IMG/VR virus record: IMGVR_UViG_3300042544_003430 | Reading direction: 5' to 3' (one strand) | From: a virus | Lineage: Duplodnaviria; Heunggongvirae; Uroviricota; Caudoviricetes | Length of the DNA: 64,000 nucleotides | Shown: positions 1 through 64,000 of the stretch, in pieces | Numbering within the stretch: the first letter of the stretch is position 1 | How the letters are laid out: each line of letters opens with the position of its first letter | Notes under the pieces: generated by a model | What the model was told of the DNA's origin: nothing | Databases searched by the model: none | Seen by the model: only the letters and a program-made list of their open reading frames with translations | Position numbers and translations under genes: made by a program

Positions 1-48
1 TAGAGAAGATAGAAGGCAGAAACATTTACCTAAAGACAAGAGTTTAAC

Positions 49-282
49 ATGAGCAATAAAAAGCAAACCGCAGTAGACTTCCTGGTCGAACAGCTGCTAA
101 AGAAAAGTGATATCCAGTACATCAATGGTTTTGAAGCTTTAGTCGAACAAGCCAAAGCAATGGAGGAAAATCAGCACCAAATAACTTTTGATATGGGCTA
201 CGAAGAGCATATTGTTGAAACCTGGGGAGAAGAAGACCCTAAAGGATTTAAAGACTATTTTACCGAGACCTATAAGAGCTAA
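49..282 (+). CDS. hypothetical protein (77 aa)
   Basis: ORF with ATG start and A-rich leader; no recognisable domain. Confidence 0.4.
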   Translation: MSNKKQTAVDFLVEQLLKKSDIQYINGFEALVEQAKAMEENQHQITFDMGYEEHIVETWGEEDPKGFKDYFTETYKS

Positions 283-283
283 C

Positions 284-292
284 CCGTATATT
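284..292 (+). promoter_or_regulatory. conserved upstream motif A (CCGTATATT) 6 nt before ATG of 298
   Basis: One of about 15 copies of gACCGTATATT(c/t)(a/t)AT found just upstream of start codons in this window. Confidence 0.5.
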
Positions 293-297
293 CTAAT

Positions 298-615
298 ATG
301 AACAAAGAATTTGTCCCTTACGAAGAAGCATTAGCCTTAAAAGAATTAGGGTTTGATGAACCTTGTTTTGGTTATTATGAACCTAATAAAGAGTTTGAGT
401 ACATAAATTGGGAAACATTCAAAGATTTTCCATATCTTGCAAAAAATAGTGAATGGCAAGATTTATGTGGAGCACCACTCTACCAACAAGCATTCAGATG
501 GTTATACCAAAAATTAGATATTGAAAAGGGGGTAATGCCTTTAGATATTGAAGCTCAACAAATGTTACTAAAAGAATTAATACTAAAAGAATTAATTCAA
601 ACTCTAAAGAAGTAA
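298..615 (+). CDS. hypothetical protein (105 aa)
   Basis: ORF directly downstream of motif A. Confidence 0.45.
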   Translation: MNKEFVPYEEALALKELGFDEPCFGYYEPNKEFEYINWETFKDFPYLAKNSEWQDLCGAPLYQQAFRWLYQKLDIEKGVMPLDIEAQQMLLKELILKELIQTLKK

Positions 616-627
616 CTTCATAATCGA

Positions 628-636
628 CCGTATATT
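628..636 (+). promoter_or_regulatory. motif A (gaCCGTATATTctaat) upstream of 642
   Basis: Same 15-nt sequence as upstream of 298 and 6954. Confidence 0.5.
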
Positions 637-641
637 CTAAT

Positions 642-956
642 ATGAACAACCAAACACCAACTCAAGACACTTACATGGGAAGATCAGTTACCAAGAGAGT
701 AACCATCCCAGCCCAGGAAGGCGACTTCCAAACCTACCGCATGGCGGAGGACATCCTCGAAGGCCAAGGTCATCGCATCGGCAGCATGTGTTCACCTGAG
801 CCAACCGGCTTTGCTCCAGCAGAGGAGTTCGAGTACATCGCAAAGATGAGAAACATCTCTCCATCTGAGAGACAACTACTTCACGGGGTCATAGCCAGAA
901 AAGGCGGGGACTTCAGAAACGGCGACCTTGAAATTATTTACTTCCAAACCAAATAA
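642..956 (+). CDS. hypothetical protein (104 aa)
   Basis: ORF downstream of motif A. Confidence 0.45.
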   Translation: MNNQTPTQDTYMGRSVTKRVTIPAQEGDFQTYRMAEDILEGQGHRIGSMCSPEPTGFAPAEEFEYIAKMRNISPSERQLLHGVIARKGGDFRNGDLEIIYFQTK

Positions 957-965
957 TTTAAGACC

Positions 966-1223
966 ATGAGCAACTCAATTTTAAAAGTCATCTTAGGGGT
1001 AACCATCTTCTTCTTCATCTTAGTCGTCTTCACAGCCTGCGAAAAGCAAGCTCAATCCTCAACCATCAAAGGCCACAACATCGAAGTCGAATTCCTCTTC
1101 GAGCAAGACTCAGTCAAGGTCTACAGATTCTATGATGGTTCATACCACTACTTCACCACCAGAGGCGAGACCATGAGCACAAAGACTACAGGCAAAACCT
1201 CCCACCAGGAGAACATCAAATAA
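966..1223 (+). CDS. small membrane protein (N-terminal TM helix)
   Basis: Hydrophobic stretch ILKVILGVTIFFFILVVFTA near the N-terminus. Confidence 0.4.
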   Translation: MSNSILKVILGVTIFFFILVVFTACEKQAQSSTIKGHNIEVEFLFEQDSVKVYRFYDGSYHYFTTRGETMSTKTTGKTSHQENIK

Positions 1224-1616
1224 AGACATTGTGTGTGTTGTTAAACTTAGGTCCCTCCGGGGACCTTTGTTGTGGAGTAGGGGCTAGTAAAAGGACCCCT
1301 CCAGGGTCTGTGTGTAATAGAGAGGGCCCTCCAGGGAGTGGAGGGGGACCTAATTAGGGGTCCTATTAGGGGGTTAAGGGCCCCTTATATAAGGGGTACC
1401 TTGGAGGGGGTCCTGTAACGCTGAGGGGACCCCTACAGGGGAGATTCAAGGGGGGGCCTCACGTAGGGGGTCTGTTGGTGGCAGGTCCAGACGCTCAGCG
1501 AAGTCCAATTGGATTTCCAGGTAGTCCACTTGGGATTCTTCATAGCTTTCCTAGTCTTTCCTGGTCTTTCCTGGTTCTCCACCCTAATCTCCTTCCACAG
1601 TAGAATATATAGGCAC
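1224..1616. repeat. GC-rich island with clustered GGNCC/GGGNCCC palindromes and hairpins
   Basis: Contains aGGTCCCtccgGGGACCt and CCCCTTATATAAGGGG (perfect palindrome) plus many GGGACC, GGTCCC and GGGCCC copies in an otherwise AT-rich genome. Intergenic, upstream of a family gene. Confidence 0.5.
1603..1613 (+). promoter_or_regulatory. motif B (GAATATATAGG) 4 nt upstream of ATG 1617
   Basis: TATA-like GGATATATA(A/G)G motif immediately before several start codons. Confidence 0.4.
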
Positions 1617-2417
1617 ATGAAGCACATCCTAGCCTTTCCCCTATTTGAATCCGTGTCCTTGACTCAAGACCAGAAAGTCTTTCTGGAAATGTGTATGGAG
1701 AACACCAATCTCAATTCCAAGTTTGTCCAAGACCCTGCAACAGGCAAGGTGACAACTCTGGGCAAATTCGATGCCCAGTACTATTACGAATCAAGACCAA
1801 ACTCCGATAAGCAGAAGATCAGGGATCTGTTTAACTCCATTCCCTTTGGAGTAGCAGAAGGGAACTTCTCAGTCAGAGGGATGTACTTGGACGCTATGGT
1901 CAATTTCCCATCTTCAGTAGAAGGAACTTTGTCCCTCAGCAGGAACTCCCTGCTAACCTTGGAGGGAATACCTAAGATGATCTATAAGGATTTGAGTCTT
2001 GAAGACAATCACCTCATCTCTCTAGAAGGCATGGAAGAGACAGAAGTTAGAGGAACCATCTGGTTTGCAGACAACTGGATCAGAGGTCTCTGGTTGAGAG
2101 AAGATCTGACCAGAGCCAAAGCCATTGGCACTTGGGTTCCAATCTATCTGGACATCCTCTCAGGAGAGACCTCGTTCAGTGGGATTCCAAATCCCAACGA
2201 GCAGGAAGAGGCAAAGGCATTCATCATGGAGAAGAAGACGACAAAGGCTCAGATGGAAGAAGCCATCAGGGTGGCACCAGCAGAGATGACTGTGGCTCTC
2301 AGCAGAAAGCGGACTATGCCTCAGGAGATGCAAGATCTACTTCCGACACTGAATGTTCCTGAAGGATTCTGGGATGCTCCTGATCTCATGGGGGATCTGG
2401 AGGGAGTAGGACTGTAG
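1617..2417 (+). CDS. MKH/VGL family protein with leucine-rich-repeat-like segment, C-terminal DLEGVGL
   Basis: Start moved to in-frame ATG at 1617 (MKHILAFPLFES), which matches the paralog N-termini. Repeats of the form LxxLEGxP. C-terminus is ...MGDLEGVGL. Confidence 0.55.
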   Translation: MKHILAFPLFESVSLTQDQKVFLEMCMENTNLNSKFVQDPATGKVTTLGKFDAQYYYESRPNSDKQKIRDLFNSIPFGVAEGNFSVRGMYLDAMVNFPSSVEGTLSLSRNSLLTLEGIPKMIYKDLSLEDNHLISLEGMEETEVRGTIWFADNWIRGLWLREDLTRAKAIGTWVPIYLDILSGETSFSGIPNPNEQEEAKAFIMEKKTTKAQMEEAIRVAPAEMTVALSRKRTMPQEMQDLLPTLNVPEGFWDAPDLMGDLEGVGL

Positions 2418-2436
2418 ATGTTTCCGTACCAGTGAG

Positions 2437-2446
2437 GGATATATAA
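2437..2446 (+). promoter_or_regulatory. motif B (GGATATATAA) upstream of 2465
   Basis: gggatatataaacc 18 nt before ATG. Confidence 0.4.
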
Positions 2447-2464
2447 ACCAAAATTTAACACCCA

Positions 2465-3076
2465 ATGGCAACACTAAAAGAATTCTTAACTATGAGAGAG
2501 AACATGGAAATCCAAGCAATTGAGGTTCCTGGTCTTGAACTGCCTGCTCAGACTTCCGAGCCTGTAGTAGTAGGATCAGGAGTGCCTAAACCAAAGACTC
2601 TGTCATCAGAGATCATCTCGGCTTTAGAAGCAAGACTCAAAGATGAATACACAGCTCACTACACATACCGTAACGCAGCCAACTGGTGCAAGAACATGAA
2701 CTATAAGGCAGCAGCAGCCTACTTCGAAGGCGAAGCAGCAGAGGAGTTAGAACACGCAGCTGGACTTCAGGATTACATGACCCAGTGGAACTGTTTACCA
2801 CAGATCCCACCTGTAACTGTGCCTAACGAGTTTACCTCTCTTGTGCATATCATAGGACATGCCTACACTATCGAGTATGATCTGCTTCAGAAGTACTCTG
2901 CACTTCAAAGGGCCTTTGATGCTGCTCATCCTGCTACATTCAATTTCATTCAGAAGTATGTAGACATTCAGAATGAGTCTGTTGCTAGCTACTCTGATCT
3001 CCTAAATGCTCTTGAGCTCATTAACATTGATTCCAAGCTAGACATTCTAATCTTCGAAGGAAGATATTTCGGATAA
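2465..3076 (+). CDS. ferritin-like diiron protein
   Basis: YTYRNAANWC...AAYFEGEAAEELEHAAGL and ATFNFIQKYVDIQNES match non-heme ferritin helix B/C signatures (WC...A.EE.EHA..L and ATFNFLQWYV.EQ.EE). Confidence 0.65.
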   Translation: MATLKEFLTMRENMEIQAIEVPGLELPAQTSEPVVVGSGVPKPKTLSSEIISALEARLKDEYTAHYTYRNAANWCKNMNYKAAAAYFEGEAAEELEHAAGLQDYMTQWNCLPQIPPVTVPNEFTSLVHIIGHAYTIEYDLLQKYSALQRAFDAAHPATFNFIQKYVDIQNESVASYSDLLNALELINIDSKLDILIFEGRYFG

Positions 3077-3098
3077 TCTTATAACACAAACACAACAC

Positions 3099-3134
3099 GA
3101 AGGTGTCTCTACTAGGGGCACCTTCTTTGTGTGT
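3099..3134 (+). terminator. intrinsic terminator-like hairpin plus T-run
   Basis: GAAGGTG-tctctactagggg-CACCTTC followed by tttgtgtgt, just after the 2465-3076 stop. Confidence 0.45.
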
Positions 3135-3288
3135 CCTAGTCTTATATGTAGAATGGATTGGGGTGCCGCCGGGAGGGGATGTAAACCCAAAATTTGGGCC
3201 TGAGCTTGGGAGGCCCTAGGGGGATCGGGAGCAAAACTCAGGGGCAGGGCCCAGCGCGCTTTAAAGCACATGATTGACATTGCCTGCA
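3135..3288. repeat. second GC-rich island upstream of a family gene
   Basis: Local G/C runs (ggggtgccgccgggagggg, gggccctaggggg, gggcagggcccagcgcgc), unlike the flanking AT-rich sequence. Confidence 0.4.
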
Positions 3289-3300
3289 GGGATATATAAG
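3289..3300 (+). promoter_or_regulatory. motif B (GGGATATATAAG) 3 nt upstream of ATG 3304
   Basis: Same motif as upstream of 4145, 5041 and 34171. Confidence 0.45.
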
Positions 3301-3303
3301 CGA

Positions 3304-4131
3304 ATGAAGCACTTGCAGACATATAGCATCTTTGAATCCAAGACGGTACTGACTGAAGACCAGGAGACGTTCTTGTCTCTCTTCGTCGAACCTCTTGAGA
3401 ATTCGAAGGGGATGCCTGGGACTTGGTCCGTCAACCCAAAAACCGGCTTGGTTGACGTCAATGGAAACTTTGAGTGCCCACAAAGGGGATTGAAGGACTT
3501 TAAGGGAATCTCCTTTGGCCATGTGAGTGGAGCCTTTGACTGCGATCGAAACGAACTTGTCAGCTTGAAGGGTGCACCTCAGTTGGTGAGAGATTTCTCC
3601 TGCGATCGAAATGACCTTGTCAGTCTCGAGGGAGCACCTCAGTTTGTCAGGGGAGGCTTCTACTGCAACACCAATAGGCTGAAGAACTTAAAAGGTGGCC
3701 CGGTAGAAGTGGGAGGGGATTTCTCCTGCGTTGGCAATGACCTCAAGACCTTGGAGGGAAGTCCAAGAACGGTGGGAGGGGATTTCTACTGCTATTCAAA
3801 TTCAACTTCTCTTATCTCTTTAGCAGGGGCTCCAGAAACAATCGGTGGGACTTTTCACTGCGACTGGTTTGAACTTTCCAACTGGGGGGTTCCTGGCCTG
3901 CTGGAGACCATCAAGAAGGTCAACCCCAAAGCTCAGAAGATGATTTTGGACCTCCTGACTCCTGAGAAAATACAGCAGACGATTGACAGAGAGCCTGAGA
4001 AGATGGCTGTTGAATTAAAGGGGGTTTGGAAGACCCTGAAGGCGGATCCAAAATATGCAGGGCTAAAATTTCCAGAAGGAATCCAAGGGGATGCAGAGAT
4101 GCTGTCAGACCTGGACGACGTTGGTCTTTAA
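3304..4131 (+). CDS. MKH/VGL family protein with about 7 BspA-like leucine-rich repeats, C-terminal DLDDVGL
   Basis: Start set at the MKHLQTYSIFES ATG. Clear 22-aa tandem repeats of the form FxCxxNxLxSLEGAPxxVxGD. Ends ...LSDLDDVGL. Confidence 0.6.
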   Translation: MKHLQTYSIFESKTVLTEDQETFLSLFVEPLENSKGMPGTWSVNPKTGLVDVNGNFECPQRGLKDFKGISFGHVSGAFDCDRNELVSLKGAPQLVRDFSCDRNDLVSLEGAPQFVRGGFYCNTNRLKNLKGGPVEVGGDFSCVGNDLKTLEGSPRTVGGDFYCYSNSTSLISLAGAPETIGGTFHCDWFELSNWGVPGLLETIKKVNPKAQKMILDLLTPEKIQQTIDREPEKMAVELKGVWKTLKADPKYAGLKFPEGIQGDAEMLSDLDDVGL

Positions 4132-4142
4132 GGATATATAAG
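4132..4142 (+). promoter_or_regulatory. motif B (GGATATATAAG) upstream of 4145
   Basis: aaggatatataagacATG. Confidence 0.45.
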
Positions 4143-4144
4143 AC

Positions 4145-5029
4145 ATGAAGCACCTACAAACTTATCGTCGATTTGAATCTCAGCATGCCCTGAATGAAGG
4201 GGATGAATATCGCAAGATGAACATGGACTACCTCTTGAACAAATTTACTCGAGTTCCAAACAACGGGAAGTTGTACAACCCTTCGGAGGAAGACTTTGCA
4301 GATCTGCCTTGGTATCAAGCCTTGAAGGGGGCATTTCCAGATTTCAAACTGGAGAGGGTCAGAAAGAAAGGGAATGGCTACTCTTGGTTCTTCCCTGGGC
4401 CAAAACCCAAACCTCAGGCTTTCTACGAGGTTTTCAGAGAAGGTGACAGAGACTCCCCCTCTGAAGAGCCGGCCAAGATTGTATTCAACAACGATTTAAT
4501 GACTTCATCTCAGACGTTCACAATTTTACTCAACGATAAAGAGTCTTGGAATGAGCTCTTTAAGCTGCTCTATTTTGCCCAGTTTGAAGGAAAAATATCA
4601 GGACCTACTTGGAGGGGATTAAAACACATTATGGAACTCTTCTCTTCGGATTTGGAGTCTTTTTACAAGACCGGAAATCTGGGAATAGTTGGAGTGAAAA
4701 AGGATTGCAACCCTTATGGAGGACACTACGAGTCCTCAGTTGATTTTCTGAAGAACCTTCCTTATGGCATCTTTGATGATCTGAAGGCTGGATTTGTCAA
4801 GAAGATGAAAGAAGATCCTGCGGAGATTCAGTATGCAATTTCTCAGTGTCAACTTCCGAAAGGAACAGCAGAGACCGTATTTGGCACAGCTAGACTCTAC
4901 CCAGAAAATGAGGTGCTGAACTTCTACAATCTGATGAAGCAAGAAGGTTATGTTCCACCGGCCGGATTTGACGAAGAAACTGGGGAAATTTCAGATATAC
5001 ACAAATCTCTAGGGGACATCGGTCTGTAG
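4145..5029 (+). CDS. MKH/VGL family protein (C-terminal ...LGDIGL)
   Basis: N-terminus MKHLQTYRRFES, C-terminus SLGDIGL, paralogous to neighbours. Confidence 0.5.
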   Translation: MKHLQTYRRFESQHALNEGDEYRKMNMDYLLNKFTRVPNNGKLYNPSEEDFADLPWYQALKGAFPDFKLERVRKKGNGYSWFFPGPKPKPQAFYEVFREGDRDSPSEEPAKIVFNNDLMTSSQTFTILLNDKESWNELFKLLYFAQFEGKISGPTWRGLKHIMELFSSDLESFYKTGNLGIVGVKKDCNPYGGHYESSVDFLKNLPYGIFDDLKAGFVKKMKEDPAEIQYAISQCQLPKGTAETVFGTARLYPENEVLNFYNLMKQEGYVPPAGFDEETGEISDIHKSLGDIGL

Positions 5030-5038
5030 CATATAAGG
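5029..5038 (+). promoter_or_regulatory. motif B variant (GCATATAAGG) upstream of 5041
   Basis: agcatataaggacATG. Confidence 0.35.
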
Positions 5039-5040
5039 AC

Positions 5041-5619
5041 ATGAAGCACATAAAACTATTTGAAGACTACTCAGACGAAGATTTAGCAGGACTAATGTCC
5101 GATCTAGATGGGGTTGGTCTTATGAATAAAGTAATTGTTAGCTTCGGGGAAAAAATTCCAATTCCTCAAGAGGTGACCCATCCATCTTGGTGGGCAGAGC
5201 CTTGGGGGAAATTTGCCATCGTGGAGATTTACACTCCAGAGAAAGGTCCAAAGGCAGAACAACTGGCTTTCGAAAAAATTAAAAAGGGAGACTTCACTCA
5301 AGATTTATCGAAATTAGATACTGATGCTTACAAGAACAGAATTTCCAACATTCTGAAGTTTTTTAGTTCGGAGAGAATTCAGAAGGAAGCTCAAGAATCT
5401 CGGGACGTGGTGGAATTCAAAACTCGAATTCACGAAAAGTCGGGACAGATCCTATTTAACGAATGGGAAGGTATAGTCGAGAAATATCTCGAAGGAAAAT
5501 CTGAAGATTATGCGAAAGAATTTTTCAACACGCTTTGGAAATCCACCCCCAAATCAGCCAAGCAAGAGATTGCCGGATCCACAGCAATAAAAGTTTTGCA
5601 AACCGAAGTAAATAAATGA
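5041..5619 (+). CDS. MKH/VGL family protein (N-terminal MKHIKLFEDYSDE + DLDGVGL)
   Basis: First 40 nt identical to the next gene. DLDGVGL motif at residues 21-27. Confidence 0.5.
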   Translation: MKHIKLFEDYSDEDLAGLMSDLDGVGLMNKVIVSFGEKIPIPQEVTHPSWWAEPWGKFAIVEIYTPEKGPKAEQLAFEKIKKGDFTQDLSKLDTDAYKNRISNILKFFSSERIQKEAQESRDVVEFKTRIHEKSGQILFNEWEGIVEKYLEGKSEDYAKEFFNTLWKSTPKSAKQEIAGSTAIKVLQTEVNK

Positions 5620-6188
5620 AGCACATAAAACTATTTGAAGACTACTCAGACGAAGAAATCAAGTCCCTCATGGGGGACCTTGCCGAGGTTGGTCTGGGAA
5701 AGAAATGGAGGGTTGTTGGATCAATATCCACAGTTACCCCAGAAGTCAACTACTATAGAAACTGGGAAGAACAAGTCCATGAGGTTTTCATTGTGGAAGT
5801 TGCTGCAGATTCAGAGAAGACGGCATATTTAGAGGCCTTTGAAAAACTTAAATCTGGAGACTTCACTCAGAAACTTTCAGATGAAATGGAAAAATGGAAT
5901 AACGTTCTGAATAAAATTCCAGAGGTGGGAAAAATTCTTTCCAAAGACAACATCATCAAAGCTGCTAATGGAAAGGCAAATCAGCAGCCAATGGAGAGGA
6001 AGGACATTACAGGAAATCCAATCTATGACGGAAAAATTAGATGGGTCATGACTGTTGATCTTGTGGGTCCGACTGAAGAGGCAATTCTAAATAAGATAAA
6101 GTCCATGACAGGAGGTGTTGTTAGCCCAGAGATGGAGGAATTTGTTAACGAAAATGTGGGTTGGAACTTAAGAGCAGAAGAAATATGA
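5616..6188 (+). CDS. MKH/VGL family protein, tandem paralog of 5041
   Basis: ATGA start/stop overlap. MKHIKLFEDYSDEEIKSLMGDLAEVGL. Shared FEK(I/L)K(K/S)GDFTQ block. Confidence 0.5.
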   Translation: MKHIKLFEDYSDEEIKSLMGDLAEVGLGKKWRVVGSISTVTPEVNYYRNWEEQVHEVFIVEVAADSEKTAYLEAFEKLKSGDFTQKLSDEMEKWNNVLNKIPEVGKILSKDNIIKAANGKANQQPMERKDITGNPIYDGKIRWVMTVDLVGPTEEAILNKIKSMTGGVVSPEMEEFVNENVGWNLRAEEI

Positions 6189-6258
6189 GACGCTTAAAGT
6201 CATATAAAATATTCGAGGCTAATAAGCCTACAAGTCTATAACAATCGAAATTTATTTA

Positions 6259-6267
6259 CCGTATCTT
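6259..6267 (+). promoter_or_regulatory. motif A variant (CCGTATCTT) upstream of 6281
   Basis: accgtatctttctataacataatATG. Confidence 0.3.
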
Positions 6268-6280
6268 TCTATAACATAAT

Positions 6281-6940
6281 ATGGAAGATCAAGAATTGTG
6301 GGATCTCATGGGAGACCTTGAAGACGTTGGGCTTGGAGATAGTATCACCAAGGCTTATTCGATTACGGGATTTTATGAAGATGGGGAAGAGCATCTCGAC
6401 AACGACATTTTGACTGCTAATATCTTGAATGCTTTTATTGAAGTCAATGAATCAGATGGGGCTGATTTATTTCTTGACAAACTAGACGAGCCAAAATCTC
6501 CTCATATGGACCCTTTAGTTTCCTCCTGGTTTGGTGACAACTACCTTATAATCAAAGGAAACTTCACCAGGGTTAGATCAGTCGAAGAAAGGCTAAGAAA
6601 AGAGTTTGTAATCGAAAAAGAGGTTGAGCTTAAAGACTATAAAAAATTAGAGCTTAGTGGAAGTTCCGGATCTTACGGTGCGACTGGAATTTCAGGAACT
6701 CCTGGAATTTCAGGAACGACTGGATATGCTGGAACTACCACGGTTGTATATTCTTCCCCAGGATTGAGCGGGTCTTGGTCCACCTCAGGAGTAACGGTTT
6801 CTGTCTCAACTCCAAAGATGATCCAAACTTCTGTCAAGATCGAAATGCCGATCAGGGAGCTAAAAGATCCACCAGAAGATGAGGTTGAGACCTACGGACA
6901 TCCTCTTTGGGAAAAGATTAAAGGTAAACTAGGATTCTAA
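6281..6940 (+). CDS. VGL-motif family protein with Gly/Ser/Thr-rich low-complexity segment
   Basis: MEDQELWDLMGDLEDVGL N-terminus. SGSSGSYGATGISGTPGISGTTGYAGTTT tract encoded by short DNA repeats. Confidence 0.45.
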   Translation: MEDQELWDLMGDLEDVGLGDSITKAYSITGFYEDGEEHLDNDILTANILNAFIEVNESDGADLFLDKLDEPKSPHMDPLVSSWFGDNYLIIKGNFTRVRSVEERLRKEFVIEKEVELKDYKKLELSGSSGSYGATGISGTPGISGTTGYAGTTTVVYSSPGLSGSWSTSGVTVSVSTPKMIQTSVKIEMPIRELKDPPEDEVETYGHPLWEKIKGKLGF

Positions 6941-6941
6941 A

Positions 6942-6950
6942 CCGTATATT
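6942..6950 (+). promoter_or_regulatory. motif A upstream of 6954
   Basis: aaCCGTATATTctaatgaatATG. Confidence 0.5.
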
Positions 6951-6953
6951 CTA

Positions 6954-7481
6954 ATGAATATGACAACTCAAGAATTTATAAAATTTTGCAAACATCAACA
7001 CGATGTAGAATGCAACCAAAAGTATGGAAAGATCCATCCTTATTCCTTTCACCTTGATCTAGTAGCTACCCAAGCTAAAAAGTTCGAAGAACTCCTAGGT
7101 GATTTTGATCTAGACCTAGATAAAACAATTATGGCATCATGCTACGGTCACGATCTGATCGAAGATGCCAGAGTTACCTACAACGATATCAAAGAAATGG
7201 TGGGAGAGAAGATCGCAGATATTATCTACTGTTGCACCGAAGAGAAAGGTAAAAACAGAGATCAAAGACACAGTGAGAAGTATTTTGCCGAACTGAAAGA
7301 AAACGAACTTGCAATCTTCGTTAAACTTTGCGACATCACTGCCAATGTTAAATATTCTCTTTTAACAGACTCTGGAATGTTTAAAAAATACAGAAAAGAA
7401 TTTCCTAAAGTTAAAGAACATCTTTACGTAGAGAAATTCAAACCCCTGTTTGACCACCTAGAATCAATCCTTTCAATCTAA
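6954..7481 (+). CDS. HD-domain phosphohydrolase-like protein
   Basis: H..H.D / FHLDLV / YGHDLIED residues spaced as in an HD metal-binding site. 175 aa. Confidence 0.45.
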   Translation: MNMTTQEFIKFCKHQHDVECNQKYGKIHPYSFHLDLVATQAKKFEELLGDFDLDLDKTIMASCYGHDLIEDARVTYNDIKEMVGEKIADIIYCCTEEKGKNRDQRHSEKYFAELKENELAIFVKLCDITANVKYSLLTDSGMFKKYRKEFPKVKEHLYVEKFKPLFDHLESILSI

Positions 7482-7485
7482 TCAT

Positions 7486-7857
7486 ATGAACCAAGAATTT
7501 TTATGGCTATTTATTCTGTTGATCCACTTCTTAGGAGACTTTGGACTTCAGACTCACGATCAAGCAACTAATAAATCCTCTAGTGACAAATGGCTATTTT
7601 ACCACGTTGGAGTTTACTCTATCATCTGGTTCCTTGCAACCTGGATTTGGTTCGGAGCTGCAGATAAAGCATTTGCTTTTGCCATCACAACTTTCGTCTT
7701 TCACTTTCTAACAGACTTTGCAACCTCTAGGATAGGTAAGCCTTTCTGGGAGAACAAGGACTTTCACAATGGATTTGTAGTGGTTGGATTCGATCAAATT
7801 CTACACTACATTCAGCTTTATTTAACTTTTTCCCTTATTTCATCTCAAATGATCTAA
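7486..7857 (+). CDS. integral membrane protein
   Basis: Multiple hydrophobic helices (FLWLFILLIHFLG, VGVYSIIWFLATWIWFG, FAFAITTFVFHFL). Confidence 0.4.
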   Translation: MNQEFLWLFILLIHFLGDFGLQTHDQATNKSSSDKWLFYHVGVYSIIWFLATWIWFGAADKAFAFAITTFVFHFLTDFATSRIGKPFWENKDFHNGFVVVGFDQILHYIQLYLTFSLISSQMI

Positions 7858-7863
7858 CTCTGA

Positions 7864-7872
7864 CCGTATATT
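7864..7872 (+). promoter_or_regulatory. motif A upstream of 7900
   Basis: tgaCCGTATATTcaataaaataac. Confidence 0.5.
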
Positions 7873-7899
7873 CAATAAAATAACAATTAAAAAAATCAA

Positions 7900-8457
7900 A
7901 TGGAAACTAAAAAAATCATCAAGTATGCAGTAATGGGCATCATCGGACTTTTTGTATTTGGTATCTTTACCAGCATCATTTCAACCTCAAACCAAGAGGT
8001 GGATTTGAGAAACAGATTCAAACAAAAGATGGACGAGAGAACAGCATTCTACGACAAAATGTGGAAAACTATTTCCCAGAAATCTCAAGTTGCTCTTCGA
8101 AATGACAGCTCATTTGCAAACAACGTGAATGCAATCATGGCAGGAAGAAAGGACGCACAAGGGCTATTTATGAAATGGGTTCAGGAATCAAATCCGAATG
8201 CGAACTATGAAACCGTATCCTCTTTGTATGCCGATCTAAGCCGAACTATTGAAGGCCAGAGAGATGGATTCTTCATGGAAGAAAAAATGATCCAGTCGAT
8301 AGTGCTAGAACATGATAACATCATGGGTAAATTTCCTTCAGGGGTTATTCTTTCAACCTTCATGGGCAGAACTAAGCTAGTCTACAAACCTATAACTTCA
8401 GATGTTACCGACGAGGTCATCAAGACAGGTAAAGACAACAACACGAAAGTGTTCTAA
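7900..8457 (+). CDS. membrane-anchored hypothetical protein
   Basis: N-terminal TM helix YAVMGIIGLFVFGIFTSIIS. Confidence 0.4.
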   Translation: METKKIIKYAVMGIIGLFVFGIFTSIISTSNQEVDLRNRFKQKMDERTAFYDKMWKTISQKSQVALRNDSSFANNVNAIMAGRKDAQGLFMKWVQESNPNANYETVSSLYADLSRTIEGQRDGFFMEEKMIQSIVLEHDNIMGKFPSGVILSTFMGRTKLVYKPITSDVTDEVIKTGKDNNTKVF

Positions 8458-8482
8458 TTCAAGCAAAATTAAAAAAACAGAT

Positions 8483-9310
8483 ATGAAAAAACTATTAGTC
8501 GTTTTAATGGCACTATTCACAGTCTTAACAGCAAGTGCCAAGTGTGATTTTTCTAAAGTTAAAGTTCAACAATGGAATCAAGGAGTCTATTATAAATGGT
8601 ACACTTCAGGATGGGAAGTAGATTCTTGTAAATCGATGACCTTTCTTCTATTTGATTACCAAACCCAAAAAACCGATACACTATTTAGCTTCAGGGGTAT
8701 TGTTGAAATTGCCTTTAATGCACCAGGTTCTTATAAACTTTACATTAAGCTATCTGACAGATGCAATAAATGTGATACCGCGATTTATCGAATTGTAGAA
8801 ATTCAAAGATGGTACCCTAAAGCAATGTATACTGATAAGTTTATTACCTGTGATAGCTTAGTCGGCGAAATGGGAATTATATCTAACATTAAAGACACCT
8901 GCTACAGCTATTATTACACCATATATAGTGGAAATGAGTTAGACGAATTGACTAAGAATGATTGGGGAGCTATGAAAGATCGAGATTTGATCGATTATTA
9001 TTCTTTTTCACTTGATGACATTCGATATTCTTCTTCCAATTCTAGAAGGATTAATTATAAATTCCCCAACGAAGGAAGATTTTTGATGGTAACCCAGTAC
9101 TATAATAAATGTAATAACCAAGATACTTTCTTTCTAAGAAGATATAATATTGACTGCAGTACAACAGGGATTACATCCATCACTAAACAGGAACCTAAAC
9201 TAATAGGTATGTTTGATGTCTTGGGAAGACCGGTTACGTACGTTCGAGAAAATGAACTTGTAATCTACCTCTACAGTGACGGTACATACAAAAAAATAAT
9301 TAGGAACTAA
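8483..9310 (+). CDS. secreted Cys-rich protein
   Basis: Start chosen at the internal ATG giving the signal peptide MKKLLVVLMALFTVLTASA. Several Cys pairs. Confidence 0.45.
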   Translation: MKKLLVVLMALFTVLTASAKCDFSKVKVQQWNQGVYYKWYTSGWEVDSCKSMTFLLFDYQTQKTDTLFSFRGIVEIAFNAPGSYKLYIKLSDRCNKCDTAIYRIVEIQRWYPKAMYTDKFITCDSLVGEMGIISNIKDTCYSYYYTIYSGNELDELTKNDWGAMKDRDLIDYYSFSLDDIRYSSSNSRRINYKFPNEGRFLMVTQYYNKCNNQDTFFLRRYNIDCSTTGITSITKQEPKLIGMFDVLGRPVTYVRENELVIYLYSDGTYKKIIRN

Positions 9311-9327
9311 ATTTAAATTTAAACTTT

Positions 9328-9358
9328 AAAGGTCGCTAAATTTTAGCGACCTTTTTTG
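9328..9358 (+). terminator. rho-independent terminator
   Basis: AAAGGTCGCTA-aatttt-TAGCGACCTTT followed by a T-run, directly after the 9310 stop. Confidence 0.6.
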
Positions 9359-9375
9359 TGTTTATTATTTACTGA

Positions 9376-9384
9376 CCGTATATT
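9376..9384 (+). promoter_or_regulatory. motif A upstream of 9407
   Basis: ctgaCCGTATATTtactaaataataaatc. Confidence 0.5.
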
Positions 9385-9406
9385 TACTAAATAATAAATC
9401 AAAAAT

Positions 9407-10615
9407 ATGTTAATCTGGCTTTGTCTACTAATTCCTCTCATTGGAGCAATCGTTCTTCTTAAATGGTACAAACACACCCTAGTCTGGTGGGAAGTTCTAG
9501 TCCCTCTAGTTTCCTGCTTCTTCTTTATCCTAATCTTCAAATTCACAGTTGAAAAGATTCAAACCAGCGACACCGAGTATAAAGGTGCTCTCATAGTTGA
9601 AGCTAGATACTACGAGTACTGGGAAACTTATGTTAGAAAAACCTGTTATAGAACTCATAAAGTAGGGAAGACAACTATTACAACTTCCTATGATTGTTCT
9701 TATTGCGATCACAATCCGGAACACTGGACGATGATAAATTCTTTGGGACAAGAATTCTCTATTACCAAGGAACACTACGAAAAATTAAGAAAGCTCTGGA
9801 ATTCTACCCCTCAATTTTTAGAATTGAACCGTAGTATAAACCACAGCTTCTTTGGATGCGGTAAGGATGGAGATGCATACGTAATCAAATGGAATTTAAA
9901 TCCTTTGACCTCCAGATCTACCACGGAATCAAACACCTACGACAATAGGGTTCAAGCTGCACATTCTGCTTTTGATTTCTTAGAAGTATCTGAGGAAGAT
10001 GTAAAAAGATATAAACTATTCGAATATCCAGAAATTAAAGGTTACACCCAAGAGAATGTATTAGGTCTAGATTCTATGCCCTATATTCCAAAAAGTAAAA
10101 TTGACACTTTCAAAATTTTAGCTCATTATTTGAATGGAAAGCTAGGTCCAGAAAAACACGCCAGAATTTATTTCCTCTTCTTTGAGGCTAAAGATCAGCT
10201 AACAGCATCCATGCAAGAGGCTTACTGGGACGGAGGTAATGATAACGAATTGGTTATCTGCATAGGAATAGATCCGAAGACTCAGAACCTAAACTGGGTA
10301 AAACCCTTCTCCTGGACTCCTAATCGACAAGTGATACCGGAAATCCGAGAGGAGATTATGGAAGTAGGTAAATTTGATCCGGTAGCAATTTCTAACCGAG
10401 TGGAGGGTGTGGTTAGATCCAAATACAAAAGAAAAGACTTTAGAGAATTCTCTTATCTGACAGTAGATCCTCCAGCTTGGTCTATCTGGGTTACCGCAAT
10501 TCTTACCGCAATTATTACCTTCTTATTATCCAGATGGGCGGCAATCAACGATATAGGTAACGATGGAGATATGTCAGGAGACTTTTTTAGCAGAAAGAGA
10601 ACTTACAGATGGTAA
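9407..10615 (+). CDS. membrane protein (N- and C-terminal TM segments)
   Basis: MLIWLCLLIPLIGAIVLL and VPLVSCFFFILIF at the N-terminus, WSIWVTAILTAIITFLL at the C-terminus. Confidence 0.45.
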   Translation: MLIWLCLLIPLIGAIVLLKWYKHTLVWWEVLVPLVSCFFFILIFKFTVEKIQTSDTEYKGALIVEARYYEYWETYVRKTCYRTHKVGKTTITTSYDCSYCDHNPEHWTMINSLGQEFSITKEHYEKLRKLWNSTPQFLELNRSINHSFFGCGKDGDAYVIKWNLNPLTSRSTTESNTYDNRVQAAHSAFDFLEVSEEDVKRYKLFEYPEIKGYTQENVLGLDSMPYIPKSKIDTFKILAHYLNGKLGPEKHARIYFLFFEAKDQLTASMQEAYWDGGNDNELVICIGIDPKTQNLNWVKPFSWTPNRQVIPEIREEIMEVGKFDPVAISNRVEGVVRSKYKRKDFREFSYLTVDPPAWSIWVTAILTAIITFLLSRWAAINDIGNDGDMSGDFFSRKRTYRW

Positions 10616-10632
10616 TTAGACTATAATAAGAA

Positions 10633-11223
10633 ATGGCAACAATAAAAGATAAGTGGCACTGGAAATTACAAAGATGGGTTAAACACGATTTACCCTATCT
10701 GCATCTAGAATTTGCAAGGGGAATTAAAAACCTATGGAGATGGTTTCCTGTCATTTGGAAAGACAGAGATTGGGACGATCACTACATCTTTGAAATCCTG
10801 AAGACCAAGTTGAAGAACCAAGCAGAGTACATCGGAACTAGAAACATTCACACTAGAGCAAAGAGAGATTCTGAGATAATGCTTCTTTGTGCTAGATTGA
10901 CGGAAAAGGTTCAGGAAGAATTTTATTCAATGGAATACATGGACTACCACGAGTCAAGATACAATTGGATCGACTCTGAAGATTTTCCAGATTCCAAACA
11001 ATTAGAAATAGAGGAAATTTCTGAGAACTATGACGAGTATCTTGCAAAACACAAATTGGCAGTAAAAAGAGTTATCTCTGATCCTAAGCATCAAATTTTC
11101 AAATTGACAGAGGATGACTATAAACAAAGACTAGCGATGAACGTCTCCCATTATAATCACAAAAGAGCAAGAAAAATTCTTTTCGAATTAATGGAAAGAA
11201 ATATTGAGGGCTGGTGGGATTGA
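10633..11223 (+). CDS. hypothetical protein (Trp-rich, 196 aa)
   Basis: ORF only. Confidence 0.4.
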   Translation: MATIKDKWHWKLQRWVKHDLPYLHLEFARGIKNLWRWFPVIWKDRDWDDHYIFEILKTKLKNQAEYIGTRNIHTRAKRDSEIMLLCARLTEKVQEEFYSMEYMDYHESRYNWIDSEDFPDSKQLEIEEISENYDEYLAKHKLAVKRVISDPKHQIFKLTEDDYKQRLAMNVSHYNHKRARKILFELMERNIEGWWD

Positions 11224-11643
11224 GCAGATTTCGTACCCTATATATGATATATAAATTGAATAATATTTACATATCAAGCCAAGAAAAAAACATCTACTCA
11301 TTATATTTAAAAAACAACCTGCACAATTACTAAAAAATTTTATATTGGGATTCTTTCTACATCTATTTTGGATGATGGATATTTAGGATCTGGAGTAAAA
11401 TTAACCAGATCTGTTAAGAAATATGGAAAATACAATCACATTAAAGAAATTCTAGAATACTTGAGTGATAGAGAGTCTTTATTATAATAAAAGAATTATT
11501 AGTAAACGAAGATCTAATAAATGATCCATTTTGTATGAATTTAATAGTAGGAGGAAATTTTTCGGGGCTCAATTATCGTAAAGAACACACCGAAAAAACT
11601 AAAAATAAAATTTCTTCTAAATAAAGGGAAAATAGAAAAAATT

Positions 11644-14600
11644 ATGGCTCAAAAGTATTTGAGCAAAGCTTTGGCTTTCGCTTTAACCTTGTTTGCAACA
11701 CAAGGAAATCTTCATGCAGCATGCGGGAATCTCACACCGAGTTTCAGTAATGCATCCAACAAAACCTGTGGTATACCTCAGGTAATTACACTTACCAATA
11801 CTTCCACTGGAAACAGTCGAAATGTAGCCACCTACAAGTGGTATGTGGGTACCACACTGCTGAGCACACAAGTTGGCAAATCCACCCAAAAATACACCAT
11901 CAACACTGCAGGTAGCTATACCTTCAAGTTGGTGGCGATAGATACGGGTAAGGTGGGCTGTAAAGACAGCACAAGCACTACCATTACCATTTCGGCATCT
12001 GTTCCGAGAATTTTGGATGGCAATAGAGTAAATACCTATTCTCCCATTTGGGAAAATTGTATAAGTTCATTGGGGGTTCCTGACACCTTTGGTATAAATA
12101 TCAAACCTCAGGATTCATTGCGAAATTACACCATAGTTTGGGGGGATGGCACCGGTAATTCTACTGGCACTTTACTGCTTAGCAGCCAATCCCTCTACCA
12201 TAAGTATAATTCACTAGGACAATTTACTTTATTAATCATCGGAACAAAGGGAAGTTGCACTGATACCCTTCGAGGTGTGGTGTCGAATGAAAGAAATCCT
12301 GTGGCTGGAATTGTGGGTCCACCAACAGGAACCAATGCAGGTTGTGTGCCCATTCGCATGCGTTTTATCAATAACTCTTCCTTAAGCTCACCTAGCACCA
12401 CTTTTACCTGGGATTTTGGCAATGGCGAAACCATAGTAAGGGGATTCAATACCCACAAAGACACTTTATTTTATACCTATAAGCGCTTTTTGTGTAATGG
12501 CATCGTGAAACTTACTCAAACCAATAATTGTGGTTCGAGTTTTGCCACCTGGAACCCAATCATGGCTTCCTCTAAGGATACTGCCATTATTGCGCCGACC
12601 AATCCGACCAACTGCGATCTTGCTGTACCTTTTACGTTTAACAATACCTCTCAAAATCGTTTTTGTAGCACGCCAAACAATAAGAAATACCTCTGGGTTT
12701 GGGGCGACGGAACCAATTCTGGTTGGAGTACTTCTTCTGCTTCGCAGTCTAAAACCTACAGCAAGCGCGGTGTGTACCAGGTCTTGCTGATTGATTCAAA
12801 TGGCTGCGGTAAAGATACTGCAAGGTATACCTTGCGTATCGATAGCATGCCTACCATTTCTGCAGGCCCAGCGTCGGCTGCAGGATGCTCACCTTTGGTG
12901 GTAAACTTCAGAGACAACAGCATAAATGCAACTTCTAGAAATTGGGATTTTGGATATGCAACACCAACAAGCAGTGCGCAAAACCCAACCCATACCTATC
13001 AAACAGGTGGTACATATAGAGCAGTGCTGACAGTAGCCAACAATTGTGGATCATTAAAAGATACTGTCCTTATTACTGTCAAACAAAAAGTAAAGGCAAA
13101 CTTCAATACACCGCTTACTGGCTGTGCTCCATTAACACAGAAATGGACCAATACATCTGTCAAAGGATTGGCAGGAACCCCTACATATTTCTGGGATTTT
13201 GGGGACGGAACAACTTCTACCCAGGTGAATCCTCCAGATAAAACTTACTCTACGTTAGGGACATATACCATTACACTCATTGCTACAGACTCATGCGGTA
13301 AGGATACCATTAAAAAGACGTTTACCGTCCGTGGTAAGCCCTCTGCTACAATTACTTTGTTATCTTCAAGCCGGTGTGTGGGCAGCACTTTAGATATTCG
13401 CTTTGTAACCTCACCCGTAAATACAGCTTCAGTTATCTGGGGTGATGGAACCAATGGCAGCAGTTATTTCGGATTGGGTGGTTCAGTTGACCGCACGGTT
13501 TCCAGAAAATACGACAGTCTGCGCACCTACAGATTTGGGGTAGTTATGGTGGATCCAAGCGGTTGCCGAGACACCAATTACCTAAACATTGCAATGGATC
13601 CAAGGCCTACGATGAACTATACCTACACCACAACCAATGGTTGTGGTCCTTTGGATGTTACATTTACCAATACCAGTGCGCACAATGGAGGGGGTAACAT
13701 CAACCAAATGAAGTTCTTATGGAACTTTAGTAATGGTATATTGGCTTACAGCAAAGATACTGCAGCTAGGTTCTTGCCGTTTAAAACAAGAGACTCTATT
13801 TATCCCGTTAAATTAATTGGAACAAACGCCTTTGGCTGCAGAGATTCCATTACCAAAACGGTTCGAGTTTATCCAAAACCATTGAGTAAATTTAGTATTA
13901 GTGAAAAGGATGGTTGTGCACCTTTGGATATTACTACTACGAACAATTCTACTCCATATGACACGGGTTCTATAAACATAATGAAGTTTATATGGGACTT
14001 TGGCAACGGCAGGAAAGCGTTTGGTAAAGATACTGCTGCTCGATTCTTAGCCAGTAAAACAAAAGATACTGTGTATACTGTTAGTCTGATATCTATTTCT
14101 GAACATGGTTGCCGAGATACCAGTTCAACCACAGTGCGTATTTATCCAAAACCTAAAGCCTTATTTACCAGAAGTAAAACTGAAGGTTGCAAACCACTCG
14201 GGGTTACCTATGTCAACCAAAGTGTACCCTACGATACCGGCAATATATCAATAATGAGTTTTGCTTGGGATTTAGGAAATAGAATTACCTCATTCGCTAC
14301 AGAACCTGTGGGTATCTATAATGATGCGATAAACAAAGATACTACTTATAAGGTACGTTTGATTGCCACTAGTGAGCACGGATGCAAGGATACTGCAAAT
14401 TCCACTGTACTGTTACATCCGAATCCGGTGATTAAATTTGATATGAGCCGCACCAATGGCTGCGGTCCATTGCCTGTGAGCTTCTCGAACAAGAGCATCA
14501 ACGGCGATGCATTTACTTGGGAGTTTGGCGTATATGGAACTGATACCGCAAAGAGTCCTAGTAAGGTATTCTATGGCCGCGATATTTTTGACTCAGTAGT

Positions 14601-16737
14601 AGTGGTGAAGCTTAGCGCGATGAGCAAATTTGGCTGCTTGAGTGATACGCTAAAAGACGAAGTGACGGTTTTTGGATTACCTATTGCCAACTATCTAGTT
14701 TCAACAGATACCTTCTGTTTCCCTGACCTGACGCAGTTTTTGAACCAAAGTTTGGCTTCCTACAACTACACTTGGGATTTGGGCGATGGCACTGTAACAG
14801 GAACTACAAACCCCAAACATTTCTTCAAGAAAAGCTCAAGTCCATTTAGTGATACTACCTATTTCATCAAACTTGTTGCTACAAGCCCTTACGGATGTAA
14901 GGACACCGCAAACGGCAGTATGACCGTATTGCCTTACCCTATTCCAAAATTCAGTGTTGACAATCCTGCGGGTTGTGCGTCACACACAGTGAAGTTCAAC
15001 AACCAGTCGGTAAACGTGTTGAATTACCTGTGGGTATTTGGAGATGGATATACATCAACCGATGTGAACCCTACCCATACCTTTATAAATACCGGTGCGA
15101 ATGATACGGCGTATCAGGTTGTTCTTTATACCTACTCTTTGGATTGTGTAGACTCTACTAGTATTTGGATACCAGTTTACAAGCCCTCGTATTCATTCTT
15201 CAGAACGGACCGGGTAAATCCATGTGATGCTGGATATTTTAAATTCCAGAGCTTTGGCGAAAATGCGCCAATTGTGAAGTACAATTTTGGTGATGGTAGC
15301 ACATCAACTTTTCCCAACCTAACGCATTTATTCCCAACCTCACCTTACACCGATACAAGCTTCATCGTTACACTATACACCACAAGCAATCGCGGTTGCA
15401 CAGACAGCTTTAAACGCACAGTTACGCTCCCACAGCGACTTTCTATCGGAATGAAAGACACCAGTTATGCGCTATGTGCTCCGACGGTAATTCAGTTTAC
15501 AAACTACACAAGGGGTGCACGCACATATATTTGGGACTTTGGAGATAATGGAGGAAGTTCTCAGAAGAACCCAATTTATGAATACCAAAAACCGGGCTTA
15601 TACGCATATAAGTTGTTTGCCTTTGACGCAAATGGGTGTATTGACAGTCAGGTTTCAAACGGCACTGTTCGTGTGGATGTGAGTCCTAAAGCGGATTTTG
15701 ACTTTAGTCCTGGTAAAGGCCGCATGCCAAATGACAACCGTATTTTCTTTACTGACAAGAGCCGCAGTGTGATACCACTGACCTATTTCTGGGATTTCTC
15801 GGATCCAGCGGGTATACCTGCAACGAGTACGATTCAAAATGCAACCCACGATTTTAGCGACTCTGGAGACTATAAAATCTGTTTGACGGTAGATAATGGG
15901 GGTTGTAAGAATATATTTTGCAATTTTGTACGCATCGATCCGGCATTTCCAACCCCAGATTTCTCGGTGGGTGGGGATTCGGGTTGCCCACCTCTTACCG
16001 TGCAGTTTACCAACCTTTCTGTGAACTCTGACCGCTATATATGGTTCTTTGGTGACGGTGAAAGAAGCGAGGACAAAGACCCAGTCCATACCTATAAGTA
16101 CAGCGGATATTACGACGTGATTTTGATCGCAAAAGGTCCAGGGGGTGAGGGTAAAACGGAGAAGAAGCAGTTCATAAAAGTATTGAATGCACCATTCACG
16201 TATTTCAATCTCACGCCCTCTATATTGTACCTTCCTGATGCCAAATTCACAACTCGAAACCTGACTACTGGAGCTGTAGGATATCAGTGGAATGTGTACA
16301 ACAGCAGCACTAGAAATCGAGTTGGGAATAGCCTTTTGGTGAATCCCTATTTCCAAGTAAACGATACGGGGCATTATGATGTGGAATTGATTTCAGTAAG
16401 CAGTCAGGTCTGTTATGATACCCTATTGTTGCCCAAGCCCATCTACGTGAATCCACGTGGCATATTGCATGTACCGGATGCCTTCACACCTACCAATGAT
16501 GAACGCAACGATGTGTTTAAACCAAGCGCGATAAACGTGCAAAAGGATTTCTATCTCTTCCAGATCTATAACAGATGGGGTGAAATCGTATTCGAAACCA
16601 AAGACCCCGATGAGGGTTGGGACGGCCGTAAAAAGGGCAAAATATGCCAAAGTGGAGTCTATGTATATAAAATCAATGCAAGACTCTTCAGCGGGGATGA
16701 TATTTCAGCGGATGGTGTGGTTCACTTGATTCGATAG
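11644..16737 (+). CDS. giant secreted PKD-repeat protein with Bacteroidota type-IX secretion (gliding-motility) C-terminal domain
   Basis: Signal peptide. Many repeats of the form W(D/V)FGDG..S....P.H.Y...G.Y.V.L (PKD-like). C-terminus VPDAFTPTNDERNDVFKP...YNRWGEIVF...DPDEGWDGRKKG...GVYVYKI resembles the T9SS type-B CTD. Confidence 0.7.
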   Translation: MAQKYLSKALAFALTLFATQGNLHAACGNLTPSFSNASNKTCGIPQVITLTNTSTGNSRNVATYKWYVGTTLLSTQVGKSTQKYTINTAGSYTFKLVAIDTGKVGCKDSTSTTITISASVPRILDGNRVNTYSPIWENCISSLGVPDTFGINIKPQDSLRNYTIVWGDGTGNSTGTLLLSSQSLYHKYNSLGQFTLLIIGTKGSCTDTLRGVVSNERNPVAGIVGPPTGTNAGCVPIRMRFINNSSLSSPSTTFTWDFGNGETIVRGFNTHKDTLFYTYKRFLCNGIVKLTQTNNCGSSFATWNPIMASSKDTAIIAPTNPTNCDLAVPFTFNNTSQNRFCSTPNNKKYLWVWGDGTNSGWSTSSASQSKTYSKRGVYQVLLIDSNGCGKDTARYTLRIDSMPTISAGPASAAGCSPLVVNFRDNSINATSRNWDFGYATPTSSAQNPTHTYQTGGTYRAVLTVANNCGSLKDTVLITVKQKVKANFNTPLTGCAPLTQKWTNTSVKGLAGTPTYFWDFGDGTTSTQVNPPDKTYSTLGTYTITLIATDSCGKDTIKKTFTVRGKPSATITLLSSSRCVGSTLDIRFVTSPVNTASVIWGDGTNGSSYFGLGGSVDRTVSRKYDSLRTYRFGVVMVDPSGCRDTNYLNIAMDPRPTMNYTYTTTNGCGPLDVTFTNTSAHNGGGNINQMKFLWNFSNGILAYSKDTAARFLPFKTRDSIYPVKLIGTNAFGCRDSITKTVRVYPKPLSKFSISEKDGCAPLDITTTNNSTPYDTGSINIMKFIWDFGNGRKAFGKDTAARFLASKTKDTVYTVSLISISEHGCRDTSSTTVRIYPKPKALFTRSKTEGCKPLGVTYVNQSVPYDTGNISIMSFAWDLGNRITSFATEPVGIYNDAINKDTTYKVRLIATSEHGCKDTANSTVLLHPNPVIKFDMSRTNGCGPLPVSFSNKSINGDAFTWEFGVYGTDTAKSPSKVFYGRDIFDSVVVVKLSAMSKFGCLSDTLKDEVTVFGLPIANYLVSTDTFCFPDLTQFLNQSLASYNYTWDLGDGTVTGTTNPKHFFKKSSSPFSDTTYFIKLVATSPYGCKDTANGSMTVLPYPIPKFSVDNPAGCASHTVKFNNQSVNVLNYLWVFGDGYTSTDVNPTHTFINTGANDTAYQVVLYTYSLDCVDSTSIWIPVYKPSYSFFRTDRVNPCDAGYFKFQSFGENAPIVKYNFGDGSTSTFPNLTHLFPTSPYTDTSFIVTLYTTSNRGCTDSFKRTVTLPQRLSIGMKDTSYALCAPTVIQFTNYTRGARTYIWDFGDNGGSSQKNPIYEYQKPGLYAYKLFAFDANGCIDSQVSNGTVRVDVSPKADFDFSPGKGRMPNDNRIFFTDKSRSVIPLTYFWDFSDPAGIPATSTIQNATHDFSDSGDYKICLTVDNGGCKNIFCNFVRIDPAFPTPDFSVGGDSGCPPLTVQFTNLSVNSDRYIWFFGDGERSEDKDPVHTYKYSGYYDVILIAKGPGGEGKTEKKQFIKVLNAPFTYFNLTPSILYLPDAKFTTRNLTTGAVGYQWNVYNSSTRNRVGNSLLVNPYFQVNDTGHYDVELISVSSQVCYDTLLLPKPIYVNPRGILHVPDAFTPTNDERNDVFKPSAINVQKDFYLFQIYNRWGEIVFETKDPDEGWDGRKKGKICQSGVYVYKINARLFSGDDISADGVVHLIR

Positions 16738-16788
16738 ACTATCTGTGTAACAAGATGGCATAATGAAAATTGTAATAATAAAAATTGA

Positions 16789-16797
16789 CCGTATATT
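16789..16797 (+). promoter_or_regulatory. motif A upstream of 16804
   Basis: ttgaCCGTATATTtataaaATG. Confidence 0.5.
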
Positions 16798-16803
16798 TAT
16801 AAA

Positions 16804-17154
16804 ATGGCAATAAAATACAAAGAGTTTAAAAAGAAATTACAAAACGAACCCCTAACCGAAGAGGAATTAACCATTATTCAGGAGACAGAAGATTATATTG
16901 ACTCTGAAATTCTAAACCAATTTCCGAAGAGCAATTACGGAGAGGTTCTAATTGATTTGACTTATCCGTCTTTTACCTACTCTCATCAAAGAGGTTCTTT
17001 GATGGACTCAAATTCATATAGAAGATCCTTGATGAGATCCGAATTAGAAAAAAGATACAAATCAGCCGGATGGAAGATAGAGGTTAAATTCGACGATGGA
17101 CTGGATGGACCTAATATGTCCGGTCCAGATTATTGGATATTAAAAGGAAAGTAG
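16804..17154 (+). CDS. hypothetical protein (116 aa)
   Basis: ORF downstream of motif A. Confidence 0.4.
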   Translation: MAIKYKEFKKKLQNEPLTEEELTIIQETEDYIDSEILNQFPKSNYGEVLIDLTYPSFTYSHQRGSLMDSNSYRRSLMRSELEKRYKSAGWKIEVKFDDGLDGPNMSGPDYWILKGK

Positions 17155-17156
17155 GA

Positions 17157-17165
17157 CCGTATATT
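17157..17165 (+). promoter_or_regulatory. motif A upstream of 17181
   Basis: ggaCCGTATATTtataaaaataacaatATG. Its position argues that the Prs-like gene starts at 17181, not 17133. Confidence 0.5.
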
Positions 17166-17180
17166 TATAAAAATAACAAT

Positions 17181-18083
17181 ATGTTACAATTAAATTTAGC
17201 AGACTCAGATAAGTCACAGATCAAATTTAAACCATCTGCATTTCCAGACGGCCAGCAATCAATCACTTTAGCTCTGTCCACAATCTCAGATCTAGAAATA
17301 TCTTGCACAATCAAGTCCAGATTAAATTCTTTCAGGGATTTAGAACTCATAGTCTGCGCAGCAGCTGCATTGAGAGAAGCTGGAATGGAAAGAATTCACC
17401 TTTATATTCCATACTGTCTAGGCGGAAGATCTGACATCAAATTTGAAGAAGGTGGCTTAAACTACATCAAGAGTGTAATTGCACCTATCATCAATTTACA
17501 AAAATTTACTTCTGTTACCGTCATGGATGCTCACTCGATAGCTCTAGAAAATTGCATTGATAATTTGAAAAAGCTAGACAATTCTTATCTTGCAAAATGG
17601 GCAATCAAGGATCTATCTTCAGAAGGAGGAGATTTCAAATTGGTCTCTCCTGATGCTGGAGCACTAAAGAAAATATTCTCAACAGCTAAATCTATCGGAT
17701 ATAAAGGAGAAATAATAGTTGCTGAAAAAGTTAGAGATTTATCTACCGGAAAAATTATTCACACCAAGGTACCTATAAACGTTTATGATGCAGATAAAGA
17801 TTTTATCATTATAGATGATATCTGTGACGGTGGGAGAACATTCATAGAAATCGCCAAGGCTATAGAAGAAATGAGATCTTTAAGTTCAGTGGTTCATCCA
17901 GATAAGCACGGAAAAAATTACCTTATCGTAACTCACGGCATCTTCAGCGCAGGATTTGAAGAACTTAGTAAATATTTTGATAGAATTTATACCACCAATT
18001 CTATCTCCGAAATAAACGAGTCTGAAAATTACAAAGGTGCTGAATTTGATAAACAATTTGTTAAACAACTAAACGTATTCTAA
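17181..18083 (+). CDS. ribose-phosphate pyrophosphokinase (PRPP synthetase) family protein
   Basis: PRPP-binding loop IIIDDICDGGRTF, overall Prs-like layout. Start trimmed to the ATG after motif A. Confidence 0.6.
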   Translation: MLQLNLADSDKSQIKFKPSAFPDGQQSITLALSTISDLEISCTIKSRLNSFRDLELIVCAAAALREAGMERIHLYIPYCLGGRSDIKFEEGGLNYIKSVIAPIINLQKFTSVTVMDAHSIALENCIDNLKKLDNSYLAKWAIKDLSSEGGDFKLVSPDAGALKKIFSTAKSIGYKGEIIVAEKVRDLSTGKIIHTKVPINVYDADKDFIIIDDICDGGRTFIEIAKAIEEMRSLSSVVHPDKHGKNYLIVTHGIFSAGFEELSKYFDRIYTTNSISEINESENYKGAEFDKQFVKQLNVF

Positions 18084-18084
18084 A

Positions 18085-18558
18085 ATGAAAGAAACACTAG
18101 AATTGAGAATGTATGGATTAGTTCCATATAACTTAAGCCCCATCCAGCAAGGGATCCAATTTGGACACGCAGTTGTTGAGTATGGGTTAACCCATTTCGG
18201 AGAAAAAAATTACCGGGATTGGGCTAACAATCATAAGACCTTTATCATTCTCAATGGAGGGACTACTAATAATTCCATAGATAAAGAAACAGGAAATCCA
18301 AAAGGAACTTTAAATCAGCATGCGGTAAACCTTAGAGATATGGGGATTCCTTTTTGCACCTTTTATGAGCCTGACTTAGGGGATCAATTAACAGCAGTAG
18401 TTTTTCTAGTAGACGAACATGTCTTCAACAGAGAAAAATATCCGGATCCAAGAGATCCATTTAATCAGGATTGGGCTTGGTCTGAGCATCTTAGCACAGA
18501 AGAACTTTCTAGAGTTTTGCAAATGAGAGACTTTTTAAAACAATTTAGATTAGCATAA
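18085..18558 (+). CDS. PTH2-family (peptidyl-tRNA hydrolase 2-like) protein
   Basis: Q.GIQFGHAVVEYG ... W...K.FIIL ... GIPF..F.EPDLG..TAVVF follows the PTH2 pattern and resembles the 30204 gene. Confidence 0.4.
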   Translation: MKETLELRMYGLVPYNLSPIQQGIQFGHAVVEYGLTHFGEKNYRDWANNHKTFIILNGGTTNNSIDKETGNPKGTLNQHAVNLRDMGIPFCTFYEPDLGDQLTAVVFLVDEHVFNREKYPDPRDPFNQDWAWSEHLSTEELSRVLQMRDFLKQFRLA

Positions 18559-19079
18559 TGGAATCATACTCAGAAATAGAAGGAGATTTAATCTCATTAG
18601 CAAAGCAAGGTAAATTTGAAGTTATCACCCATGGATGTAATTGCAGATCCCAAATGGGAGCAGGGATTGCACCACAAATGGCAAAAGCATTTGGATGCGA
18701 TAAATTCGAAATGGAAACTTGGGGTCCAACTATCGAAAAATTAGGCTGCATAGATTATGAAACTGTAGTTCTAGGAGAAAATGCAATCTGGAGTCTTCTG
18801 GATGCTAAAAATAACCGAAACGAACCTGAATTGGCCGTTGTTAATTCTTACACCCAAAACTACTACGGAAAGAATCACTCAGATGGGGTTTCCAAACCTT
18901 TAGACTACGAGGCTTTAACCCTTTGCATGAGGAAGATCAATTCTACCTTTAGAGGCAAACACATAGGAATGCCAAAAATAGGAGCAGGATTAGCTGGAGG
19001 AGATTGGAACAGAATAAAAAAAATCATACAGACCGAATTAAAAGACTGTAAAGTAACTATAGTAATATACAACAAATAA
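18558..19079 (+). CDS. macro domain protein, Poa1p-like (ADP-ribose-1''-phosphate phosphatase family)
   Basis: ITHGCNCRSQMGAGIAPQMAKAF matches the Poa1p-type motif HSCNC..WGGGIAYQ. Confidence 0.55.
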   Translation: MESYSEIEGDLISLAKQGKFEVITHGCNCRSQMGAGIAPQMAKAFGCDKFEMETWGPTIEKLGCIDYETVVLGENAIWSLLDAKNNRNEPELAVVNSYTQNYYGKNHSDGVSKPLDYEALTLCMRKINSTFRGKHIGMPKIGAGLAGGDWNRIKKIIQTELKDCKVTIVIYNK

Positions 19080-19099
19080 ATTAAATAAAATAAAATATC

Positions 19100-19459
19100 A
19101 TGGACAATCAAATTGATGAAATGACCGGAACCTTGGAAGAAATGAAAGGTGCATTCGTAGGCTCTTTAGTGCGTAACAACAAAAAGATCCGCGAAGACAG
19201 AGCAATCGCAATCGCAGAAGCTGCTCAAATGCTCTACAAAAGAAAAGTTGAGGACACAGAATTAGCTATTAAACAGCTAAAAAGAGAAAGAGAATCTATG
19301 TTAGACCTTAGTCCAACAACAGCAGATTCTTTGGTAATGGCTTCAGATTTTGACGCAGAAGCTTTCATCCAAAAGGATGTAGAGATCGGTCTCAAAATTA
19401 GAAATTTAGAGATCACTCTAGAAATTGCAAGAACTCGTTACAACCACTTATTTGAATAA
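19100..19459 (+). CDS. hypothetical coiled-coil protein
   Basis: Heptad-rich 119-aa ORF. Confidence 0.35.
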   Translation: MDNQIDEMTGTLEEMKGAFVGSLVRNNKKIREDRAIAIAEAAQMLYKRKVEDTELAIKQLKRERESMLDLSPTTADSLVMASDFDAEAFIQKDVEIGLKIRNLEITLEIARTRYNHLFE

Positions 19460-19464
19460 TCCGT

Positions 19465-20346
19465 ATGGGAAATTCAAGTTATTCTACCTATAATAGATCC
19501 ATCAGATCCGAATCTTTTGGCTATCATAGCAAATCAAGAAACGAGATCTTTACCCAAAGTAAAGAGGGTAAAGCTCACGAGCAAATGAGACCTAAAGGAA
19601 TCGTCTACAGAGAATGTAGAGATTCCGAGGCTCACCCGAATGCTACCCCGATTCAGCTTTATTTGGACGTTACCGGAAGCATGGGACATATTCCCCACGA
19701 AATGATTAAAGACGGTTTACCAACTTTAATGGGGAATCTAATTCAAAGAGGTGTAGAGGATGCTTCCCTTATGTTTGGAGCTATCGGTGACCACGAATGT
19801 GACAAATCACCTCTCCAAGTTGGACAGTTTGAATCTGGTGACGAAGAATTGGACATGTGGCTTACCAGAACCTGGCTCGAAGGCGGAGGTGGTGGAAACG
19901 GCGGAGAAAGCTATCCATTAGCTTGGTATTTCGCAGGAAATCACGTTGCAACAGATGCTTGGGAGAAGAGAAACCAAAAAGGATTCGTATTCACTATCGG
20001 TGATGAGCCTTTCCTTAATTCTCTACCAATGTCTGCAGTAAAGGAAATCATGGGGGATTCAGCATCAGGCCAATCTACTTGGGATGCTACAGTTCTTCTA
20101 GAACAAGCTCAAAAGACAAATCACGTTTTCCATATCTTCTTAGAACATGGTTACAGAAAAGTTGATTCGGCTTGGAAAGAATTAATGGGAGATCACCTTA
20201 TAGTTGCAAAAGACTATAAAGATATCCCGAAAATTATCTCAGAAACAATTTTAACTATTCAAGGGGAAAGAAAACCTTCTGAGAATGCGACCGTATATTC
20301 TAGTAATACTACAGATGAAAAAGACTCTGTAGATATTATCCTATAA
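19465..20346 (+). CDS. von Willebrand factor A (vWA) domain protein
   Basis: MIDAS-like LYLDVTGSMG motif. Confidence 0.5.
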   Translation: MGNSSYSTYNRSIRSESFGYHSKSRNEIFTQSKEGKAHEQMRPKGIVYRECRDSEAHPNATPIQLYLDVTGSMGHIPHEMIKDGLPTLMGNLIQRGVEDASLMFGAIGDHECDKSPLQVGQFESGDEELDMWLTRTWLEGGGGGNGGESYPLAWYFAGNHVATDAWEKRNQKGFVFTIGDEPFLNSLPMSAVKEIMGDSASGQSTWDATVLLEQAQKTNHVFHIFLEHGYRKVDSAWKELMGDHLIVAKDYKDIPKIISETILTIQGERKPSENATVYSSNTTDEKDSVDIIL

Positions 20347-21404
20347 TGAATACGAGCAAAATAGTAATTGGACTAAACTACGGAGACGAAGGAAAGGGGT
20401 TAACCACCTCTTTCCTCTGTTCCCAATCTAAAAATCCCATCGTTGTTAGATTCAACGGGGGTCACCAAGCAGGTCACACAGTATCCTTCAAAGGAAAAAG
20501 ACATGTGTTTTCTAGCTTTGGATCAGGAACACTTCAAAAAGTTCCAACGTACTGGAGCAAATATTGCACATTCTCTCCGACAGCATTTCTAAATGAATTA
20601 AAATTTCTACTGGATAAATCTTTAAAATTCCCAGGATTTTATCTTGATCCTTTATGTCCAATCACAACACCTTACGATTTATACAGCAACCGAAAAGATT
20701 CCCAGAATGTGAGTCATGGAACAGTCGGGGTAGGATTTGGATCAACTCTTAAAAGACACGAAAACTTTTATAAGCTTTATGCACAGGATATGTTCTATCC
20801 AGAAGTCTTCAAAGCAAAATTAGAAAACATTGCTAAGTATTACGGAATGGAGGATCTCGAAATCGATAACTTTTTAGAAGACGTAACAATTGTAACTACT
20901 ATAGTTCAATTGACAAATGAAAAAGTTCTTTTAAATTATTCAGATGCTATATTTGAAGGGGCTCAAGGGGTTCTTTTAGATATGGATTTTGGATTTTTTC
21001 CAAACGTTACCAGATCTAATACAACATCTAAAAATGCACTGGAAATTTCTCCTCTGCATTCAAACGAAATCTACTACATCACAAGATCTTATTTAACTAG
21101 ACACGGAGCTGGATTTCTTCCAGGAGAAAAAGAACTTCCCCTAATTAATAATGAATTGGAGACAAACGTCTCTCATGAATACCAAGGAAATTTTAGAACA
21201 GCAGATTTAGATTTGGATCTTCTAAACTATTCTTTAAAATGTGACTCTCATTTTTCTGAGGGTCAAACCAAAAATCTAGTAATTACCTGCATGGATCAAT
21301 ATCCAATAGATGTAGAAAAATTGCTAGAAAAATTAGAAATTAAATTCAATAAAGTGTTCGTCTCTTACGGGGATTCACTTGATAAAATACAACAATTAAA
21401 ATGA
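20346..21404 (+). CDS. adenylosuccinate synthetase family protein, short form (PurA/PurZ-like)
   Basis: GDEGKGL, GGHQAGHT, FEGAQGVLLDMDFGFFPNVTRSNTT and LTRHGAGFLPGE match PurA P-loop and switch motifs. Only 352 aa. Confidence 0.75.
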   Translation: MNTSKIVIGLNYGDEGKGLTTSFLCSQSKNPIVVRFNGGHQAGHTVSFKGKRHVFSSFGSGTLQKVPTYWSKYCTFSPTAFLNELKFLLDKSLKFPGFYLDPLCPITTPYDLYSNRKDSQNVSHGTVGVGFGSTLKRHENFYKLYAQDMFYPEVFKAKLENIAKYYGMEDLEIDNFLEDVTIVTTIVQLTNEKVLLNYSDAIFEGAQGVLLDMDFGFFPNVTRSNTTSKNALEISPLHSNEIYYITRSYLTRHGAGFLPGEKELPLINNELETNVSHEYQGNFRTADLDLDLLNYSLKCDSHFSEGQTKNLVITCMDQYPIDVEKLLEKLEIKFNKVFVSYGDSLDKIQQLK

Positions 21405-21874
21405 AAATAACAGAAAAATATGTCTTCTTTTGGAACGGGATTTATTCTCAGTGGCACAAAGCAAAAATGACAATCGACGGTGTTGAGTATAGCTCTTGTG
21501 AGCAATATATGATGCATCAAAAAGCTATCGTCTTCAGCGACTTTTATATTGCATCTCAGATACTTCTGACAGAGAATCCGAAAGAGCAAAAAGCACTCGG
21601 AAGACAAATTCAAGGGTTTGATAAAAACATTTGGGATTCGGTTTGCTTGAGCATAGTCTATAAAGGAAATCTAGCTAAATTTTCTCAAAATGAGGATCTA
21701 AAATCAGATCTTCTTTCCACCGAGAATAGAATCCTGGTAGAAGCTTCACCCTTGGATCAAATTTGGGGAATTGGAATGGCAGAGGATCATCCAAATATAG
21801 AATCTCCAGAACACTGGAGGGGACTGAACTTGCTTGGATGGGCGTTAAACTTAGTAAAAAAAGAATTAAATTAA
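21401..21874 (+). CDS. NADAR / YbiA (DUF1768) domain protein
   Basis: FFWNG.YSQWH...EYSSCEQYMMHQKA...ALGRQIQGFD...W...VYKGNLAKFSQN..L...LL.T....LVEASPLDQIWGIG is the YbiA/NADAR signature. Confidence 0.75.
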   Translation: MKITEKYVFFWNGIYSQWHKAKMTIDGVEYSSCEQYMMHQKAIVFSDFYIASQILLTENPKEQKALGRQIQGFDKNIWDSVCLSIVYKGNLAKFSQNEDLKSDLLSTENRILVEASPLDQIWGIGMAEDHPNIESPEHWRGLNLLGWALNLVKKELN

Positions 21875-22114
21875 ATGAAAAGTACAGAATTTGCATATTG
21901 GTTACAAGGGTTCTTCGAACTTAGCGAAACTAACACCTTGTCGGAAAGACAGGTCGAAACTATTAAAAATCATTTGAAGCTGGTTTTCTATCATGAGATA
22001 GATCCTTCCTATTCTACAGATCCTGTAGTACAGGAAACCATGCAAAAAATTCACGACGGAGAACCTCAAAAGAGAACTCCGAGAAATTCTAACCCAAGAA
22101 CTATAAAATGTTAA
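21875..22114 (+). CDS. small hypothetical protein, tandem paralog A
   Basis: Shares the YWLQGFFEL...Q...IK..L...F pattern with the next ORF. Confidence 0.35.
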   Translation: MKSTEFAYWLQGFFELSETNTLSERQVETIKNHLKLVFYHEIDPSYSTDPVVQETMQKIHDGEPQKRTPRNSNPRTIKC

Positions 22115-22377
22115 CCATGGAAGAAACAAGAAATTTTGTTATCTGGCTTGATGGATTTCTAGAAGCTTGCGGGCCAACTCCAACTAAGGAGCAGGTCGAA
22201 AAAATAAAATCCAGGCTGAATGGAATTTTTGAGCATGTTGCAGAAATCCCAGCTAAGGAGAACGAAAAACCGTCTCTAGAGGAATTAGGACAAGAACATG
22301 GATTTAATGTATATCCCGGATTTCCTGGATCAGGATTTCCTTTTAGAGATGAAGGTGGTGGTTTATTAAGATGCTAA
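22108..22377 (+). CDS. small hypothetical protein, tandem paralog B
   Basis: VIWLDGFLEAC...EQVEKIKSRLNGIF. Confidence 0.35.
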   Translation: MLTMEETRNFVIWLDGFLEACGPTPTKEQVEKIKSRLNGIFEHVAEIPAKENEKPSLEELGQEHGFNVYPGFPGSGFPFRDEGGGLLRC

Positions 22378-22722
22378 ATGAGTAGAGTAATTTATATAGC
22401 TTCTCCTTATTCTAATCCCGACCCTGATGTTACCGAGGAGAACTTTAAAAAAGTCTCGAGGCTTGCGGCTAAGCTTTGCTCAGAGGGTCAGGTTGCAATT
22501 TCCCCTATTACTTATGGTCACACGCTGGTTGGATTTAAACCAATGCCAATTGACTGGCCATTCTGGGAGAATTTTTGTCTTTCCATTCTCCAGGCTTGTG
22601 ACGAAATCATAGTTTATAAAATGGAAGGTTGGGATAGATCGAGAGGTGTTGCAGAAGAGGTCGAATTTGCCAGAAGAAAAGGAATCCAGATCACGTATAT
22701 GGAATATGATCCTTCTATCTAA
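22378..22722 (+). CDS. nucleoside 2-deoxyribosyltransferase-like (DUF4406/Rcl-fold) protein
   Basis: VIYIASPYS N-terminal motif typical of the family. Confidence 0.4.
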   Translation: MSRVIYIASPYSNPDPDVTEENFKKVSRLAAKLCSEGQVAISPITYGHTLVGFKPMPIDWPFWENFCLSILQACDEIIVYKMEGWDRSRGVAEEVEFARRKGIQITYMEYDPSI

Positions 22723-22731
22723 CCGTATATT
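22723..22731 (+). promoter_or_regulatory. motif A upstream of 22748
   Basis: taaCCGTATATTtaaataaaatacctttATG. Confidence 0.5.
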
Positions 22732-22747
22732 TAAATAAAATACCTTT

Positions 22748-23191
22748 ATGGAATTAAGAGAATATTTCGAAACAAATCCGGACTCTATCCCTTATCTAGA
22801 AAGACTAGAAAGTGAATGGGAACAGTATGGAAAGATAATCATCGGATGTGATTATGACGACACAATTTCCCCATGGAAGATGGAGAATTTTAATCCAGAA
22901 AGGGTTCTAGAAGTTCTAAAGGTTGCTAGAGAAACCGGAGCTTACATCGTAATCTTTACTTCTTGTGACAAAGCAAGATATCCAGAAATCGAAGACTATT
23001 GTAAAAGCATTGGCCTCACAATCGACTCGATCAATAAAAATCCAATCGACTTACCTTACGGTAAAAAAGGTAAAATCTATGCCAACATTTTCCTGGATGA
23101 CAGAGGTGGAATGAATGAATCCCTAAACATTCTAGAAATGGCAACGTATAGAATTAGAGGAAAAAGAAGAGTTTTAGGAATCAACGTATAA
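22748..23191 (+). CDS. HAD-superfamily hydrolase-like protein
   Basis: IIIGCDYDDTIS (DxDxT motif I). Confidence 0.4.
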   Translation: MELREYFETNPDSIPYLERLESEWEQYGKIIIGCDYDDTISPWKMENFNPERVLEVLKVARETGAYIVIFTSCDKARYPEIEDYCKSIGLTIDSINKNPIDLPYGKKGKIYANIFLDDRGGMNESLNILEMATYRIRGKRRVLGINV

Positions 23192-23199
23192 TTAAGAAA

Positions 23200-23364
23200 A
23201 TGAAAATGAACCCAAAAGAAAAAGAATTGGAAAATATCCAATCCCAACAAAACCCTTCAAAAGAGGTTAATCCAACCGAGTCTGTAATAATAAAACAGAT
23301 CGAGGATGATTTTGAATATCAAGAATATTATTCAGAAAATTCTCCTAATTTCGACGTAGATTAA
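23200..23364 (+). CDS. small acidic ORF (54 aa), not in the ORF track
   Basis: ATG at 23200 and TAA at 23362 in a 210-bp gap. Protein-like composition. Confidence 0.25.
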   Translation: MKMNPKEKELENIQSQQNPSKEVNPTESVIIKQIEDDFEYQEYYSENSPNFDVD

Positions 23365-23373
23365 TCAGGAGGA

Positions 23374-23382
23374 CCGTATATT
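23374..23382 (+). promoter_or_regulatory. motif A upstream of 23402
   Basis: ggaCCGTATATTcaataaaataataaatattATG. Confidence 0.5.
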
Positions 23383-23401
23383 CAATAAAATAATAAATAT
23401 T

Positions 23402-24931
23402 ATGTTTAAATGTAATTCACTATTCTACACAGACGGCTACAAAATTGGCCACAAAAGAATGCTAGCACCAGGAACAACTCGTTTATACGGAACCTGGATT
23501 CCACGAAGTATTAAACACGCTCCAAAAGGAGTTAAAAAAATCGTATCGTTTGGCCAGCAACTAGCTGTTAAATGGTTACACGATGAATTCGAAGAAAATT
23601 TCTTCAAGCTTCCTTTAGAAGAAGCAATGGAATTCGGAAATGATATGGCAATGTATCTCGGCCTCGAGTATGATGCTTCTCATTTCGAAGCTCTCCACAA
23701 ATTAGGTTACTTGCCTATCAAAGTTAAATCTTTACCAGAAGGTATCGAAACTCTTCCAAATGTTCCACACATGACCTTCATTAATACCGTGGATGGATTT
23801 GCTTGGTTAACCCTTTATTTGGAAACCATCATCTCTTCATTAGCTTGGAAGCCTTCAACATCAGCTACAATCGCTTTACAGTACAAAAGAAACCTGATCG
23901 AATGGGTAAGAAAAACAGACCCTAAAAACATCTGGTTAGTTCCTTTCCTAGCTCACGACTTCTCGGCTAGAGGTTTGTCTCCTTGGGACATGTTAGCAAG
24001 CGGTTTAGGACACGCTACATCATTCAGAGGTTCAGACACAATAGTTTGTATCCCAGCAGCTCGATACTTCTACAACGAGCCTAAAAACGAGGTCTGCATC
24101 AATTCTGTAAACGCTTCAGAACACTCAGTATCTACCACCAAAATTTTCACAGTCGGCGAACAACAAATGATAGCAGACTGGTTAAGAGAATTCGACAAAG
24201 GTATCCTTTCAATCGTTTCAGACACATTCGATTTATGGACACTAATCACCAAATATTTACCTGCCAACAAAGAGGCTATCATGGCCAGAGACGGTAAATT
24301 GGTTATCAGACCTGACTCAGGAGACCCAGTAGATATTATTTGCGGATTAGAAAATAAAGTTCTTGAGGAAGGAGTGGGATATAAAGAAGAATACAAAGAA
24401 AGCCCAGAATACAAAGGAGTTATCGAATTACTTTGGGACATCTTCGGAGGTACAATCAACGAAGAAGGTTACAAAGTACTTGATCCTCACATCGGAGCAA
24501 TCTACGGGGACTCTATTACCTTGGACAGACAAATCCAAATCTACGAAAGATTAGCAGCTAAAGGATTTGCAACTACCAATATCGTTTTAGGTATCGGTTC
24601 TTACACCTACCAAATGAACACCAGAGACACCTTAGGCTTCGCAGCTAAAGGAGCATGGTTCGAAGTAGAAGAAAACGGTACTAAAGTAGGCTACGACATC
24701 TACAAAGATCCTATCACAGACGATGGAACTAAGAAATCCTTAAAAGGACTTATTAGAGTCGATGAAGTTTCAGTAACTTCCGAGGAAACTGGAATTACTT
24801 ATACTAAGTATGAAGTAAAAACCCAATGTACCCCAGAACAAGAAGAAGGAGGCATCTTACAAACCATCTACGAAAATGGTAAATTCTACAATCAAACTAC
24901 ATTAACTGAAGTTAGATCAAAATTAAACTAA
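23402..24931 (+). CDS. nicotinamide phosphoribosyltransferase (NAMPT/NadV) family protein
   Basis: FYTDGYKIGHKRM, SFRGSDT and VIRPDSGDP match NAMPT signature regions. 509 aa. Confidence 0.85.
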   Translation: MFKCNSLFYTDGYKIGHKRMLAPGTTRLYGTWIPRSIKHAPKGVKKIVSFGQQLAVKWLHDEFEENFFKLPLEEAMEFGNDMAMYLGLEYDASHFEALHKLGYLPIKVKSLPEGIETLPNVPHMTFINTVDGFAWLTLYLETIISSLAWKPSTSATIALQYKRNLIEWVRKTDPKNIWLVPFLAHDFSARGLSPWDMLASGLGHATSFRGSDTIVCIPAARYFYNEPKNEVCINSVNASEHSVSTTKIFTVGEQQMIADWLREFDKGILSIVSDTFDLWTLITKYLPANKEAIMARDGKLVIRPDSGDPVDIICGLENKVLEEGVGYKEEYKESPEYKGVIELLWDIFGGTINEEGYKVLDPHIGAIYGDSITLDRQIQIYERLAAKGFATTNIVLGIGSYTYQMNTRDTLGFAAKGAWFEVEENGTKVGYDIYKDPITDDGTKKSLKGLIRVDEVSVTSEETGITYTKYEVKTQCTPEQEEGGILQTIYENGKFYNQTTLTEVRSKLN

Positions 24932-24942
24932 AAAAATCGGTA

Positions 24943-24965
24943 TCACCGGGGGGTTTCCCCGGTGA
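24943..24965 (+). terminator. GC hairpin (TCACCGGGG-ggttt-CCCCGGTGA) after NAMPT
   Basis: Perfect 9-bp inverted repeat with no T-run. Abuts the next motif A copy (CCGTATATC, 24966-24974). Confidence 0.35.
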
Positions 24966-25006
24966 CCGTATATCACCAAGAACAATTAATCAATAAAAAA
25001 TAAAAA

Positions 25007-26929
25007 ATGACAATCCAATTAGCTTTAAGCTACGCATGGGTATTAATCCCGCTCCTAGCAATTGTGTTTTACAAATTCACATTGCGAGTATTCTTCGGTA
25101 TGATCATCATCCCGGAAGACAAAATCGGTCTAGTTACAAAGAAATTCGTTCTCTTTGGTTCTAATAGATCTCTACCAGACGGTAAAATTATCGCACTTAA
25201 TGGAGAAGCAGGTTTCCAAGCAGATCCATTAGCTCCTGGTTTGTATTGGTTCTACTGGGTATGGCAGTATTCTGTCGATGAAGCTTCATTAACCGTTATC
25301 CCACAAGGAAAAATTGGTCTATTATCAGCTAAAGACGGTAATCCACTTCCAACCGGTTCGATTTTAGCCCGTCACGTAGAATGTGATAATTATCAGGATA
25401 CCAGATCTTTCTTAACACAAGGTGGACAAAGAGGTAAACAGGTAGGTTATCTTAACAACGGTGTATATCGTATTAACACTTTCTTATTTGACATCTCAGT
25501 TACTGAAATCACTTATATCGAAGATGGAATGGTAGGTGTAGTAACAGCTTTAGATGGTATTCCACTAGGTCCAGGTAGCATTGCAGGTAACCAAATCGAA
25601 GGTCACAACAACTTCCAGGACTTTGATAAATTCTTAGGAGCCGGCGGTCAAAGGGGTTTACAGACTCAAGTTATCCAGGCAGGTTCTTACTCACTTAACC
25701 CTTGGGCAGTAGAGATTGAGAAAAAAGAAATGACTCAAATTCCTATCGGTCACGTTGGGGTAGTAATCTCATTCGTTGGAGAAGAAGGAGTAGACACAAG
25801 TGGAGAGACCTTCAAACATGGTAATATCGTTAAGAAGGGTCAAAGAGGGGTATGGGCAACACCATTAGATCCAGGTAAATACGCAATCAACCCTTACACT
25901 CAAAAAATCGAGATCGTACCAACCACTAACTTGGTTCTTAACTGGGCAAATGCTCGTAACGAATCTCACAATCTGGACAAGAACTTAAGTACAATTACAG
26001 TTCGTTCCAAAGACGGTTTTCCATTCAATATCGATGTATCTCAGATCATCCACATACCAGCAAATGAAGCACCCAAGGTAATCGCAAGATTTGGATCAAT
26101 GGCTAACCTAGTATCTCAGGTTCTAGAACCAACGATCGGTAACTACTTCCGTAACTCTGCACAAGACTCAGATGTTATTGCTTTCTTGGCAACTCGTCAG
26201 CAACGTCAAAATGCGGCCAAAGACAATATTTCTAAAGTATTGGATGAATACAACGTTCATGCAGTAGATACACTAATTGGGGATATCGTTCCCCCTGAAT
26301 CTCTAATGAAAACCCTAACCGATCGTAAGATTGCACAGGAAGAAGAGATAACATTCGAAACTCAACGTAAAGCCCAAGACCAACGTAAGACTTTACAGTC
26401 AGCTAAAGCTCTAGCAGATATGCAAGGAGAGATGGTAAAAGCACAACAGTCAGTTGAAATTGCACAACGTGAAGCAGAAGCAGCAGTTAAGAAATCTGAA
26501 GGATCTGCTAAAGCGTTAGAATTAACCGCTGGTGGTAACGCTAAAGCTCTAGAATTAAAAGCTAATGCAGAAGCTAAAGCTAAGAAAGTAATGGCAGAAG
26601 CAGAAGCCCAACAAATCAAATTGACCGGTGAAGCTCAAGCTTTATCTATCGAGGCAATTGGTAAATCAACAGCCGAGTCTTACAGATTACAAGTAGAAGC
26701 AATGGGAGGCGACAACTTTGCTAACTTCAAAATCACTGAAGCAATCGGAGAAAACAAAATCAAAATTATCCCTGAATTCCTAATCGTAGGAGGTAACGGA
26801 GAAGCTAACCCAATGTCAGGACTATTAGGCCTTGAATTACTTAAAAAGTTCCAAGGTAAAGACCAAGACAATTCGGTTAAAACGATCGAGGTTAAATCAG
26901 AGGTTAAAGAAGAACCTAAAAAGAAATAA
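25007..26929 (+). CDS. SPFH/band-7 (flotillin-like) membrane protein
   Basis: N-terminal TM helix and a long Ala/Glu/Lys-rich coiled-coil tail, as in flotillins. Confidence 0.45.
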   Translation: MTIQLALSYAWVLIPLLAIVFYKFTLRVFFGMIIIPEDKIGLVTKKFVLFGSNRSLPDGKIIALNGEAGFQADPLAPGLYWFYWVWQYSVDEASLTVIPQGKIGLLSAKDGNPLPTGSILARHVECDNYQDTRSFLTQGGQRGKQVGYLNNGVYRINTFLFDISVTEITYIEDGMVGVVTALDGIPLGPGSIAGNQIEGHNNFQDFDKFLGAGGQRGLQTQVIQAGSYSLNPWAVEIEKKEMTQIPIGHVGVVISFVGEEGVDTSGETFKHGNIVKKGQRGVWATPLDPGKYAINPYTQKIEIVPTTNLVLNWANARNESHNLDKNLSTITVRSKDGFPFNIDVSQIIHIPANEAPKVIARFGSMANLVSQVLEPTIGNYFRNSAQDSDVIAFLATRQQRQNAAKDNISKVLDEYNVHAVDTLIGDIVPPESLMKTLTDRKIAQEEEITFETQRKAQDQRKTLQSAKALADMQGEMVKAQQSVEIAQREAEAAVKKSEGSAKALELTAGGNAKALELKANAEAKAKKVMAEAEAQQIKLTGEAQALSIEAIGKSTAESYRLQVEAMGGDNFANFKITEAIGENKIKIIPEFLIVGGNGEANPMSGLLGLELLKKFQGKDQDNSVKTIEVKSEVKEEPKKK

Positions 26930-26948
26930 CCAAAGCTAACTAATAAAA

Positions 26949-26976
26949 ATCCCAGTAGCAATGCTGGGATTTTTTG
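26949..26976 (+). terminator. rho-independent terminator
   Basis: ATCCCAG-tagcaatg-CTGGGAT followed by TTTTTTG. Confidence 0.5.
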
Positions 26977-27033
26977 TTGTGAAACATAGGAGGTAAGACA
27001 ATCTATAATACTTAAACATTATAAATAAACATT

Positions 27034-27513
27034 ATGGCAAAAGTAATCAAACCAACAGACTCAGATCAAGAAGTAGAATTTTATCCGGCAGTATTTTTAG
27101 CAGGATCCATCGAAATGGGAAAAGCTGAAGACTGGCAAAAAACAGTTGAGAAAGAATTAGAAAAATTAGACGTTACAATTTTTAATCCTAGAAGAGATGA
27201 CTGGGATAGCTCATGGACTCAAGAGCAATCTAATCCACAATTTAATCATCAGGTTAATTGGGAGTTGAACAAATTGGAAAGATGTGATGCCATCTTCATG
27301 TACTTCTCTCCAGAAACACAATCTCCAATATCTCTACTAGAACTAGGAAGATATTCCACATACGGAAAAATGATTGTTTGTTGTCCTAAAGGATTCTGGA
27401 GAAAAGGAAACGTAGATATCCTTTGCACCAGAGAAAATATTCCAGTATTTGAGGATCTACAATCTGCTATCGGGGCTTTGAAAACTAGAATCAACCAACA
27501 AATAATAGATTAA
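27034..27513 (+). CDS. Rcl/DNPH1-like 2'-deoxynucleoside 5'-phosphate N-hydrolase / nucleoside 2-deoxyribosyltransferase family protein
   Basis: VFLAGSIEMG and LLELGRYS motifs typical of the family. Confidence 0.55.
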   Translation: MAKVIKPTDSDQEVEFYPAVFLAGSIEMGKAEDWQKTVEKELEKLDVTIFNPRRDDWDSSWTQEQSNPQFNHQVNWELNKLERCDAIFMYFSPETQSPISLLELGRYSTYGKMIVCCPKGFWRKGNVDILCTRENIPVFEDLQSAIGALKTRINQQIID

Positions 27514-27556
27514 TAGAATTAAATAATCCTCCTTTGTAAGATCTATTCATTATCGA

Positions 27557-27565
27557 CCGTATATT
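27557..27565 (+). promoter_or_regulatory. motif A upstream of 27583
   Basis: tcgaCCGTATATTtaataaacaagaaataaATG. Confidence 0.5.
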
Positions 27566-27582
27566 TAATAAACAAGAAATAA

Positions 27583-28032
27583 ATGGCAGTAATCGGAATT
27601 AATTACGAGGGGGGAAATTACCACGACGAGGAAGACAATTTAGTTGAAGATGAGATTATTTACGAATTTGTTTATCTTCACACCTCGGAAAAAGAAATGA
27701 TTTTTAACAGTGGAAATTTTCCCAAGGACTGGTATGATGCTAAGAAAGCTTTCATAACTTTACAGGAAGAAAATCCAAATGACCCTAATTATTTTCATTT
27801 ATCTGGATCCTCTACATGCGATCATTTTATCATGGATGGTGCAAAATTTGACTCGGCTTACCTGCACGTGGAGGGAGAAACCCCCGTTCTAAAATACTGT
27901 ATTCCGTATGAGCATCCACCTTCAATCGAGACGATGGTCGAAAACAGATCAATTTATGAAGGAGGTTGGGAATTCTTTGTTCCAGAAGGAACTAAACCAA
28001 CCTGGGAAGAATTAAAAGAATCATTTAAATAA
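27583..28032 (+). CDS. hypothetical protein (149 aa)
   Basis: ORF downstream of motif A. Confidence 0.4.
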   Translation: MAVIGINYEGGNYHDEEDNLVEDEIIYEFVYLHTSEKEMIFNSGNFPKDWYDAKKAFITLQEENPNDPNYFHLSGSSTCDHFIMDGAKFDSAYLHVEGETPVLKYCIPYEHPPSIETMVENRSIYEGGWEFFVPEGTKPTWEELKESFK

Positions 28033-28041
28033 AAAATCAGC

Positions 28042-28773
28042 ATGTTTAAATTTTATGAAGTTGGAGGAAAAATAAGAGACGAAATTTTAGAATTATCTTC
28101 TAAAGATGTTGATTATGTAGCAGTTCCGAAAGAAGAATTACTAGATACAGTTGAGAAGGCAGAAGATATGTTCAGCATGTTAGAATCTTTTCTAAGAGTA
28201 GAAAAATTTGAGATCTTCTTGGTAACCCCAGACTGTTTTACAATTAGAGCAAAATTCCCAGCAGGACACAAATACTCAGGGGTTGCAGACTTTGTAATGG
28301 CCAGAAAGGAAATTGGTTATATTCCAGGAACTAGAACCCCAATTGTTAAGCCGGGAACCCTATTTGACGATCTTCAGAGAAGAGATTTTACCCTAAACGC
28401 TTTAGCAAAAGACGAGGACGGAACCATAATCGATTTCTTTGGAGGAATAGAGGATCTAAAGAAAAACCGTTTAAAAACTCCACTAGACTGCAAAATAACT
28501 TTTGATGACGATCCGCTTAGAATTCTTAGGGCCATCAGATTTTGTATAACTAAAGGGTTTTGGATTGGACCCTATATGGACGGGGTAATTCAGGATTACG
28601 ACTACGAAGGAAAAATGGGGGTAGTTTCTATGGAGAGAATAAGAGAAGAATTGTTCAAATGTTTCAAACACGATACATTAAAAACCCTCAAAACACTTCA
28701 CGAATACCCAGCCCTAAGAAACTACATTTTTGAAAAAAATACACTTTGGTTAAAACCCACAATGGAGCAATAA
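28042..28773 (+). CDS. tRNA nucleotidyltransferase (CCA-adding)/poly(A) polymerase head-domain protein, minimal form
   Basis: YEVGGKIRDEILE...KDVDYVAV (Pol-beta NTase head) and the hallmark RRDFTLNAL motif. Only 243 aa. Confidence 0.65.
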   Translation: MFKFYEVGGKIRDEILELSSKDVDYVAVPKEELLDTVEKAEDMFSMLESFLRVEKFEIFLVTPDCFTIRAKFPAGHKYSGVADFVMARKEIGYIPGTRTPIVKPGTLFDDLQRRDFTLNALAKDEDGTIIDFFGGIEDLKKNRLKTPLDCKITFDDDPLRILRAIRFCITKGFWIGPYMDGVIQDYDYEGKMGVVSMERIREELFKCFKHDTLKTLKTLHEYPALRNYIFEKNTLWLKPTMEQ

Positions 28774-28778
28774 AATAT

Positions 28779-29465
28779 ATGATTTACGTATCAATAGACA
28801 TCGAAACTACAGGACTAAATCCTGAAACTTGCCAAATCCTTTCTATAGGAGCAGTTATAGAGGACACTCAAAAACAATTGGCTTTCGAGGAAATTCCGAA
28901 ATTCCATTGCGCAATACTGAAAAATGAAAGGGATATAATCTCCGGTGAGATTTATGCTTTGAATATGAATAGGGATTTGATAGAAAGCATCACCTACTAT
29001 TCTACAGCTAAAGATCAAGATGAAAAGAATGATCTAGTTCATTTTACAGGAATGCAGTTTGTTAGAGAAGAAGATATTGCAGAACATTTTTTCCAATTCC
29101 TTTATCGGAACGGATTCAAGCCAAACGAGTCTGATCTACCCCTGAATAAAAAAATTAAAATAATAAATGGAATATCTTATCCTGTTTTGGATTCTTCTGT
29201 AAAGCCAATCACCATAAATGTAGCTGGGAAAAATTTCTCTGGATTTGATAGAAAATTTCTAGATTTACTTCCTAGATGGAAGCAACTAATCAGAACAAGA
29301 AGTAGAGTTATAGATCCAGGTGTATTGTTTGTAGACTGGGAAAATGATGACGCAGTTCCTTCTTTAGATTCCTGCAAAAAAAGAGCACTAATAGAAGGAG
29401 TGGTTACCCATAATGCTTTAGAGGATGCTTGGGATGTTATTCAAGTCTTAAGAACAAAATACTAA
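28779..29465 (+). CDS. DEDDh 3'-5' exonuclease (DnaQ/RNase T-like)
   Basis: Exo I motif IDIETTGL and Exo III motif HNALEDA. Start set at MIYVSIDIE, immediately after the upstream stop. Confidence 0.6.
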   Translation: MIYVSIDIETTGLNPETCQILSIGAVIEDTQKQLAFEEIPKFHCAILKNERDIISGEIYALNMNRDLIESITYYSTAKDQDEKNDLVHFTGMQFVREEDIAEHFFQFLYRNGFKPNESDLPLNKKIKIINGISYPVLDSSVKPITINVAGKNFSGFDRKFLDLLPRWKQLIRTRSRVIDPGVLFVDWENDDAVPSLDSCKKRALIEGVVTHNALEDAWDVIQVLRTKY

Positions 29466-30049
29466 TGAAAATAATCTATTTAGACATAGACGGAGTTCTT
29501 AATTGTGAAAAAGCATACCGAGATGGATTTTGCAAATATCAAGAATGGCCAGATACCAAAAGGGAGGATGGTAAAAATTACCACCAGACTTTTTATCCCC
29601 CGGCTAAGGACCTTCTAAATAAGCTTATTCTAGAAACAGGTGCTAAGGTTGTTGTCTCTTCTACCTGGAGACATTCGGGTTTAGAATTTATTAAAAACGT
29701 TTGGACTCAAGAGAAAATGGAAGGAGAAATCATAGGGATAACCCCTTCCTTTAGAGGAGACATTGAAGGGTATACAATTCCTAGAGGATGTGAGATTGAA
29801 TATCACCTTGAAAAAGAATTAGGATTTCATCACATCAATTGGGACAAAGACACTCAGCAAGAATATATTGACAAATCTAACGTCGATAATTACATTATCA
29901 TAGACGACGATTCAGATATGTTGTACACGCAAAGAAATCATTTTGTTCATGTCTTACCTTCTCCTAGGAACAAAGAGGGATTTAACGAAAAATATTTTGA
30001 AGAAGCACTAAAAAAATTATCAAAAACAGTTATAGATTTGAACTACTGA
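29465..30049 (+). CDS. HAD-family phosphatase (polynucleotide 3'-phosphatase PNK3P-like)
   Basis: IIYLDIDGVL (DxDGV motif I) and KVVVSSTW (motif II-like). TAATG overlap with the upstream gene. Confidence 0.45.
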   Translation: MKIIYLDIDGVLNCEKAYRDGFCKYQEWPDTKREDGKNYHQTFYPPAKDLLNKLILETGAKVVVSSTWRHSGLEFIKNVWTQEKMEGEIIGITPSFRGDIEGYTIPRGCEIEYHLEKELGFHHINWDKDTQQEYIDKSNVDNYIIIDDDSDMLYTQRNHFVHVLPSPRNKEGFNEKYFEEALKKLSKTVIDLNY

Positions 30050-30058
30050 CCGTATATT
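30050..30058 (+). promoter_or_regulatory. motif A 21 nt upstream of the tRNA-like gene
   Basis: ctgaCCGTATATTtaaatgtaac, the same motif that precedes protein genes. Confidence 0.5.
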
Positions 30059-30078
30059 TAAATGTAACAAAAACAAAT

Positions 30079-30162
30079 GCTCTGAGAAATTAATTTGACA
30101 TTGGTAGTCAAGCCAGCTTCTAAACCTGGTTTTTAGGGGTTCGATACCTCTTCAGAGCACCA
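30079..30162 (+). tRNA. noncanonical tRNA-like gene, putative amber suppressor (anticodon CUA), with encoded CCA
   Basis: Perfect 7-bp acceptor stem (GCTCTGA/TCAGAGC), discriminator A plus CCA. T-arm AGGGG-TTCGATA-CCTCT. D-arm TGAC-ATTGGTA-GTCA. Anticodon stem GCCAG/CTGGT with loop cttCTAaac (U33-CUA-A37 if a C.C closing pair is allowed). Irregular: 10 nt instead of 2 between acceptor and D stems. Confidence 0.45.
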
Positions 30163-30203
30163 AAGATGAAACTTTTAAAACAAAAAGATATATAATAAAC
30201 AAT

Positions 30204-30566
30204 ATGAAATAGATTAACAAATTTCAAGAAACAAAACTGGTAACTATTACCAGATCCGATATCCATCCAGGATATCAAATTCCTCAAACTGCTCACTCTA
30301 TCGCAGATTTTGCATACGAGCATCCGGAAGCATTTAAAGAATGGAAAGAGACATCAAACTCTGTCATCTGCTTATCCGTACCATCAGAGGAAAAACTACT
30401 CGACCTTTATTCAAAATTATCAGGACAAACTCCGACGACCAAGTTCTTCGAGCCTGACATCAACCAATGGACTTCTATCTGTTTATACGGAAGCCCCGAG
30501 GTTAGGAAAAAACTTTCACATTTACCATTAGCACTTAAAAAAATCGAAGACTATGTTATAGATTAA
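30204..30566 (+). CDS. PTH2-family peptidyl-tRNA hydrolase with in-frame amber (TAG) at codon 3
   Basis: ATG AAA TAG ATT AAC..., then a 117-codon open frame KLVTITRSDIHPGYQIPQTAHSIADF...FKEWKETSNSVICLSVPSEEKLL...FFEPDINQWTSICLYGSP. This matches PTH2 ([25 protein letters not shown]...QWEY...KVVVKA...[21 protein letters not shown]). No other ATG in frame. Confidence 0.55.
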
Positions 30567-30585
30567 TAACAAGAAAGAACTACTT

Positions 30586-31137
30586 GTGGCCATGAAATCT
30601 TGTCCACAAACAGAAACCCAATCTGTTCTAGATCACGGATTTTCTGTTAAGAATTACCTATTCGATCTTCTGGATCATTTAGAAAAAGGAACCCCTTTGA
30701 AGTTCGAATGGAAACTTCCAGAATGGATCTACGAGGAGAAAGAATTTATTCTTAAGACCTTACCCTCAAGACAAACTTTAAAGATATACACGGTGTTTCA
30801 CGACTGTGGTAAGCCTCAGTGTTTAACCATCGACGAGGAGGGCAAAAGACACTTCCCTAATCACGCAGAGGCTTCGTACAATACTTTCATCAATCTCTTT
30901 GATGATAATGCAGCAGCGGACTTAATACGCAGAGATATGGACATTCATTTACTTAAGTCCGAAGGTGTATCTGACTTCTGTAAAAATCCCAATGCAATAG
31001 CATCTTTAATTACTGGACTTGCAGAGATTCACTCTAACGCTGAAATGTTTGGAGGGATCGAGAGCACTAGCTTTAAGATTAAGTGGAAGTGCATCTCCAA
31101 GAGAGGAAAACAAATTATTCAAACCATAAAAAAATAA
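30586..31137 (+). CDS. possible HD-domain phosphohydrolase
   Basis: LDHGF...TVFHDCGKP...NHAE residues resemble an HD motif arrangement. Confidence 0.3.
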   Translation: MAMKSCPQTETQSVLDHGFSVKNYLFDLLDHLEKGTPLKFEWKLPEWIYEEKEFILKTLPSRQTLKIYTVFHDCGKPQCLTIDEEGKRHFPNHAEASYNTFINLFDDNAAADLIRRDMDIHLLKSEGVSDFCKNPNAIASLITGLAEIHSNAEMFGGIESTSFKIKWKCISKRGKQIIQTIKK

Positions 31138-31141
31138 AAAA

Positions 31142-31771
31142 ATGACAACAAAAGAATTTATCAAAATGCTCCAAGATGCAGATCCTACAGGGGAATCACA
31201 CATCAGAATGGAAGGAGGGATCCCGATGTACGCAGAAAGAAAACCAGGTTACTGGGATGGACCTTACAGTTACTTCGACGAGGAGGGAAACTGGGTGTAT
31301 AGCACAGGGGCATCTAAAGTAGACATCTACTGCGTAGACAGATATGACTATGTGTCTGATATGTTCAGCACTTATAATATTCCTACTTGGGAAGAAGTCC
31401 TTTCTAAGTTTAAATTTAGCCTGGGGTATTCTATTGAATCTCAAAGAAAAGAAAGAGAAGAGGGTAGTCTGAAGGATGCCAAAGAATCTTATGAACACTC
31501 GGTTGAGATGCATCAAAGATTTAGAAAAGAAGGAGAAGAACTGGCATTATCTAGATCGGAAAAGGGATGGACTTGGTTTCAGAATAAGTTGGTAGACGAC
31601 ACTTCTCTTAGACCAAACATGCACCACTACTATACCTGGATAGCTCTGGACGAGAATGGAAAGGATCAGGGATCTAATCTTCATAACGTCGAAGCAGTTT
31701 ATAAGTCAGGTCTATTTGAAAAACACGACAATGGAGTCAAAAAAGGCTATTACCAATGGATAAAAAAATAA
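31142..31771 (+). CDS. hypothetical protein (209 aa)
   Basis: ORF only. Confidence 0.4.
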   Translation: MTTKEFIKMLQDADPTGESHIRMEGGIPMYAERKPGYWDGPYSYFDEEGNWVYSTGASKVDIYCVDRYDYVSDMFSTYNIPTWEEVLSKFKFSLGYSIESQRKEREEGSLKDAKESYEHSVEMHQRFRKEGEELALSRSEKGWTWFQNKLVDDTSLRPNMHHYYTWIALDENGKDQGSNLHNVEAVYKSGLFEKHDNGVKKGYYQWIKK

Positions 31772-31798
31772 CAATAAAAAAAATAACAATAAAAAATC

Positions 31799-32128
31799 AT
31801 GAAAACAATCGAACAAAAAAGAGAAGATGCTATAAAGTATCTAAGACAAACTTCAAAACACTTATTTATGGATAAGAAAGAAACCCTAGTAAGAGTAGTT
31901 GAAATCGGACCAGAGGAATTTGAAAGAGTTACCTTGACTAAAGAGGGAAAAGAAGACAAGAGAAAAATTGGACTCGAACATTTCTTTAAGTACTATCCAA
32001 ATGATCCAAAGAACATTTGCAAAGTAAACCTATTTCCAAAGGATCACGGACTAAAATCAGTCAAGATGAAGCTGCTAAAAAAATACCAGCAGATGGAAAC
32101 AATTCCAGATGCTGACCGTATAATTTAA
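31799..32128 (+). CDS. hypothetical protein (109 aa)
   Basis: Preceded by tandem aaaaaaataacaataaaaaa repeats. Confidence 0.4.
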   Translation: MKTIEQKREDAIKYLRQTSKHLFMDKKETLVRVVEIGPEEFERVTLTKEGKEDKRKIGLEHFFKYYPNDPKNICKVNLFPKDHGLKSVKMKLLKKYQQMETIPDADRII

Positions 32129-32144
32129 TAAGAAAAAAAACTTA

Positions 32145-33086
32145 ATGGCAAAAAAATCAGATAGCGTTTACCAAAACGAAATTACCCCAACAGAAATTCT
32201 AACCACAAGATCAGCCATTCCGGCAGACTATCACACGGATGATTTCACAGAAAATTTTCTAGGAGAAATCTTTGATCTAAAGAGTGGAAAGTACTACAGT
32301 CAGAATGCTAGATCTAGATACTACCCAAAGCAAGAGGACAAGCATCTTTGTCCAGGTCACTGGCAAGGCTACAGATGGGCAATTCAGAATTTGACTGAAC
32401 CTGGAGATTGGGTTTTTGATCCAACTTGCGGAACTGGAACCACTCTAGTTGAGGCTTATAATCACGGTAGAAATTCAGCAGGAGTTGAATTAGAATTTCC
32501 TAAAATCGCTAGGGCAAACATAGATCACCAAAGAGCTAGAACAGATGTATCTGCAAATCTAATGCAAGGTGATGCTAGAGAAACTGCTAAGAATTTGGAT
32601 TCATTGGGAATTAAAAAAGGTCAACTAAGTCTGGTTATTAACGGAACACCATATCCAAAAATCAGTGGTAAATCTTCGGATGCTCCGGAAAGAAAGAAAC
32701 TTGTTAAGAAAGTAGAAGGTGAGGAAGAAGCTCCAGAAATGGTTGATAACACTTTTGATTATCAAAATCCTAACAACATCGGTTTAACAAAAGGAACTGA
32801 ATATTGGGGATTGGTTAATTCGATGTATACCCAAGCCATTGAGTATTTAAAACCAGGTGGATATTTCGTTATCTTAATTAAGGACATGATTCAGAACAAG
32901 AAGCCATACCTTTTAAGCAGCATGATTGCCAACGAAGTTCTAGAGAACAATCCTGATGTTGAATACCACGGTTTGTATCTTCACAGACACATTCCAGAAA
33001 CAATGTTTATGAGAACTTACCCTAAAATGTATCCGGGTGTTCCAGTTCCTTCTTACCAAGCAGGAATAGTTCTAAGAAAAAAATAA
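32145..33086 (+). CDS. SAM-dependent DNA (N6-adenine/N4-cytosine) methyltransferase-like protein
   Basis: VFDPTCGTGTTLVEAYNHGRNSAGVELE matches the DPF.GSGTT...G.E motif of the N-4/N-6 DNA methylase family. Confidence 0.5.
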   Translation: MAKKSDSVYQNEITPTEILTTRSAIPADYHTDDFTENFLGEIFDLKSGKYYSQNARSRYYPKQEDKHLCPGHWQGYRWAIQNLTEPGDWVFDPTCGTGTTLVEAYNHGRNSAGVELEFPKIARANIDHQRARTDVSANLMQGDARETAKNLDSLGIKKGQLSLVINGTPYPKISGKSSDAPERKKLVKKVEGEEEAPEMVDNTFDYQNPNNIGLTKGTEYWGLVNSMYTQAIEYLKPGGYFVILIKDMIQNKKPYLLSSMIANEVLENNPDVEYHGLYLHRHIPETMFMRTYPKMYPGVPVPSYQAGIVLRKK

Positions 33087-33107
33087 TTTAAAACTAAAAC
33101 TATGAAG

Positions 33108-33136
33108 CTCTAGATTTTCGGATCTAGAGTTTTTTT
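33108..33136 (+). terminator. rho-independent terminator
   Basis: CTCTAGAT-tttcgg-ATCTAGAG followed by TTTTTTTG. Confidence 0.55.
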
Positions 33137-33172
33137 GTGAAATATAAATTCGGATTTAATCTATAACGGGTA

Positions 33173-34132
33173 GTGAAAATTACCGAGCACATTAAGAAAG
33201 GAAAAGAGAATAAAAAGACCCTGTTCTCTTTTGAAATACTTCCCCCTGTAAAAGGACAAGATATAAATTCAATCTACAATGCAATAGATGGACTTTTGGA
33301 ATTTAACCCATCATTTATAGATGTTACTTATCATAGGGAAGAATATGCTTTCAGAAAGAATCCCGATGGATCTCTAGTTAAATATTCAACCAAGAAGAGA
33401 CCAGGAACAGTTGCTATCTGCTCGGCAATCCAAAACAAATACAATATAGATTCTGTTCCACATTTGATCTGTGGGGGATTTACTAAAGAGGAAACTGAAA
33501 ATGCCCTTATAGATTTAAATTTTTTAGGAATTGATAATATTCTAGCTCTCCGTGGGGATTCTATTAAAGGGGAATCTTCTTACTTGGCAAATCCAGAAGG
33601 AAATAAAAATTCAGTCGAGCTAATGTCTCAGATAAGGGATCTCAATGGAGGAAAATATCTCCTCGATGGATTTGAAGGGGACAAGTCCGATTTCTGCTAC
33701 GGCGGAGCTTGCTACCCGGAAAAATATTCAGAATCTCCAAATATGGAATTTGATATAGAATGGATGAAGAAAAAAGTGGAATTAGGGTCAGAATACTTCG
33801 TTACTCAGATGTTCTTCGATAATAAAGTCTACTGGAAATTTGTTCAAAAGTGCAGAGAGAATGGAATAGACGTTCCAATTATCCCAGGAATAAAACCAAT
33901 CACAGCACAGAGTCAAATTTGGGGTTTACCCAAGATCTTTGGAATTCATCTTCCTTACGAGTTATCAAATGATCTAAGAAAAACCGGAACTAATTCCGAA
34001 GCTGCTGAGATTGGAATCAAATGGGCTGTTGAGCAGTGCAAAGATCTAATTAGAGGGGGAGCTCCAGTTCTTCATTTCTACACGATGTCAAAATCCAAAT
34101 CAACTGCAGCTATCTGCAAGAAGATTTTCTAA
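33173..34132 (+). CDS. metF: 5,10-methylenetetrahydrofolate reductase (MetF-like)
   Basis: FSFEILPP, FIDVTY, PHLICGG, ILALRGD, FFVTQMFFD, IIPGIKPI and VLHFYTMSKS follow the MetF motif order. Confidence 0.75.
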   Translation: MKITEHIKKGKENKKTLFSFEILPPVKGQDINSIYNAIDGLLEFNPSFIDVTYHREEYAFRKNPDGSLVKYSTKKRPGTVAICSAIQNKYNIDSVPHLICGGFTKEETENALIDLNFLGIDNILALRGDSIKGESSYLANPEGNKNSVELMSQIRDLNGGKYLLDGFEGDKSDFCYGGACYPEKYSESPNMEFDIEWMKKKVELGSEYFVTQMFFDNKVYWKFVQKCRENGIDVPIIPGIKPITAQSQIWGLPKIFGIHLPYELSNDLRKTGTNSEAAEIGIKWAVEQCKDLIRGGAPVLHFYTMSKSKSTAAICKKIF

Positions 34133-34138
34133 TTCGTT

Positions 34139-34149
34139 GGATATATAGG
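34139..34149 (+). promoter_or_regulatory. motif B (GGATATATAGG) upstream of 34171
   Basis: gttggatatataggggat. Confidence 0.4.
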
Positions 34150-34170
34150 GGATAAAAATTACTCCCTTAA

Positions 34171-35283
34171 ATGGCTAAAACGTTATTACCCTTTGCTCTC
34201 TATGAAGAGCTTGAAAAGATAGAATCTTTAAATCCAGATGAAATGAGAAATTTCTTGTCTTCTCTTCAGAAGTATTGTGAATCTACAGGAAAAGATTTTA
34301 CTAAAGTTTGTACTGACATTGGACTTGAAGCTCCTTCCTGGGCAGGAAAATTGACCCACAAACAGAATGTATTACTAAACTCCCTTATCTCAAGGGATTA
34401 TTACAGTGAAGAAGATGAAGGAACCTCTTGGTCAATAAATCCCGAAACCGAAAGACTTGATGTAATTGGGAAATTTAAAATATCATCTTACAATAAAGAG
34501 AAATGGGGGGAATTAATAGAAATGGGGATAAAAATTGGTAAGGTAAAAGGTTATTTCGACGTTTCCGATTGTGGCATTGATTCATCAGAGGGATTCCCTA
34601 CTGAAGTAACTGGGGATTTTAATATCAGTGGTAATAAATTAACCAATCTAGTTGGATGTCCCGTAAAAGTAGGGGGTAAATACAAATGTGATAGAAATAA
34701 ATTAACCTCTTTAGAAGGAGCACCAGAACTATCAGACAATTTTGATTGCAGCGACAATAGTGGTCTAAGAAACTTAAAAGGAGGACCTAAGGAAGTAACC
34801 TCTATTTATTATGCTAATAGATGTAATCTGGATTCTCTAGAAGGGTTTCCTAGTATAATAAGTCCTTCTATATCCATTTATGTAGACAGTAATAATCTTT
34901 ATACACTAGAGGGTATTCCTCTAAGCCCTGCAATTTCTCCTTATAGAATCAGATGCAACAAGAACCCATTAAAAAGTTCAGTTTTAACAAATGCTTACAA
35001 AGAAGCAGCTAGAACTGGAAGCTGGGCAGTTGGATATCTAAGTATGTTTACCGATCCTGAATTCATCAAAACCGGAAAAGCTCCAAAGGATCCAATTAGA
35101 GAAAAATTATCTCCTGCGAATTTAAAGAAAGAAATTGAAACCAACGGGGAAGCTTTTGTAGTTGGTCTTAAATCAATCTGGAAGGATTTCAGGGTTCAAA
35201 AAATTCTAAAAGGAATTGAAATCCCAGAGGACACCAAAGCAGACGCAGAATTGCTAGCAGATTTAGATGACGTTGGACTTTAA
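34171..35283 (+). CDS. MKH/VGL family protein with BspA-like leucine-rich repeats, C-terminal DLDDVGL
   Basis: Repeats GDFNISGNKLTNLVGCPVKVGG / KYKCDRNKLTSLEGAPELSDN... Ends LLADLDDVGL. Confidence 0.55.
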   Translation: MAKTLLPFALYEELEKIESLNPDEMRNFLSSLQKYCESTGKDFTKVCTDIGLEAPSWAGKLTHKQNVLLNSLISRDYYSEEDEGTSWSINPETERLDVIGKFKISSYNKEKWGELIEMGIKIGKVKGYFDVSDCGIDSSEGFPTEVTGDFNISGNKLTNLVGCPVKVGGKYKCDRNKLTSLEGAPELSDNFDCSDNSGLRNLKGGPKEVTSIYYANRCNLDSLEGFPSIISPSISIYVDSNNLYTLEGIPLSPAISPYRIRCNKNPLKSSVLTNAYKEAARTGSWAVGYLSMFTDPEFIKTGKAPKDPIREKLSPANLKKEIETNGEAFVVGLKSIWKDFRVQKILKGIEIPEDTKADAELLADLDDVGL

Positions 35284-35290
35284 TTAATAA

Positions 35291-35821
35291 ATGAAGTATC
35301 TAGAACTATTCGAAGCATTTAATCCCTCCGGGGATAAATTGGGATTTGGAAAACAAATTCAATCCCATATACAACAATTAGTTGGGAAGAATTTCGGAAC
35401 CCCTTATGTGGTTACTTCAGCAGAGGTAACAAGAGCTGAAAGTGAAGGGTTTGCAGATCAAAGCGGACAAGGGGATTTAGTTCTAACTTTCAAAAAAGAA
35501 TCTCCGGATGAGCTGGACGAACTTATTTCTGATTTAACCTCTGTAGGATTATCAGAAGAAAGGAAGATAGAATTTGGGTGGGACGTTATTGCTACGATGG
35601 AAACAGAATCTTCTCCAGACGGAGACCCTCTTTGGGATTTAACCTATAACATCTATACAGACTCCCCCGTAGTTTTTCTACAGTTCCCTGAAATATTCAG
35701 GGGTGAAGTAAAACACCTCTACGACATGTCTTATGGAGTTGGCAGCGTAATCAAAGGGTTAATAGAGAAAACAATAAATCGTTTAGTATACGAATCTAAA
35801 ATGGGTAATAAGAACAAGTAA
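35291..35821 (+). CDS. MKH/VGL family protein (internal DLTSVGL)
   Basis: N-terminus MKYLELFEAFNPS. LISDLTSVGL motif. Confidence 0.45.
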   Translation: MKYLELFEAFNPSGDKLGFGKQIQSHIQQLVGKNFGTPYVVTSAEVTRAESEGFADQSGQGDLVLTFKKESPDELDELISDLTSVGLSEERKIEFGWDVIATMETESSPDGDPLWDLTYNIYTDSPVVFLQFPEIFRGEVKHLYDMSYGVGSVIKGLIEKTINRLVYESKMGNKNK

Positions 35822-35826
35822 TACCT

Positions 35827-36162
35827 ATGAATCAAACAGTAAACCTACTTAAGACCGGATCCGAATATATTTTAGCTCTTCCGAGAGGGAAAAGACTAGA
35901 AAAAGGAGATTTTGCAATAGGGGTGTCCAACTCTTATTCAAAGGTTTCTTCTGTTAAAGAAGGGGATTATTTTGATGCTAGAATTTACTATCTTGAAGAT
36001 GGTAGCTGTCTAGTAAACCCAATTAAAATTGTGGGATTTGAATCCGATATAGATCCAGAGGTTCTAACAAAAATAAAGGAACTTAAAGAAGTTCCTTTGT
36101 ATATCGAGATCGTAGAAAACCAGATCGTTCGTGAATCTGGTAAGATTAAAGTTATTTATTAA
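35827..36162 (+). CDS. hypothetical protein (111 aa)
   Basis: ORF only. Confidence 0.35.
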   Translation: MNQTVNLLKTGSEYILALPRGKRLEKGDFAIGVSNSYSKVSSVKEGDYFDARIYYLEDGSCLVNPIKIVGFESDIDPEVLTKIKELKEVPLYIEIVENQIVRESGKIKVIY

Positions 36163-37121
36163 ACAAAGTTTCCTTTGCTGTCCATCGGAACGTGAATGTA
36201 TTTACCAAATGGAGGTACGTTGAAATTCTTTCCTTTTTCGCAAATAAACCAGAAAACTCTCTTTACGTAATTGTTAATTCCATAGGAGGATTTATCAGGA
36301 TATTCGGCAAATGAATCTGTCAAGTAAATTACTACAGATGGATTAATTTTCTGCTTCTGAATCCAAGCAAACGGTGGAATAAATCCTTTAGCATTACCTC
36401 CAGTAGAAGCAATCTTTCCAAAGTCTGGTTTACCACCTTTTTTAACAATATCAATAGAATCTATATCGTCTGAACAGTAGATGATATAGGTTGTGTCTAT
36501 ATCCATCTTTGTGGAAAGATAAAGAACTTCAGAGATAAAGGTTTTGATTTGTTCCTTAGAAATAGATCCCGAGGTATCTACAGGAAGAACTAAAGTTCTA
36601 AGAGTATCTTTACCTGCTCTCTTTCTTCCGTATAAAATATCACCAGATCCTAAAAATCTTCTATTTGGTAGTGTTTCTTCCCATTTATTCAAGGCACTAT
36701 CCATGAACTTTTTAAGTTCTTTTTTCCAGTCAATCTTTGGCTTGGTTGTTCTTAAATCTATCAATAGTCTTCTTCCTTTTTCAGAAAGAGATGCTCCTGC
36801 AGAAGACATAGCTGCTCTTGTTGCATTTTCCCACATCGCGGAAACTTTTGATTTGCTTCCGCCCGATCCCATAGCTTGCTTAGAGGTATAGGACTTGGTA
36901 GATGTTTTGGGTCCCTGTGATGGATTTCTCTCGTAACCTGGACCTGTTTTTGCATTTGGATCTAATTTAGGGGTTTCCACGTCTTCAGGAGCTTTTTCTA
37001 ATTCCTGTGGTGAACTTGTTCCTTCTTTTTTATCCCCAGCTTGAGGTTTCTGTTGCCCTGGTTCTACAGTGTCAACATCTACTATAACGAATTCTCCTTT
37101 TTTAACTTGCATTTTATTCAA
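36159..37121 (-). CDS. vWA-like domain protein (DUF2201-type partner of the metallopeptidase)
   Basis: LVLPVDTSGSIS MIDAS motif. Overlaps the upstream metallopeptidase gene. Confidence 0.5.
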   Translation of the reverse strand: MNKMQVKKGEFVIVDVDTVEPGQQKPQAGDKKEGTSSPQELEKAPEDVETPKLDPNAKTGPGYERNPSQGPKTSTKSYTSKQAMGSGGSKSKVSAMWENATRAAMSSAGASLSEKGRRLLIDLRTTKPKIDWKKELKKFMDSALNKWEETLPNRRFLGSGDILYGRKRAGKDTLRTLVLPVDTSGSISKEQIKTFISEVLYLSTKMDIDTTYIIYCSDDIDSIDIVKKGGKPDFGKIASTGGNAKGFIPPFAWIQKQKINPSVVIYLTDSFAEYPDKSSYGINNYVKRVFWFICEKGKNFNVPPFGKYIHVPMDSKGNFV

Positions 37122-38139
37122 CTATTATATCTCCGTTAGGAAGAACACTTTTTACTACCCCTATTTTACCTGCGTTGGGACCTACCGTAATTCTAACTCT
37201 TTTACCAACTATGCTCTGCTCTCCTTCTCCTGGTTTGTCTCCTTCTCCTGGTTTGTCTCCCGGTTTTCCCTTCCCCTCTTCTTCACCTGGCATATCCCCT
37301 GGTTTATCTCCTGGCATATCCCCTGGTTTATCTCCTGGCATATCCCCCGGTTTATCTCCTGGTTTATCTCCTCCTTCTCCCATTTCTTTTTCTTCTTCTG
37401 CCTGATCGTCTCTAACGTCCTGAACTACAGAATTTTCTGAATCCGGTTCTGATAAATCTTCATCAGAATCAATAACGTGGGTTCCAGATTCCTCGGATTC
37501 ACCAGAATCCTCAGTTGCTTTTTTCTGCTGTTCTCTGTCTTCTTTTAGAAGATCGTAAATATCTTCAGCTCTCATACCGACATATTTCTCTTCGAACAAT
37601 CCCATTCTGCTTCCATCTGGTTGTTTTGGCCACTCGAATTGTCCAGGAACTACTTCTTCATTTAAGATTGGATTGATTGCGTAATCTGCTGCATAGTTCC
37701 AAAGTAAAGGATTTCTATTTCCTCTTCTGGTCATGTGATCACCTACACAATGTAGAATCTCGTGGCATAAAACAAATCTGATAGCTGCGTCCGATTGGCT
37801 TAAAACGAAATCCGGATGATATTGAATGTTTAGACCGTTAGTACACATAGTTGTGTATCTTGGATCAGAACTTCCGTAGATGTTTAATTTTGCTAGTAGC
37901 TGAGCGAAGAATCCTTTCTTAGAATTGATCCATAAAAGATTTCTATTTACTTTTACTCTTGCTTGATTTTCTTTATCAGCATCTCCCTCAAAAAGTTCGT
38001 AACTGTTTTTCTCGACCACATATTGGCCAAATTTTTCAATTACTTTAATTCCTTTAGTAGAATTTCTGTTTGATTCTAGGGTAACATGAAACTTAGCAAA
38101 CGAGTCTATGATATCGGTATGTATTTTCTTAAATTCCAT
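37114..38139 (-). CDS. putative zinc metallopeptidase (HExxH) with C-terminal GDKPG/GDMPG collagen-like repeats
   Basis: LCHEILHCVGDHM motif. Tail GDKPGDKPGDMPGDKPGDMPGDKPGDMPGEEEGKGKPGDKPGEGDKPGEG. Confidence 0.5.
   Translation of the reverse strand: MEFKKIHTDIIDSFAKFHVTLESNRNSTKGIKVIEKFGQYVVEKNSYELFEGDADKENQARVKVNRNLLWINSKKGFFAQLLAKLNIYGSSDPRYTTMCTNGLNIQYHPDFVLSQSDAAIRFVLCHEILHCVGDHMTRRGNRNPLLWNYAADYAINPILNEEVVPGQFEWPKQPDGSRMGLFEEKYVGMRAEDIYDLLKEDREQQKKATEDSGESEESGTHVIDSDEDLSEPDSENSVVQDVRDDQAEEEKEMGEGGDKPGDKPGDMPGDKPGDMPGDKPGDMPGEEEGKGKPGDKPGEGDKPGEGEQSIVGKRVRITVGPNAGKIGVVKSVLPNGDIIVE
37222..37375. repeat. tandem DNA repeats (18-nt and 24-nt units) encoding the GDKPG/GDMPG tract
   Basis: ctccttctcctggtttgt x2, then cctggcatatcccctggtttatct x3, then shorter units. 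Confidence 0.6.
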
Positions 38140-38149
38140 TAGCTAGAAA

Positions 38150-39703
38150 TTATACTAAACCTTTATCTTTCATTCCACCTTTTACCATCATTGCTGCTTC
38201 AATTCTAAGCTTTCCTTCCGGTGTATCTTTAATTTTTAGTGTTTCTTCGTTTACTCCAAATTCAGGATATTTTTCTTTGATTCTAGCATAAACCCATGAT
38301 AGGATTTCAAGATTGCTTAAACCTTGGTAGTATTTCATGATATTGAATAGATCCTGATCTGTTGCTTTTCCTCCTGACATTTCTTCAGCTTTTCTTAAAG
38401 CCATTTCAAATACTCCATAAGCTACTGAAGAGAAATCTGCTCCTTTTGAAAGTGGTTTAGCTTTTTCTGGATTCTTAACAATATCTTCCAAATCTCTATC
38501 TGAAATTCTTCTAATAACATCAAGATAAGCTTTTAATTTACCTGCCGCTGATGGACCGATAGCATCTGAGTAGATGTTGTAGATCGTATCTGTTGGTAGG
38601 TCTCTCCAATTTGTAGCTCCCTCGTCTTCCATTTCATCCTTAAGAGATGCTGCTGCATCTGTCCAAGATCTAGGGGTTGGGAATTTAAGAGTTGCTTTTT
38701 CTGTATCTAAGTAGTGGAATAATTCTGGATTTCTTTCTACGAATCCAACAATTTCTGGTTCGAAATCCCCTGGTTTTGATTTAGCCCATTTAGACCAAGA
38801 TTCAACGTCAGGAACAAAGTTAACGATATTGAATCTGTCTGCCATAGCAAAGTCAAATTCTGCAACTTCTCCAGATCCGCTAACGTCTTCTGGTCTGTTA
38901 CCAGCTGCTACGATAACCCATTTATCAGGTAATTGATAAGTTCCAACTCTACCCATTTGAACGAACTGCATGATAGCATTCAAAATATATTTGTTTGCTC
39001 TGTTCATCTCGTCCATGAATATAAATCCACCTTTACCTTCTGGTCCATTGTCCGTAGGTAAAACGATAGGAGGATTTGATCTTGTTATTCCTTTACCTGC
39101 AGAAATTAATCTTCCTTCTTCTCCATATTTAGGTTCTTCAATATCAACAACTTTAGGTATTCCTAAAAAGTCTTCCGGTGACATAAATTGCAAGTCTAAG
39201 TTAAGCATAGGAACTCCGGCTGCTTGAGCTGCTTGACCAACGATTTGGGTTTTTCCTATACCTGGAGCTCCGTAGATGAAGATAGGTTTTGCTCTACCTC
39301 CTCTTTGTTTAGATCTGTAAAGTTTACCTAACATGCTCTTAAGTTCAGTAGCGTCCACGTTTCTAACTGTTTGATCTTCTCCTGTATATTCCAGAGGAAC
39401 TTGAGCTTCATCTAGGTCAGATATTAAAGACTCATTGACAGGATTCATCTTTGCAAATTCTGTTCCTTTATATAGATTATTAATCTGAGAAACTATATTT
39501 CCGTTTGCTGGGTCAAAATAAGTAACTGAAGGTGTTCCTTTTTTTGGACCTGCAGGAATCATTTTGATAATACCATCTTTGATAGCCTTTGCGATTCTAG
39601 CTATCCATCCACCGGCTTTAGAGAGAAAATCTCCAAATCTTGATTCGTTTGTTGTGCTTCTGTTGTTTACATAATCATCGAAGCTAAATACTCTTTTTCC
39701 CAT
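38150..39703 (-). CDS. MoxR-like AAA+ ATPase
   Basis: Walker A IFIYGAPGIGKTQ and Walker B FIFMDEMNRA. Sits in a gene triad with the vWA and metallopeptidase genes. Confidence 0.6.
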   Translation of the reverse strand: MGKRVFSFDDYVNNRSTTNESRFGDFLSKAGGWIARIAKAIKDGIIKMIPAGPKKGTPSVTYFDPANGNIVSQINNLYKGTEFAKMNPVNESLISDLDEAQVPLEYTGEDQTVRNVDATELKSMLGKLYRSKQRGGRAKPIFIYGAPGIGKTQIVGQAAQAAGVPMLNLDLQFMSPEDFLGIPKVVDIEEPKYGEEGRLISAGKGITRSNPPIVLPTDNGPEGKGGFIFMDEMNRANKYILNAIMQFVQMGRVGTYQLPDKWVIVAAGNRPEDVSGSGEVAEFDFAMADRFNIVNFVPDVESWSKWAKSKPGDFEPEIVGFVERNPELFHYLDTEKATLKFPTPRSWTDAAASLKDEMEDEGATNWRDLPTDTIYNIYSDAIGPSAAGKLKAYLDVIRRISDRDLEDIVKNPEKAKPLSKGADFSSVAYGVFEMALRKAEEMSGGKATDQDLFNIMKYYQGLSNLEILSWVYARIKEKYPEFGVNEETLKIKDTPEGKLRIEAAMMVKGGMKDKGLV

Positions 39704-39736
39704 TTTGGTTTTATTGATTTTTTAATTTTTAATTTG

Positions 39737-39748
39737 GGATATATATCA
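39737..39748 (+). promoter_or_regulatory. motif B variant (GGGATATATATC) upstream of 39766
   Basis: Divergent region between minus and plus blocks. Confidence 0.35.
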
Positions 39749-39765
39749 ACAAACAAAAACGAATT

Positions 39766-40158
39766 ATGAAAAACATTAAATTTTTTGAGGACTTTAATTC
39801 CGAAGTTCCATCCCAAGAAATCCACGAAGGACACGGAGAAATGCAGAACTACATGTTCTTTCAAAATCTTCACACGCTTAAAAATGCAATTGAAGAATTG
39901 ATTGAATTAGATCCTGTTAAAGTCGATGGTATTCTTGCAGACGGTCACGGATGGGCTTTAGATCACATTGCTACATCAGTAGATGACGTTGAGGAGGTTT
40001 ATCACTTCTTATCTAACTCTATTGAAATGGGACATGAAGGGGAAGAACACGGGGAAGACCACGAAGAAGGTCACGAAGAAATGGGGATGGAAATCCAAGT
40101 TTCACCAGACGAGGTAGAAGTTGAAACTGAAGACGAAGACGAAGAAGACGAAGACTAA
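39766..40158 (+). CDS. acidic His/Glu-rich protein
   Basis: N-terminus MKNIKFFEDFNSE. Tail HEGEEHGEDHEEGHEEMG...ETEDEDEEDED. Confidence 0.4.
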   Translation: MKNIKFFEDFNSEVPSQEIHEGHGEMQNYMFFQNLHTLKNAIEELIELDPVKVDGILADGHGWALDHIATSVDDVEEVYHFLSNSIEMGHEGEEHGEDHEEGHEEMGMEIQVSPDEVEVETEDEDEEDED

Positions 40159-40164
40159 TTAAAA

Positions 40165-41049
40165 ATGCCAGATCAGCCAAGCATACTAGGGGATGGAAAC
40201 ATCCAAGTTAAATATGGTCCTGAGATGGAAAATATTTACCCCTTTCTTACCACATTATCTGGTGAGAAAAGGGTTCTCTTTATTACCACTAGCAATCGTG
40301 GTGAATACATTTCAAGCAAGGGAGAAAAACCAAAATCGACTAGACTCGCAGAGCACTTAGCAGATCTTCTAAAAGAAAAAGGAGTAGAGGTAGTAACAAT
40401 GGATGCTGCCAAACTTAAAATCTACAATTGTCTTGGATGTGTTAGTGAGCTGAAGGGGAATATGTGTGGATCTCCTAAATCTAAATTAAAGGATCCTGAA
40501 AAAAATCCCCATGGTCATTTGAAATGCTGGGCCTCTCTGGATCATAAAGACGACGAATTATGGAAAATAGCAAATGAATTGTATAACTCTGATGCTGTTA
40601 TATTCTTTGCTTCCAACAGATGGGGAAATCCAAATGCAATTTATCAAAAATTAATCGAAAGACTTGACTGGATAGAAAGCTCTTATACAACATATAATGG
40701 CCAAAATACAGTTAAAAATAAAAAAGCAGGAATGGTTCTGCTAGGCCAAAATTGGAGAGTTCAAGAATCTTTAGAGGTTCAGTATCACGTTTTGAATTTC
40801 TTCGGATTTGAAACACCCGAAGAACTATTTATGGGATGGCAATTCACTAGAGATACAGACGACGAAGAACAAAGATCGTACCAGGAATCTTCAAGTTCTT
40901 TTGAACAATCTTGGGGGATGGAAATTCCAAACAAAGAAGAAACCATTAAAAAAGAAGGTGGTTTGGTTAAAGAATCCACCGAGAGTAAATTTACTAACGT
41001 CAAGGTTTCAGACTTTAGCAGTTTTATATCTAAATTAAACTGGAAATAA
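40165..41049 (+). CDS. flavodoxin-like fold / NAD(P)H-dependent FMN reductase-like protein
   Basis: KRVLFITTSNRGEYISS ... DAVIFFASNRWGNPNAIYQKLIERLDW resembles the NADPH_FMN_red/Flavodoxin_2 pattern. Confidence 0.4.
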   Translation: MPDQPSILGDGNIQVKYGPEMENIYPFLTTLSGEKRVLFITTSNRGEYISSKGEKPKSTRLAEHLADLLKEKGVEVVTMDAAKLKIYNCLGCVSELKGNMCGSPKSKLKDPEKNPHGHLKCWASLDHKDDELWKIANELYNSDAVIFFASNRWGNPNAIYQKLIERLDWIESSYTTYNGQNTVKNKKAGMVLLGQNWRVQESLEVQYHVLNFFGFETPEELFMGWQFTRDTDDEEQRSYQESSSSFEQSWGMEIPNKEETIKKEGGLVKESTESKFTNVKVSDFSSFISKLNWK

Positions 41050-41250
41050 ATGATCAGAAAAGATACTCATATCTTTAAGGTCAAAGTCGACGGAAGTGAG
41101 GATCCTCACATCATCAAAGACATTTATATTACTGAACCTGGGCATATTCTAGTTTCAGTTTACAACGAAAAAAAGAAGGTGTGTACTAATTACACCGTGT
41201 CTAAAATTCAGGAAGTTCTTCCTGACAAAATCAAAATTATTAAGAATTAA
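41050..41250 (+). CDS. small hypothetical protein (66 aa)
   Basis: ORF only. Confidence 0.3.
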   Translation: MIRKDTHIFKVKVDGSEDPHIIKDIYITEPGHILVSVYNEKKKVCTNYTVSKIQEVLPDKIKIIKN

Positions 41251-42005
41251 AGATCTGGTAAACCACCAATCTTTTTAGCTCTATTCTTATAGAGAGTGTA
41301 GATTTCTTGTTTCTTGTTAGCAGGAACAATTCCTTTAGCTATTCTATCATTTAAGAATTTGATGATCATTTCTTGAAAAGGTCTTTTTCTAGTTTTTGCC
41401 TCTGCATAGATTCCATGTAGATTAGCATCAACCTCATCTTTTAGTTTATAGTACTTATAATAGTTTTCTGGATTTGATTGGATTTTAATCCTCTGAGCAT
41501 AATTTCTCTTCATTGCCTTAGCAGGAATAGTATTCCATCCTCTCTGGGTTAAATGCTCTATCTCATGTCTGATTAAATTTCTCAACTCTGGTGCAAGTTC
41601 TACATAACATTGAGGTTCAGTAGCAGGATTTACAGTAAGTTCAATATAGAGAATTGCTGGGTCCTCGTCTGCATTACCGTCCAGAATAAAAGATTCGGTG
41701 TATGTAGGAGCTTCGTCCCTTACGATAACCAATTTAACAAAGACGTCAAGATTTGTACCCGGATCTAAATAGTTTCCAACGTCCAAGAATTGCATGTCGT
41801 CTATTAGAGTTTCAAAACTTGGAACATCGTCTTTTTCGGTGTACCTAATTTTTACTCCTTCATATTCACCATTTGGTGTATTACTATCTTTTATGAGTTT
41901 CATAGCATCGGCTGAAATTTGACCAACTAATCTGTCATACTTTCCTTCGAAAAGAAAACCCTCAGATTCGGAAATAAAATCAGCAAAAGACTTAGTGAAA
42001 CTCAT
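41247..42005 (-). CDS. hypothetical protein with HExxH motif
   Basis: IRHEIEHLTQRG. Confidence 0.35.
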   Translation of the reverse strand: MSFTKSFADFISESEGFLFEGKYDRLVGQISADAMKLIKDSNTPNGEYEGVKIRYTEKDDVPSFETLIDDMQFLDVGNYLDPGTNLDVFVKLVIVRDEAPTYTESFILDGNADEDPAILYIELTVNPATEPQCYVELAPELRNLIRHEIEHLTQRGWNTIPAKAMKRNYAQRIKIQSNPENYYKYYKLKDEVDANLHGIYAEAKTRKRPFQEMIIKFLNDRIAKGIVPANKKQEIYTLYKNRAKKIGGLPDL

Positions 42006-42417
42006 CCAATTTTTTAATTTTAAAAATTAAAGATTCCATGGCTCCCGGATATTTTCCGTTGTCGCTAGATCTCTCTGGATATTCGGTTAAATAAGGATCT
42101 TCTAATTTCACTTTCTTACCTTTATGATTAGAAACGGTTTTATCCTCGTAGTAAAGAAGATCTAAATCCATTAGGGATCCAAGCATTTTATCAACTTCAA
42201 AATCTTCTTCTTCTAAACCGGTTAGATTTATAAACATTTCTATGGCATATTTCGGATCTATCCAACCCATCCCAGAAGTAACTATATCAATGATATTATC
42301 TGTAGCGGATTTAGGATCCATAGATTCGTTCAAAAACTCACCATATTCTTTAATATTGATTCCCATTTTTATAAAAGTTTTTTTGCTTCTTCGAAATCTT
42401 CTGCAGTTAAATTCCAT
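41992..42417 (-). CDS. hypothetical protein (141 aa)
   Basis: ORF overlapping its neighbours on the minus strand. Confidence 0.35.
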   Translation of the reverse strand: MEFNCRRFRRSKKTFIKMGINIKEYGEFLNESMDPKSATDNIIDIVTSGMGWIDPKYAIEMFINLTGLEEEDFEVDKMLGSLMDLDLLYYEDKTVSNHKGKKVKLEDPYLTEYPERSSDNGKYPGAMESLIFKIKKLDEFH

Positions 42418-43115
42418 CCAGCTATTTTTTCTTTGATGAATTTCTTAGCTTCTGGATATGTTGCGTCAGTGTTATCTTTTAAATATGCTAACAATTTTTC
42501 TCTAATCGCCGGATGAATTCCTTCAGATTCTAAAATTTCTTCCGGAAACTCAAATTCTAAGCTTTCGGTTGTCAATTTAATTTCTGATAAAATCTTTTTC
42601 AATTCCTCCTGGACTTTTATTTTATCTCTTCTAGATGCTCCTCCTTGACCGATGAAAACATTAAATTCTTCGATCATATCATCGGTTAATTCCTCATCCA
42701 GTTCAACTAATGGTTTTTCTGAATTTTCCCAATCGTCTGTTCCAAATCCTATTTCCATCACCGGAACGTCGTTAGCAGCAGCTTCTATTCCCATTGAATC
42801 TGGATCTTGGTATTCTTGAGCATCTTCGTCCCAAATCTTGTAATTTTCCTCGAACTCCGGAGAGGTTGAATCAAAATAGAAAATGTAGTTTTTACCTGTT
42901 TTTTGATCTTTTAATGTTGCAAACTCAAGAAAATCTGTAGATGTTAATTTTAAGTTGTGCTTGGAGGGATTGATTCCTCTAAGATCCTCAACTTCTCTAT
43001 AATCATCTTCTCTGTACCCGGGAGGGAGGTTTCCGGATGGAGAGGTAGTTACACCAAATAAGTCTGCCTCGTTATTTTTTAGATGAAATTCATCGAAAGA
43101 TAAAATTTTTGCCAT
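42369..43115 (-). CDS. acidic hypothetical protein (248 aa)
   Basis: ORF. A motif B copy lies on the minus strand at 43132-43144, upstream of its start. Confidence 0.4.
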   Translation of the reverse strand: MAKILSFDEFHLKNNEADLFGVTTSPSGNLPPGYREDDYREVEDLRGINPSKHNLKLTSTDFLEFATLKDQKTGKNYIFYFDSTSPEFEENYKIWDEDAQEYQDPDSMGIEAAANDVPVMEIGFGTDDWENSEKPLVELDEELTDDMIEEFNVFIGQGGASRRDKIKVQEELKKILSEIKLTTESLEFEFPEEILESEGIHPAIREKLLAYLKDNTDATYPEAKKFIKEKIAGWNLTAEDFEEAKKLL

Positions 43116-43283
43116 TGATTTAAATTAATTTGTTTATATATCCCAGTCACATCAAAATCTTTTGTTTGAAATATTTCAATTATTTTTTAATTTTAAGAAA
43201 CTTTTCTATAAAAACCATCTAAAAGAATTACTTATATTCCCTGGAGAAGTATCTATTATTATCTAGGAGCCGCCGTTAAGGTC

Positions 43284-43317
43284 TCAACAAAAAACCCAAA
43301 CTCGAAAGTCTGGGTTT
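43284..43317 (-). terminator. minus-strand intrinsic terminator
   Basis: On the minus strand: AAACCCA-gactttcgag-TGGGTTT followed by TTTTGTT, downstream of the 43336-43941 gene. Confidence 0.4.
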
Positions 43318-43335
43318 ACATAAGGTCTATTCTTC

Positions 43336-43941
43336 TTATTTTAAACTTAGAAGGTATTTAGTTTGATCTATCAGACTCAAAATTTCCTGAATTATATTAA
43401 AGATTTCCGGATCTTTATTTTCATCGAATGCAGAGATACATTCTTCTCTGTAACAAACATCTAAATGAGCTATGAATCTAGGAAGTCCGTCTGGGGATTC
43501 TGGAGAATCGTAGTTATCTAATTTTAATGTTCTTTCCGAATCATTAAAAACGGGTCTACCATATTTTCCCATGATTGATTCTATCAAAGTATCTGAGATT
43601 TCAATAAACTCTTCAAAGAAATTATCTAAAGCTTTGTGCTCGGAATATGAATTGGTCTGCCAATGCAAAAGTTTTGCTTGAGTCATATTTTGAAGAACCC
43701 TACTTGCAACCTGGCTTGTTTTAGAGCTAGGGGTTTGGGTCTTATCTGGAGCTGCACTAGGAGTTTTGGGAATACTAATAGGTTTTAGAGGGATAATTTC
43801 CGCATCAGTCTCTACCTCCGGACCTTTGGGTTGTTCTGGGTTATATTTTCTTTTACCTGCAGGTTCTATAATTTCACCAAAGGCACTTAGATTTAATACG
43901 TTGTCCGCCATATATTTTTTTTCTTTTTTGTTATATATCAA
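43336..43941 (-). CDS. hypothetical protein (201 aa)
   Basis: ORF. A minus-strand motif B-like sequence (TGATATATAAC) lies at 43930-43944. Confidence 0.4.
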   Translation of the reverse strand: MIYNKKEKKYMADNVLNLSAFGEIIEPAGKRKYNPEQPKGPEVETDAEIIPLKPISIPKTPSAAPDKTQTPSSKTSQVASRVLQNMTQAKLLHWQTNSYSEHKALDNFFEEFIEISDTLIESIMGKYGRPVFNDSERTLKLDNYDSPESPDGLPRFIAHLDVCYREECISAFDENKDPEIFNIIQEILSLIDQTKYLLSLK

Positions 43942-43967
43942 GTACGACCGAAATTTTTTTAAAAATG

Positions 43968-43976
43968 CCGTATATT
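43968..43976 (+). promoter_or_regulatory. motif A upstream of 43985
   Basis: atgCCGTATATTaaatagaaATG. Confidence 0.45.
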
Positions 43977-43984
43977 AAATAGAA

Positions 43985-44452
43985 ATGGAACAGATGTTTG
44001 ACGAATGGAGAAGTCTAGGTGATCGTAAGAAAATTGATCCTATGAAACACCTAGCAGAATGGACTTTAGTAAATCCTGACTACAAGATTTACATTGGTTG
44101 TGACTCAAGTAATATGGGTGACAAGACCACGTATGCTACCGTAATTGTTCTACACAAGGAGAATAAAGGTGGACACGTTATCTACAGCAGAAAGTCGGAG
44201 CCCAGAATTAAATCCAGATATGAGAGATTATGGAAAGAAGTTGAACTCAGTGTTTCTGCTGCTCATCTGTTAGAAATGTGGGGATTCGGAAAACCGGACT
44301 TCATTGATATTGATTTAAACCCAGATCCTAGATACCAATCTAATACTTTACTAGCTTCTGCAGTTGGTATGGTGGAATCACTTGGAATCAAGGCTAGATG
44401 GAAATCTAAATCACCTTGGGCAATTTCTATTGCTGACTCAATTTGCAGATAG
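43985..44452 (+). CDS. hypothetical protein, possibly RNase H-like fold
   Basis: YKIYIGCDSS...TTYATVIVLH pattern resembles YkuK/DUF458-like proteins. Weak. Confidence 0.3.
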   Translation: MEQMFDEWRSLGDRKKIDPMKHLAEWTLVNPDYKIYIGCDSSNMGDKTTYATVIVLHKENKGGHVIYSRKSEPRIKSRYERLWKEVELSVSAAHLLEMWGFGKPDFIDIDLNPDPRYQSNTLLASAVGMVESLGIKARWKSKSPWAISIADSICR

Positions 44453-44484
44453 GGGAATATATAGTTTAAATCCATTAAAAAACT

Positions 44485-44745
44485 ATGGAATTAAACAAAC
44501 CAGATCTTGATTTTTCCAATCCGCAAGAAGTCTTTAATACTACAGATAGAATAATCACAAATATAAAATCTCTAGAAAAGGAATTAGAAGCTATCCAATC
44601 TGCTTGTCCTCATCCAGACTACACGGTTAAAAATTTTAACATCCATGGAAATAATAATTTTTCTGTGAAGAAAGTTTGTGATCTGTGTCAAGCAGATATT
44701 GGATACCCAACCCAAGAGGAAGTAAATTCCTGGATTAGATCCTAA
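44485..44745 (+). CDS. small protein with possible zinc ribbon (CPHP...C.LC)
   Basis: Preceded by motif B-like GGAATATATAG. Confidence 0.3.
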   Translation: MELNKPDLDFSNPQEVFNTTDRIITNIKSLEKELEAIQSACPHPDYTVKNFNIHGNNNFSVKKVCDLCQADIGYPTQEEVNSWIRS

Positions 44746-44794
44746 TAAAATGAATCATTATGGATCATCTGATCTATAATAAAGAAATATAATT

Positions 44795-46924
44795 ATGACT
44801 GAAAACAATATAATTGGAGAGAACTTATTGGGAGATATCTTATACACTCCTCCTAAAATTTCAATGGGACCTATCGATGACGATGATATTGATGATGTTC
44901 CAAGCTACAAATCTAATCCAACCTCTTCAACCACTCCTGCCCTAGATTCTTTTAGCAGGGATTTAACAGCTCTAGCTGCAAAGGGAGAACTTGATCCAAT
45001 TGTAGGAAGAGATTCTGAGATCGAAAGAGTTTCTCAAATTCTAGGTCGTAGGAAAAAGAACAATCCAGTTCTAATAGGGGAACCCGGGGTTGGTAAATCA
45101 GCAATTGCCGAAGGACTAGCACTTAGAATTTTCCAAAGAAAGGTTTCTAGAAATCTACTAAATAAGAGAGTAGTTAGTTTGGATATGGGTCTAATTGTTG
45201 CCGGAACTAAATACAGGGGTCAGTTTGAAGAGAGAATGAAGTCCATTATGGATGAGCTAAGAAAAAATCCAGATGTAATTATTTTCATCGATGAATTGCA
45301 CACTCTAGTTGGTGCCGGTGGTTCATCAGGATCTTTGGATGCTTCTAACATGGTAAAACCTGCACTAGCAAGAGGGGAATTTCAATGTGTTGGAGCAACA
45401 ACTCTAAATGAATATAGACAGTATATCGAGAAAGACGGAGCACTAGAAAGAAGATTTCAAAAAGTTATCATTGAAGCTCCAACTGCAGACGAGACAATTA
45501 TAATTCTAAACAATATCAAGGCTAAGTACGAGGATCATCATAATGTTCAATACACTGACGATGCTATCATCAATTGTGTTAAGTTAACAGAAAGATACAT
45601 TACCGACAGAAACTTCCCAGACAAAGCTCTAGATGCTTTAGACGAAGCGGGTAGCAGATCTCAATTAACCCAAGTTAAGGTTCCTGATGCATTGGTTAAT
45701 TTAGAGAAGAATCTAGAGAAAACTACAGAGGAGAAAAAGAAGTGTGTTACCAAACAGGACTATGAAGGAGCTGCCAAATATAGAGATCTGGAAAGAAAGA
45801 TTAAAGCTGGCATCGAATCGGAAACTAAAGCCTGGGAGCAAAAGCTAAAAGAGAAGAAGAAAATCGTAGACGGTGAAAAAGTTGCTGAAGTAGTTTCTTT
45901 GATGACTGGGATTCCTCTACAAAAGATCAGTCAGGACGAAAACGAAAGACTTGCTAAAATGGCTGAAGCTTTAAGAGATAGAGTTATTGGACAAAATGAA
46001 GCAGTTGAAAAAATATCAAAGGCAATTTTAAGAAATAGAATCGGTTTAAAAGACCCAAATCGTCCAATCGGATCATTTGTTTTTCTAGGACCTACCGGAG
46101 TTGGTAAAACCCAATTGGCTAAGGAATTGGCTAAAATGGTATTCGGTGATGCCGATGCAATGATTAGAGTTGATATGTCCGAGTACATGGAGAAATTCAA
46201 TTCAACCAAATTGATTGGAGCTCCTCCAGGATATGTTGGACACGAAGATGGTGGTCAATTAACAGAGAAAGTTAGAAGAAAGCCATATTCAGTAGTTCTA
46301 TTTGACGAGATTGAAAAGGCCCATCCGGATATTTTCAACTCTCTATTACAAATTCTAGACGAGGGTATGATTACCGATGGATTAGGAAGAAAGATTAATT
46401 TTAAAAATTGTTTAATCATCTTGACTTCTAACGTTGGTCAAAGAAAGGCTGCCGAATTTGGAGGAGGTGTAGGATTCAAATCTTTAGATAAGAGCAATGT
46501 GGAAAAAGAATCAAAGATCACGATCAGAAAAGAATTGGAAAAAACTTTCTCTCCGGAATTTCTAAACAGAATAGATGAAATTATAAACTTTAATTCTCTA
46601 ACTCAAGATGATCTAATTAAGATTATAGACGTTGAAATTAAAAAGATGACTCCGAGATTTGAAGATCTAGGGTTTAAATTAGTCATCTCTAAGGATCTAA
46701 AAGAAAAGATAGCAGAAAGAGGATATGACCCCAAATTTGGAGCAAGACCTCTGAAAAGACTTCTTCAAAAATATATCGAAGACACTATTGCAGAGCTCTT
46801 TATCCAAAAGAAAGTTGAATCAGGTTCTAAGATTACTCTATCCCTAGATTCTTCCAAAGATGCTGAGATCGAACCCCCAGTAAAGGTAAGAATCACAAAT
46901 CCAAAAAAGGGCTCAGAAGAGTAA
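44795..46924 (+). CDS. ClpC/ClpA-like double-AAA+ chaperone ATPase lacking Clp_N repeats
   Basis: D1 IGRDSEIERV...LIGEPGVGKSAIAEGLA. UVR-like KQDYEGAAKYRDLERK. D2 FLGPTGVGKTQLAKELA. C-terminal ClpB_D2-small-like region. Confidence 0.8.
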   Translation: MTENNIIGENLLGDILYTPPKISMGPIDDDDIDDVPSYKSNPTSSTTPALDSFSRDLTALAAKGELDPIVGRDSEIERVSQILGRRKKNNPVLIGEPGVGKSAIAEGLALRIFQRKVSRNLLNKRVVSLDMGLIVAGTKYRGQFEERMKSIMDELRKNPDVIIFIDELHTLVGAGGSSGSLDASNMVKPALARGEFQCVGATTLNEYRQYIEKDGALERRFQKVIIEAPTADETIIILNNIKAKYEDHHNVQYTDDAIINCVKLTERYITDRNFPDKALDALDEAGSRSQLTQVKVPDALVNLEKNLEKTTEEKKKCVTKQDYEGAAKYRDLERKIKAGIESETKAWEQKLKEKKKIVDGEKVAEVVSLMTGIPLQKISQDENERLAKMAEALRDRVIGQNEAVEKISKAILRNRIGLKDPNRPIGSFVFLGPTGVGKTQLAKELAKMVFGDADAMIRVDMSEYMEKFNSTKLIGAPPGYVGHEDGGQLTEKVRRKPYSVVLFDEIEKAHPDIFNSLLQILDEGMITDGLGRKINFKNCLIILTSNVGQRKAAEFGGGVGFKSLDKSNVEKESKITIRKELEKTFSPEFLNRIDEIINFNSLTQDDLIKIIDVEIKKMTPRFEDLGFKLVISKDLKEKIAERGYDPKFGARPLKRLLQKYIEDTIAELFIQKKVESGSKITLSLDSSKDAEIEPPVKVRITNPKKGSEE

Positions 46925-46934
46925 TATATAGAGC

Positions 46935-47129
46935 ATGATTTTTATAGATTTAAAGAAGGAGAAATCTCTGGATTCAGCTTTAAAGAAGCTAAAAAATAAA
47001 TTTTCTGAACGTAAGACAAAAGACGAACTTAACGAGAGAAGAGAATTCACCAAACCATCTGTGAGAAGAAGAAATCAAATAAGAGACGCAAAGTATAGGC
47101 AATCTATCCGTACGTCCGAGATAAATTAA
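46935..47129 (+). CDS. rpsU: ribosomal protein bS21 homolog
   Basis: KSLDSALKKLKNKFSERKTKDELNERREFTKPSVRRRNQ resembles the bS21 pattern (E.ALRRFKR...K.G...E.R.R.EF.KPS..RK). Preceded by motif B-like TAATATATAGAG. Confidence 0.55.
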   Translation: MIFIDLKKEKSLDSALKKLKNKFSERKTKDELNERREFTKPSVRRRNQIRDAKYRQSIRTSEIN

Positions 47130-47131
47130 AT

Positions 47132-47998
47132 TTGAAAAATATAATTCTATATGAGGAATTTTCCGACGGATTGAACCGTTTGAGATCGATTTTCGAATCT
47201 CTAGAATCAAATCCTATTGCTAACATAGAGGTTTATAACCGAAATATGGAAGCATCCTATCCGGATAAATTATTCTTTTTAGATATTATAAATCCGGATG
47301 TTATCGTAGATTTTGGGTGTGCAGACGGAACGATCCTTTCCAAGATGAAGGAGAAAAATCCAGATGTTAAATTGATAGGATACGATCTTAGTAAAGCTAT
47401 GCTTGCTAAAGCAAGAGCTAAACTAGGACCAGACGTTTTATTAACCGATTCTTGGAGTGAGGTTCAATCTGAATTGGAATCTTATGATAAACCAGCTCTT
47501 GTATTATCTTCGGTAATTCACGAAGTTTATTCTTATTCTCATCCTAAAGAAGTTAAAAAATTCTGGGAGGATAGAGTATTTGGTGGAGACTTTAAATGGA
47601 TAGTAATCAGAGACATGATTCCTTCTGTTGAAATGAGTAGAAAAGAAGCATCCGAATTCCAGGACGATGTTGACAAAGTTAAATCTGCGGCAGATCCAAA
47701 ATACTTAAAGTCTTACGAAGAAAAGTGGGATGATATTGGAAGCAGCTATAAATTCTTAGCTCACTTTTTACTAAAATATAAATTCACAGATAACTGGACT
47801 AGAGAAGTAGCAGAAAACTATCTTCCTCTTTCTCTTGAAACTCTATACAAGAAAATACCTCCGGGATATGAAATTATTTTTGAAGATAATTTTGTTCTTC
47901 CCTATCTAAAAAAAGAAGTCAAAAAGGACTTCGATGTAGACATTAAGCACACTACACATGCTAAAATGATTATAGAAAATAAAAATTTTGAAAAATGA
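47132..47998 (+). CDS. class I SAM-dependent methyltransferase
   Basis: VIVDFGCADGTILSKM motif I. N-terminus MKNIILYEEFSDG matches the family-type N-terminal peptide. Confidence 0.5.
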   Translation: MKNIILYEEFSDGLNRLRSIFESLESNPIANIEVYNRNMEASYPDKLFFLDIINPDVIVDFGCADGTILSKMKEKNPDVKLIGYDLSKAMLAKARAKLGPDVLLTDSWSEVQSELESYDKPALVLSSVIHEVYSYSHPKEVKKFWEDRVFGGDFKWIVIRDMIPSVEMSRKEASEFQDDVDKVKSAADPKYLKSYEEKWDDIGSSYKFLAHFLLKYKFTDNWTREVAENYLPLSLETLYKKIPPGYEIIFEDNFVLPYLKKEVKKDFDVDIKHTTHAKMIIENKNFEK

Positions 47999-48294
47999 AA
48001 AATCTAGCACTCTATGAATCTTTCACCGAATCTTTAAACGAATCAAGAACAAGAAAGAATCTAATGCACGAACTTCTTAACATTCCAGAAGATAAAAAAA
48101 TCTCTGACATTTATAAGAGCGGTAAGAAATTAGCAGAAGAATTGGTTGCAGCAATCAAGAAGAGCAACATAGTTCCAGAAAAAGAGGTTCAGAAAAAAGC
48201 TACCTCGATGCTAGCCTTTGTTGGTAACTGGCCTAATGATCCTAAGAATTCCGTTTTTGATGTTGCTCTGAGACACGTCAAATCTCTCTTTTAA
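47995..48294 (+). CDS. hypothetical protein (99 aa)
   Basis: N-terminus MKNLALYESFTES. ATGA overlap with the upstream gene. Confidence 0.35.
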   Translation: MKNLALYESFTESLNESRTRKNLMHELLNIPEDKKISDIYKSGKKLAEELVAAIKKSNIVPEKEVQKKATSMLAFVGNWPNDPKNSVFDVALRHVKSLF

Positions 48295-48329
48295 GAAACT
48301 TATCTTTCTTTTCCTGGTATAAATCAAAT

Positions 48330-49085
48330 ATGATCAAAGATTCAGACATAGTTTTTGTTACCCCTTCTTTATCCACTAAATGGATAAATTATCAACAGAG
48401 TATATTAAAATCAAATTTTCCTGAAAGTTCCTTCATTGTCGTCGACGGAAGAGGGGGATGGCCAAAGTCCTGGTTTCTTTGGATAAATGAGGTTAAGAAA
48501 ACAAATCAAAAATGGTATATCCATATCGATGAAGATTGCTTCATCGAAAATAAATCTGAAGTAATTAAACTCCTTGAAAAAATGGAAATGGAAGATATTG
48601 GGATTTCTGCTATTTCTGAAGCATATTGTCATTTCAGAGGAAACAATCCAGTAGCTTTCAACTCTTTCTTTTTGGCTGGTAGGGTTGAAGATTTGCAGCA
48701 TGTCAATTTAGATATTAAAAATATCGATTTCAAATACGATGGACAAAATTGGAAGAATTCTTTAGGAATTCATTTTAAGAAAGAATATTTGGATGATTTC
48801 ATATATCCTCACGATAAAATCTGGCCTCATGATAATATAGAATCTGAATGCGAACCTTTTTATCTTTTCTGCTGGCTGATGAAGGAGAACAAAATAAAAA
48901 TTCATTATCTTTACCCTTACTTTGATTCCAGATTTAAGTCAACCAATCCAAGGATTGAGAAAGATTCTCCTGACATAGCAATTCACATGTGGTACACTAG
49001 ATTGTGCGACAGTCCTATGGACGTACACGGTCTTCCTAATAATGAAAGATATCGTAGATTGGAAGATTACCTTAATTCTAAATAA
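48330..49085 (+). CDS. hypothetical protein at the start of the glycosylation cluster
   Basis: ORF with no firm domain. Confidence 0.35.
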   Translation: MIKDSDIVFVTPSLSTKWINYQQSILKSNFPESSFIVVDGRGGWPKSWFLWINEVKKTNQKWYIHIDEDCFIENKSEVIKLLEKMEMEDIGISAISEAYCHFRGNNPVAFNSFFLAGRVEDLQHVNLDIKNIDFKYDGQNWKNSLGIHFKKEYLDDFIYPHDKIWPHDNIESECEPFYLFCWLMKENKIKIHYLYPYFDSRFKSTNPRIEKDSPDIAIHMWYTRLCDSPMDVHGLPNNERYRRLEDYLNSK

Positions 49086-49122
49086 ATTCTAAATAAATTT
49101 GGATCTTTGATACATATTTTAT

Positions 49123-49344
49123 ATGCCAAAGAAAAAAATTAAGGAGGGGGAACTTTCTAGAAGAGAGCAAATGCTCATGAAAGAAAATGCTATCATCAAA
49201 GGAAAATTAGGATTTGCCCTTGGTGTATTGGAAACTGTTCAAATCTTAACTAGAAACGTAAGTCCTGAAATACTAGAGAAAAATCTGGAGCATCTGAGAT
49301 TGACAATCCCGAGATCTCTAGAGGACCTTAGATCTGGTCTTTAA
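49123..49344 (+). CDS. small hypothetical protein (73 aa)
   Basis: ORF only. Confidence 0.3.
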   Translation: MPKKKIKEGELSRREQMLMKENAIIKGKLGFALGVLETVQILTRNVSPEILEKNLEHLRLTIPRSLEDLRSGL

Positions 49345-49898
49345 TCAACTTTAATCAGTTTAATTGTAGCACCTTTATATCCCTCTGCTTCTTTAGCAAG
49401 AGTTAAATTTTCTTGGCTATCATCAAAGAAAGTCAAATGCTTAAATCCTAAATCAATTAAATCTTTTATTGCTTCCTTTTTTCTATCTGCAATGGTTCCT
49501 TTATAACCATACTGAGGATCACTTATAGCAATTACAAGTTGTGGATGTATGTCAATCCCATTTTCTAAAAAGAAGTCCCTCACGAGCTTGCTAGAGCTTC
49601 TAGCAGTCACAATAGCAACAGGGATTCCTCTCTTATAGTAGCTTTTGAGCTTGTTAAATATCTCATGGATAAATCTTCCCTGTCTTAGAATTTCAGGGTT
49701 TAGAAAATCCCCAAAATCCAGAACGTGCTTAGATGGTTTAGATTCGAATGTGTTGAATTCCTGAGGGGTTAAGGACTTGATAATTTTCCCGGTTTTTCTG
49801 TCTACAATTTTTATCTTTGCATCAGTTCTGACAATAGTATCATCTAAATCAAAAATAACTAATCTGTTACCGGTATCTATTCCTTTAATTTCTATCAC
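49341..49898 (-). CDS. HAD-superfamily phosphatase
   Basis: LVIFDLDDTIVRT (motif I) and VAIVTARS (motif II). Confidence 0.5.
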   Translation of the reverse strand: MIEIKGIDTGNRLVIFDLDDTIVRTDAKIKIVDRKTGKIIKSLTPQEFNTFESKPSKHVLDFGDFLNPEILRQGRFIHEIFNKLKSYYKRGIPVAIVTARSSSKLVRDFFLENGIDIHPQLVIAISDPQYGYKGTIADRKKEAIKDLIDLGFKHLTFFDDSQENLTLAKEAEGYKGATIKLIKVD

Positions 49899-49926
49899 TC
49901 TTTGGGATAATTTCCCTTATATATTT

Positions 49927-50595
49927 TTAAATTTTAACTTTTACGATTCTAGTTTTATCTGAGATCTTCCTTTCTTCTAAGATTTCATATTTTAGAGTTG
50001 TTAATCCATCCGAATTTATTTTTTCCATCGCATTTTTTTGCCCTTCAGGGGAGCTAAATGAGAAATATTTTTTAAGATTCTCGTCATATAAATCTTTGAC
50101 AATATTTCTTTCGTGAGCTAACGATCTATATCTTCCATTTTTCCTAGATGTTGGGATCCCATTTAAAATGCATCTCAACATAACGTCGTCATCCTCTGCT
50201 CCCCACCCCCAGTAATCGTTAGAATATCCATTTGCCTTGATAAAGGAATGCTTATCGAAAATGGTAACCCCTCCGAAATACTTATGGTAAGGGAGTTTGT
50301 ATCCAAATTGCTCCGCTTCAGCTGCTAAATGGGTTGGATTCGGGGTATAAGTATAATCCGATGTTATTGGTAACATATCAACGTCATGGAAACAATAGTA
50401 ATCTGCAGAAGGTGATTCAAGTGCTCCGACGTTTAATAATTTTCCTCTGTTGAAAGGTTTATCGTCCTGTTCAACAATTACAATCTCGTAATCCAAATCC
50501 CTTAAGAATTCTGAATTCTCCATATGGGGAACAAATTTTTTTAAATGTTCTTCTCTGTCCCTATATGGAACTATGATAGATAATTTTTTAGACAT
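49927..50595 (-). CDS. GT7-family beta-1,4-galactosyltransferase-like glycosyltransferase (eukaryote-type)
   Basis: LSIIVPYRDREEHL, FNRGKLLNVG, CFHDVDMLP, YFGGV, NGYSNDYWGWGAEDDD and DGLTTLKY align along the B4GALT catalytic domain. Confidence 0.8.
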   Translation of the reverse strand: MSKKLSIIVPYRDREEHLKKFVPHMENSEFLRDLDYEIVIVEQDDKPFNRGKLLNVGALESPSADYYCFHDVDMLPITSDYTYTPNPTHLAAEAEQFGYKLPYHKYFGGVTIFDKHSFIKANGYSNDYWGWGAEDDDVMLRCILNGIPTSRKNGRYRSLAHERNIVKDLYDENLKKYFSFSSPEGQKNAMEKINSDGLTTLKYEILEERKISDKTRIVKVKI

Positions 50596-50672
50596 CAGAT
50601 ATTTTAGTTCATACTTTTGTTAAAGTTTCCGAAACATTATTCTTCTTCCCCGGTATAATTTTAAATTATTCT

Positions 50673-51521
50673 ATGATTTATTTTAGAAGCATCGGCTACA
50701 TGGGAAGGCTTGGAAATCAGATGTTCCAGCTTGCTTCAACAGTAGGAATAGCAAAAGAAAGAGGATTTGGTGCCGGAATTCCTATTGAGAATTGCACCAG
50801 AAAAATTGGAAGCGGACCAATTGACGTTAAAACCGGATTACAGACGAATGTTAAGTGCGATCTTTTAGATTGTTTCAATATCCCGTCAAAATATTTAATT
50901 CCGTTCAGTGAGGTAAAACCTCAGTACATTTACTACGAGGGGGATTTTAAATTCAATCCTCAGGTTCTATCTTTGGAACCATATACAGATTTATCTGGAT
51001 ACTTTCAAACCGAGGAATATTTTAAAAAATATAGGGAAGAAATTCTAGAAATCTTTACTTTTAAAAAAGAAGATGAAGAAGAAGCAAGAAATTTTCTATT
51101 AGAGAAGGTTCATTCTCTATCATCAAATAAGAATGTAATTTCTATTCACGTAAGAAGGGGGGATTATACGCTATATCCAAACCATCATCCGGTTTGTTCC
51201 GATGACTATTATAAATCTGCAATTGAAAAATTCGATCTAAAAAATTCTGTGTTTCTAGTTTTTTCTGACGATATCGAATGGTGCAAGAAAAAATTTGAAG
51301 GAGACAGTTTTATATTTTCAGAAACTAACAATCCATATGTGGATCTTGCAATTATGACAATGTGTGACCATCACATTATTGCAAACTCTTCTTTTAGCTG
51401 GTGGGGTGCCTGGTTAAATAGATCTAAGGACAAGAGAGTTATAGCTCCTTCCAGATGGTTTGGTCCTTCTTTACCTAAAGACACGAGTGACATATATTGC
51501 GAGGGATGGGAAATAATATGA
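50673..51521 (+). CDS. GT11-family alpha-1,2-fucosyltransferase-like protein
   Basis: GRLGNQMFQLAS, ISIHVRRGDY and HIIANSSFSWWGAWL motifs. Confidence 0.75.
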   Translation: MIYFRSIGYMGRLGNQMFQLASTVGIAKERGFGAGIPIENCTRKIGSGPIDVKTGLQTNVKCDLLDCFNIPSKYLIPFSEVKPQYIYYEGDFKFNPQVLSLEPYTDLSGYFQTEEYFKKYREEILEIFTFKKEDEEEARNFLLEKVHSLSSNKNVISIHVRRGDYTLYPNHHPVCSDDYYKSAIEKFDLKNSVFLVFSDDIEWCKKKFEGDSFIFSETNNPYVDLAIMTMCDHHIIANSSFSWWGAWLNRSKDKRVIAPSRWFGPSLPKDTSDIYCEGWEII

Positions 51522-52276
51522 GCAACAACTTCTTTTCCATAACGATAAACACCTTTAATCACGAGAATTGGATAGAGGGATGTCTATACAGCTGTTTAAA
51601 CCAGGATTATGATAACTTTGAAGTTATCGTTATAGACGACATTTCAACCGATAAGACTTTTGAGATATGCTCCAGGATACAAAAAGAATTTCCAGGAAAA
51701 TTAAGAGCTATAAGAAATGAGAATAAAATATTCTCGCAGGTCCGAAATATTCTAGAGCTCACTCTTCTTTCTAAGGAAAATTCTATAGTGGTTTCTGTCG
51801 ATGGGGATGATTGTTTAAAAAACAACCAGGTTCTAAAAAAACTAAATGAGGTCTATAATTCCGGAGAAGTCTGGATGACCTATGGAAGATATGAAGAATA
51901 TCCTTATAACGACGTTTCTGGAAGTTATTATGCTTACCCAGATCATATAATACAAGGAAATTTATTTAGGGAATACAGATGGATGGCTTCTCATCTAAGA
52001 ACTTATAGAAGAGAATTGTTTTTGAAAATCAAGGAAGAGGACTTTAAATTACCCGATGGTGAATGGCTTGACGTAACAGGGGATCAGGCATTTATGCTTC
52101 CAATGTTGGAGATGTCAAAAGAGAGAAGCAGATTTATTCCTGATATTCTTTATGTTTATAACGTAGCTAATCCCACAAGGGACGGAGCAACTAAAGTTCA
52201 TAGACAAGAAGAGGTAGCAAGATACATTAGATCAAAAGAAAAATACACCAGATTAGAAACATTAAATGAAAGATAA
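51518..52276 (+). CDS. GT2-family glycosyltransferase
   Basis: FSITINTFNHENWIEGCLYSCLNQDYDNFEVIVIDDISTD. Start set at the ATGA overlap. Confidence 0.6.
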   Translation: MSNNFFSITINTFNHENWIEGCLYSCLNQDYDNFEVIVIDDISTDKTFEICSRIQKEFPGKLRAIRNENKIFSQVRNILELTLLSKENSIVVSVDGDDCLKNNQVLKKLNEVYNSGEVWMTYGRYEEYPYNDVSGSYYAYPDHIIQGNLFREYRWMASHLRTYRRELFLKIKEEDFKLPDGEWLDVTGDQAFMLPMLEMSKERSRFIPDILYVYNVANPTRDGATKVHRQEEVARYIRSKEKYTRLETLNER

Positions 52277-52961
52277 ATTTTTTATGGCTATTCTTTCTCA
52301 TAAGGGAAGTAAGCACAGGGATGAACAAAAAAAACATCTCCTAGAAACAAACAACGGTGATATTATATTCTATTATTTTATAGGAGATTTAAATCTAGAC
52401 TCGGAATATAAAGTAGACGAAGAGAACAAAATAGTCTATCTAAAAGTTCCTGATAACTACGAATCTCTTCCCTTAAAAACACAAGCAGCTGTTTCTTTTG
52501 TGAATGAAAATTATTCCGACTCGATTAAAGGAATGATAAAAACAGACGATGATATAGAACTGGATATCGAAAAGATTTATTCTTGCCTTTCTATTCACGG
52601 AGATAAAGATTATTTTGGAATAGTTACACAGATAACTAACCCTGAAAACGTATCGACCTGGCACATGGGAAAATGTGAATCCGCAGAGATGAATAGAACC
52701 CCAGTAAGAGTTCCTCTTTGTACCTATTGTGGTGGTGGAGGATATTACTTAAGTAAAGAATCTATCTCTAAAATTTCCCAATCAAAGGAAAAATATTCCA
52801 CCATGGTATTTGAAGACGCAGCTACCGGATACGTTTTAAATTCATTTGGAATCTATCCAACGTTTATTCACATGGGACAGAATGGATTCGATTGGCCTAA
52901 TATGGTACCTCCTTCTCCTCCAGAATCTAAGGTTCAAGTCAATCCAATGTTAATAAGATAA
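52266..52961 (+). CDS. possible GT31-like (fringe/galactosyltransferase-like) protein
   Basis: DDDIELD and YCGGGGYYLSKESI resemble GT31 motifs. Weak. Confidence 0.3.
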   Translation: MKDKFFMAILSHKGSKHRDEQKKHLLETNNGDIIFYYFIGDLNLDSEYKVDEENKIVYLKVPDNYESLPLKTQAAVSFVNENYSDSIKGMIKTDDDIELDIEKIYSCLSIHGDKDYFGIVTQITNPENVSTWHMGKCESAEMNRTPVRVPLCTYCGGGGYYLSKESISKISQSKEKYSTMVFEDAATGYVLNSFGIYPTFIHMGQNGFDWPNMVPPSPPESKVQVNPMLIR

Positions 52962-52962
52962 G

Positions 52963-53646
52963 ATGATATCAATTTGTATACCTTGTTACGAGATGCACGG
53001 GAGAGGAAAGGATTTTCTAGACTTTAATTTGGAAAAAATTAAAGAACAGACCTATCAAGACTTTGAAGTTGTAATTTCAGACCACAGCCAAAACGAGGAG
53101 ATTAAATCTGTATGCGAGAAATATTCATCATTGGGTATGGATGTTAAATATTTTAAAAACGAAAATAATAGGGGGAATTCCTCTAGTAATATTAATAATG
53201 CAATTTCTAATTCTACTGGTGAAATAATTAAAATTATTTTCCAGGACGATTTTCTATATCACATTAATTCTCTAAAAGAAATAAGAGATTCTTTTTCTTC
53301 TAATGATATAGACTGGCTGGTAACAGCTTCTTGTCACACTACAGATGGAATTAACTTCGAGAGATTTTATTATCCAAGATATACAGAAGACATTATGACG
53401 GGGAATAATTTAATAAGCTCTCCGAGTGTTTTAAGTTTTAAAAATACCGGAGATGTTTGGTTTGACTCAAATTTAATCTGGCTAATGGACTGCGATATGT
53501 ACAAAAGACTCTATATGAGATATGGGGATCCTTTCTATTTAAATCGAATTAATGTTGTTAACAGAACTTGGGAAGGTCAGTATAATAATCACATCCCTTG
53601 GGAAAGAAAAAAATGGGAAATAGAATACGGGAGACATAAATACTAA
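52963..53646 (+). CDS. GT2-family glycosyltransferase
   Basis: ISICIPCYEMHG...YQDFEVVISDHSQNE. Confidence 0.55.
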   Translation: MISICIPCYEMHGRGKDFLDFNLEKIKEQTYQDFEVVISDHSQNEEIKSVCEKYSSLGMDVKYFKNENNRGNSSSNINNAISNSTGEIIKIIFQDDFLYHINSLKEIRDSFSSNDIDWLVTASCHTTDGINFERFYYPRYTEDIMTGNNLISSPSVLSFKNTGDVWFDSNLIWLMDCDMYKRLYMRYGDPFYLNRINVVNRTWEGQYNNHIPWERKKWEIEYGRHKY

Positions 53647-53662
53647 TAATATATAAAATAAA

Positions 53663-54226
53663 ATGAATAATTTAGAACAAATTTACCTTAATAAATGCGC
53701 TACTGCATTAGACATCAACGAGCATTTACCTACTTTAAGGAGATACACAGAAGAATGCGACGTTGTTATCGAAATGGGGGTTAGAAGCATAGTTTCAACC
53801 TGGGCTTTTTTACTAGGGCAGCCAAAAAAATTAATCTCTGTGGACATCGTTCATCCTAAAACTTATATCAATCATGACCCGTCTGGATGCAATTTAGATT
53901 TGGTTTATGAAATTGCAGAAGAGAGAGAAATTGAATTTGAATTTATAGAGTCAGATACCTTAAAAATGGATCCCATTGAATGTGATTTTTTATTCATCGA
54001 TACCCTTCATGATTACGATCAACTAAAGGAAGAATTAAGAATCCATTCGCCTTCTGTTAAAAAATACATAGGCCTTCACGATACAGAAACTTTTGCAATC
54101 AAAGGAGAAACCCCAGGAAAAGAAGGAATCTGGAGAGCAGTGGAGGAATTCCTATCTGAAGGAGAATGGAGAATTGGAGAAAGGTTTACAAACAATAACG
54201 GACTTACTATTCTATCTAGGATTTAA
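53663..54226 (+). CDS. possible class I SAM-dependent (O-)methyltransferase
   Basis: VIEMGVRSIVST and LFIDTLHDYD resemble motif I and post-I of TylF/CmcI-like methyltransferases. Weak. Confidence 0.3.
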   Translation: MNNLEQIYLNKCATALDINEHLPTLRRYTEECDVVIEMGVRSIVSTWAFLLGQPKKLISVDIVHPKTYINHDPSGCNLDLVYEIAEEREIEFEFIESDTLKMDPIECDFLFIDTLHDYDQLKEELRIHSPSVKKYIGLHDTETFAIKGETPGKEGIWRAVEEFLSEGEWRIGERFTNNNGLTILSRI

Positions 54227-54248
54227 TGAACAACCCCCGAAATAAGAT

Positions 54249-54914
54249 ATGCTTAAACTAGAAAACGTAACTCTCATAGCTTTAACAAGCGTTAGAATCC
54301 CTCAGACAATAAAAGCTCTGGAATATAGTTGCAGGGGAATCCAATTTGGAGATGTTAAATTAGCTTCCGATATAAAACCAGAAAATTTACCTGCTTTCAT
54401 AAAACATGAGTATACCGAAAGAAGTTCAAATATTGATGAGTGGAATTATAATATAATTTATAATCTATCCAAACATATAGAAACAGATTATGCAATTCTC
54501 ATTCACGATGATGGTTTTATAGTAAATCCGGAATCTTGGAGGAATGAATTTTTAGAATATGATTACATAGGAGCTCCTTGGGCTTTACCTTCAGATGATT
54601 ATTCGTACCGTGATATAAATGGAGAAATCGTTCGCCAGGGAAATAGTGTTTCTCTAAGAAGTAAAAAATTAATAGATATTCCAAATAAATTAAATCTGGA
54701 ATGGAAGTCTTTCTATGGATTTACAAATGAAGACGGATTTATATGTGCGCATTATAGGCATAGGTATATAGAAGAAGGATGTAAATTTGCAGACATTGAT
54801 GTTGCCAAATACTTCTCACACGAAACAATGATACCAGAAATAGAAGGAATAAAACCATTTGCATTTCATAGACACTTTGGTACCAATTCGATTTACCCTA
54901 ATTATGGAAGATAA
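54249..54914 (+). CDS. hypothetical protein (glycosylation cluster)
   Basis: ORF only. Confidence 0.3.
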   Translation: MLKLENVTLIALTSVRIPQTIKALEYSCRGIQFGDVKLASDIKPENLPAFIKHEYTERSSNIDEWNYNIIYNLSKHIETDYAILIHDDGFIVNPESWRNEFLEYDYIGAPWALPSDDYSYRDINGEIVRQGNSVSLRSKKLIDIPNKLNLEWKSFYGFTNEDGFICAHYRHRYIEEGCKFADIDVAKYFSHETMIPEIEGIKPFAFHRHFGTNSIYPNYGR

Positions 54915-55593
54915 AGAATTGGTGATATCCGCTTATGATAAACCAATCGATTGGTTGTCGTTAATTGATGATAATGTTAAAAAAACAATTTATCGAAAGG
55001 GAAATGCACTCCCATTGTCTAGTGGTGAAATTTTAATTGAACCAAATATTGGCAGATGCGTACATAGTTTTTTCAATCATATTAAAAATAATTATTACAA
55101 TTTATCCGATTATACATTTTTTGCTCAGGATTACCCATTTGATCATTGGGAAGATTTAATCTATGTTGTTAATGGTAATATTGAAACCTTTATAAATCGT
55201 TCAGCATTGAATATTGGTGGGTATTATGGATATCACTTTAATACTATTAAGGTTCCCTCAGAAAGAGGGGGGGTAATGCACACGATGCATCCGTCACAGC
55301 ATCACGGGAAAGGTAATGTAATCTCCTGTTATAGCAACGGGATGCCTCATGACCACAATCCAAATATCAACGTTGATGTGTACTGGGATTTATTATTTGA
55401 TGAACCCAGGCCAAATATGTATGAATTCATACCAGGGGGTCATTTCGGAATATCCAAAGAACATGTTCATTTAAGATCCCTTGATTTTTATATAAAAGTG
55501 ACTTCTTTATTGGAAGAAAACGAAACAGCCCCGTGGTTAATTGAAAGACTTGAATGCTACATATTTAATTCAAAATACAAGACAAAATTATGA
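54904..55593 (+). CDS. hypothetical protein (glycosylation cluster)
   Basis: Start set at the internal ATG (MEDKELV) to limit overlap. Confidence 0.3.
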   Translation: MEDKELVISAYDKPIDWLSLIDDNVKKTIYRKGNALPLSSGEILIEPNIGRCVHSFFNHIKNNYYNLSDYTFFAQDYPFDHWEDLIYVVNGNIETFINRSALNIGGYYGYHFNTIKVPSERGGVMHTMHPSQHHGKGNVISCYSNGMPHDHNPNINVDVYWDLLFDEPRPNMYEFIPGGHFGISKEHVHLRSLDFYIKVTSLLEENETAPWLIERLECYIFNSKYKTKL

Positions 55594-56450
55594 GTAAAGT
55601 ACAAATAATTTCTATTTTTGATAAACATGAAGATTTTATTAAATTACAATATGAGAGTATTGTAAATCACGTTGAAGGAGATTATGAATACATTATTTTT
55701 AATAATGCTTCTGATGAATTGCAAGCAATTCAAAATAAAAAAATGTGTGAAGAATTAGATATCAAATGTATTAGAATTCAAGTTAACTACAACTTAGACC
55801 CATCAAATATTGCTGGGGCTGCTCTTAACGAAGCTTTTAGTTATTTTTCAGAAGAATCAGTTTTTAAAATTGATTCTGATATGTTTTTTATTTCAAATAT
55901 TAACCTGACTGAACTTTTTGAATCTTCAGACCTGATATACATACCAAATTATGTTCTGGGCTTGGAAATCATGTGGAGTGGTGTTTTTGGGATAAATATG
56001 AAAAAAATTGATATCTCATTAAATTTTAAGCCAAGCGTTATACCACAAACAGACACGTTTGACCAGTCATCATTATTGACAAAAAATAACAAATATATTA
56101 AAAAAATATTTAAACTATATTCTATTCAAAATATAACGGATAATGTTGTTATTTCTTCTTTAAATAATGATTGTGGAATCTATATAAAGGACAATGAAAT
56201 AATATTCAACGAAAAGCCAGAATATTATTCAGATAAAGAAACCTTGGTAAATTTAAATGATAAAATTTTGGGGATTTTAAATATTATGAAATTATATGAA
56301 TTTCCAGTACCATACAATGTAGATATGATTGAAATTAACGGGGTTAATTTCATGTTTCATTTTAAATCCTCTAATTGGTGTCCCTGGTATACAGACCAAT
56401 ATGTTACACTAAAAAAAGACTCCTTAATAAAATACTTAAAAAATAATTAA
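55590..56450 (+). CDS. hypothetical protein (glycosylation cluster)
   Basis: ATGA overlap. Very AT-rich. Confidence 0.3.
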   Translation: MSKVQIISIFDKHEDFIKLQYESIVNHVEGDYEYIIFNNASDELQAIQNKKMCEELDIKCIRIQVNYNLDPSNIAGAALNEAFSYFSEESVFKIDSDMFFISNINLTELFESSDLIYIPNYVLGLEIMWSGVFGINMKKIDISLNFKPSVIPQTDTFDQSSLLTKNNKYIKKIFKLYSIQNITDNVVISSLNNDCGIYIKDNEIIFNEKPEYYSDKETLVNLNDKILGILNIMKLYEFPVPYNVDMIEINGVNFMFHFKSSNWCPWYTDQYVTLKKDSLIKYLKNN

Positions 56451-57266
56451 ATGAAGAAAAAAATAGCATTGGTGACAATGGCAAAAGATGAAGACTTGTA
56501 TATTCAAGAGTGGATCGATTATCATTTGAAATTAGGATTTGATAGTATATTCATCTATCAAAACAATTGGAGATTTAATAGTGAAGACTTGGATGAAAGA
56601 GTTCATCTTTTAGAGTGGGATATAGATTCCCCAGGTGATATGGATAACACCCCATGGTTATCAAATAGAATTGCTATGGCTTACACTCATTTTGGAAAAA
56701 CATATCACGATCAATTTGAATGGGCTGCTTTTATTGATGTCGACGGGTTTCTGGTATTGAAGCAAACGAACGATGTCAAAGAGTTTATTGCTAAATTTGA
56801 CAACGTTCCCCAAAGACAAGTTGTAATCAATCTAGCACAATTTGGTGATAATGGTCATACCGAGTTTGATCCGAACAACGCAAGTGTATTGGAAAGATTT
56901 ACTAAAAGATGGGGTAAACCTTATACTCACACCTACTATCATGTTGGACCAATATGCAAATTACACGAAAACTTTGATAAGCATGGGGTTCATATGGTAC
57001 ACGATGAAGAATGGATTGATGTAGATGGTGTAGTAGGCATAGGTACTTCAACTATTTTGAATTGCTCAAGAAAGGTATCATACGATACAGCACAACTAAA
57101 CCACTATTATACAAAGACTCTACCAGAATGGCTTAATAAATGTAATAGAACTCGTCCAGAGGGTGATCAGTATAGGAGTACGATTGAAGGTTTTTTTGAA
57201 CACAACCACAACGATGTAGAAGACTTTCATGCTTTAAACTTTTTTAGAAATCAACAAACTTTGTAG
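56451..57266 (+). CDS. GT92/DUF23-like glycosyltransferase
   Basis: KIALVTMAKDEDLYIQEWIDYHLKLGFDSIFIYQNN resembles the GT92 N-terminal signature. Confidence 0.4.
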   Translation: MKKKIALVTMAKDEDLYIQEWIDYHLKLGFDSIFIYQNNWRFNSEDLDERVHLLEWDIDSPGDMDNTPWLSNRIAMAYTHFGKTYHDQFEWAAFIDVDGFLVLKQTNDVKEFIAKFDNVPQRQVVINLAQFGDNGHTEFDPNNASVLERFTKRWGKPYTHTYYHVGPICKLHENFDKHGVHMVHDEEWIDVDGVVGIGTSTILNCSRKVSYDTAQLNHYYTKTLPEWLNKCNRTRPEGDQYRSTIEGFFEHNHNDVEDFHALNFFRNQQTL

Positions 57267-57269
57267 ATT

Positions 57270-58010
57270 ATGGATATTATAAATACAAATTTGAATGTGC
57301 AAAAGATTAGTGATCCGTATGATATATGGATTATTGATAATTTTTTAAAAGAACATACTTTGAAAGGTATTAAAGATGCATGGCCATCTTATGAAAATGA
57401 TGCTTGGTATGTTGGACACCCTGAAATAGACGGTAAAAAGAATATATTAGAACAGGGTATGCTAGGAATTAGTAAAGTAGGGGAAATGCCTGAATTCATT
57501 AGCAATGTTATGAGTTATATCCACACAAAAGAGTTTACAGAAAGGATATCTAACCTTTTAAATTTACAAAACCTATTTCCAGATGAGCATATGAGATGGT
57601 CAGGTATGAGAACAATGCTTCCAAATTCATTCCAATTGATTCATAGTGATGCTAGAAAATCACCTAATTCAGGAATGCGTAAAGAGGTAACTTGTTTATT
57701 GTATCTGAATGAGAACTATAATAAAGAAAATGATGGCGGTTGTTTAGAAGTCTGGTCCGATGATATGTCAACTTGTATGCATGAAATTGAACCTATCTCA
57801 AATAGGTTTGTTGCTTTTTTAAACAGCGATACTTCCTACCATGGTGTACCAACTGTAAAATCAGAAAGAAAGTTAATTACATTCTCTATTTTAGCAAATG
57901 ATAGTTCTACCGATCGATATAAAGCTCTATTCGTTGCAAGACCTACCGATTCTGTTGAAGTTGGAATCGAAGGTGTTAAAAGGTCACAAATAAAAGATAT
58001 TAAAAAATAA
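57270..58010 (+). CDS. 2OG-Fe(II) oxygenase-like protein
   Basis: IHSDAR...LLYLNENYNKENDGGCLEVW...YHGVP resembles the HxD...H facial triad with a prolyl-hydroxylase-like core. Confidence 0.4.
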   Translation: MDIINTNLNVQKISDPYDIWIIDNFLKEHTLKGIKDAWPSYENDAWYVGHPEIDGKKNILEQGMLGISKVGEMPEFISNVMSYIHTKEFTERISNLLNLQNLFPDEHMRWSGMRTMLPNSFQLIHSDARKSPNSGMRKEVTCLLYLNENYNKENDGGCLEVWSDDMSTCMHEIEPISNRFVAFLNSDTSYHGVPTVKSERKLITFSILANDSSTDRYKALFVARPTDSVEVGIEGVKRSQIKDIKK

Positions 58011-58014
58011 AAAT

Positions 58015-59160
58015 ATGGAAGTAAAAAATTATCCTATATTCAAGGTTCATGTCGATGTAGATGGAGCTTTAGAAAATTTAAAAACGGTATTAACTAGTGG
58101 TTTTTTGAATGAAGGTGAGTGCGTAACACAATTTACCGATTTTTTAAATAATTATCTAAACCATAAAAATGTAGTTTTATTAAATAGCTGTACATCAGCA
58201 CTTACGTTAGCATTAAAATTGGCTGGGGTTTCTCCTAATGATGAAGTTATTACGACGTCGATGACGTGTGTTGCTACTGTCACCCCAATATCTAATTTAG
58301 CAGCAAAAGTAGTTTGGTGTGATATTGATTACAAAACAGGAAACATAGACCCGTTGAAGATAGAGTCATTAATCACCAAAAAAACCAAAGCTATTCTGTG
58401 TGTGAATTGGGCTGGTATTCCGTGTGATTTGGAAATGCTACAAGCAATCTGCAAAAAACATGGCATCAAACTTATACAAGATGCAGCACATTCCTTTGGC
58501 GCAAAGTATAATGGAGAGTCCATATGCCACTATGCAGACTATACTTGTTTTAGTTTTCAAGCTATTAAGCATATAACTACCGGGGATGGAGGAGCTTTGA
58601 TCTGCAAATCTGAACAGGATTTTGAAAGGGCTAAAAAATTAAAATGGTTTGGTATTGATAGAGATGCTACTAAAAATGAAAAGGGTGAGTGGAAAGGTCA
58701 GAGATGGGAAGTAAATATATTGGAAGCTGGATATAAGTTTCATATGAATAACGTATCGGCTGCTATTGGATTGTCCCAAATTCCCCATATTGATAACATA
58801 ATACAATCTCACATCGATAATGCAAATATTTATGATAATTTATTTAAAGACAATCCACACATAAAACCTTTAAAAATTAATAAAAATACACAACCGACAT
58901 ATTGGGTATACACTGTAATACTGGATGAAAGTATTAATCGTAATGATGTTTTAGAAAAAATGAACAAACAAGGCATAGCTGCAGGGTTAGTACATATTCC
59001 ATGTGATGGATATCAGTGTTTTGAAGATAGTAAAACAGACCTACCACATACAAAGTATTTTTACGAGCATCAGCTATCTCTTCCGTGTGGGTGGTGGTTA
59101 AATTCAGAAGATATTAATTTCATAACCAATACACTAATTAAAATTCTACACAATGAATAA
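58015..59160 (+). CDS. DegT/DnrJ/EryC1/StrS-family PLP-dependent sugar aminotransferase
   Basis: QDAAHSFGAKY and SFQAIKHITTGDGGA (catalytic Lys) motifs. Confidence 0.7.
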   Translation: MEVKNYPIFKVHVDVDGALENLKTVLTSGFLNEGECVTQFTDFLNNYLNHKNVVLLNSCTSALTLALKLAGVSPNDEVITTSMTCVATVTPISNLAAKVVWCDIDYKTGNIDPLKIESLITKKTKAILCVNWAGIPCDLEMLQAICKKHGIKLIQDAAHSFGAKYNGESICHYADYTCFSFQAIKHITTGDGGALICKSEQDFERAKKLKWFGIDRDATKNEKGEWKGQRWEVNILEAGYKFHMNNVSAAIGLSQIPHIDNIIQSHIDNANIYDNLFKDNPHIKPLKINKNTQPTYWVYTVILDESINRNDVLEKMNKQGIAAGLVHIPCDGYQCFEDSKTDLPHTKYFYEHQLSLPCGWWLNSEDINFITNTLIKILHNE

Positions 59161-60022
59161 CATTCACAGTACTTCATTCATAGATCCATATATTCAGCTC
59201 GGAAAATTTAATCACGTTGGGAAAAATGTACAAATCAAGTACCTTGACGAAAATAACAAGCCATCCGTTGTAATCGGAGATAATAACATTATCAACGATA
59301 ATACAAGAATCTTAATAGGGGAAAATCCACTGAGTATAGGAGATTGGAATGTTTTTCATAACGACATGCTAGTTATGGTTGGTAAAAAGATTGACATTGG
59401 TCATAATTGTTGGTTCGGTCAAAATACAATTTTAGATGGATCCGGAGGACTTTCTATAGCTAACGGGGTTAGAGTTGGAATGTATTCTCAAATATGGACA
59501 CACGTTGCTAGCGGTGAATTAATAGAGGGATGCTTATTGTTTGGAGACAGTAAGACAAACATCGAAGACGATGTTTGGTTAGTTGGAAGCTGTACAGTTT
59601 CTCCAGGGGTTTGTTTAAGAAAAAAATCAGTTTTTTTAATAGGATCCATAGTAACAAAGGACTCGGAAATCGAAAAGGTATACTCAGGAACACCAGCCAC
59701 TATTAATGATAAAATAAAAGCTTGGAAAGAGATCTATCCTGTTGATAAATTAAAAATGCTACTTGAATGGAGTGAGATTTTTTGTATCGGTAAAAAATAC
59801 GAAATTGACAATCAAATCGAATCGGGATACTTTACCGTCAAATCTACCGAAGATAAAGAGATGTTAATTTTTTTTATCAATGGGGGATTTTCGATACCAA
59901 ACGAATATGTTGTCAGTTTATTTAATGTATTGGACAAGACACTTACCAAAAAAAATAGTCTCTTAGAAAGAACATTTTATAAATCTATTTATAATAATAA
60001 AGCTAGATTTCGTATCATATAA
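59153..60022 (+). CDS. hexapeptide-repeat (left-handed beta-helix) acyltransferase
   Basis: Repeated [LIV]G..... hexapeptides, e.g. IGDNNIINDNTRILIGENPLSIGDWNV and IDIGHNCWFGQNTIL. Confidence 0.5.
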   Translation: MNNIHSTSFIDPYIQLGKFNHVGKNVQIKYLDENNKPSVVIGDNNIINDNTRILIGENPLSIGDWNVFHNDMLVMVGKKIDIGHNCWFGQNTILDGSGGLSIANGVRVGMYSQIWTHVASGELIEGCLLFGDSKTNIEDDVWLVGSCTVSPGVCLRKKSVFLIGSIVTKDSEIEKVYSGTPATINDKIKAWKEIYPVDKLKMLLEWSEIFCIGKKYEIDNQIESGYFTVKSTEDKEMLIFFINGGFSIPNEYVVSLFNVLDKTLTKKNSLLERTFYKSIYNNKARFRII

Positions 60023-60034
60023 AAATAAAAAATC

Positions 60035-60994
60035 ATGAAAAATAAAAAAATACTCCTAATAGGAGGAAGCGGAGCTCTTGGAAAAACTCTAATAGGGCTC
60101 TATCAAAACGTGAATCAAATCAAAGTATTGAGTAGGGACGAACACAAACAAGTCAATTTAATATCTTCAGATTGGGTAAACAAAGAAAACGTTAGTTTTA
60201 TGATCGGAGACGTTAAGGATAAAGATTGTATCCTAAACGCTATAGAAGATTATAGACCAGATATAATCATAAACGCAGCTGCGTTGAAGCACGTTCCTGT
60301 GTGTGAAATAAACCCATACGAATCGGTTAACGTGAATATAATTGGGCATCAAAACTTGTTAGAGGCTGTGAGACGTAGTAAGCATACTATAGAGACTTTG
60401 ATTTATGTATCATCTGATAAAGCGTGTAAACCGGTAAACATCTACGGAATGTGTAAAGCAATCTCTGAAAGATTGTATATTGAATTTGCAAAAAAACAAA
60501 CGGATATAAAAGTTTGCTTAGTTCGATATGGAAACGTTTTGGAATCTACAGGTTCTGTTATTCCATACTTTAAGCAGCTATTAAAAGATGGAGTAACAGA
60601 ACTACCCATCACAGATTTACGTATGACAAGATTTTTATTAACACTGGAATCAGCAGCTAAGCTAATAGAATGGGCATACTACAGTCCCATATCACACGGT
60701 AAGATAGCAATACCTAAAGTACAATCATTTAAGATAATAGATATCGCAAATGCTTTAATATCAGAATATCATCCAAATTCAGACATTAAATTGAAAGTTG
60801 TAGGAATACGAAAAGGTGAAAAATTACACGAGGAAATGATATCTTCCGAAGAGTGGTTGCGTACTGAAGATCACGAAAACTATCTTATTACAGATGAAAT
60901 AATTAGAGAAGAGGGGATTTCTTATAATTCCTATGACAGTGTGATGCACGAAGAGAAAGTTCATGATTTCTTAAAGCTTTGCGGTGTGATCTAA
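60035..60994 (+). CDS. UDP-GlcNAc 4,6-dehydratase (PseB/CapD/FlaA1-like)
   Basis: ILLIGGSGALGKTL Rossmann motif and YVSSDKACKPVNIYGMCK catalytic region. Confidence 0.65.
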   Translation: MKNKKILLIGGSGALGKTLIGLYQNVNQIKVLSRDEHKQVNLISSDWVNKENVSFMIGDVKDKDCILNAIEDYRPDIIINAAALKHVPVCEINPYESVNVNIIGHQNLLEAVRRSKHTIETLIYVSSDKACKPVNIYGMCKAISERLYIEFAKKQTDIKVCLVRYGNVLESTGSVIPYFKQLLKDGVTELPITDLRMTRFLLTLESAAKLIEWAYYSPISHGKIAIPKVQSFKIIDIANALISEYHPNSDIKLKVVGIRKGEKLHEEMISSEEWLRTEDHENYLITDEIIREEGISYNSYDSVMHEEKVHDFLKLCGVI

Positions 60995-61066
60995 TAATAT
61001 AATGGGAGTAACAGAAATATACAACGGACAAAGATCAAGTAATTTACTAAGGAAAAATAGGATCTT

Positions 61067-61978
61067 ATGATAACAACAAATTTAACAGGTAACTTAGGAA
61101 ATCACATGTGGCAATATGCTGTATGTAGAGCCATATCCGAAAAACTTGGATATGAATGGGGGATAAATCCTTCTCCCTCGCATGACTATCACAATGGGAT
61201 GAACCAAATGTATTTTATGGATGTGGATTTTGGGAAATTTCCAGAAGGTGAATTTGTAGACTTTCATGAAAAATGGACAACATATAGACACATAGATGAT
61301 GTCAATATCACTTTTTTAGATCCTAGAGTTTATCAGATTCCAGATGGGACTCGAATGATAGGAGATAATGGAGCATTGGGAGGAATTTATCAATGTGAAG
61401 ATTATTTGATAGAAAGGAAGGAAGAGATATTAAAATGGTTCAGCATCAGGAACGAATACAAGAATAAGTTTGATTTGGAGATGGAAAAAATGGGAATTGT
61501 TCTTGATGAAAATACCTGTGTTATAAATTTCAGAGGTGGAGAATATAGGGGCCTTAGTAATGTAATTCTAAGAAGAGAATATTGGAGGGACTCTATAAAT
61601 CATATGCTTTCTCTAAATCCTCAAATGAAATTCGTAATTGTCACAGACGATCCGGGATGCGCTTCCTCGTTTATGCCATTTGACATTCCGACTGTACACG
61701 GAGAGATTGGATTAGATTTTTATACAGTTAATCAATCAAAATGGGTAATTTTATCCAACTCTACTTTTGGATGGTGGGCAGGATGGTTAAACACCAGGGC
61801 AGAAAAAATCATAGCTCCAAAATATTGGGCAAGACACAATGTTAGTGATGGGTACTGGGCAACTGGGGAATCTTATACCAGAGGATTCACATATCTTGAT
61901 AGAGAAGGATCTCTATCTGACTACGAAACTTGTAAAAAAGAAGCTTTAGATTACTATAAATTAAAAAATATTATATGA
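61067..61978 (+). CDS. GT11-family fucosyltransferase-like protein (second copy)
   Basis: GNLGNHMWQYAV, VINFRGGEYRG and ILSNSTFGWWAGWL. Confidence 0.7.
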   Translation: MITTNLTGNLGNHMWQYAVCRAISEKLGYEWGINPSPSHDYHNGMNQMYFMDVDFGKFPEGEFVDFHEKWTTYRHIDDVNITFLDPRVYQIPDGTRMIGDNGALGGIYQCEDYLIERKEEILKWFSIRNEYKNKFDLEMEKMGIVLDENTCVINFRGGEYRGLSNVILRREYWRDSINHMLSLNPQMKFVIVTDDPGCASSFMPFDIPTVHGEIGLDFYTVNQSKWVILSNSTFGWWAGWLNTRAEKIIAPKYWARHNVSDGYWATGESYTRGFTYLDREGSLSDYETCKKEALDYYKLKNII

Positions 61979-62838
61979 GAATTTTTGACGGATTTTGTTT
62001 CTTTAACGAGCTTGACATACTAGAAATTAGATTAAATACCCTGGATCCCCATGTTGATTATTTTATAATAGTAGAATCCTCCGTAACACACACTGGAAAT
62101 CCTAAACCCTATTATTTTGAAGAAAATAAAGAAAGATTCAAAAAATTTCTACCAAAAATCATACATTTGAAAATAGAAGATACCCCTAATAATTTCACTG
62201 ATCTGGGAGAAGATTTATTAGGTTCTGATTTTGATTCTCTAGAAGTTAATAGGATAAGTGGATTTATAAAAAATCAAAGTTGTTTTAATATAAACCACGA
62301 GATTCATTATGGGAGGGATTTTTACCAAAAAGAATGTGTCAGAAGAGGATTTGAGTTCTGCGAAGACGATGATATTATAATTTTTTCAGATTGCGACGAA
62401 ATTCCAAATCCTGAAATTCTAAAATCTTTAAAGACCTTTTATAACCCAGATTTGTTCTATGATTTTTTACAGACTACTTATTATTATTATTTAAATGTTC
62501 TCAAGGAAAAAAACTGGAGAGGATCTTCTATGGGGTCTTTTAAAAGATTAAAGGAATTTTCTCTTAATCAATTAAGGGCTCAGAAAAATCAAGAAATTGA
62601 AAATGGAGGATGGCATTTTAGTTTTATGGGAGGTCCAGAAAAAGTAAGAACTAAGATAACATCCTATTCCGCTCAGGAAATGCTAAATGCAAATGTATTA
62701 CAATCTATAGAGAACAATATAAATAATAATATAGATCCTTTCTTTCGAAGTACTCTTTCGACAGTGTGGATAGATTCATCATACCCTTCATATATTACCG
62801 AAAATCTACCTAAATTTAATCACATGATAAAAAAATAA
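61975..62838 (+). CDS. GT17-family (GnT-III-like) glycosyltransferase
   Basis: RIFDGFCFFNELDILEIRLNTLDPHVDYFIIVESSVTHTGNPKPYYF matches the GT17 N-terminal signature. Confidence 0.65.
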   Translation: MRIFDGFCFFNELDILEIRLNTLDPHVDYFIIVESSVTHTGNPKPYYFEENKERFKKFLPKIIHLKIEDTPNNFTDLGEDLLGSDFDSLEVNRISGFIKNQSCFNINHEIHYGRDFYQKECVRRGFEFCEDDDIIIFSDCDEIPNPEILKSLKTFYNPDLFYDFLQTTYYYYLNVLKEKNWRGSSMGSFKRLKEFSLNQLRAQKNQEIENGGWHFSFMGGPEKVRTKITSYSAQEMLNANVLQSIENNINNNIDPFFRSTLSTVWIDSSYPSYITENLPKFNHMIKK

Positions 62839-62897
62839 TAATTTCCTGAAATTATTCCTGAAATTTTATCTAAGATAATCTATACAAATTCAAAAAA

Positions 62898-64000
62898 ATG
62901 ATAAACCAAGAAAGTATTAAAAGTCTGGTGGGAAATCACGTTTCCCCCTACATATACAACTCCAAAGAGTTCAAGCCCGGAAAAACCCCCATCTATTATT
63001 CAGGTCCATATTGGGACAATAGAGAAGCAGAAGCAGCTATAGACTCTTTGCTTAATGGAAGATGGATAACAGCAGGGGAAAAAGTCTTTTTGTTTGAAAG
63101 AAAGTTCAGCAAAAGATTTAATGTACAGCATTCTCACATGGTAAATTCAGGCAGTTCTGCAAATCTTGTTATGATAACTGCTTTGAAGACTAGATTTGGC
63201 TGGGAAGACGATGACGAAATTATAGTTTCCCCAGTTGGATTTCCAACAACCATTTCTGTTTTGCACCAGAATAGATTAAAACCTGTATTTGTTGATATCG
63301 AATGGGAAACCTTAAATTTTGATGTCAGCAGAATCGAGGAAAAAATCACTCCAAAAACAAAGGGAATTTTCGTTTCTCCTGTTCTGGGTAATCCTCCAGA
63401 CATGGATGAAATTCTAAGAATTGCAGAGAAACATAATCTTAAAATTATAGGCGACAATTGTGATTCTTTAGGAAGTAAGTGGGATGGAAAATACCTAAAT
63501 GAATACTATGTTGCTTTCTCAAATTCTTTCTACCCGGCACACCATATTTCTACTGGAGAAGGTGGAATGATCTGCACAAATGACGAGGAAATTAAAAAGC
63601 TTCTTGTTAGTATTTCATGGTGGGGCAGAGACTGCTATTGTGTTGGATCTGCTAATCTACTTTCTTGTGGGACTTGTGGAAAGAGATTTGACAACTGGTT
63701 AGAATCTTATGACGGAATTGTGGATCACAAATATGTCTTTTCTAATATGGGATACAATCTAAAGCCTTTAGATCTTCAAGGTGCTATAGGACAAGTTCAA
63801 CTTGAGAAGATAGACGAAATAGAAGAAAACAGGAAAAAATCTAAGAGCCGAATAGAAGAAATTTTCATCTCCAATATTAAGGGGATAAAACCGGTTCAAA
63901 CTCATGCAAAATCAGATGTTTGTTGGTTCGGTACCCCGTTTATTTGCGAAGAAGAAGGACTAAAACACAGACTTGTTGATTACTTAGAAGCCAATAAAAT
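62898..64000 (+). CDS. DegT-family PLP enzyme, DdhC/RfbH-like (CDP-4-keto-6-deoxyglucose 3-dehydrase-like), 3'-partial
   Basis: Not in the ORF track because it has no stop in the window. PIYYSGPYWD...W.TAGEKVFLFE..F...HSHMVNSGSSANL matches the RfbH/DdhC N-terminal region. Runs off the window end. Confidence 0.55.
   Translation, partial: MINQESIKSLVGNHVSPYIYNSKEFKPGKTPIYYSGPYWDNREAEAAIDSLLNGRWITAGEKVFLFERKFSKRFNVQHSHMVNSGSSANLVMITALKTRFGWEDDDEIIVSPVGFPTTISVLHQNRLKPVFVDIEWETLNFDVSRIEEKITPKTKGIFVSPVLGNPPDMDEILRIAEKHNLKIIGDNCDSLGSKWDGKYLNEYYVAFSNSFYPAHHISTGEGGMICTNDEEIKKLLVSISWWGRDCYCVGSANLLSCGTCGKRFDNWLESYDGIVDHKYVFSNMGYNLKPLDLQGAIGQVQLEKIDEIEENRKKSKSRIEEIFISNIKGIKPVQTHAKSDVCWFGTPFICEEEGLKHRLVDYLEANK

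Follow-up and report, generated by a model that had tools for sequence, protein, structure and literature searches.

Island 1, an intergenic stretch at positions 1224-1616 of the window (the whole 64-kb stretch of DNA analysed here), is the GC-rich heart of a non-coding control region with four parts: a terminator (M1), a conserved G-rich core (M2), a zone of tandem repeats (M3), and a promoter-proximal box (M4) that leads into the promoter-like motif RATATATAR (motif B). The element is real, non-coding, constant in position and under purifying selection: eleven distinct metagenome relatives, which form a narrow group of uncultivated marine jumbo (giant) phages, carry it at the same place, and because it is non-coding and nearly unchanged in these relatives, we conclude that it is a functional control element of an uncatalogued kind. 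We put a probability of roughly 0.4 on M2 being a structured RNA element that is copied from the sense strand and acts in cis. A structured RNA was absent from the roles proposed in the first-pass annotation, and we rate it at least as likely as those; that M2 is transcribed, acts as RNA and serves this role is what we infer from the features described below.

The local GC-richness reported in the first-pass annotation is borne out, with a GC content of 0.534 across the island and a peak of 0.605 in 200-nt windows, compared to 0.37 for the whole window and 0.25-0.38 for its other intergenic gaps. The genome was also called AT-rich, which applies only in a relative sense, since the local block from 640 to 5000 already has a GC content of 0.44-0.49. 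The described packing with palindromes is equally apparent: of the window's 72 GGNCC and three GGGNCCC sites, 13 and two, respectively, lie in the island, and we located both structures that had been quoted, the AGGTCCC-TCCG-GGGACCT hairpin and the perfect 16-bp palindrome CCCCTTATATAAGGGG (Table 1). Dinucleotide shuffles of the island itself yield 3.8 ± 1.9 GGNCC sites (0 of 1000 shuffles reach 13), amounting to a 3.4-fold enrichment over local composition, and perfect 5-bp inverted repeats with spacers of 0-8 nt number 18, as opposed to 5.0 in shuffled sequence (P = 0.003). GGNCC avoidance, with the island as a restriction decoy, was dismissed because the window-wide count of 72 is roughly normal (about 75 expected, as estimated from base composition). 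Not mentioned previously is that the + strand of the island is strongly G-biased, with a GC skew of up to +0.34. Six of the eight 25-nt windows in the 64 kb with |G4Hunter| scores of at least 1.5 fall within island 1 or the second GC-rich island described below (maximum 1.72, with peaks in M2), as do all four long-loop G-quadruplex motifs (three in island 1, one in island 2, all on the + strand). There is no canonical G-quadruplex motif (loops ≤7 nt), and hairpins compete for the same G runs. Compared across relatives at the sequence level, both the hairpin potential and the G bias of island 1 are conserved.

Table 1. Coordinates of features in and around islands 1 and 2
Feature	Position	Strand	Basis and details
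GT-rich leader AGACATTGTGTGTGTTGTT	1224-1243	+	Directly after the upstream gene's stop codon; columns 9-22 of alignment A1 invariant in 10 relatives
M1, predicted intrinsic terminator	1249-1275	+	Terminator scan; hairpin AGGTCCC-TCCG-GGGACCT (1249-1266) and T-rich tail TTTGTTGTG
M2, conserved G-rich core	1276-1500	+	Alignments A1 and A4; 225 nt, length nearly invariant
M2 sub-core	1316-1396	+	Hairpins CCCTCCA-N5-TGGAGGG (1327-1345) and GGACCT-AATTAG-GGGTCC (1346-1363), palindrome/hairpin CCCCTTATATAAGGGG (1381-1396)
Variable hairpin with G5 loop	1403-1418	+	A4 columns 137-140 with 149-152
M2 3' domain	1419-1500	+	CGCTGAG (1419-1425) complementary to CTCAGCG (1494-1500); RNAalifold and pair counts
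M3, hypervariable tandem-repeat zone	1502-1575	+	Two AGTCCAaTTGG-type units (1502-1538), three CTTTCCTRGT units (1546-1575)
M4, promoter-proximal box GTTCTCCACCCTAATC..CAGTAG	1576-1603	+	Conserved in the window, L076, L077, L078, L083 and L092
Motif B AATATATAG, promoter-like RATATATAR	1604-1612	+	4 nt before ATG at 1617
First MKH...VGL family gene, 266 aa	1617-2417	+	Gene served by island 1; homologues 53-88% identical
Island 2 terminator hairpin GAAGGTGTCTC-TAC-TAGGGGCACCTTC with TTTGTGTGT	3099-3134	+	Terminator scan
Island 2 conserved G-rich core	3155-3266	+	Alignment A3 of 7 relatives; includes a three-helix hairpin of about 59 nt (3195-3253)
Near-invariant box GATTGACATTGCC	3272-3284	+	Varies at two positions
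Motif B GATATATAA	3291-3299	+	Precedes the ATG (3304) of the following MKH-family gene

The terminator, conserved core, repeat array and promoter were not told apart in the earlier description. The junction at which the region begins (AAATAA/AGACATT) is identical regardless of which gene stands upstream. M1 displays the hallmarks of an intrinsic (Rho-independent) terminator, i.e., a G/C hairpin after the stop codon, a T-rich tract and a compensatory stem in which five pairs have changed on both sides with pairing retained; three stem variants occur, the third of which (GGGTTCC/GGAACC) is that of L090. By these sequence features M1 behaves as a terminator closing the upstream small-gene operon, albeit one that is probably leaky, because its tail is only moderately T-rich; and the three compensatory variants imply that the + strand is transcribed up to the island. 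Of the island's 13 GGNCC sites, 11 fall in M2, which also has 10 stretches of at least four G, along with six to eight short G/C hairpins. In the first two sub-core hairpins, every one of the 13 pairs is invariant among relatives; the 5-nt loop of CCCTCCA/TGGAGGG varies in sequence and consists of purines in every variant but one (GGGTG, in L076); and the outer arms of the palindrome/hairpin span 1376-1402. The variable hairpin that follows occurs as three sequence types, each with a 4-bp stem (UUGG/CYGG, UGCA/UGCA and UUAG/UAAG in the counted register), such that three of the four pairs change on both sides. The closing helix of the 3' domain, kept in nine of eleven sequences, encloses AGGGGACCCCT (1424-1434), GGGGGGGCCTCACGTAGGGGG (1451-1470) and a variable segment (1471-1491).

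In the relatives, M3 units measure 10-13 nt (34/45 nt in L090) and are present in 2 to 9.5 copies, with unit sequence and copy number differing even between close relatives; assemblies break or carry an N-gap within this zone, and the contig breaks are an assembly effect. The repeats share an ATTAGGkkTCC-like unit with the centre of M2. We discarded the idea that they keep M2 and the promoter in helical phase, as the distances range from 96 to 222 nt and phase is not conserved. Motif B occurs 13 times in the window (5.6 ± 2.5 expected), mostly on the coding strand and 3-22 nt before a start codon, and, as had been noted, each island adjoins a copy that precedes an MKH...VGL gene; both islands end at this copy, with 4 nt between it and the ATG. 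The gene downstream of island 1 encodes a leucine-rich-repeat-like MKH-family protein and ends in TAG.

The degree of conservation sets M2 apart from its surroundings. In distant relatives, identity falls to 45-60% at the 4-fold (neutral) sites of the flanking genes, whereas M2 holds at 82-85% identity to the window and its sub-core at 90-94% (90-97.5% across the eight relatives compared). Two blocks of M2 are mostly 100% identical in the distant relatives, invariant blocks extend up to about 50 nt, and the variable segments keep their exact lengths despite sequence change. M2 thus resembles structured non-coding RNAs in being non-coding and conserved above neutral expectation. The first-pass annotation had allowed that the island might be absent or variable in close relatives; all the relatives found have it, always in the same place and under purifying selection. 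The annotation's proposal of a recombination hotspot is backed only passively, in that flanking-gene relationships change across the island (L078 is 93/89% identical upstream and 70% downstream) and that the 5' and 3' variable segments of M2 reassort, being found in differing combinations, but nothing shows that the island promotes recombination. Gene content around it also differs among relatives, with 0-2 extra genes upstream and different genes downstream.

Beyond this clade, the region near the ferritin gene in more distant jumbo phages (68 loci, L001-L068) holds no comparable island; a collagen-like gene accounts for the GC-rich start of L001, and a GC-rich gap in L005 resembles tRNA genes. 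When IMG/VR, JGI metagenome contigs and GTDB genomes were scanned for exact words, a single true relative emerged, L081, and L082, L093 and L094 were discarded as chance matches; by these scans, the island is absent from IMG/VR and GTDB genomes. Nucleotide and protein comparison against 50,697 GenBank phages produced no match, and literature searches turned up nothing on such islands.

An unrecognised coding sequence, the other caveat of the first-pass annotation, is contradicted by stops in all frames, the lack of 3-nt periodicity (variable columns by codon phase, 21/16/14) and indels of 1 nt; the longest stretch open in the standard code is 37-55 codons. A Gly/Pro-rich frame recoded at TAG/TGA was rejected, since it needs two invariant TAGs to be read through and has extra in-frame TAG/TGA codons in some relatives. 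Such an open frame is the chance expectation at the island's composition (an estimated 1.3 TAG and 1.3 TGA per 82 codons), and recoding of TAG is disfavoured because TAG ends the adjacent gene. The suggested relic of mobile DNA finds no support: a single copy was seen in the 72 kb examined (the window plus 8 kb upstream, part of a genome of about 400 kb), at constant position, and none in the 68 distant loci, IMG/VR or GTDB. Across 930 kb of sequence, nhmmer with its filters off placed a single copy in each locus and no others. A MITE, REP or mobile GC cluster was rejected on the same grounds, i.e., a single copy at the same position in eleven relatives.

Searches of the 64 kb with the covariance models of Rfam 15 returned no gathering-level match (best E-values of 1.8 over island 1 and 0.15 over island 2, the latter covering only the terminator hairpin), three diverged relatives gave nothing at E ≤ 0.5, and neither tRNA nor tmRNA was found. 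Several local resemblances were dropped after comparison with the relatives, in which they are not conserved: GTTGTGGA...AGGGGCTA (1270-1285), which resembles a Cas13b direct repeat; GTTGGTGG (1474-1481), which resembles the Chi site of E. coli; and a likeness to protelomerase-type targets. The motif-B-like TATATAAG inside the 16-bp palindrome was also abandoned, as it reads TATACAGG in five relatives.

The first-pass annotation described two GC-rich islands, and GC-richness holds for both, whereas palindrome density was claimed, and is borne out, for the first only. Island 2 (3101-3300) has a GC content of 0.535 and a skew of +0.25, with neither GGNCC sites (4, compared to 2.1 in shuffles; P = 0.15) nor inverted repeats (P = 0.24, shuffles) enriched. 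Its three-helix hairpin is the minimum-energy fold in five of seven homologues. In the alignment of these seven sequences, 95% of cells are paired, no more than in controls, with about 150 of 500 shuffles reaching the observed values. Homology or motif-sharing between the islands was rejected, as nhmmer found no match and common k-mers are not above chance. Island 2 is a separate element, unrelated to island 1 by homology, that repeats its arrangement of terminator, G-rich conserved core and promoter.

What favours reading M2 as a structured RNA is a combination of composition, selection and strand asymmetry. A GC-rich island among AT-rich intergenic gaps is a classical signature of structured RNA, and M2 stands among such gaps; purifying selection on M2 exceeds that at the flanking 4-fold sites; and the skew, the purine loop and the G.U pairs all distinguish the + strand. 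The G.U pairs (1351.1358 and 1457.1466, along with a U-A to U-G change at 1385/1392 in five relatives) point to + strand RNA, since the other strand, or a DNA palindrome, would have A.C mismatches in their place. The exact lengths of the variable segments and the three stem sequences around one G5 loop also argue for RNA, as do the compensatory variants of M1, which put transcription up to the island, and the three-helix hairpin of island 2, which is G.U-rich and recurs as the favoured fold of its homologues. Moreover, the long invariant blocks, together with the irregular spacing of the AGGGG motifs in M2 (10-19 nt), are easier to reconcile with a fold than with regularly arrayed DNA sites.

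Other observations count against an RNA. The proposed structure of island 1 has 95% of cells paired, and 25 of its 38 pairs never vary among the 11 sequences; covariation amounts to one 4-bp helix (two sequences, possibly one event), and covarying helices are no more frequent than in column-shuffled alignments. Folding energies likewise speak against it: they surpass those of shuffles by a modest margin, with z between -0.9 and -3.2 for the + strand and between -1.8 and -3.9 for the - strand, so that strand-specific thermodynamic stability was not found for M2, whose self-complementarity is equal on both strands. Scanning revealed no sigma-70-like promoter inside island 1 and no convincing terminator belonging to M2, phage-specific promoters lying outside the reach of the scan, and M2, with a terminator before it and a promoter after it, occupies the stretch expected to be transcribed least. 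The lack of an Rfam family and the M3 repeats, with their DNA-helix period and M2-like unit, also disfavour RNA. Three GGNCC sites switch their central base between A and T, and the helices that would pair these sites show no compensating change, for which reason long-range helices through GGNCC centres (1293/1409 and 1409/1427) were rejected; and these switches, along with the GGNCC excess, fit recognition of DNA palindromes better.

The main rival, which we consider somewhat less likely than the RNA, is that M2 and M3 form a DNA nucleoprotein platform binding many copies of a phage or host DNA-binding protein, M2 through roughly a dozen AGGGGNCCT / GGNCC-type sites facing either way and M3 through tandem 10-12-bp units, and serving as an operator or activating region for the downstream promoter or, alternatively, as a replication origin, pac or partition site. 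The "binding array" and "packaging or replication-associated site" of the first-pass annotation are viable but unproven. Apart from the GGNCC excess, a platform would explain why three conserved GGNCC sites are free to vary at the central N, why the spacer of CCCTCCA-N5-TGGAGGG varies in sequence and never in length, and why the variable segments keep exact lengths, as fixed site spacing would demand; the helical period of M3 units akin to the M2 centre, the self-complementarity common to both strands, and the location just upstream of a promoter, the usual place of operators and upstream activating sites, are also in its favour. However, the palindromes differ in sequence, so one protein cannot account for all of them; the invariant blocks far exceed typical site length, and motif spacing is irregular; the bias of G over C and the purine-rich spacers are unexpected of symmetric DNA sites; and the distance from M2 to the promoter varies by more than 100 bp with no conserved phase. 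Regular direct repeats with helical spacing, as in iterons, occur only in M3 (period of 10-12 nt). The proteins scanned in the 72 kb, a subset of its ORFs, include no initiator, ParA/ParM-ParB/ParR or terminase, and the island has neither an exact DnaA box (the best such string, TTCTCCACC, matches at 7 of 9 positions by eye) nor an AT-rich unwinding element. The only ATPase nearby, 7.4 kb upstream, is RecA/KaiC-like and not ParA, which led us to drop a partition system, and a methyltransferase-like ORF (32145-33086) was set aside as a partner for GGNCC, being of the N6/N4 type and without link to that motif.

Two further explanations are less credible. It is unlikely that M2 is a factor-independent barrier, in which G/C hairpins and G runs prone to form G-quadruplexes or R-loops (on the non-template strand) after a leaky terminator stall or terminate read-through polymerases, insulating the MKH-gene promoter, while the C-rich antisense strand could be a Rho loading site against antisense transcription. 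Two non-homologous islands share a terminator, a cluster of sense-strand G runs and a promoter, most of the window's high G4Hunter scores and all of its long-loop G-quadruplex motifs lie on their + strands, and hairpin clusters that follow stop codons were put forward as terminators in PMC8355165. Yet a barrier requires composition and hairpins, not near-invariant sequence over at least 80 nt, canonical G-quadruplexes are absent, and no such island accompanies the remaining terminator-promoter junctions of the window. Very unlikely, in our view, is that the island has no function of its own, its similarity being kept by crossover or gene conversion between co-infecting relatives, or that it is a decayed repeat array, Gly/Pro-rich gene or mobile GC cluster. 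The switch of flanking-gene relationships across the island and the shuffled variable segments of M2 would be expected under conversion, the M2 centre resembles degenerate 12-15-nt units, and reading through two TAG codons would leave one + frame open; but conversion alone fails to explain invariant blocks beside saturated, length-conserved segments in every lineage, a single copy at constant position is not mobile, and the open frame is undone by the evidence against coding given above.

If M2 is indeed a cis-acting RNA, M1 would terminate the upstream operon incompletely, and polymerases reading through would copy M2 in the sense direction. The transcript would fold into a compact, multi-hairpin, G-rich domain that could both block and silence read-through transcripts and might also offer a platform to a protein binding AGGGG-type motifs, such that the MKH gene would be expressed only from its own promoter, with M4 and RATATATAR starting transcription of this first MKH gene almost at its ATG. 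More speculatively, and with considerable doubt, M2 and, independently, the core of island 2 might represent a new class of phage G-rich multi-hairpin RNA of about 110-230 nt, made by read-through or from an unrecognised phage promoter, that sequesters a host or phage nucleic-acid-binding protein through about a dozen AGGGG motifs, or that forms a G-quadruplex or R-loop priming replication or gating the switch from early to MKH-family genes in huge marine phages. To our knowledge, very little is known about the non-coding control elements, origins and RNAs of uncultivated jumbo phages of about 400 kb. The analysis defines a compact, clade-specific element (225 nt) with clear module boundaries and a constraint stronger than that on neighbouring genes, which heads the diversifying MKH...VGL gene family; should it prove to be RNA, the catalogue of phage RNAs gains a new family, and should it act as DNA, it would be among the first candidate origin, packaging or operator sites for such phages.

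Among known systems, island 1 is like the GC-rich structured RNAs sought in the intergenic regions of AT-rich genomes (the GC-IGR search class) in being a long, GC-rich intergenic region conserved beyond neutral sites, and, by functional analogy, M2 is like the multi-hairpin sponge RNAs CsrB and RsmZ, a chain of short hairpins with repeated AGGGG/GGA in arms, loops and linkers; the apparent host of the phage is of Bacteroidota type, a group in which CsrA is not known. Unlike known structured RNAs, M2 has no Rfam match, significant covariation or evident promoter and terminator of its own, and it is far more skewed (about 40% G and 18% C). Clusters of methylatable palindromes are present in E. 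coli oriC (11 GATC) and the pac site of phage P1 (seven TGATCA/G hexamers), and island 1 is similarly a conserved non-coding segment of about 250 bp dense in one short palindrome (47 GGNCC per kb, compared to 0.9 genomically), but it is strongly strand-biased and without a linked matching methyltransferase, initiator, terminase, AT-rich unwinding element or DnaA box. Iteron and centromere-type arrays, such as origin iterons and the 11-bp repeats of parC in plasmid R1, have in common with M3 direct repeats of 10-12 bp beside a promoter, although the gene downstream here belongs to the MKH family and is not ParM/ParR or an initiator, copies range from 2 to more than 9, and M2 is not a regular array. 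The PeSL cassettes of T4-type phages, reportedly described by Arbiol and colleagues in 2010 as promoter plus stem-loop units flanking variable ORFs, correspond to island 1 in that a conserved intergenic stem-loop terminator and promoter bracket a variable gene region; they are short (tens of nt), AT-rich and present in many copies, whereas island 1 is about 390 nt long and single-copy, with a GC-rich conserved core. Finally, the GC clusters of yeast mitochondria and REP/MITE elements are, like island 1, GC-rich, palindrome-dense and intergenic in an AT-rich genome, but they are short, dispersed, present in many copies and variable in their presence, in contrast to the one copy of island 1, which is fixed in position and maintained by purifying selection.

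As the first-pass annotation had claimed, island 1 (1224-1616) is both GC-rich and packed with palindromes: its GC content is 0.534 (peaking at 0.605), with a GC skew of up to +0.34 on the + strand; the remaining intergenic gaps of the window have 0.25-0.38 GC. It accounts for 13 of the window's 72 GGNCC sites, and against dinucleotide shuffles of the island it holds 13 rather than 3.8 +/- 1.9 such sites and 18 rather than 5.0 short inverted repeats (P = 0.003); the two palindromes quoted in that annotation were found at 1249-1266 and 1381-1396. Island 2 (about 3135-3290), also described as locally GC-rich, is indeed GC- and G-rich, and the same shuffle test detected enrichment of neither GGNCC nor inverted repeats there. 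At larger scale, GC steps from 0.30-0.38 before position 640 to 0.44-0.49 over 640-5000 and back to about 0.35 (0.37 for the whole window), and the relatives' homologous loci are likewise at 0.41-0.44.

Island 1 is genuine: a conserved control region of four modules (M1 to M4) that is non-coding and clade-specific. M1 is an intrinsic terminator whose stem comes in three versions, all of them fully compensated (AGGTCCC/GGGACCT, GGGACTCC/GGAGTCY and GGGTTCC/GGAACC); this shows that transcription of the + strand extends as far as M1. The G-rich core, M2, alternates invariant blocks (including AATAGAAAGGGCCCTCCAGG, TGGAGGGGGACCTAATTAGGGGTCCTA, AAGGGCCCCT, AACGCTGAGGGG.CCCCT, GGGGGGCCTCACGTAGGGG and ACGCT.AGCG) with segments in which half of the positions differ and the exact length is kept. 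Within M3, the tandem-repeat zone, unit sequence and copy number vary even between close relatives, from 2 to 9.5 copies or more across an N-gap; because four loci (L075, L084, L089 and L092) have a contig start, end or N-gap within repeats homologous to window 1500-1580, assembled copy numbers are lower bounds, and these breaks are assembly artefacts, not genome ends. The same zone contains GATTCTTCATAG (1533-1545), complementary to the ATGAAG start-codon region at 1617-1622, kept in L076 and L092 (two copies) and replaced by CTCCAT in L078 and L083. In T4 late genes the start codon is masked in the read-through transcript; by analogy, a read-through transcript with GATTCTTCATAG could mask the start codon of gene 1617-2417.

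Coordinates of island modules and of selected genes in the window and in related loci (L0xx)
Feature	Position	Strand	Remarks
M1 leader	1224-1243		GT-rich, invariant
M1 hairpin (terminator)	1249-1266	+	followed by TTTGTTGTG
M2 conserved core	1276-1500		aligned stretch 245-253 nt in all relatives
M3 tandem repeats	1502-1575		units of 10-12 nt, TCCAATAGGTT-like and CTTTCCTAGT
M4 promoter-proximal box			conserved box TTCTCCACCCTAATC..., then motif B
Island 2 terminator	3099-3125		then variable spacer
Island 2 conserved G-rich core	3155-3266
Island 2 near-invariant box			GATTGACATTGCC, then motif B
1697-aa protein	11644-16737		about ten PKD domains, C-terminal CHU_C type IX secretion sorting domain
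PRPP synthetase	17133-18083		near PurZ-like ORF
PurZ-like adenylosuccinate synthetase ORF	20346-21404		PHROG 1211 '2-aminooxy adenylosuccinate synthetase', E = 1e-55
NAPRTase	23402-24931		near PurZ-like ORF
MTHFR	33173-34132		near PurZ-like ORF
Extra small genes, L076	3218-3454
Extra small genes, L077	5369-5614
Extra small genes, L080	5464-5691
Extra small genes, L083	1986-2557
Extra small genes, L086	2325-2567
Extra small genes, L090	546-788

Module order is the same in island 2, and both islands close with RATATATAR (motif B) 4 nt 5' of the ATG of an MKH...VGL gene, which bears out their reported position directly upstream of such an element and gene. The expected count of RATATATAR is 5.6 +/- 2.5 and the observed count 13; most of the copies lie 3-22 nt ahead of a start codon on the coding strand, as a promoter element would. 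A second upstream element, CCGTATATTCTAAT, sits immediately 5' of small-gene start codons in the AT-rich part (283-300, 627-644 and 6941-6956); it is distinct from motif B, suggesting two promoter classes. By eye, no Shine-Dalgarno sequences were seen before the window's genes. The MKH...VGL paralogues form a run (1617-2417, 3304-4131, 4145-5029, 5041-5619 and 5616-6188) sharing an N-terminus MKH(I/L)xxFxxFE(S/D) and a C-terminus D(L/I)xxVGL around middles that are unrelated or leucine-rich-repeat-like. They matched nothing in Pfam or PHROG, and their N-terminus recalls the T4 internal-protein capsid-targeting sequence MKTYQEFIAE. The cassette made up of gene 1617-2417 and ferritin is flanked by GTGTGTGTTGTT in the GT-rich leader (1236-1242) and the AC-rich ACACAAACACAACAC (3083-3098), which adjoins the island 2 terminator on its 5' side; the two are partly complementary (GTGTTGT/ACAACAC).

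The window appears to belong to a very large phage, and the PKD/CHU_C protein points to a Bacteroidota host. The PurZ-like ORF hints that adenine may be replaced by 2-aminoadenine in this phage; ferritin, a ClpB-like ATPase and a CCA-adding-type enzyme are also encoded. Two neighbouring ORFs at 36159-38139 (-) correspond to the C- and N-terminal halves of one PHROG 1314 HNH-endonuclease family and look like a split or frameshifted gene. Neither at the nucleotide nor at the protein level did the window match any of 50,697 GenBank phages. DNA identical to it occurs in metagenomes, on seven contigs from different samples; one relative sits on a 399,968-bp contig and another comes from a marine metagenome.

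Gene 1617-2417 has 16 homologues (53-100% identity). Their contigs yield the intergenic region in 11 distinct versions, each followed by a homologue of gene 1617-2417 and preceded by the DUF4884 lipoprotein gene, sometimes with one or two extra small genes in between, and all with a constant start junction (AAATAA/AGACATT). The window lacks the extra genes, and the identical junction makes it appear as if whole genes had been gained or lost exactly at the island border. Profile searches with filters off returned one island 1 copy per locus and no copy at the 68 loci from jumbo phages that carry ferritin but are more distant; they also gave no similarity linking island 1 to island 2. Word scans likewise did not find island 1 in IMG/VR or GTDB genomes. 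It is thus clade-specific, position-fixed and not mobile, contrary to the suggestion of a mobile-DNA relic. A GC-rich gap 3' of the ferritin gene in a more distant 430-kb phage contig (L005, 8482-8954) resembles a cluster of tRNA genes (T-arms of the GGTTCGAATCC type) and is unrelated to the islands. Flank identity shifts across the island (L078 versus L076: 93/89% against 94/92% upstream, 70% against 89% downstream) and the 5' and 3' variable segments of M2 combine differently among relatives, indicating crossovers in or near island 1. Of the proposed recombination hotspot, the crossovers stand; they are the expectation for any conserved tract and do not indicate a dedicated recombination function.

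M2 is constrained: in L080, L086, L088 and L090 it is 82-85% identical to the window overall, 90-94% in the sub-core 1316-1396 and mostly 100% in two other blocks, against 45-60% identity at 4-fold degenerate sites of the three flanking genes. Island 1 is also non-coding. Stops interrupt all six frames (longest open stretch 37-55 codons), variable columns divide 21/16/14 among the three phases, and 1-nt indels set the window and L083 apart from the other relatives. The annotation's two reservations, an unrecognised coding sequence and absence or variability in close relatives, are thereby answered, the region being present in all 11 versions with M2 conserved. A Gly/Pro-rich + frame 0 at 1229-1500 (KGPPGDGGGPN-stop-GSY-stop-GVKGPLYKGYLGGGPGTLRGPL) was rejected as a by-product of composition, given its stops, the 1-nt indels and the lack of phase bias: it is open only if two TAG codons, invariant in all 11 relatives, are both read through, and some relatives carry further TAG and TGA codons in it. 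The adjacent gene stops at TAG. We calculate that about 1.3 TAG and 1.3 TGA are expected by chance per 82 codons at this composition, so the TAG-interrupted frame is unremarkable.

We favour, at a probability of roughly 0.4, the reading that M2 is a sense-strand structured RNA acting in cis. In its favour are the signature of a GC-rich island and a + strand strongly biased towards G; loops that vary but consist of purines in every variant except one; G.U pairs that are conserved or newly arisen (in five relatives, for example, U-A has become U-G at 1385/1392); a hairpin of variable sequence presenting the same G5 loop within three different 4-bp stems; and, in island 2, a hairpin recovered as the minimum-energy fold of five of seven homologues. 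Weighing against it, 25 of the 38 proposed pairs are invariant, there is no convincing excess over shuffles or column-shuffled alignments, folding gives modest z-scores that are equal for the two strands, and M2 lies between terminator and promoter. A multi-site DNA-protein platform ranks next, as somewhat less probable. In its favour, the GGNCC motif is itself in excess, and at 1295, 1411 and 1429 its central base changes between A and T, uncompensated in the helices that would use it; variable segments keep their length as fixed site spacing would demand; and M3, whose period matches that of the DNA helix, is similar to the centre of M2 (ATTAGGGGTCC vs ATTAGGTTTCC). A simple array of sites fits poorly, however, with palindromes unlike one another, invariant blocks far exceeding typical site length, irregular motif spacing (10-19 nt), a distance to the promoter of 96 to 222 nt without conserved phase, and no partner gene found.

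G-run clustering is the sole property common to the two non-homologous islands: six of the eight 25-nt windows in the 64 kb with absolute G4Hunter scores >=1.5 lie inside them. The islands also hold every one of the four long-loop quadruplex motifs, in each case on the sense strand; no canonical short-loop motif is present. A factor-independent barrier formed by a hairpin, G-quadruplex or R-loop seems improbable, and a functionless conversion tract or relic, set beside the constraint on M2, the least probable of all. A structured RNA in cis remains our preferred reading of an element that is compact, sharply delimited and hence of moderate interest as a study object; although it falls into no described family, it is of a known kind, that of conserved intergenic regulatory or structured phage elements.

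Follow-up and report, generated by a model that had tools for sequence, protein, structure and literature searches.

A huge-phage gene of apparent Flavobacteriales origin encoding a putative type-B T9SS surface protein

Domains, export signals and secretion route of the protein

What is a gene for a very large protein with the export signals of a bacterial surface adhesin doing in a phage genome? The question is raised by the largest gene of the window (the whole 64-kb stretch of DNA analysed here), an ATG-initiated open reading frame at 11644..16737 on the + strand which, as originally predicted, is the largest one present and codes for 1,697 amino acids. Its passenger region (11719..16467, +), as delimited by Pfam matches and motif periodicity, is an array of tandem PKD/Ig-like repeats. 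Pfam PKD_4 matches ten stretches (E = 2.6e-93) and PKD five (E = 9.8e-45), while the W-x-[FW]-G-D-G core recurs at 17 positions from residue 66 to residue 1549 with a spacing of 83-100 residues. Together with one degenerate copy, YNFGDGS near residue 1215, this amounts to about 18 repeats, in accordance with the "more than 15" expected earlier, and the tandem PKD domains with a WxFGDG core are those of PKD surface proteins (PF18911 / PF00801). In the predicted structure of the last 240 residues (pLDDT 91.8) beta-sandwiches follow one another like beads, and a fold search with this model suggests likeness to the giant adhesins SiiE and GhpA.

A Sec (SPase I) signal peptide is predicted for residues 1-25 (11644..11718, +) by manual reading of the sequence and by its conservation in orthologues. 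The positively charged n-region MAQKYLSK is followed by the hydrophobic core ALAFALTLFA (Kyte-Doolittle peak 2.1) and by TQGNLHA, after which cleavage would take place before an alanine; this L-H-A/A site agrees with the -3/-1 rule. The arrangement is kept in six bacterial orthologues and the phage protein is equal to the host copy beyond residue 2; the signal peptide claimed for this protein is supported by this reading.

The T9SS type-B C-terminal sorting domain (CTD; CHU_C / TIGR04131) occupies residues 1609-1697 (16468..16734, +). CHU_C (PF13585) matches residues 1609-1679 with 56.6 bits (cutoff 27) and NCBIfam TIGR04131 (T9SS type B) gives 44 bits (cutoff 35), or 49.5 bits with the last 110 residues alone, while the type A model TIGR04183 gives 18.3 bits, which is under its cutoff of 23. 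The earlier reading of the C-terminus as a type-B sorting domain was therefore upheld in the HMM search by two models above their curated cutoffs. The match ends at residues 1679-1680 of 1,697, i.e. at the extreme C-terminus, and the end of the protein, G-V-V-H-L-I-R, aligns with G-x-V-T-L-I-R of other type-B CTDs. An alignment of 12 type-B CTD sequences has 11 invariant and 9 near-invariant columns, all of which are kept here, and these conserved blocks presumably correspond to motifs A-E, which are required for secretion according to Paillat et al. 2025 (PMC12618676). Phage and host copies differ at 2 of the 89 residues of the domain. Its sole sequence relative in the PDB is the C-terminus of GhpA, the "grappling hook" of Aureispira (PDB 9flp), whose Ig-like shaft is also among the best fold matches. 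GhpA is likewise a giant T9SS-dependent surface filament, but it is a bacterial protein of 5,898 residues that serves ixotrophy, and the similarity is at the domain level only (12-15% identity).

Type-B cargo requires a shuttle of the PorP/SprF type. An HMM of this family, which was verified by PF11751 (204 bits), found none in the 64-kb window and a single instance (L155) among phage loci totalling 1.7 Mb. All deposited phages, LR745206 and LR756502 included, were negative by tblastn, as were the downstream and similar-sized ORFs by Pfam. The loci of the host orthologue lack a PorP/SprF gene too. Since no such gene is adjacent, the phage protein would count among the "orphan" type-B substrates, which form a known sub-class (PMC12618676), and since no phage-encoded shuttle was found its export would rely wholly on a shuttle of the host. 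Paillat et al. 2025 (PMC12618676) describe, besides SprB/SprF, the Flavobacterium johnsoniae orphan cargo proteins Fjoh_1123, Fjoh_1720 as well as Fjoh_4934, which share one shuttle, Fjoh_1677. Like these, the phage protein has a Sec signal peptide, a TIGR04131 CTD with conserved blocks and an adhesin-like passenger, and it would need an unlinked shuttle since no PorP/SprF gene lies downstream. The F. johnsoniae proteins are chromosomal and experimentally secreted, whereas the phage copy would be secreted judging by its signals, and there is no sequence orthology beyond the domains. Among mechanisms for the putative cargo, export by way of the host T9SS has the best support, because both export signals are intact and near-identical to those of the host protein. 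In this respect the earlier view that the phage appears to hijack the host system is supported at the level of sequence.

Origin of the gene and structure of the insertion site

The window is assigned by its gene content to a jumbo or huge phage. It strongly matches phage-only PHROG families, including phrog_1383 (virion structural protein), and its relatives are the 635-kb LR745206, jumbo phages and viral contigs of 220-434 kb; a colinear relative of the phage measures 400 kb. With 25 kb as the query, megablast returned zero matches from 50,697 phage records. The exact 1,697-residue protein is present on at least 13 contigs, and both phage-host junctions are 100% identical across four independent assemblies from different samples (13-21 kb compared). 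Samples that contain the phage are JGI 3300042863 and 3300042473, SRR27335588 and SRR27419058. When polymorphism was sought among the sampled phage copies, all were identical, i.e. clonal. The PHROG matches, the huge and jumbo relatives and the reproducible junctions place the gene in a bona fide phage genome, just as "phage-encoded" had implied. The host phylum, which was expected to be readable from a tRNA, did not emerge in this way, as tRNA and Rfam scans of the window gave nothing usable.

The host was pointed to by the gene itself. Its closest relative (P0125, L012, L035), from a Flavobacteriales MAG (JBEIRK01), is 97.05% identical in amino acids and 96.4% in nucleotides, with no indel, and roughly 180 sites tell the two alleles apart. 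The host-derived segment (11625..16752, +) aligns to L012/L035 by blastn without gaps over 5128 nt at 96.37% identity and comprises the ORF with just 19 nt upstream and 15 nt downstream; neither the host promoter nor the host terminator hairpin is within it, as seen in the junction alignments, and other parts of the window have no match to the host loci. The segment's GC content is 0.431 against a phage background of 0.363. For the gene, GC and GC3 are 0.432 and 0.418, close to the 0.436 and 0.423 of the host copy, while the phage background has 0.366 and 0.327. In bacteria the gene has a fixed slot, IleRS-DksA-LspA-Der-RlmN-[gene]-epimerase, and this synteny is kept in orthologues at 91, 75, 69, 68 and 48% identity. 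A close cellular homologue in its native chromosomal context, together with absence of the gene from the same site in related phages, indicates that by its sequence the phage gene is a whole host gene captured from a Flavobacteriales bacterium. This goes further than the original prediction, in which the C-terminus merely resembled a host domain: what the phage carries is an entire gene, 96.4% identical to a chromosomal core gene. An uncultured huge phage is thereby linked to a specific Flavobacteriales host lineage.

An indirect pointer to a T9SS in this lineage is a type-A CTD esterase (Por_Secre_tail) encoded near the orthologue on the donor MAG contigs. The difference in length between 1751 and 1697 residues is only an upstream start miscall in bacterial records. 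A 659-kb contig carrying P0019 was considered as a second phage capture and rejected, since the locus obtained for it, on a 92.6-kb contig, has the bacterial gene order described above. A 12-kb glycan-synthesis cluster is also present on the phage; derivation of the phage sugar genes from the polysaccharide genes beside the host orthologue was rejected at 25% identity.

The left neighbour, g196 (10633..11223, +), is a conserved jumbo-phage gene with more than 1300 homologues on contigs of up to 406 kb, none of which has a Pfam domain. In four phage relatives (L195-L198) it directly abuts the orthologue of g116 (16804..17154, +), the right neighbour, and these sites are empty, with no PKD gene between the two. 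Sequences 9365-11223 and 16784 onwards are 82-85% identical to three of these relatives (L195-L197) and colinear with them, and there the two blocks are contiguous. The comparison delimits a lineage-specific insert of 5,565 bp (11224..16788, +) and a 5-bp direct repeat, ATTGA, with its left copy overlapping the g196 stop codon (11219..11223, +) and its right copy at 16784..16788 (+). Within the insert are a remnant of a homing endonuclease, the host gene and an AT-rich tail of 36 nt.

The remnant is a frameshifted and truncated GIY-YIG-type homing-endonuclease pseudogene (11311..11621, +) of the phrog_314 family. Frame 1 (11311-11484) matches positions 183-242 of the 574 of phrog_314 (E = 5.5e-13) and frame 3 (11484-11621) positions 248-297 (E = 1.4e-3), and with both frames joined the match reaches E = 3.8e-19. 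Pfam models, GIY-YIG included, gave no match to the joined remnant, but the intact GIY-YIG gene of relatives belongs to the same phrog_314 family, and tblastn with an intact relative supports the assignment. As it is frameshifted and cut off at the junction with host DNA, what is left is a pseudogene and not an active endonuclease. A free-standing GIY-YIG homing-endonuclease gene between g196 and g116 had its middle part replaced by the host segment. The 420-bp gap noted earlier upstream of the PKD gene (11224-11643) does exist and is rich in AT (GC 0.25). To call it non-coding is too simple, since it holds this remnant, a dead gene rather than a spacer with a regulatory role. A dead selfish gene is also a neutral landing pad, which counts against a maintained function of the insert.

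In about 10 further viral loci a homologue of g196 is found beside a type-B CTD gene. The structure model of g196 (pLDDT 79) is a helical bundle with generic matches only, and a role as functional partner of CTD genes was rejected: in the closest relatives g196 is present but a CTD gene is not, for which reason a shared hotspot is more likely than a functional pair. Downstream of the PKD gene the genes are metabolic, with a cluster of NAD-salvage and nucleotide genes alongside.

Start codon, selection and possible roles

The translation start has been remodelled (11634..11648, +). In the alignment of phage and host copies the host ATG has become ATA and a new ATG has arisen four codons downstream (ACG ACT to ATG GCT), with four substitutions in 13 nt, a cluster of P = 0.0013 given the overall divergence of 3.55%. 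Expression signals are less clear. The phage regulatory motif GACCGTATATT occurs 13 times where 1.4 occurrences are expected; every copy is on the + strand, with a start codon 11-35 nt further on, and the one belonging to g116 (16788..16798, +) was left intact by the insertion. Between the left end of the insert and the PKD gene the motif does not occur, the nearest upstream copy being at 9377, and the spacer has no TAnnTTTG element of Bacteroidota type. Sigma-70 promoter sites were fewer than in shuffled sequence and terminators only slightly more numerous, and both scans are uninformative.

The dN/dS ratio of the gene is 0.115. There are 44 synonymous and 16 nonsynonymous changes on the polarised phage branch, where about 151 nonsynonymous ones are expected under neutrality, but this branch also spans evolution within an unsampled bacterial donor, and for this reason the signal of purifying selection could in part or as a whole pre-date the capture. 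No stop or indel is found in 5,091 nt despite about 84 polarised substitutions on the phage side. In a test for amelioration, substitutions on the phage branch show no significant AT bias (44 vs 37; p = 0.37), which together with the unameliorated GC3 fits a very recent arrival.

We consider it somewhat probable that the gene is a recently captured and still functional T9SS cargo shown on the surface of the infected cell, and the phage would then probably make this cell go on displaying a host-type protein. Transcription would be driven by phage signals, probably as read-through from g402-g196, and the newly created ATG would permit translation. The unchanged signal peptide would lead to Sec export, after which the host T9SS and the PorP/SprF-type shuttle serving the host's own orphan copy would recognise the type-B CTD, with the surface of the infected cell as the endpoint. 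In this manner the phage copy could supplement or replace host synthesis through a long jumbo-phage infection, and because the two proteins are 97% identical it would do the same biochemical job, an adhesin-like surface display. Candidate benefits are that the virocell stays attached or feeding, or that its surface is altered towards other phages. We counted in favour of a functional product the orphan state of the host orthologue combined with the intact CTD and signal peptide, and in favour of maintained function the low dN/dS, the lack of stops and indels and the replacement of the lost host ATG within a significant cluster of substitutions. The occurrence of such cargo genes in many other viral contigs was counted on the same side.

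Some of the same data would suit a neutral passenger, brought by very recent illegitimate recombination into a dispensable endonuclease gene, unused and too young for decay, which we regard as unlikely. A passenger agrees with the absence of the insert from the closest relatives, with host-like GC and GC3, missing amelioration and substitutions free of AT bias, and with the identity of all sampled copies, but not readily with a segment trimmed to the ORF within 19/15 nt and stripped of the host terminator. A passenger is also favoured by the lack of a recognisable promoter motif of the phage ahead of the gene, and disfavoured by the in-frame ATG that makes good the lost one four codons on. Low dN/dS may come from the bacterial donor lineage, but 5.1 kb has stayed clear of stops and indels in spite of all substitutions. 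In addition, hundreds of viral contigs keep genes with a signal peptide and a type-B CTD, some of them as conserved phage families, which argues that the class as a whole is retained by phages.

Rather more doubtful is a role in defence, with the same export but with the host protein as a phage receptor, or as the shield of one, and the phage copy acting as a decoy, mask or dominant-negative variant. The supposed effect, equally doubtful, would be that superinfection is blocked or that progeny are kept off infected cells and debris. Mutations in T9SS and gliding motility give phage resistance in Flavobacterium (PMC9804748), so proteins displayed by the T9SS matter for adsorption, but nothing identifies the present protein as a receptor. 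Bellas et al. proposed roles in competition between strains or in superinfection for type-A cargo of the Cryophage (PMC7468147), and the 12-kb glycan-synthesis cluster is compatible with a wider remodelling of the surface; it is, on the other hand, not obvious that a copy that is 97% identical would bind differently from the host protein. The phage branch has about twice the number of nonsynonymous changes of the bacterial one (16 vs 7), but the difference is not significant (Fisher p = 0.10) and the changes are conservative and scattered.

That the PKD/Ig-like array is a carbohydrate-binding fibre or a capsid or tail decoration, as the original prediction had allowed, and the CTD another beta-sandwich, is very unlikely. 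The proximity to g185 (phrog_1383, "virion structural protein"), three genes upstream of the PKD gene, is a loose one; the downstream neighbours are metabolic and the insert separates non-structural genes that are adjacent in relatives; the closest of these retain the surrounding genes and lack this one. Ig-like domains are common on virions according to Fraser et al. 2006, as cited in PMC6949934, and the fold search also reaches the FN3 domains of the phage lambda tail tip, but a phage-specific attachment domain is lacking and the sequence shares 97% identity with a surface protein of the host. The virion fibre is disfavoured by the retained signal peptide, cleavable and unchanged, which would take the product to the periplasm and away from cytoplasmic assembly. 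An assembly chimera at the phage-host junction, or bacterial DNA mistaken for a phage, has a negligible probability: although the gene is foreign in composition to its surroundings and near-identical to bacterial DNA, its two junctions recur unchanged in the four assemblies, its allele with its own start codon is about 3.6% of sites off every bacterial copy, its breakpoints are defined, inside a homing-endonuclease gene and with a 5-bp repeat, and the rest of the window matches no host locus.

Known systems and wider occurrence

Precedent for phage-borne T9SS cargo is sparse and consists of two brief reports of type A. The "Cryophage" of Bellas et al. 2020 (PMC7468147) has genes for cargo with type-A CTDs. 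As here, phage-encoded proteins carry a Bacteroidota T9SS sorting domain, are read as cargo of the host system and are sited in variable genome islands. Unlike those type-A proteins (TIGR04183), which use the PorV shuttle, the PorU sortase and A-LPS, the present one is of type B and would take the PorP/SprF route; it is an adhesin-like PKD array in place of enzymes and a PA14 protein, and its source gene, insertion site and empty site have all been identified. De Jonge et al. 2019 (PMC6949934) observed ORFs with T9SS sorting domains beside the crAss-BACON ORFs of gut phages. These are also phages of Bacteroidota with Ig-like/BACON repeat proteins and T9SS sorting domains, whose role was left open, but they are crAss-like or related gut phages in which these ORFs lie close to head genes, the CTD type is unspecified, and a host orthologue or capture event is not described there. 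The present locus thus extends phage-borne T9SS cargo to type B, the SprB/gliding-adhesin class needing dedicated shuttles. A further comparison can be made with host-derived auxiliary metabolic genes such as cyanophage psbA, a near-identical host gene that a lytic phage retains in intact form and that would sustain a host function during infection. The PKD gene is likewise near-identical and intact, but its product is a secreted-type surface protein of 180 kDa that would need two host export systems.

Type-B CTDs are encoded on about 330 IMG/VR stretches, almost all with signal peptides, and the megaphages LR745206 and LR756502 (635-642 kb) have four and three such genes, respectively. It is tempting, but no more than tentative, to suppose that large Bacteroidota phages routinely reprogram the surface of infected cells through the host T9SS with shuttle-less cargo that is swapped at endonuclease-rich hotspots. 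Such cargo may include SprB-repeat and PKD proteins, families of mini-cargo of about 190 residues and, at this locus, a stolen host adhesin. Since such phages would lack a PorP/SprF shuttle, their cargo would have to compete for host shuttles or take them over, and possibly the gliding-adhesin track as well. If so, this would be the first such locus with donor gene, landing site and empty site all known. In any case it is rare for a capture to be resolved this fully: the donor lineage, base-level breakpoints, the empty site of sister phages and the landing pad, a dead homing endonuclease, are all seen. If these proteins are secreted, phages would change how infected Bacteroidota adhere, glide or display receptors, which would be relevant to particle colonisation, carbon turnover and competition between phages. 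The difference of 3.6% in nucleotides between the two alleles makes phage and host expression separable in existing metatranscriptomes.

A captured host surface-protein gene

A huge phage has captured the gene of a host T9SS type-B surface protein, in an event that is datable and base-resolved. The single dominant ORF of the window (11644-16737, + strand) encodes 1,697 aa, in which Pfam recognises PKD_4 in 10 stretches (E = 2.6e-93), PKD in 5 stretches and, at aa 1609-1679, CHU_C ("Type IX secretion signal domain"; 56.6 bits, cutoff 27). The NCBIfam model of the T9SS type-B sorting domain, TIGR04131, scores 44 bits (cutoff 35), and 49.5 bits on the last 110 aa alone, while the type-A model scores under its threshold; the type-B C-terminal sorting domain (CTD) of the original prediction is therefore present. 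The PKD core W-x-[FW]-G-D-G occurs at 17 positions with a spacing of 83-100 aa and, with one degenerate copy, gives ~18 repeats, in agreement with the more than 15 that had been proposed. The N-terminus looks like a Sec signal peptide, as was also predicted (positive n-region, hydrophobic core, L-H-A|A site), and this layout is conserved among bacterial orthologues. The last 240 aa have a confident predicted structure (pLDDT 91.8) of beads of beta-sandwiches, whose top PDB matches are giant surface adhesins, among them SiiE, the GhpA shaft and the ice-binding adhesin; the GhpA C-terminus is the only solved sequence relative of the phage CTD.

Database search revealed a full-length, colinear family of ~1,700-aa proteins related to the phage protein. 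In every member with context examined (91, 75, 69, 68, 68 and 48% identity) the gene occupies the same chromosomal slot, preceded by IleRS, DksA/TraR, LspA, Der and RlmN and followed on the opposite strand by epimerase, UDP-glucose dehydrogenase and DegT. In this Bacteroidota group the orthologue is a conserved but uncharacterised type-B T9SS substrate of the "orphan" kind; across lineages down to 48% identity (L012, L003-L007, L199) it keeps a fixed place just 3' of lspA, with rlmN on one side and a set of polysaccharide genes on the other. The 90% cluster contains a subgroup at 97% identity; its member P0125, the closest bacterial protein, sits in this slot on a 237-kb scaffold (L012). A scan of species representatives gave the lineage of the subgroup as "MAG: Flavobacteriales bacterium" (JBEIRK010000018.1), where the genes neighbouring the orthologue are 100% identical to those of the scaffold. 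Phage and Flavobacteriales copies share 97.05% amino acid and 96.4% nucleotide identity, with 0 gaps over 5,128 nt; a real difference in length (1,751 versus 1,697 aa) was rejected, as the start was miscalled upstream. GC and GC3 are 0.432 and 0.418 in the phage gene, 0.436 and 0.423 in the bacterial copy and 0.366 and 0.327 in the phage background (GC3 sd 0.07), and the rest of the window has no resemblance to the host loci outside the captured segment. The 1,697-aa phage gene is a captured host gene.

The window itself is phage DNA. The neighbours of the captured gene strongly match phage-only PHROG families (phrog_30579, phrog_14850, phrog_1017, phrog_24229 and phrog_1383, "virion structural protein") and include auxiliary genes of large phages: NAMPT, PRPP synthetase, an adenylosuccinate-synthetase-like gene, tRNA nucleotidyltransferase, a Lon-like protease and HNH endonucleases. 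The closest deposited relatives are the metagenomic phage LR745206 (635 kb) and jumbo phages, e.g. RsoM2USA, XacN1 and Tenacibaculum pT24; genomes above 634 kb were all assigned to the "Mahaphage" clade, for which Bacteroidetes hosts are predicted (Al-Shayeb et al., PMC7162821). The upstream gene g402 has 21 relatives in IMG/VR, on contigs of up to 434 kb, and a 400-kb contig carries a relative colinear with the window. The motif GACCGTATATT is present in 13 copies where 1.4 are expected, each of them on the + strand with a start codon 11-35 nt downstream. In the form GACCGTATATT[CT] (285, 629, 6943, 7865, 9377, 16790, 17158, 20292, 22724, 23375, 27558, 30051 and 43969) the motif probably serves the phage as a promoter or leader element. 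Samples of the phage contigs (JGI 3300042863, 3300042473) and MAGs labelled "ME2000/ME2001 ... Rohwer" bear numbers in one series, which suggests a single freshwater time series.

The insertion site and its endonuclease remnant

Host homology extends from 11625 (19 nt 5' of the ATG) to 16752 (15 nt 3' of the stop), and the terminator-like hairpin-plus-T-run that the host has just past the right boundary was left out of the phage segment. The flanking genes are colinear with the closest phage relatives (L195; L196-L198) at 82-85% nucleotide identity. At the empty site of these relatives the GACCGTATATT motif and the start of g116, the right neighbour (16804..17154 in the window), come immediately after the stop codon of g196, the left neighbour (10633..11223). 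Since g196 and g116 are contiguous there, the window holds a 5,565-bp insert (11224-16788), which is bounded at both ends by the 5-bp direct repeat ATTGA. At its left end the insert has 401 bp (GC 0.25) that are not host DNA and contain two frame-broken peptides; these match the homing-endonuclease family phrog_314 at consecutive stretches of its profile, 183-242 (E = 5.5e-13) and 248-297 (E = 1.4e-3; joined 3.8e-19), in a reading frame that ends at the start of host DNA. The 420 bp preceding the gene (11224-11643), originally described as a non-coding region, thus hold a frameshifted and truncated GIY-YIG-type homing-endonuclease pseudogene of phrog_314. An intact 207-aa GIY-YIG gene of this family is found at a different site in the phage relatives, and an AT-rich 36-nt tail lies 3' of the host segment. 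In the simplest history a free-standing homing-endonuclease gene would have come first to the g196/g116 junction, and the host ORF would then have replaced its middle by illegitimate recombination. Intact or unbroken homologues of the remnant were seen in L196-L198, L028, L183, L139, L134, L173-L181 and L158, several of them adjoining type-B CTD genes.

Further upstream, a 275-aa ORF with no family match (8483-9310) lies between g185 (phrog_1383) and g402. Nothing separates these two genes in L195, L196 or any of the 21 IMG/VR relatives, and the ORF is a second lineage-specific insertion.

Function and export of the captured copy

Comparison of the phage gene with its closest bacterial copy gave dN = 0.0138 and dS = 0.120 (dN/dS = 0.115). 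Polarised by the 91% orthologue, 44 synonymous and 16 nonsynonymous changes fall on the phage-side branch, which also takes in evolution within the unsampled donor, and 45 and 7 on the bacterial branch; the neutral expectation for the former is ~151 nonsynonymous changes and several stops, while 0 stops and 0 indels were observed. The host start ATG is ATA in the phage, with a new ATG 4 codons downstream, and the 4 substitutions within 13 nt of this region (P = 0.0013) together with the new ATG suggest that translation initiation was repaired or adapted. After residue 2 the signal peptide is the same, and the CTD has 2 differences, N1656D and M1667I. Phage-side substitutions show no drift towards the AT-richness of the phage (p = 0.37), all sampled phage copies are identical, and upstream of the gene there is neither the host promoter nor the GACCGTATATT motif, the nearest upstream copy being that at 9377, before g402. 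Set against these caveats, the low dN/dS, absence of stops and indels, new ATG and retained export signals make it likely, as judged from sequence, that the captured copy is functional.

To be exported by T9SS, a cargo protein must carry a CTD as well as a Sec signal peptide. PorP/SprF-like shuttles, whose genes usually lie just downstream, draw CTDs of type B out of the translocon, and "orphan" type-B substrates without a linked shuttle are known, with a common single shuttle in F. johnsoniae (PMC12618676). A PorP/SprF model based on the genes that follow distant bacterial homologues, and confirmed to represent PF11751 (204 bits), had no match in the window. Beside the viral type-B CTD genes of IMG/VR loci (L115-L194, L001, L002) no shuttle was found except in L155, a 43-kb UViG which gave the sole match in 1.7 Mb of phage loci and whose identifier suggests excision from a bacterial genome. 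PorP/SprF was likewise not found by tblastn in the complete megaphages LR745206 and LR756502, nor at the host orthologue loci. Near the orthologue the host contigs also code for a type-A CTD protein, an indirect sign that the host probably uses T9SS. We infer that the captured gene would be transcribed by the phage and its product exported through Sec, recognised by the host T9SS and the unlinked host shuttle serving the host's own copy, and displayed on the infected cell. Because it is 97% identical to the host protein, the phage protein should do the same job, presumably adhesin-like surface display. Beside the gene lies a run of host-like metabolic genes, in keeping with an auxiliary role of sustaining the host function. 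Through the same export route the protein may also play a defensive role, as receptor masking or a decoy.

Viral type-B cargo and other features of the window

The captured gene belongs to a known, barely explored kind, phage-encoded T9SS cargo. In the literature that could be searched such cargo had been reported twice, both times briefly: "Cryophage" has cargo with type-A CTDs (PMC7468147), and ORFs with T9SS sorting domains lie close to crAss-BACON genes (PMC6949934). No account of a phage with type-B cargo was found in that literature; secretion, gliding and PKD are not mentioned in the huge-phage paper (PMC7162821). New here are the type B, the lack of a shuttle, the near-identity to a host protein and the landing in a dead homing endonuclease.

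Matches to the CTD were found at 4 places in LR745206 and 3 in LR756502; of the two megaphage proteins examined, one (832 aa) has ALK/LTK glycine-rich, Ig_7, PKD and CHU_C domains and the other (1,670 aa) 13 SprB repeats, PKD and CHU_C. A type-B CTD alignment used to scan IMG/VR gave 330 confirmed stretches, and the best 80 of these loci contain 83 ORFs with a type-B CTD, nearly all starting with a signal peptide. One recurrent family comprises ~680-840-aa SprB/PKD_6 proteins starting "...YSQYCPxLGPDQ", on dozens of contigs of up to 290 kb; the other recurrent families are a ~190-aa mini-cargo and SprB/PKD proteins of 1,200-2,000 aa. L193 has three type-B CTD genes consecutively. Other genes are shared with the window, within 16 kb, by 21 of these best 80 loci, a sign that they are related phages and not bacterial contamination. 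g196, from a large family of jumbo-phage genes in which Pfam recognises no domain, has a predicted helical-bundle structure. Its homologues lie near CTD genes in at least 4 independent groups of viral loci, either because this is a hotspot for insertion or because the genes are linked in function. Distances of ~0.2-2 kb to varied type-B CTD genes were noted in L130, L132, L133, L140, L150, L160, L170, L171 and L186.

A ~12-kb glycan-synthesis run of very low GC (50673-62838; 0.25-0.35) encodes two GT11 fucosyltransferase-like proteins, GT2, galactosyltransferase, hexapeptide transferase, DegT aminotransferase and Polysacc_synt_2 dehydratase. It may serve surface-polysaccharide or glycosylation remodelling by the phage and points to a broader investment in cell-envelope chemistry; its DegT is only 25% identical to that beside the host orthologue. 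A nucleotide/NAD-salvage cluster (17133-24931 and 33173-34132) holds PRPP synthetase, hydrolase, phosphatase, an adenylosuccinate-synthetase homologue, NADAR, a nucleoside 2-deoxyribosyltransferase-like gene and NAMPT, with MTHFR further on; the adenylosuccinate-synthetase homologue is phrog_1211, annotated as PurZ-type, so a modified-base pathway is possible. ORFs in 1509-4131 have GC 0.47-0.49 and GC3 0.56, far over the phage background (GC3 0.33), with no Pfam or PHROG match, and may likewise be of foreign origin; between them is a ferritin-like gene (2465-3076). Finally, two adjacent ORFs on the - strand (36159-39703) match halves of an HNH-endonuclease family (phrog_1314, positions 8-209 and 172-392). 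They adjoin an AAA-type ATPase (phrog_1297), form an opposite-strand island in an otherwise + region and are possibly a split or duplicated mobile endonuclease.

Follow-up and report, generated by a model that had tools for sequence, protein, structure and literature searches.

The window analysed here is a 64,000-nucleotide stretch of DNA from a large uncultivated phage whose host is probably a member of the Bacteroidota. Between positions 17181 and 24931 it carries a tightly packed run of genes on the + strand. The five genes picked out in a sequence-only reading (Prs-like, PTH2-fold, macro, NADAR and NAMPT-like) are all present as ORFs, and eight more ORFs of the same interval, including PurA-like, DUF1937 and HAD genes, were absent from its list. 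The run opens with a gene for an Adps-like ADP-ribose pyrophosphokinase of the Prs family (17181–18083, 300 aa) and closes with a gene for a Namat-like nicotinamide ADP-ribose transferase (23402–24931, 509 aa, full length as first read); the two are separated by 5319 bp containing 11 ORFs, one of which encodes only 54 aa. After the Namat-like gene, a 75-bp gap holds a G+C-rich hairpin with a 10-bp stem (24942–24966), a candidate end of the + strand unit, with a T-run on its minus-strand side only. Promoter and terminator scans of the region gave matches at chance level, and the operon is putative.

The Adps-like protein contains the loop DDICDGGRTF, identical in the Adps of phage alia, and matches PHROG 619 'ribose-phosphate pyrophosphokinase' (4e-59) and, weakly, Pfam Pribosyltran; its PDB matches are to Prs only (best 2e-12). 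Its ATG start at 17181 agrees with the N-termini of homologues, whereas a TTG at 17133 does not. In a neighbour-joining tree with few reference sequences, the protein falls within the phage Adps clade, split with 99.6% bootstrap support from four true Prs (human, E. coli and archaeal). Identity is 29–35% to the Adps of alia (Bas63-like), ICP1, Ceto and Kudefre and 22–24% to those of SAML-12 and HonestAbe, with 20–24% to Prs. It retains the catalytic Lys (K183, corresponding to Gary K192 and SPbetaL1 K162), the N- and C-terminal segments of Prs are missing, leaving truncated termini as in Adps, and the score of 82.7 bits against NCBIfam TIGR01251 (cut-off 113) is, as for every NCBIfam Prs model, below the cut-off. 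The initial view was that the substrate could not be read from the sequence; clade membership does inform on this point and suggests ADP-ribose (ADPR) rather than ribose-5-phosphate. Homologues occur in 1085 phage records, and fused Adps-Namat proteins exist (PHROG 12872).

The Namat-like protein contains the motifs TDGYKIGH and RPDSGDP and matches Pfam NAPRTase (7e-31) and PHROG 448 (2e-157). Its best PDB matches are the SPbetaL1 Namat structures 9W5X and 9W5W (2e-113), compared with 4e-47 for the Xcc enzyme and about 1e-40 for human Nampt. By the same neighbour-joining approach, again with few references, it lies inside the Adps-linked Namat clade, to which the crystallised SPbetaL1 enzyme also belongs, split from NadV and human NAMPT with 100% bootstrap support; identity is 27–30% to NadV and, Lbo-JY46 excepted, 41–46% to the reference Namats. 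The catalytic residues D11, Y13, F187, R190, a further D, H241, R303 and D305 are conserved. By the published motif definition (PMC12774641), the protein has the Namat state at HDFS, EHSV, RPDSGDPxxIICG, AIYGDS and the adenine-clamp helix GSYTYQMNTRD, whereas NadV and human NAMPT have HDFG, EHST, IIQGD and GGGLLQ at such positions. Two features speak against the Namat reading. In the clamp helix, Met replaces Tyr or Phe as the second adenine-stacking residue, although 11 of the 72 Adps-linked Namats in the clade share this Met. The clamp loop reads PRSIKHAPKG, with Lys-His in place of the stacking Arg40 of SPbetaL1. The protein also scores just above the cut-off of NCBIfam PRK09198 (415 versus 405 bits).

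The macro gene (18558–19079) is the second after the Adps-like gene. Its product contains HGCNC..MGAGIAPQ, matches Pfam Macro at exactly the cut-off (22.0 bits) and PHROG 335 'phosphatase' (1e-41), and is of the Poa1p type, as proposed at the outset (PDB 6LFU, 9e-5). Across the whole protein it shares 28% identity (E 1e-15) with Adpp of Vibrio phage Gary, a tested enzyme, and its H25 and N28 correspond to Gary Adpp H24 and N27, mutation of either of which abolished function (10.64898/2026.01.28.702374); it also matches Ceto gp176 (2e-16), listed in table S1 of that study. A Poa1p-type macro protein beside Adps defines NARP1-AP, in which it dephosphorylates ADPR-1''-phosphate made by the aRES defence and does not remove DarT-type adducts (10.64898/2026.01.28.702374). 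Removal of such adducts had first been suggested for macro and NADAR together; we predict the window macro protein to be an ADPR-1''-phosphate phosphatase. The macro family, with 2631 phage records, is far wider than NARP1-AP, so that membership alone leaves the substrate unfixed.

The NADAR gene (21401–21874) encodes a predicted N-glycosidase of the Glu type, resembling YbiA and PnNADAR. The domain assignment of the sequence-only reading is borne out by Pfam (5e-50) and TIGR02464 (152.6 bits, cut-off 73.7); the best PDB matches are PnNADAR 8BAU (2e-13) and YbiA (6e-6), and the motif VEASP.D.IWGIG is kept. The small capless HAD-type phosphatase (22748–23191, 147 aa) has the motifs DYDDT (DxDxT) and FLDDR and an NCBIfam BT0820 HAD phosphatase match under the cut-off (2e-4). 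Its AlphaFold2 model (pLDDT 89) has BT0820 (2OBB) as best Foldseek match (prob 1.0), with further matches to the phage sugar-bisphosphate phosphatase AfhF, Pnkp and GmhB. A 114-aa protein with a DUF1937 or nucleoside 2-deoxyribosyltransferase-like (NDT-like) domain (22378–22722; Pfam DUF1937 1e-19, PHROG 355) is encoded just upstream, and a Nuc_deoxyri_tr2 protein, also NDT-like (Pfam 9e-38) and a recurrent NARP1 neighbour, follows the Namat-like gene on the + strand at 27034–27513.

Taken together, the sequence comparisons make it likely that 17181–24931 is an NAD+ reconstitution locus of the NARP1-AP type. What is observed directly is that the genes are present, belong to these clades, keep catalytic and specificity residues, are syntenic and are enriched at this position; from this, by homology to tested enzymes, we infer the enzymatic activities and a role in counter-defence. 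In this model, a host defence NADase would cleave NAD+ to ADPR and nicotinamide; the Adps-like kinase would convert ADPR and ATP to ADPR-pyrophosphate, and the Namat-like transferase would join this to nicotinamide to restore NAD+. The macro protein would strip the 1''-phosphate from ADPR-1''-phosphate, which is a product of RES-type NADases and also of NAD+-dependent removal of RNA 2'-phosphates, and so let this product enter the pathway too. At least some of the other interval enzymes (NADAR, HAD, NDT-like) would release free ADPR from further ADPR derivatives or adducts, or reverse ADP-ribosylation of DNA guanine.

We considered how far this reading extends to the genes between Adps and Namat, using 80 IMG/VR loci (viral contigs) from the Adps subclade of the window. 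Namat is present in 73 of them, in almost every case downstream of Adps on the same strand, with a gap of 8 to 6603 bp; gene order in one 400-kb contig is identical to that of the window. The interval genes could instead be unrelated cargo at a permissive insertion site in a nucleotide-metabolism region, with only Adps, macro and Namat cooperating, an alternative that we regard as possible but doubtful. Interval content is highly variable among the 80 loci and includes many families of unassigned function, and several window genes are found only here and in the 400-kb relative. These are the ORFs of 119 and 293 aa (19100–20346; the latter PHROG 2971), which have no Pfam match and are probably cargo, and a short adenylosuccinate-synthetase-like gene (PurA-like; 20346–21404, 352 aa), which matches Pfam Adenylsucc_synt (2e-41) and E. 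coli PurA (best PDB match, 2e-28) and keeps GDEGKG while scoring far under the NCBIfam PurA and PurZ cut-offs. Two small overlapping ORFs of 79 and 89 aa (21875–22377; PHROG 28500 and 35763), whose N-termini are related, occur in two related loci and are likewise narrowly distributed; the chance-level promoter and terminator scans also fit the cargo alternative.

The recurrent families argue otherwise. The five commonest interval families of the clade (macro, HAD, NDT-like, PTH2-fold and NADAR) are all present in the window. Compared with about 935 kb of flanking sequence, the interval is 247-fold denser in macro, 73-fold in NADAR, 25-fold in HAD and 5-fold in NDT-like genes, and the PTH2-fold gene occurs 11 times inside and never outside. 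Eight of the 73 loci have NADAR between Adps and Namat; HAD lies directly between them in 11, DUF1937 is in the interval of three, and Nuc_deoxyri_tr2, present in 37 of the 80, lies between them in 13 and mostly downstream of Namat in the others. The compared loci come from related phages, so that locus counts overstate independent events, but across 31 clusters at 70% Adps identity these families still recur (macro in 10, NDT-like in 7, HAD in 6, NADAR in 4, PTH2-fold in 3). Moreover, ribosyl-linked nucleotides are the common substrates of NADAR, macro and NDT/SLOG-type domains.

The PTH2-fold gene (18085–18558, 157 aa) raises a different alternative. Its product belongs to a conserved phage family (PHROG 3668 'hydrolase' 1e-17; 3674 homologues) and has no Pfam match. 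The 13 best Foldseek PDB matches to its AlphaFold2 model (pLDDT 91.8) are all PTH2 peptidyl-tRNA hydrolases (prob about 1.0, E 1e-3 to 2e-2); the model thus supports the fold first proposed, while membership of the PTH2 sequence family was not upheld. The gene adjoins macro in 12 related loci. Homologues in other lineages sit in tRNA-repair modules beside CCA-adding enzyme (PolyA_pol), Thg1, RlaP, HAD_SAK_2 and cREC genes, which makes the NAD+ link doubtful; the gene may lie outside the pathway. Macro, PTH2-fold and NADAR could form a tRNA/RNA-repair module rather than an aRES/DarT counter-defence, with macro clearing ADPR-1''-phosphate from RNA 2'-phosphate removal, the native role of Poa1p, and NARP1 recycling the spent NAD+. 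Genes for a CCA-adding enzyme, an RNase T/Rv2179c-like exonuclease and an HAD_SAK_2 'RNA repair' protein 3–5 kb downstream, a Thg1-like gene in the interval of six related loci, the RNA ligase or PNK genes adjoining NARP1 in Ceto, alia and Kudefre, and the link of Macro and NADAR to RNA repair drawn by Iyer et al. 2022 are all in keeping with this. We nevertheless consider it unlikely, given the concentration of macro genes in the interval, the defeat of aRES by the homologous three-gene operon of Gary (10.64898/2026.01.28.702374), and scans of the window ORFs in which KptA/Tpt1, 2H phosphoesterase and RNA ligase were not found. The RNA-repair and counter-defence readings are compatible and not mutually exclusive.

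Ordinary NAD+ salvage or a route like NARP2, in which the Prs-like protein makes PRPP, the NAMPT-like protein NMN from nicotinamide and an NMN adenylyltransferase elsewhere NAD+, would suit the superfamily names that both proteins carry in databases, the passing PRK09198 score and the roughly half of Nampt activity on PRPP that Namat keeps in vitro (PMC12774641), but is very improbable in view of the NARP1 clade placements (99.6–100%), the sub-threshold Prs scores, the lack of product from SPbetaL1 Adps in a Prs-activity control assay, and Pfam scans of the window ORFs that found no NMNAT, NadR or Nudix.

In NARP2 (NadV and NMNAT, phage KVP40), as proposed for the window, a NAMPT-superfamily enzyme rebuilds NAD+, but the window enzyme is outside the NadV clade and the window has no detected NMNAT partner. 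The AdfN proteins are phage NADAR anti-DarT1 factors (PMC11825919; PMC11125620), and a similar role is plausible for the window NADAR, a stand-alone phage protein with conserved catalytic motif whose closest solved relative, PnNADAR, hydrolyses ADP-ribosyl-guanine. Unlike T4 AdfN, which is of the His type, it is of the Glu (YbiA-like) type and passes the YbiA model of NCBIfam; it differs further in its placement within an NAD+ reconstitution locus. In mycobacteriophage DyoEdafos, RyDEP lies in a NARP1 locus and turns defence-made 2'/3'cADPR into ADPR, feeding Adps (bioRxiv 10.64898/2026.05.28.727677). The window would follow the same logic of an accessory enzyme inserted within the locus, with accessory genes of other folds; no RyR-domain protein was detected when the proteins encoded in this region were scanned with Pfam.

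The closest parallels are NARP1 and NARP1-AP. NARP1 consists of Adps and Namat (Osterman et al. 2024, bioRxiv 10.1101/2024.02.11.579819; structures 9W5X/9W5W, PMC12774641), and the proposed assignment of the Prs-like and NAMPT-like pair to this route was upheld by the phylogeny: both window enzymes fall in NARP1 clades, with the Adps Lys, the Namat core and the GSXxXxXxTRD clamp helix present and Adps upstream of Namat on the same strand. In contrast to NARP1, where the two genes are adjacent, 5.3 kb and 11 ORFs lie between them here, which exceeds the 10-gene association window of Osterman et al. if the three ORFs of 54–89 aa are counted. The window also differs in the Met at clamp-helix position 7, the Lys-His clamp loop, an Adps 22–35% identical to reference proteins, and a large uncultivated phage whose closest relative is the 400-kb contig. 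With NARP1-AP (Adps, the macro phosphatase Adpp and Namat in phage Gary; bioRxiv 10.64898/2026.01.28.702374) it shares a Poa1p-type macro homologue within two genes of Adps, but the PTH2-fold gene splits the pair, Namat is not the next gene, and NADAR, HAD phosphatase and NDT-like genes are added. The pathway itself is already known (NARP1-AP, published 2024–2026), and the window probably carries a new, expanded form of it with an unusual layout.

The plus-strand segment at 17181-24931 contains 14 tightly packed ORFs, whose spacing in the ORF map of the window runs from -7 to 37 bp, and all five genes that the sequence-only reading had assigned to an NAD+/ADP-ribose processing module are present within it. 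The first is a Prs-family gene (17181-18083; PHROG 619, 4e-59), whose PDB matches are solely Prs, the best at 2e-12. It is followed on the same strand by a PTH2-fold gene without a Pfam match (18085-18558), a Poa1p-type macro gene with Pfam, PHROG and PDB matches (18558-19079), a NADAR gene (21401-21874; Pfam 5e-50) and a full-length NAMPT-family gene with Pfam and PHROG matches (23402-24931). That reading had not listed the two unknown ORFs of 119 and 293 aa, the short PurA-like gene, the two small ORFs, the DUF1937 NDT-like gene, the 147-aa HAD-type phosphatase and the 54-aa ORF that also lie between the first and last of these genes. The Prs-like and NAMPT-like genes are 5319 bp apart on the same strand and are separated by 11 ORFs, a number that drops to 8 when those of 54-89 aa are left out; the operational closeness rule for NARP1, the pairing of an ADP-ribose pyrophosphokinase (Adps) with a nicotinamide ADP-ribose transferase (Namat), places the two within 10 genes. 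Scans for sigma-70 promoters and intrinsic terminators across 16.5-27.7 kb gave counts at the level of shuffled sequence, and so carry no information on operon structure. A tRNA scan found none in the window, whose 64 kb are probably a small part of the whole genome.

The Prs-like protein belongs to the phage Adps group. In a small, distance-based tree (neighbor joining, 500 bootstraps), 15 phage or Namat-linked sequences, including that of the window, split with 99.6% support from four true Prs (human, E. coli, S. solfataricus and M. jannaschii). References for this tree and for that of the NAMPT family were proteins from annotated phage loci, E. coli Prs, human PRPS1 and NAMPT (both checked against the PDB), and PDB-derived segments of Namat and archaeal Prs. 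The protein scores 82.7 bits against TIGR01251, where the cut-off is 113, and falls far under the cut-offs of all 11 NCBIfam Prs models; on these values and the tree, the reading as a true PRPP synthetase was rejected. The N- and C-terminal segments of Prs are absent. The catalytic lysine is K183, within EKVRD; in the alignments it falls on the Lys of the Prs motif (D/H)K(R/E)R and of KIRD in Ceto, and it is equivalent to K162 of SPbetaL1 and K192 of Gary. The loop DDICDGGRTF is of the Adps type, identical in the Bas63-like phage alia, with DGGRT where Prs has DTGGT.

The NAMPT-like protein lies within the Adps-linked Namat group and is split from NadV and human NAMPT with 100% bootstrap support in a tree of the same small, distance-based kind, and the reading as NadV was rejected. 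Its match to the crystal structures of SPbetaL1 Namat (9W5X, 9W5W) has an E value of 2e-113, compared with 4e-47 for Nampt from Xanthomonas and about 1e-40 for mammalian Nampt; a literature search on a third Namat-like structure, PDB entry 9KE8, found nothing relevant. Pairwise alignment to 9W5X and multiple alignment show the whole catalytic core to be conserved (D11, Y13, F187, R190, GSDT, H241, R303 and D305, judged against D13, Y15, F189, R192, D215, the catalytic His, R306 and D308 of SPbetaL1 Namat). The protein also shares every residue that parts Namat from NadV/Nampt in the alignment (HDFS, EHSV, RPDSGDPxxIICG and AIYGDS). The exact protein recurs in many assemblies.

The 'selectivity clamp' specific to Namat combines a variable loop with a helix whose motif, GSXxXxXxTRD, bears adenine-stacking aromatics (PMC12774641). 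The clamp helix of the window protein reads GSYTYQMNTRD, with Tyr at position 3 and Met (M405) at position 7, and Met at this second stacking position is its one departure from the motif. In the clade, 43 of 72 Adps-linked Namats have Y at position 7, 17 have F, 11 have M and 1 has H, and the single mutant Y396K of Namat loses only 1.3- to 1.7-fold in activity (PMC12774641). For the loop, where the criterion is the adenine-stacking Arg or the residue after Lys/Tyr, the window protein has PRSIKHAPKG, in which K38 is aligned to R40, with H39 as the next residue.

The phylogenies that the sequence-only reading had proposed thus place both proteins on the Adps and Namat side. An ordinary NAD salvage pathway, or NARP2, is an unlikely account of the locus given the clades of both proteins (the NAMPT-like one lies outside NadV), the failed Prs models and the lack of an NMNAT among the window ORFs scanned. 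The phage profile PHROG 12872, 547 positions long, is hit by both window genes, by Adps along positions 1-281 and by the C-terminal part of Namat along 374-534, implying that fused Adps-Namat proteins exist. On a 314-kb JGI contig, near the contig end, an Adps-like gene (56% identical) is directly followed by a SIR2-domain gene (L004, 10001-11664).

By the definition of PMC11125620, the window NADAR belongs to the Glu (YbiA/PnNADAR) type, and it keeps the catalytic motif, VEASP.D.IWGIG aligning with YEAS..D.IWGIG of PnNADAR. Phage NADARs are anti-DarT1 factors that strip ADP-ribose from guanine in DNA (PMC11825919), and Iyer et al. (2022) predicted cleavage of N-glycosidic ADPR derivatives by them as well. 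Although YbiA of E. coli and the NADAR of phage T4 are active in vitro, neither rescues DarT1 toxicity in uninfected cells (PMC11125620), so protection cannot be assumed from activity. The 147-aa protein has the HAD motifs DxDxT and DD, and its model is closest to the capless HAD phosphatase BT0820, and also to sugar-bisphosphate or polynucleotide phosphatases.

The PTH2-fold protein is recognizable by structure. Its AlphaFold2 model (pLDDT 91.8) finds PTH2 peptidyl-tRNA hydrolases in all of its 13 best Foldseek matches in the PDB (probability 0.85-1.0, target-normalised TM-score 0.39-0.63). By sequence it does not fall in the PTH2 family: there is no Pfam match even at E 10, and a profile of 28 family members run against PDB sequences found no PTH2 chain; a by-eye alignment, suggesting that an invariant Gln takes the place of the PTH2 catalytic Lys and that the Asp is kept, was left out of the evidence. 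The family is highly conserved and has 3674 members but no Pfam model. Within the clade the gene always adjoins the macro gene. Its homologues on three contigs outside the clade (L098, L099 and L100) lie beside PolyA_pol, RlaP, an AAA_33 kinase, cREC_REC, Thg1, HAD_SAK_2 and an Rv2179c-like exonuclease, and these neighbours in three other lineages suggest that the family works at the 3' ends of tRNAs. In the window itself, a tRNA-repair-like trio is found 3-5 kb downstream of Namat (28042-30049), consisting of a CCA-adding enzyme (PolyA_pol head), an RNase T/Rv2179c-like exonuclease and a HAD_SAK_2 'Swiss Army Knife RNA repair' phosphatase. From the neighbourhoods of the homologues and this trio, we consider the PTH2-fold protein to be probably tRNA-linked. 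The same genomic context lends partial support to the idea that the macro, PTH2-fold and NADAR proteins act in RNA repair, a role that is compatible with NAD+ rebuilding by the Adps-Namat pair.

Metagenomes contain many close relatives of the window Adps, some on contigs as long as 406 kb, and a 400-kb JGI contig has the same gene order as the window from Adps through an SPFH gene beyond Namat. We found no near-identical DNA in cultured phage records, where the closest relative is Leptolyngbya phage Lbo-JY46, with a Namat 67% and an Adps 45% identical. We surveyed 80 loci from IMG/VR whose Adps falls in the subclade of the window protein and is 46-54% identical to it; an alignment query was needed to recover this set, a single-protein scan of viral contigs having found just one relative. 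Namat is present in 73 of the 80, nearly always downstream and on the same strand, and four of the seven loci that lack it have truncated flanks. Adps and Namat are 8 to 6603 bp apart, with no more than 150 bp between them in 15 loci and over 3 kb in 12, so that the 5.3 kb of the window is within the range of its lineage.

The five families found most often in this interval are macro (28 loci), HAD phosphatase (13), NDT-like (13), PTH2-fold (12) and NADAR (9), and the window carries all of them. The intervals (102 kb in total) were compared with their flanks (935 kb) and, as the loci are not independent of one another, occurrence was also counted over 31 clusters at 70% Adps identity: macro genes were 247-fold denser inside (10 clusters), NADAR 73-fold (4), HAD phosphatase 25-fold (6) and NDT-like 5-fold (7), and the PTH2-fold gene occurred in 11 loci inside and in none outside (3). 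The filling of the interval is not random. This positional enrichment contradicts the view that the five recurrent families are unrelated cargo, a view that is likely to hold for some genes. The PurA-like gene and the ORFs of 119 and 293 aa, seen nowhere but in the window and in the 400-kb contig that is its closest relative, are best taken as cargo. The PurA-like gene (20346-21404, 352 aa) overlaps the NADAR start by 4 nt, keeps GDEGKG and has bacterial PurA as its best PDB matches, yet falls far under the PurA and PurZ cut-offs. A PurZ or Z-genome reading was rejected (NF038379, 40 bits against a cut-off of 300), and the PHROG name 'aminooxy adenylosuccinate synthetase' is a family label only. 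Other families recur in the intervals of relatives and are missing from the window: a putative Thg1-like protein (278 aa, 6 loci) and a putative YqeY-like protein (152 aa, 5 loci), both labelled from a reading of their sequences, and unknown proteins of 154 aa (8 loci), 71 aa (6) and 136 aa (5).

The surroundings of the locus have features of their own. Directly after Namat is a 640-aa SPFH/Band 7 protein (25007-26929), found at the same position in the 400-kb contig and in 5 related loci. Upstream, at 11644-16737, lies the gene for a protein of 1697 aa that is rich in PKD repeats and has a C-terminal CHU_C type IX secretion signal. Such a protein is unusual in a phage, and it hints at a host in the Bacteroidota. 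Genes for a MoxR-like AAA ATPase, a DUF2201 metallopeptidase and a vWA-like protein form a minus-strand island (36159-39703) in an otherwise plus-strand region, and the GC skew flips there. A large glycan-synthesis cluster occupies 49927-62838 of this apparent phage genome, with glycosyltransferases of families 2, 7, 11 and 17, a galactosyltransferase, a DegT-type aminotransferase, a hexapeptide acyltransferase and a Polysacc_synt_2 dehydratase. Auxiliary genes encode a ferritin-like protein (2465-3076), a methylenetetrahydrofolate reductase (33173-34132) and a ClpB-like double-AAA chaperone (44795-46924).

NAD+ depletion is among the commonest bacterial anti-phage strategies. Phages respond by recycling the breakdown products, as NARP1 and its add-ons Adpp and RyDEP illustrate. 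For the window, we suggest that defence NADases would yield ADPR and nicotinamide, that Adps, by homology, would pyrophosphorylate ADPR, and that Namat would couple the resulting ADPR-PP to nicotinamide, with the macro protein predicted on similar grounds to render ADPR-1''-phosphate usable. The additional enzymes may admit more kinds of input, or they may reverse DNA ADP-ribosylation; in a mycobacteriophage NARP1 locus, RyDEP widens the inputs to cADPR isomers (bioRxiv 10.64898/2026.05.28.727677). A tentative extension, which we regard as less likely than not, is a 'many-to-one funnel', in which the interval in this clade of large phages would be an accretion site where, in addition to the macro phosphatase, NADAR, the capless HAD phosphatase and the NDT-like proteins would each turn a different defence-made ADPR derivative into ADPR; the two-enzyme core would then rebuild NAD+ from what many defence systems produce. 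No example more complete than the window would have been seen so far. The derivatives in question might be N-linked ADPR conjugates or signals, further phospho-ADPR species such as 2'-phospho-ADPR, or cyclic forms. Four further families, NADAR, the small HAD phosphatase, NDT-like and PTH2-fold, occupy the same position in several lineages, each a candidate 'feeder' activity that, by implication, points to a host defence making a non-canonical ADPR product. We found no description of their association with NARP1 in the papers searched, and the supplementary table of NARP1 neighbours that was consulted covers macro proteins alone. If these accessory families were unrelated cargo, the locus would simply be one more instance of NARP1-AP, the form of NARP1 that includes the macro phosphatase Adpp.

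A Poa1p-like macro gene is found in the operon of 15% of NARP1 phages, and in Vibrio phage Gary its product, Adpp, converts ADPR-1''-phosphate to ADPR, the three-gene NARP1-AP operon defeating the RES-domain defence aRES (10.64898/2026.01.28.702374). The H24A and N27A mutations abolished Gary Adpp function; we took the essential residues from the mutants in the strain table of that preprint, which also sets the NARP1-AP rule that a macro-domain gene lie at most two genes from a NARP1 gene (10.64898/2026.01.28.702374). The window macro protein is the second gene downstream of Adps and is 28% identical to Gary Adpp over its full length (E 1e-15), with H25 and N28 of the HxCN motif conserved. It is predicted to be a phosphatase of the same kind. 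The core of the locus is NARP1-AP, as already published, here extended to phages that are large and uncultivated, their hosts probably being Bacteroidota; new with respect to the published system are its split and expanded architecture, the recurrent additional families and the large uncultivated phage setting.
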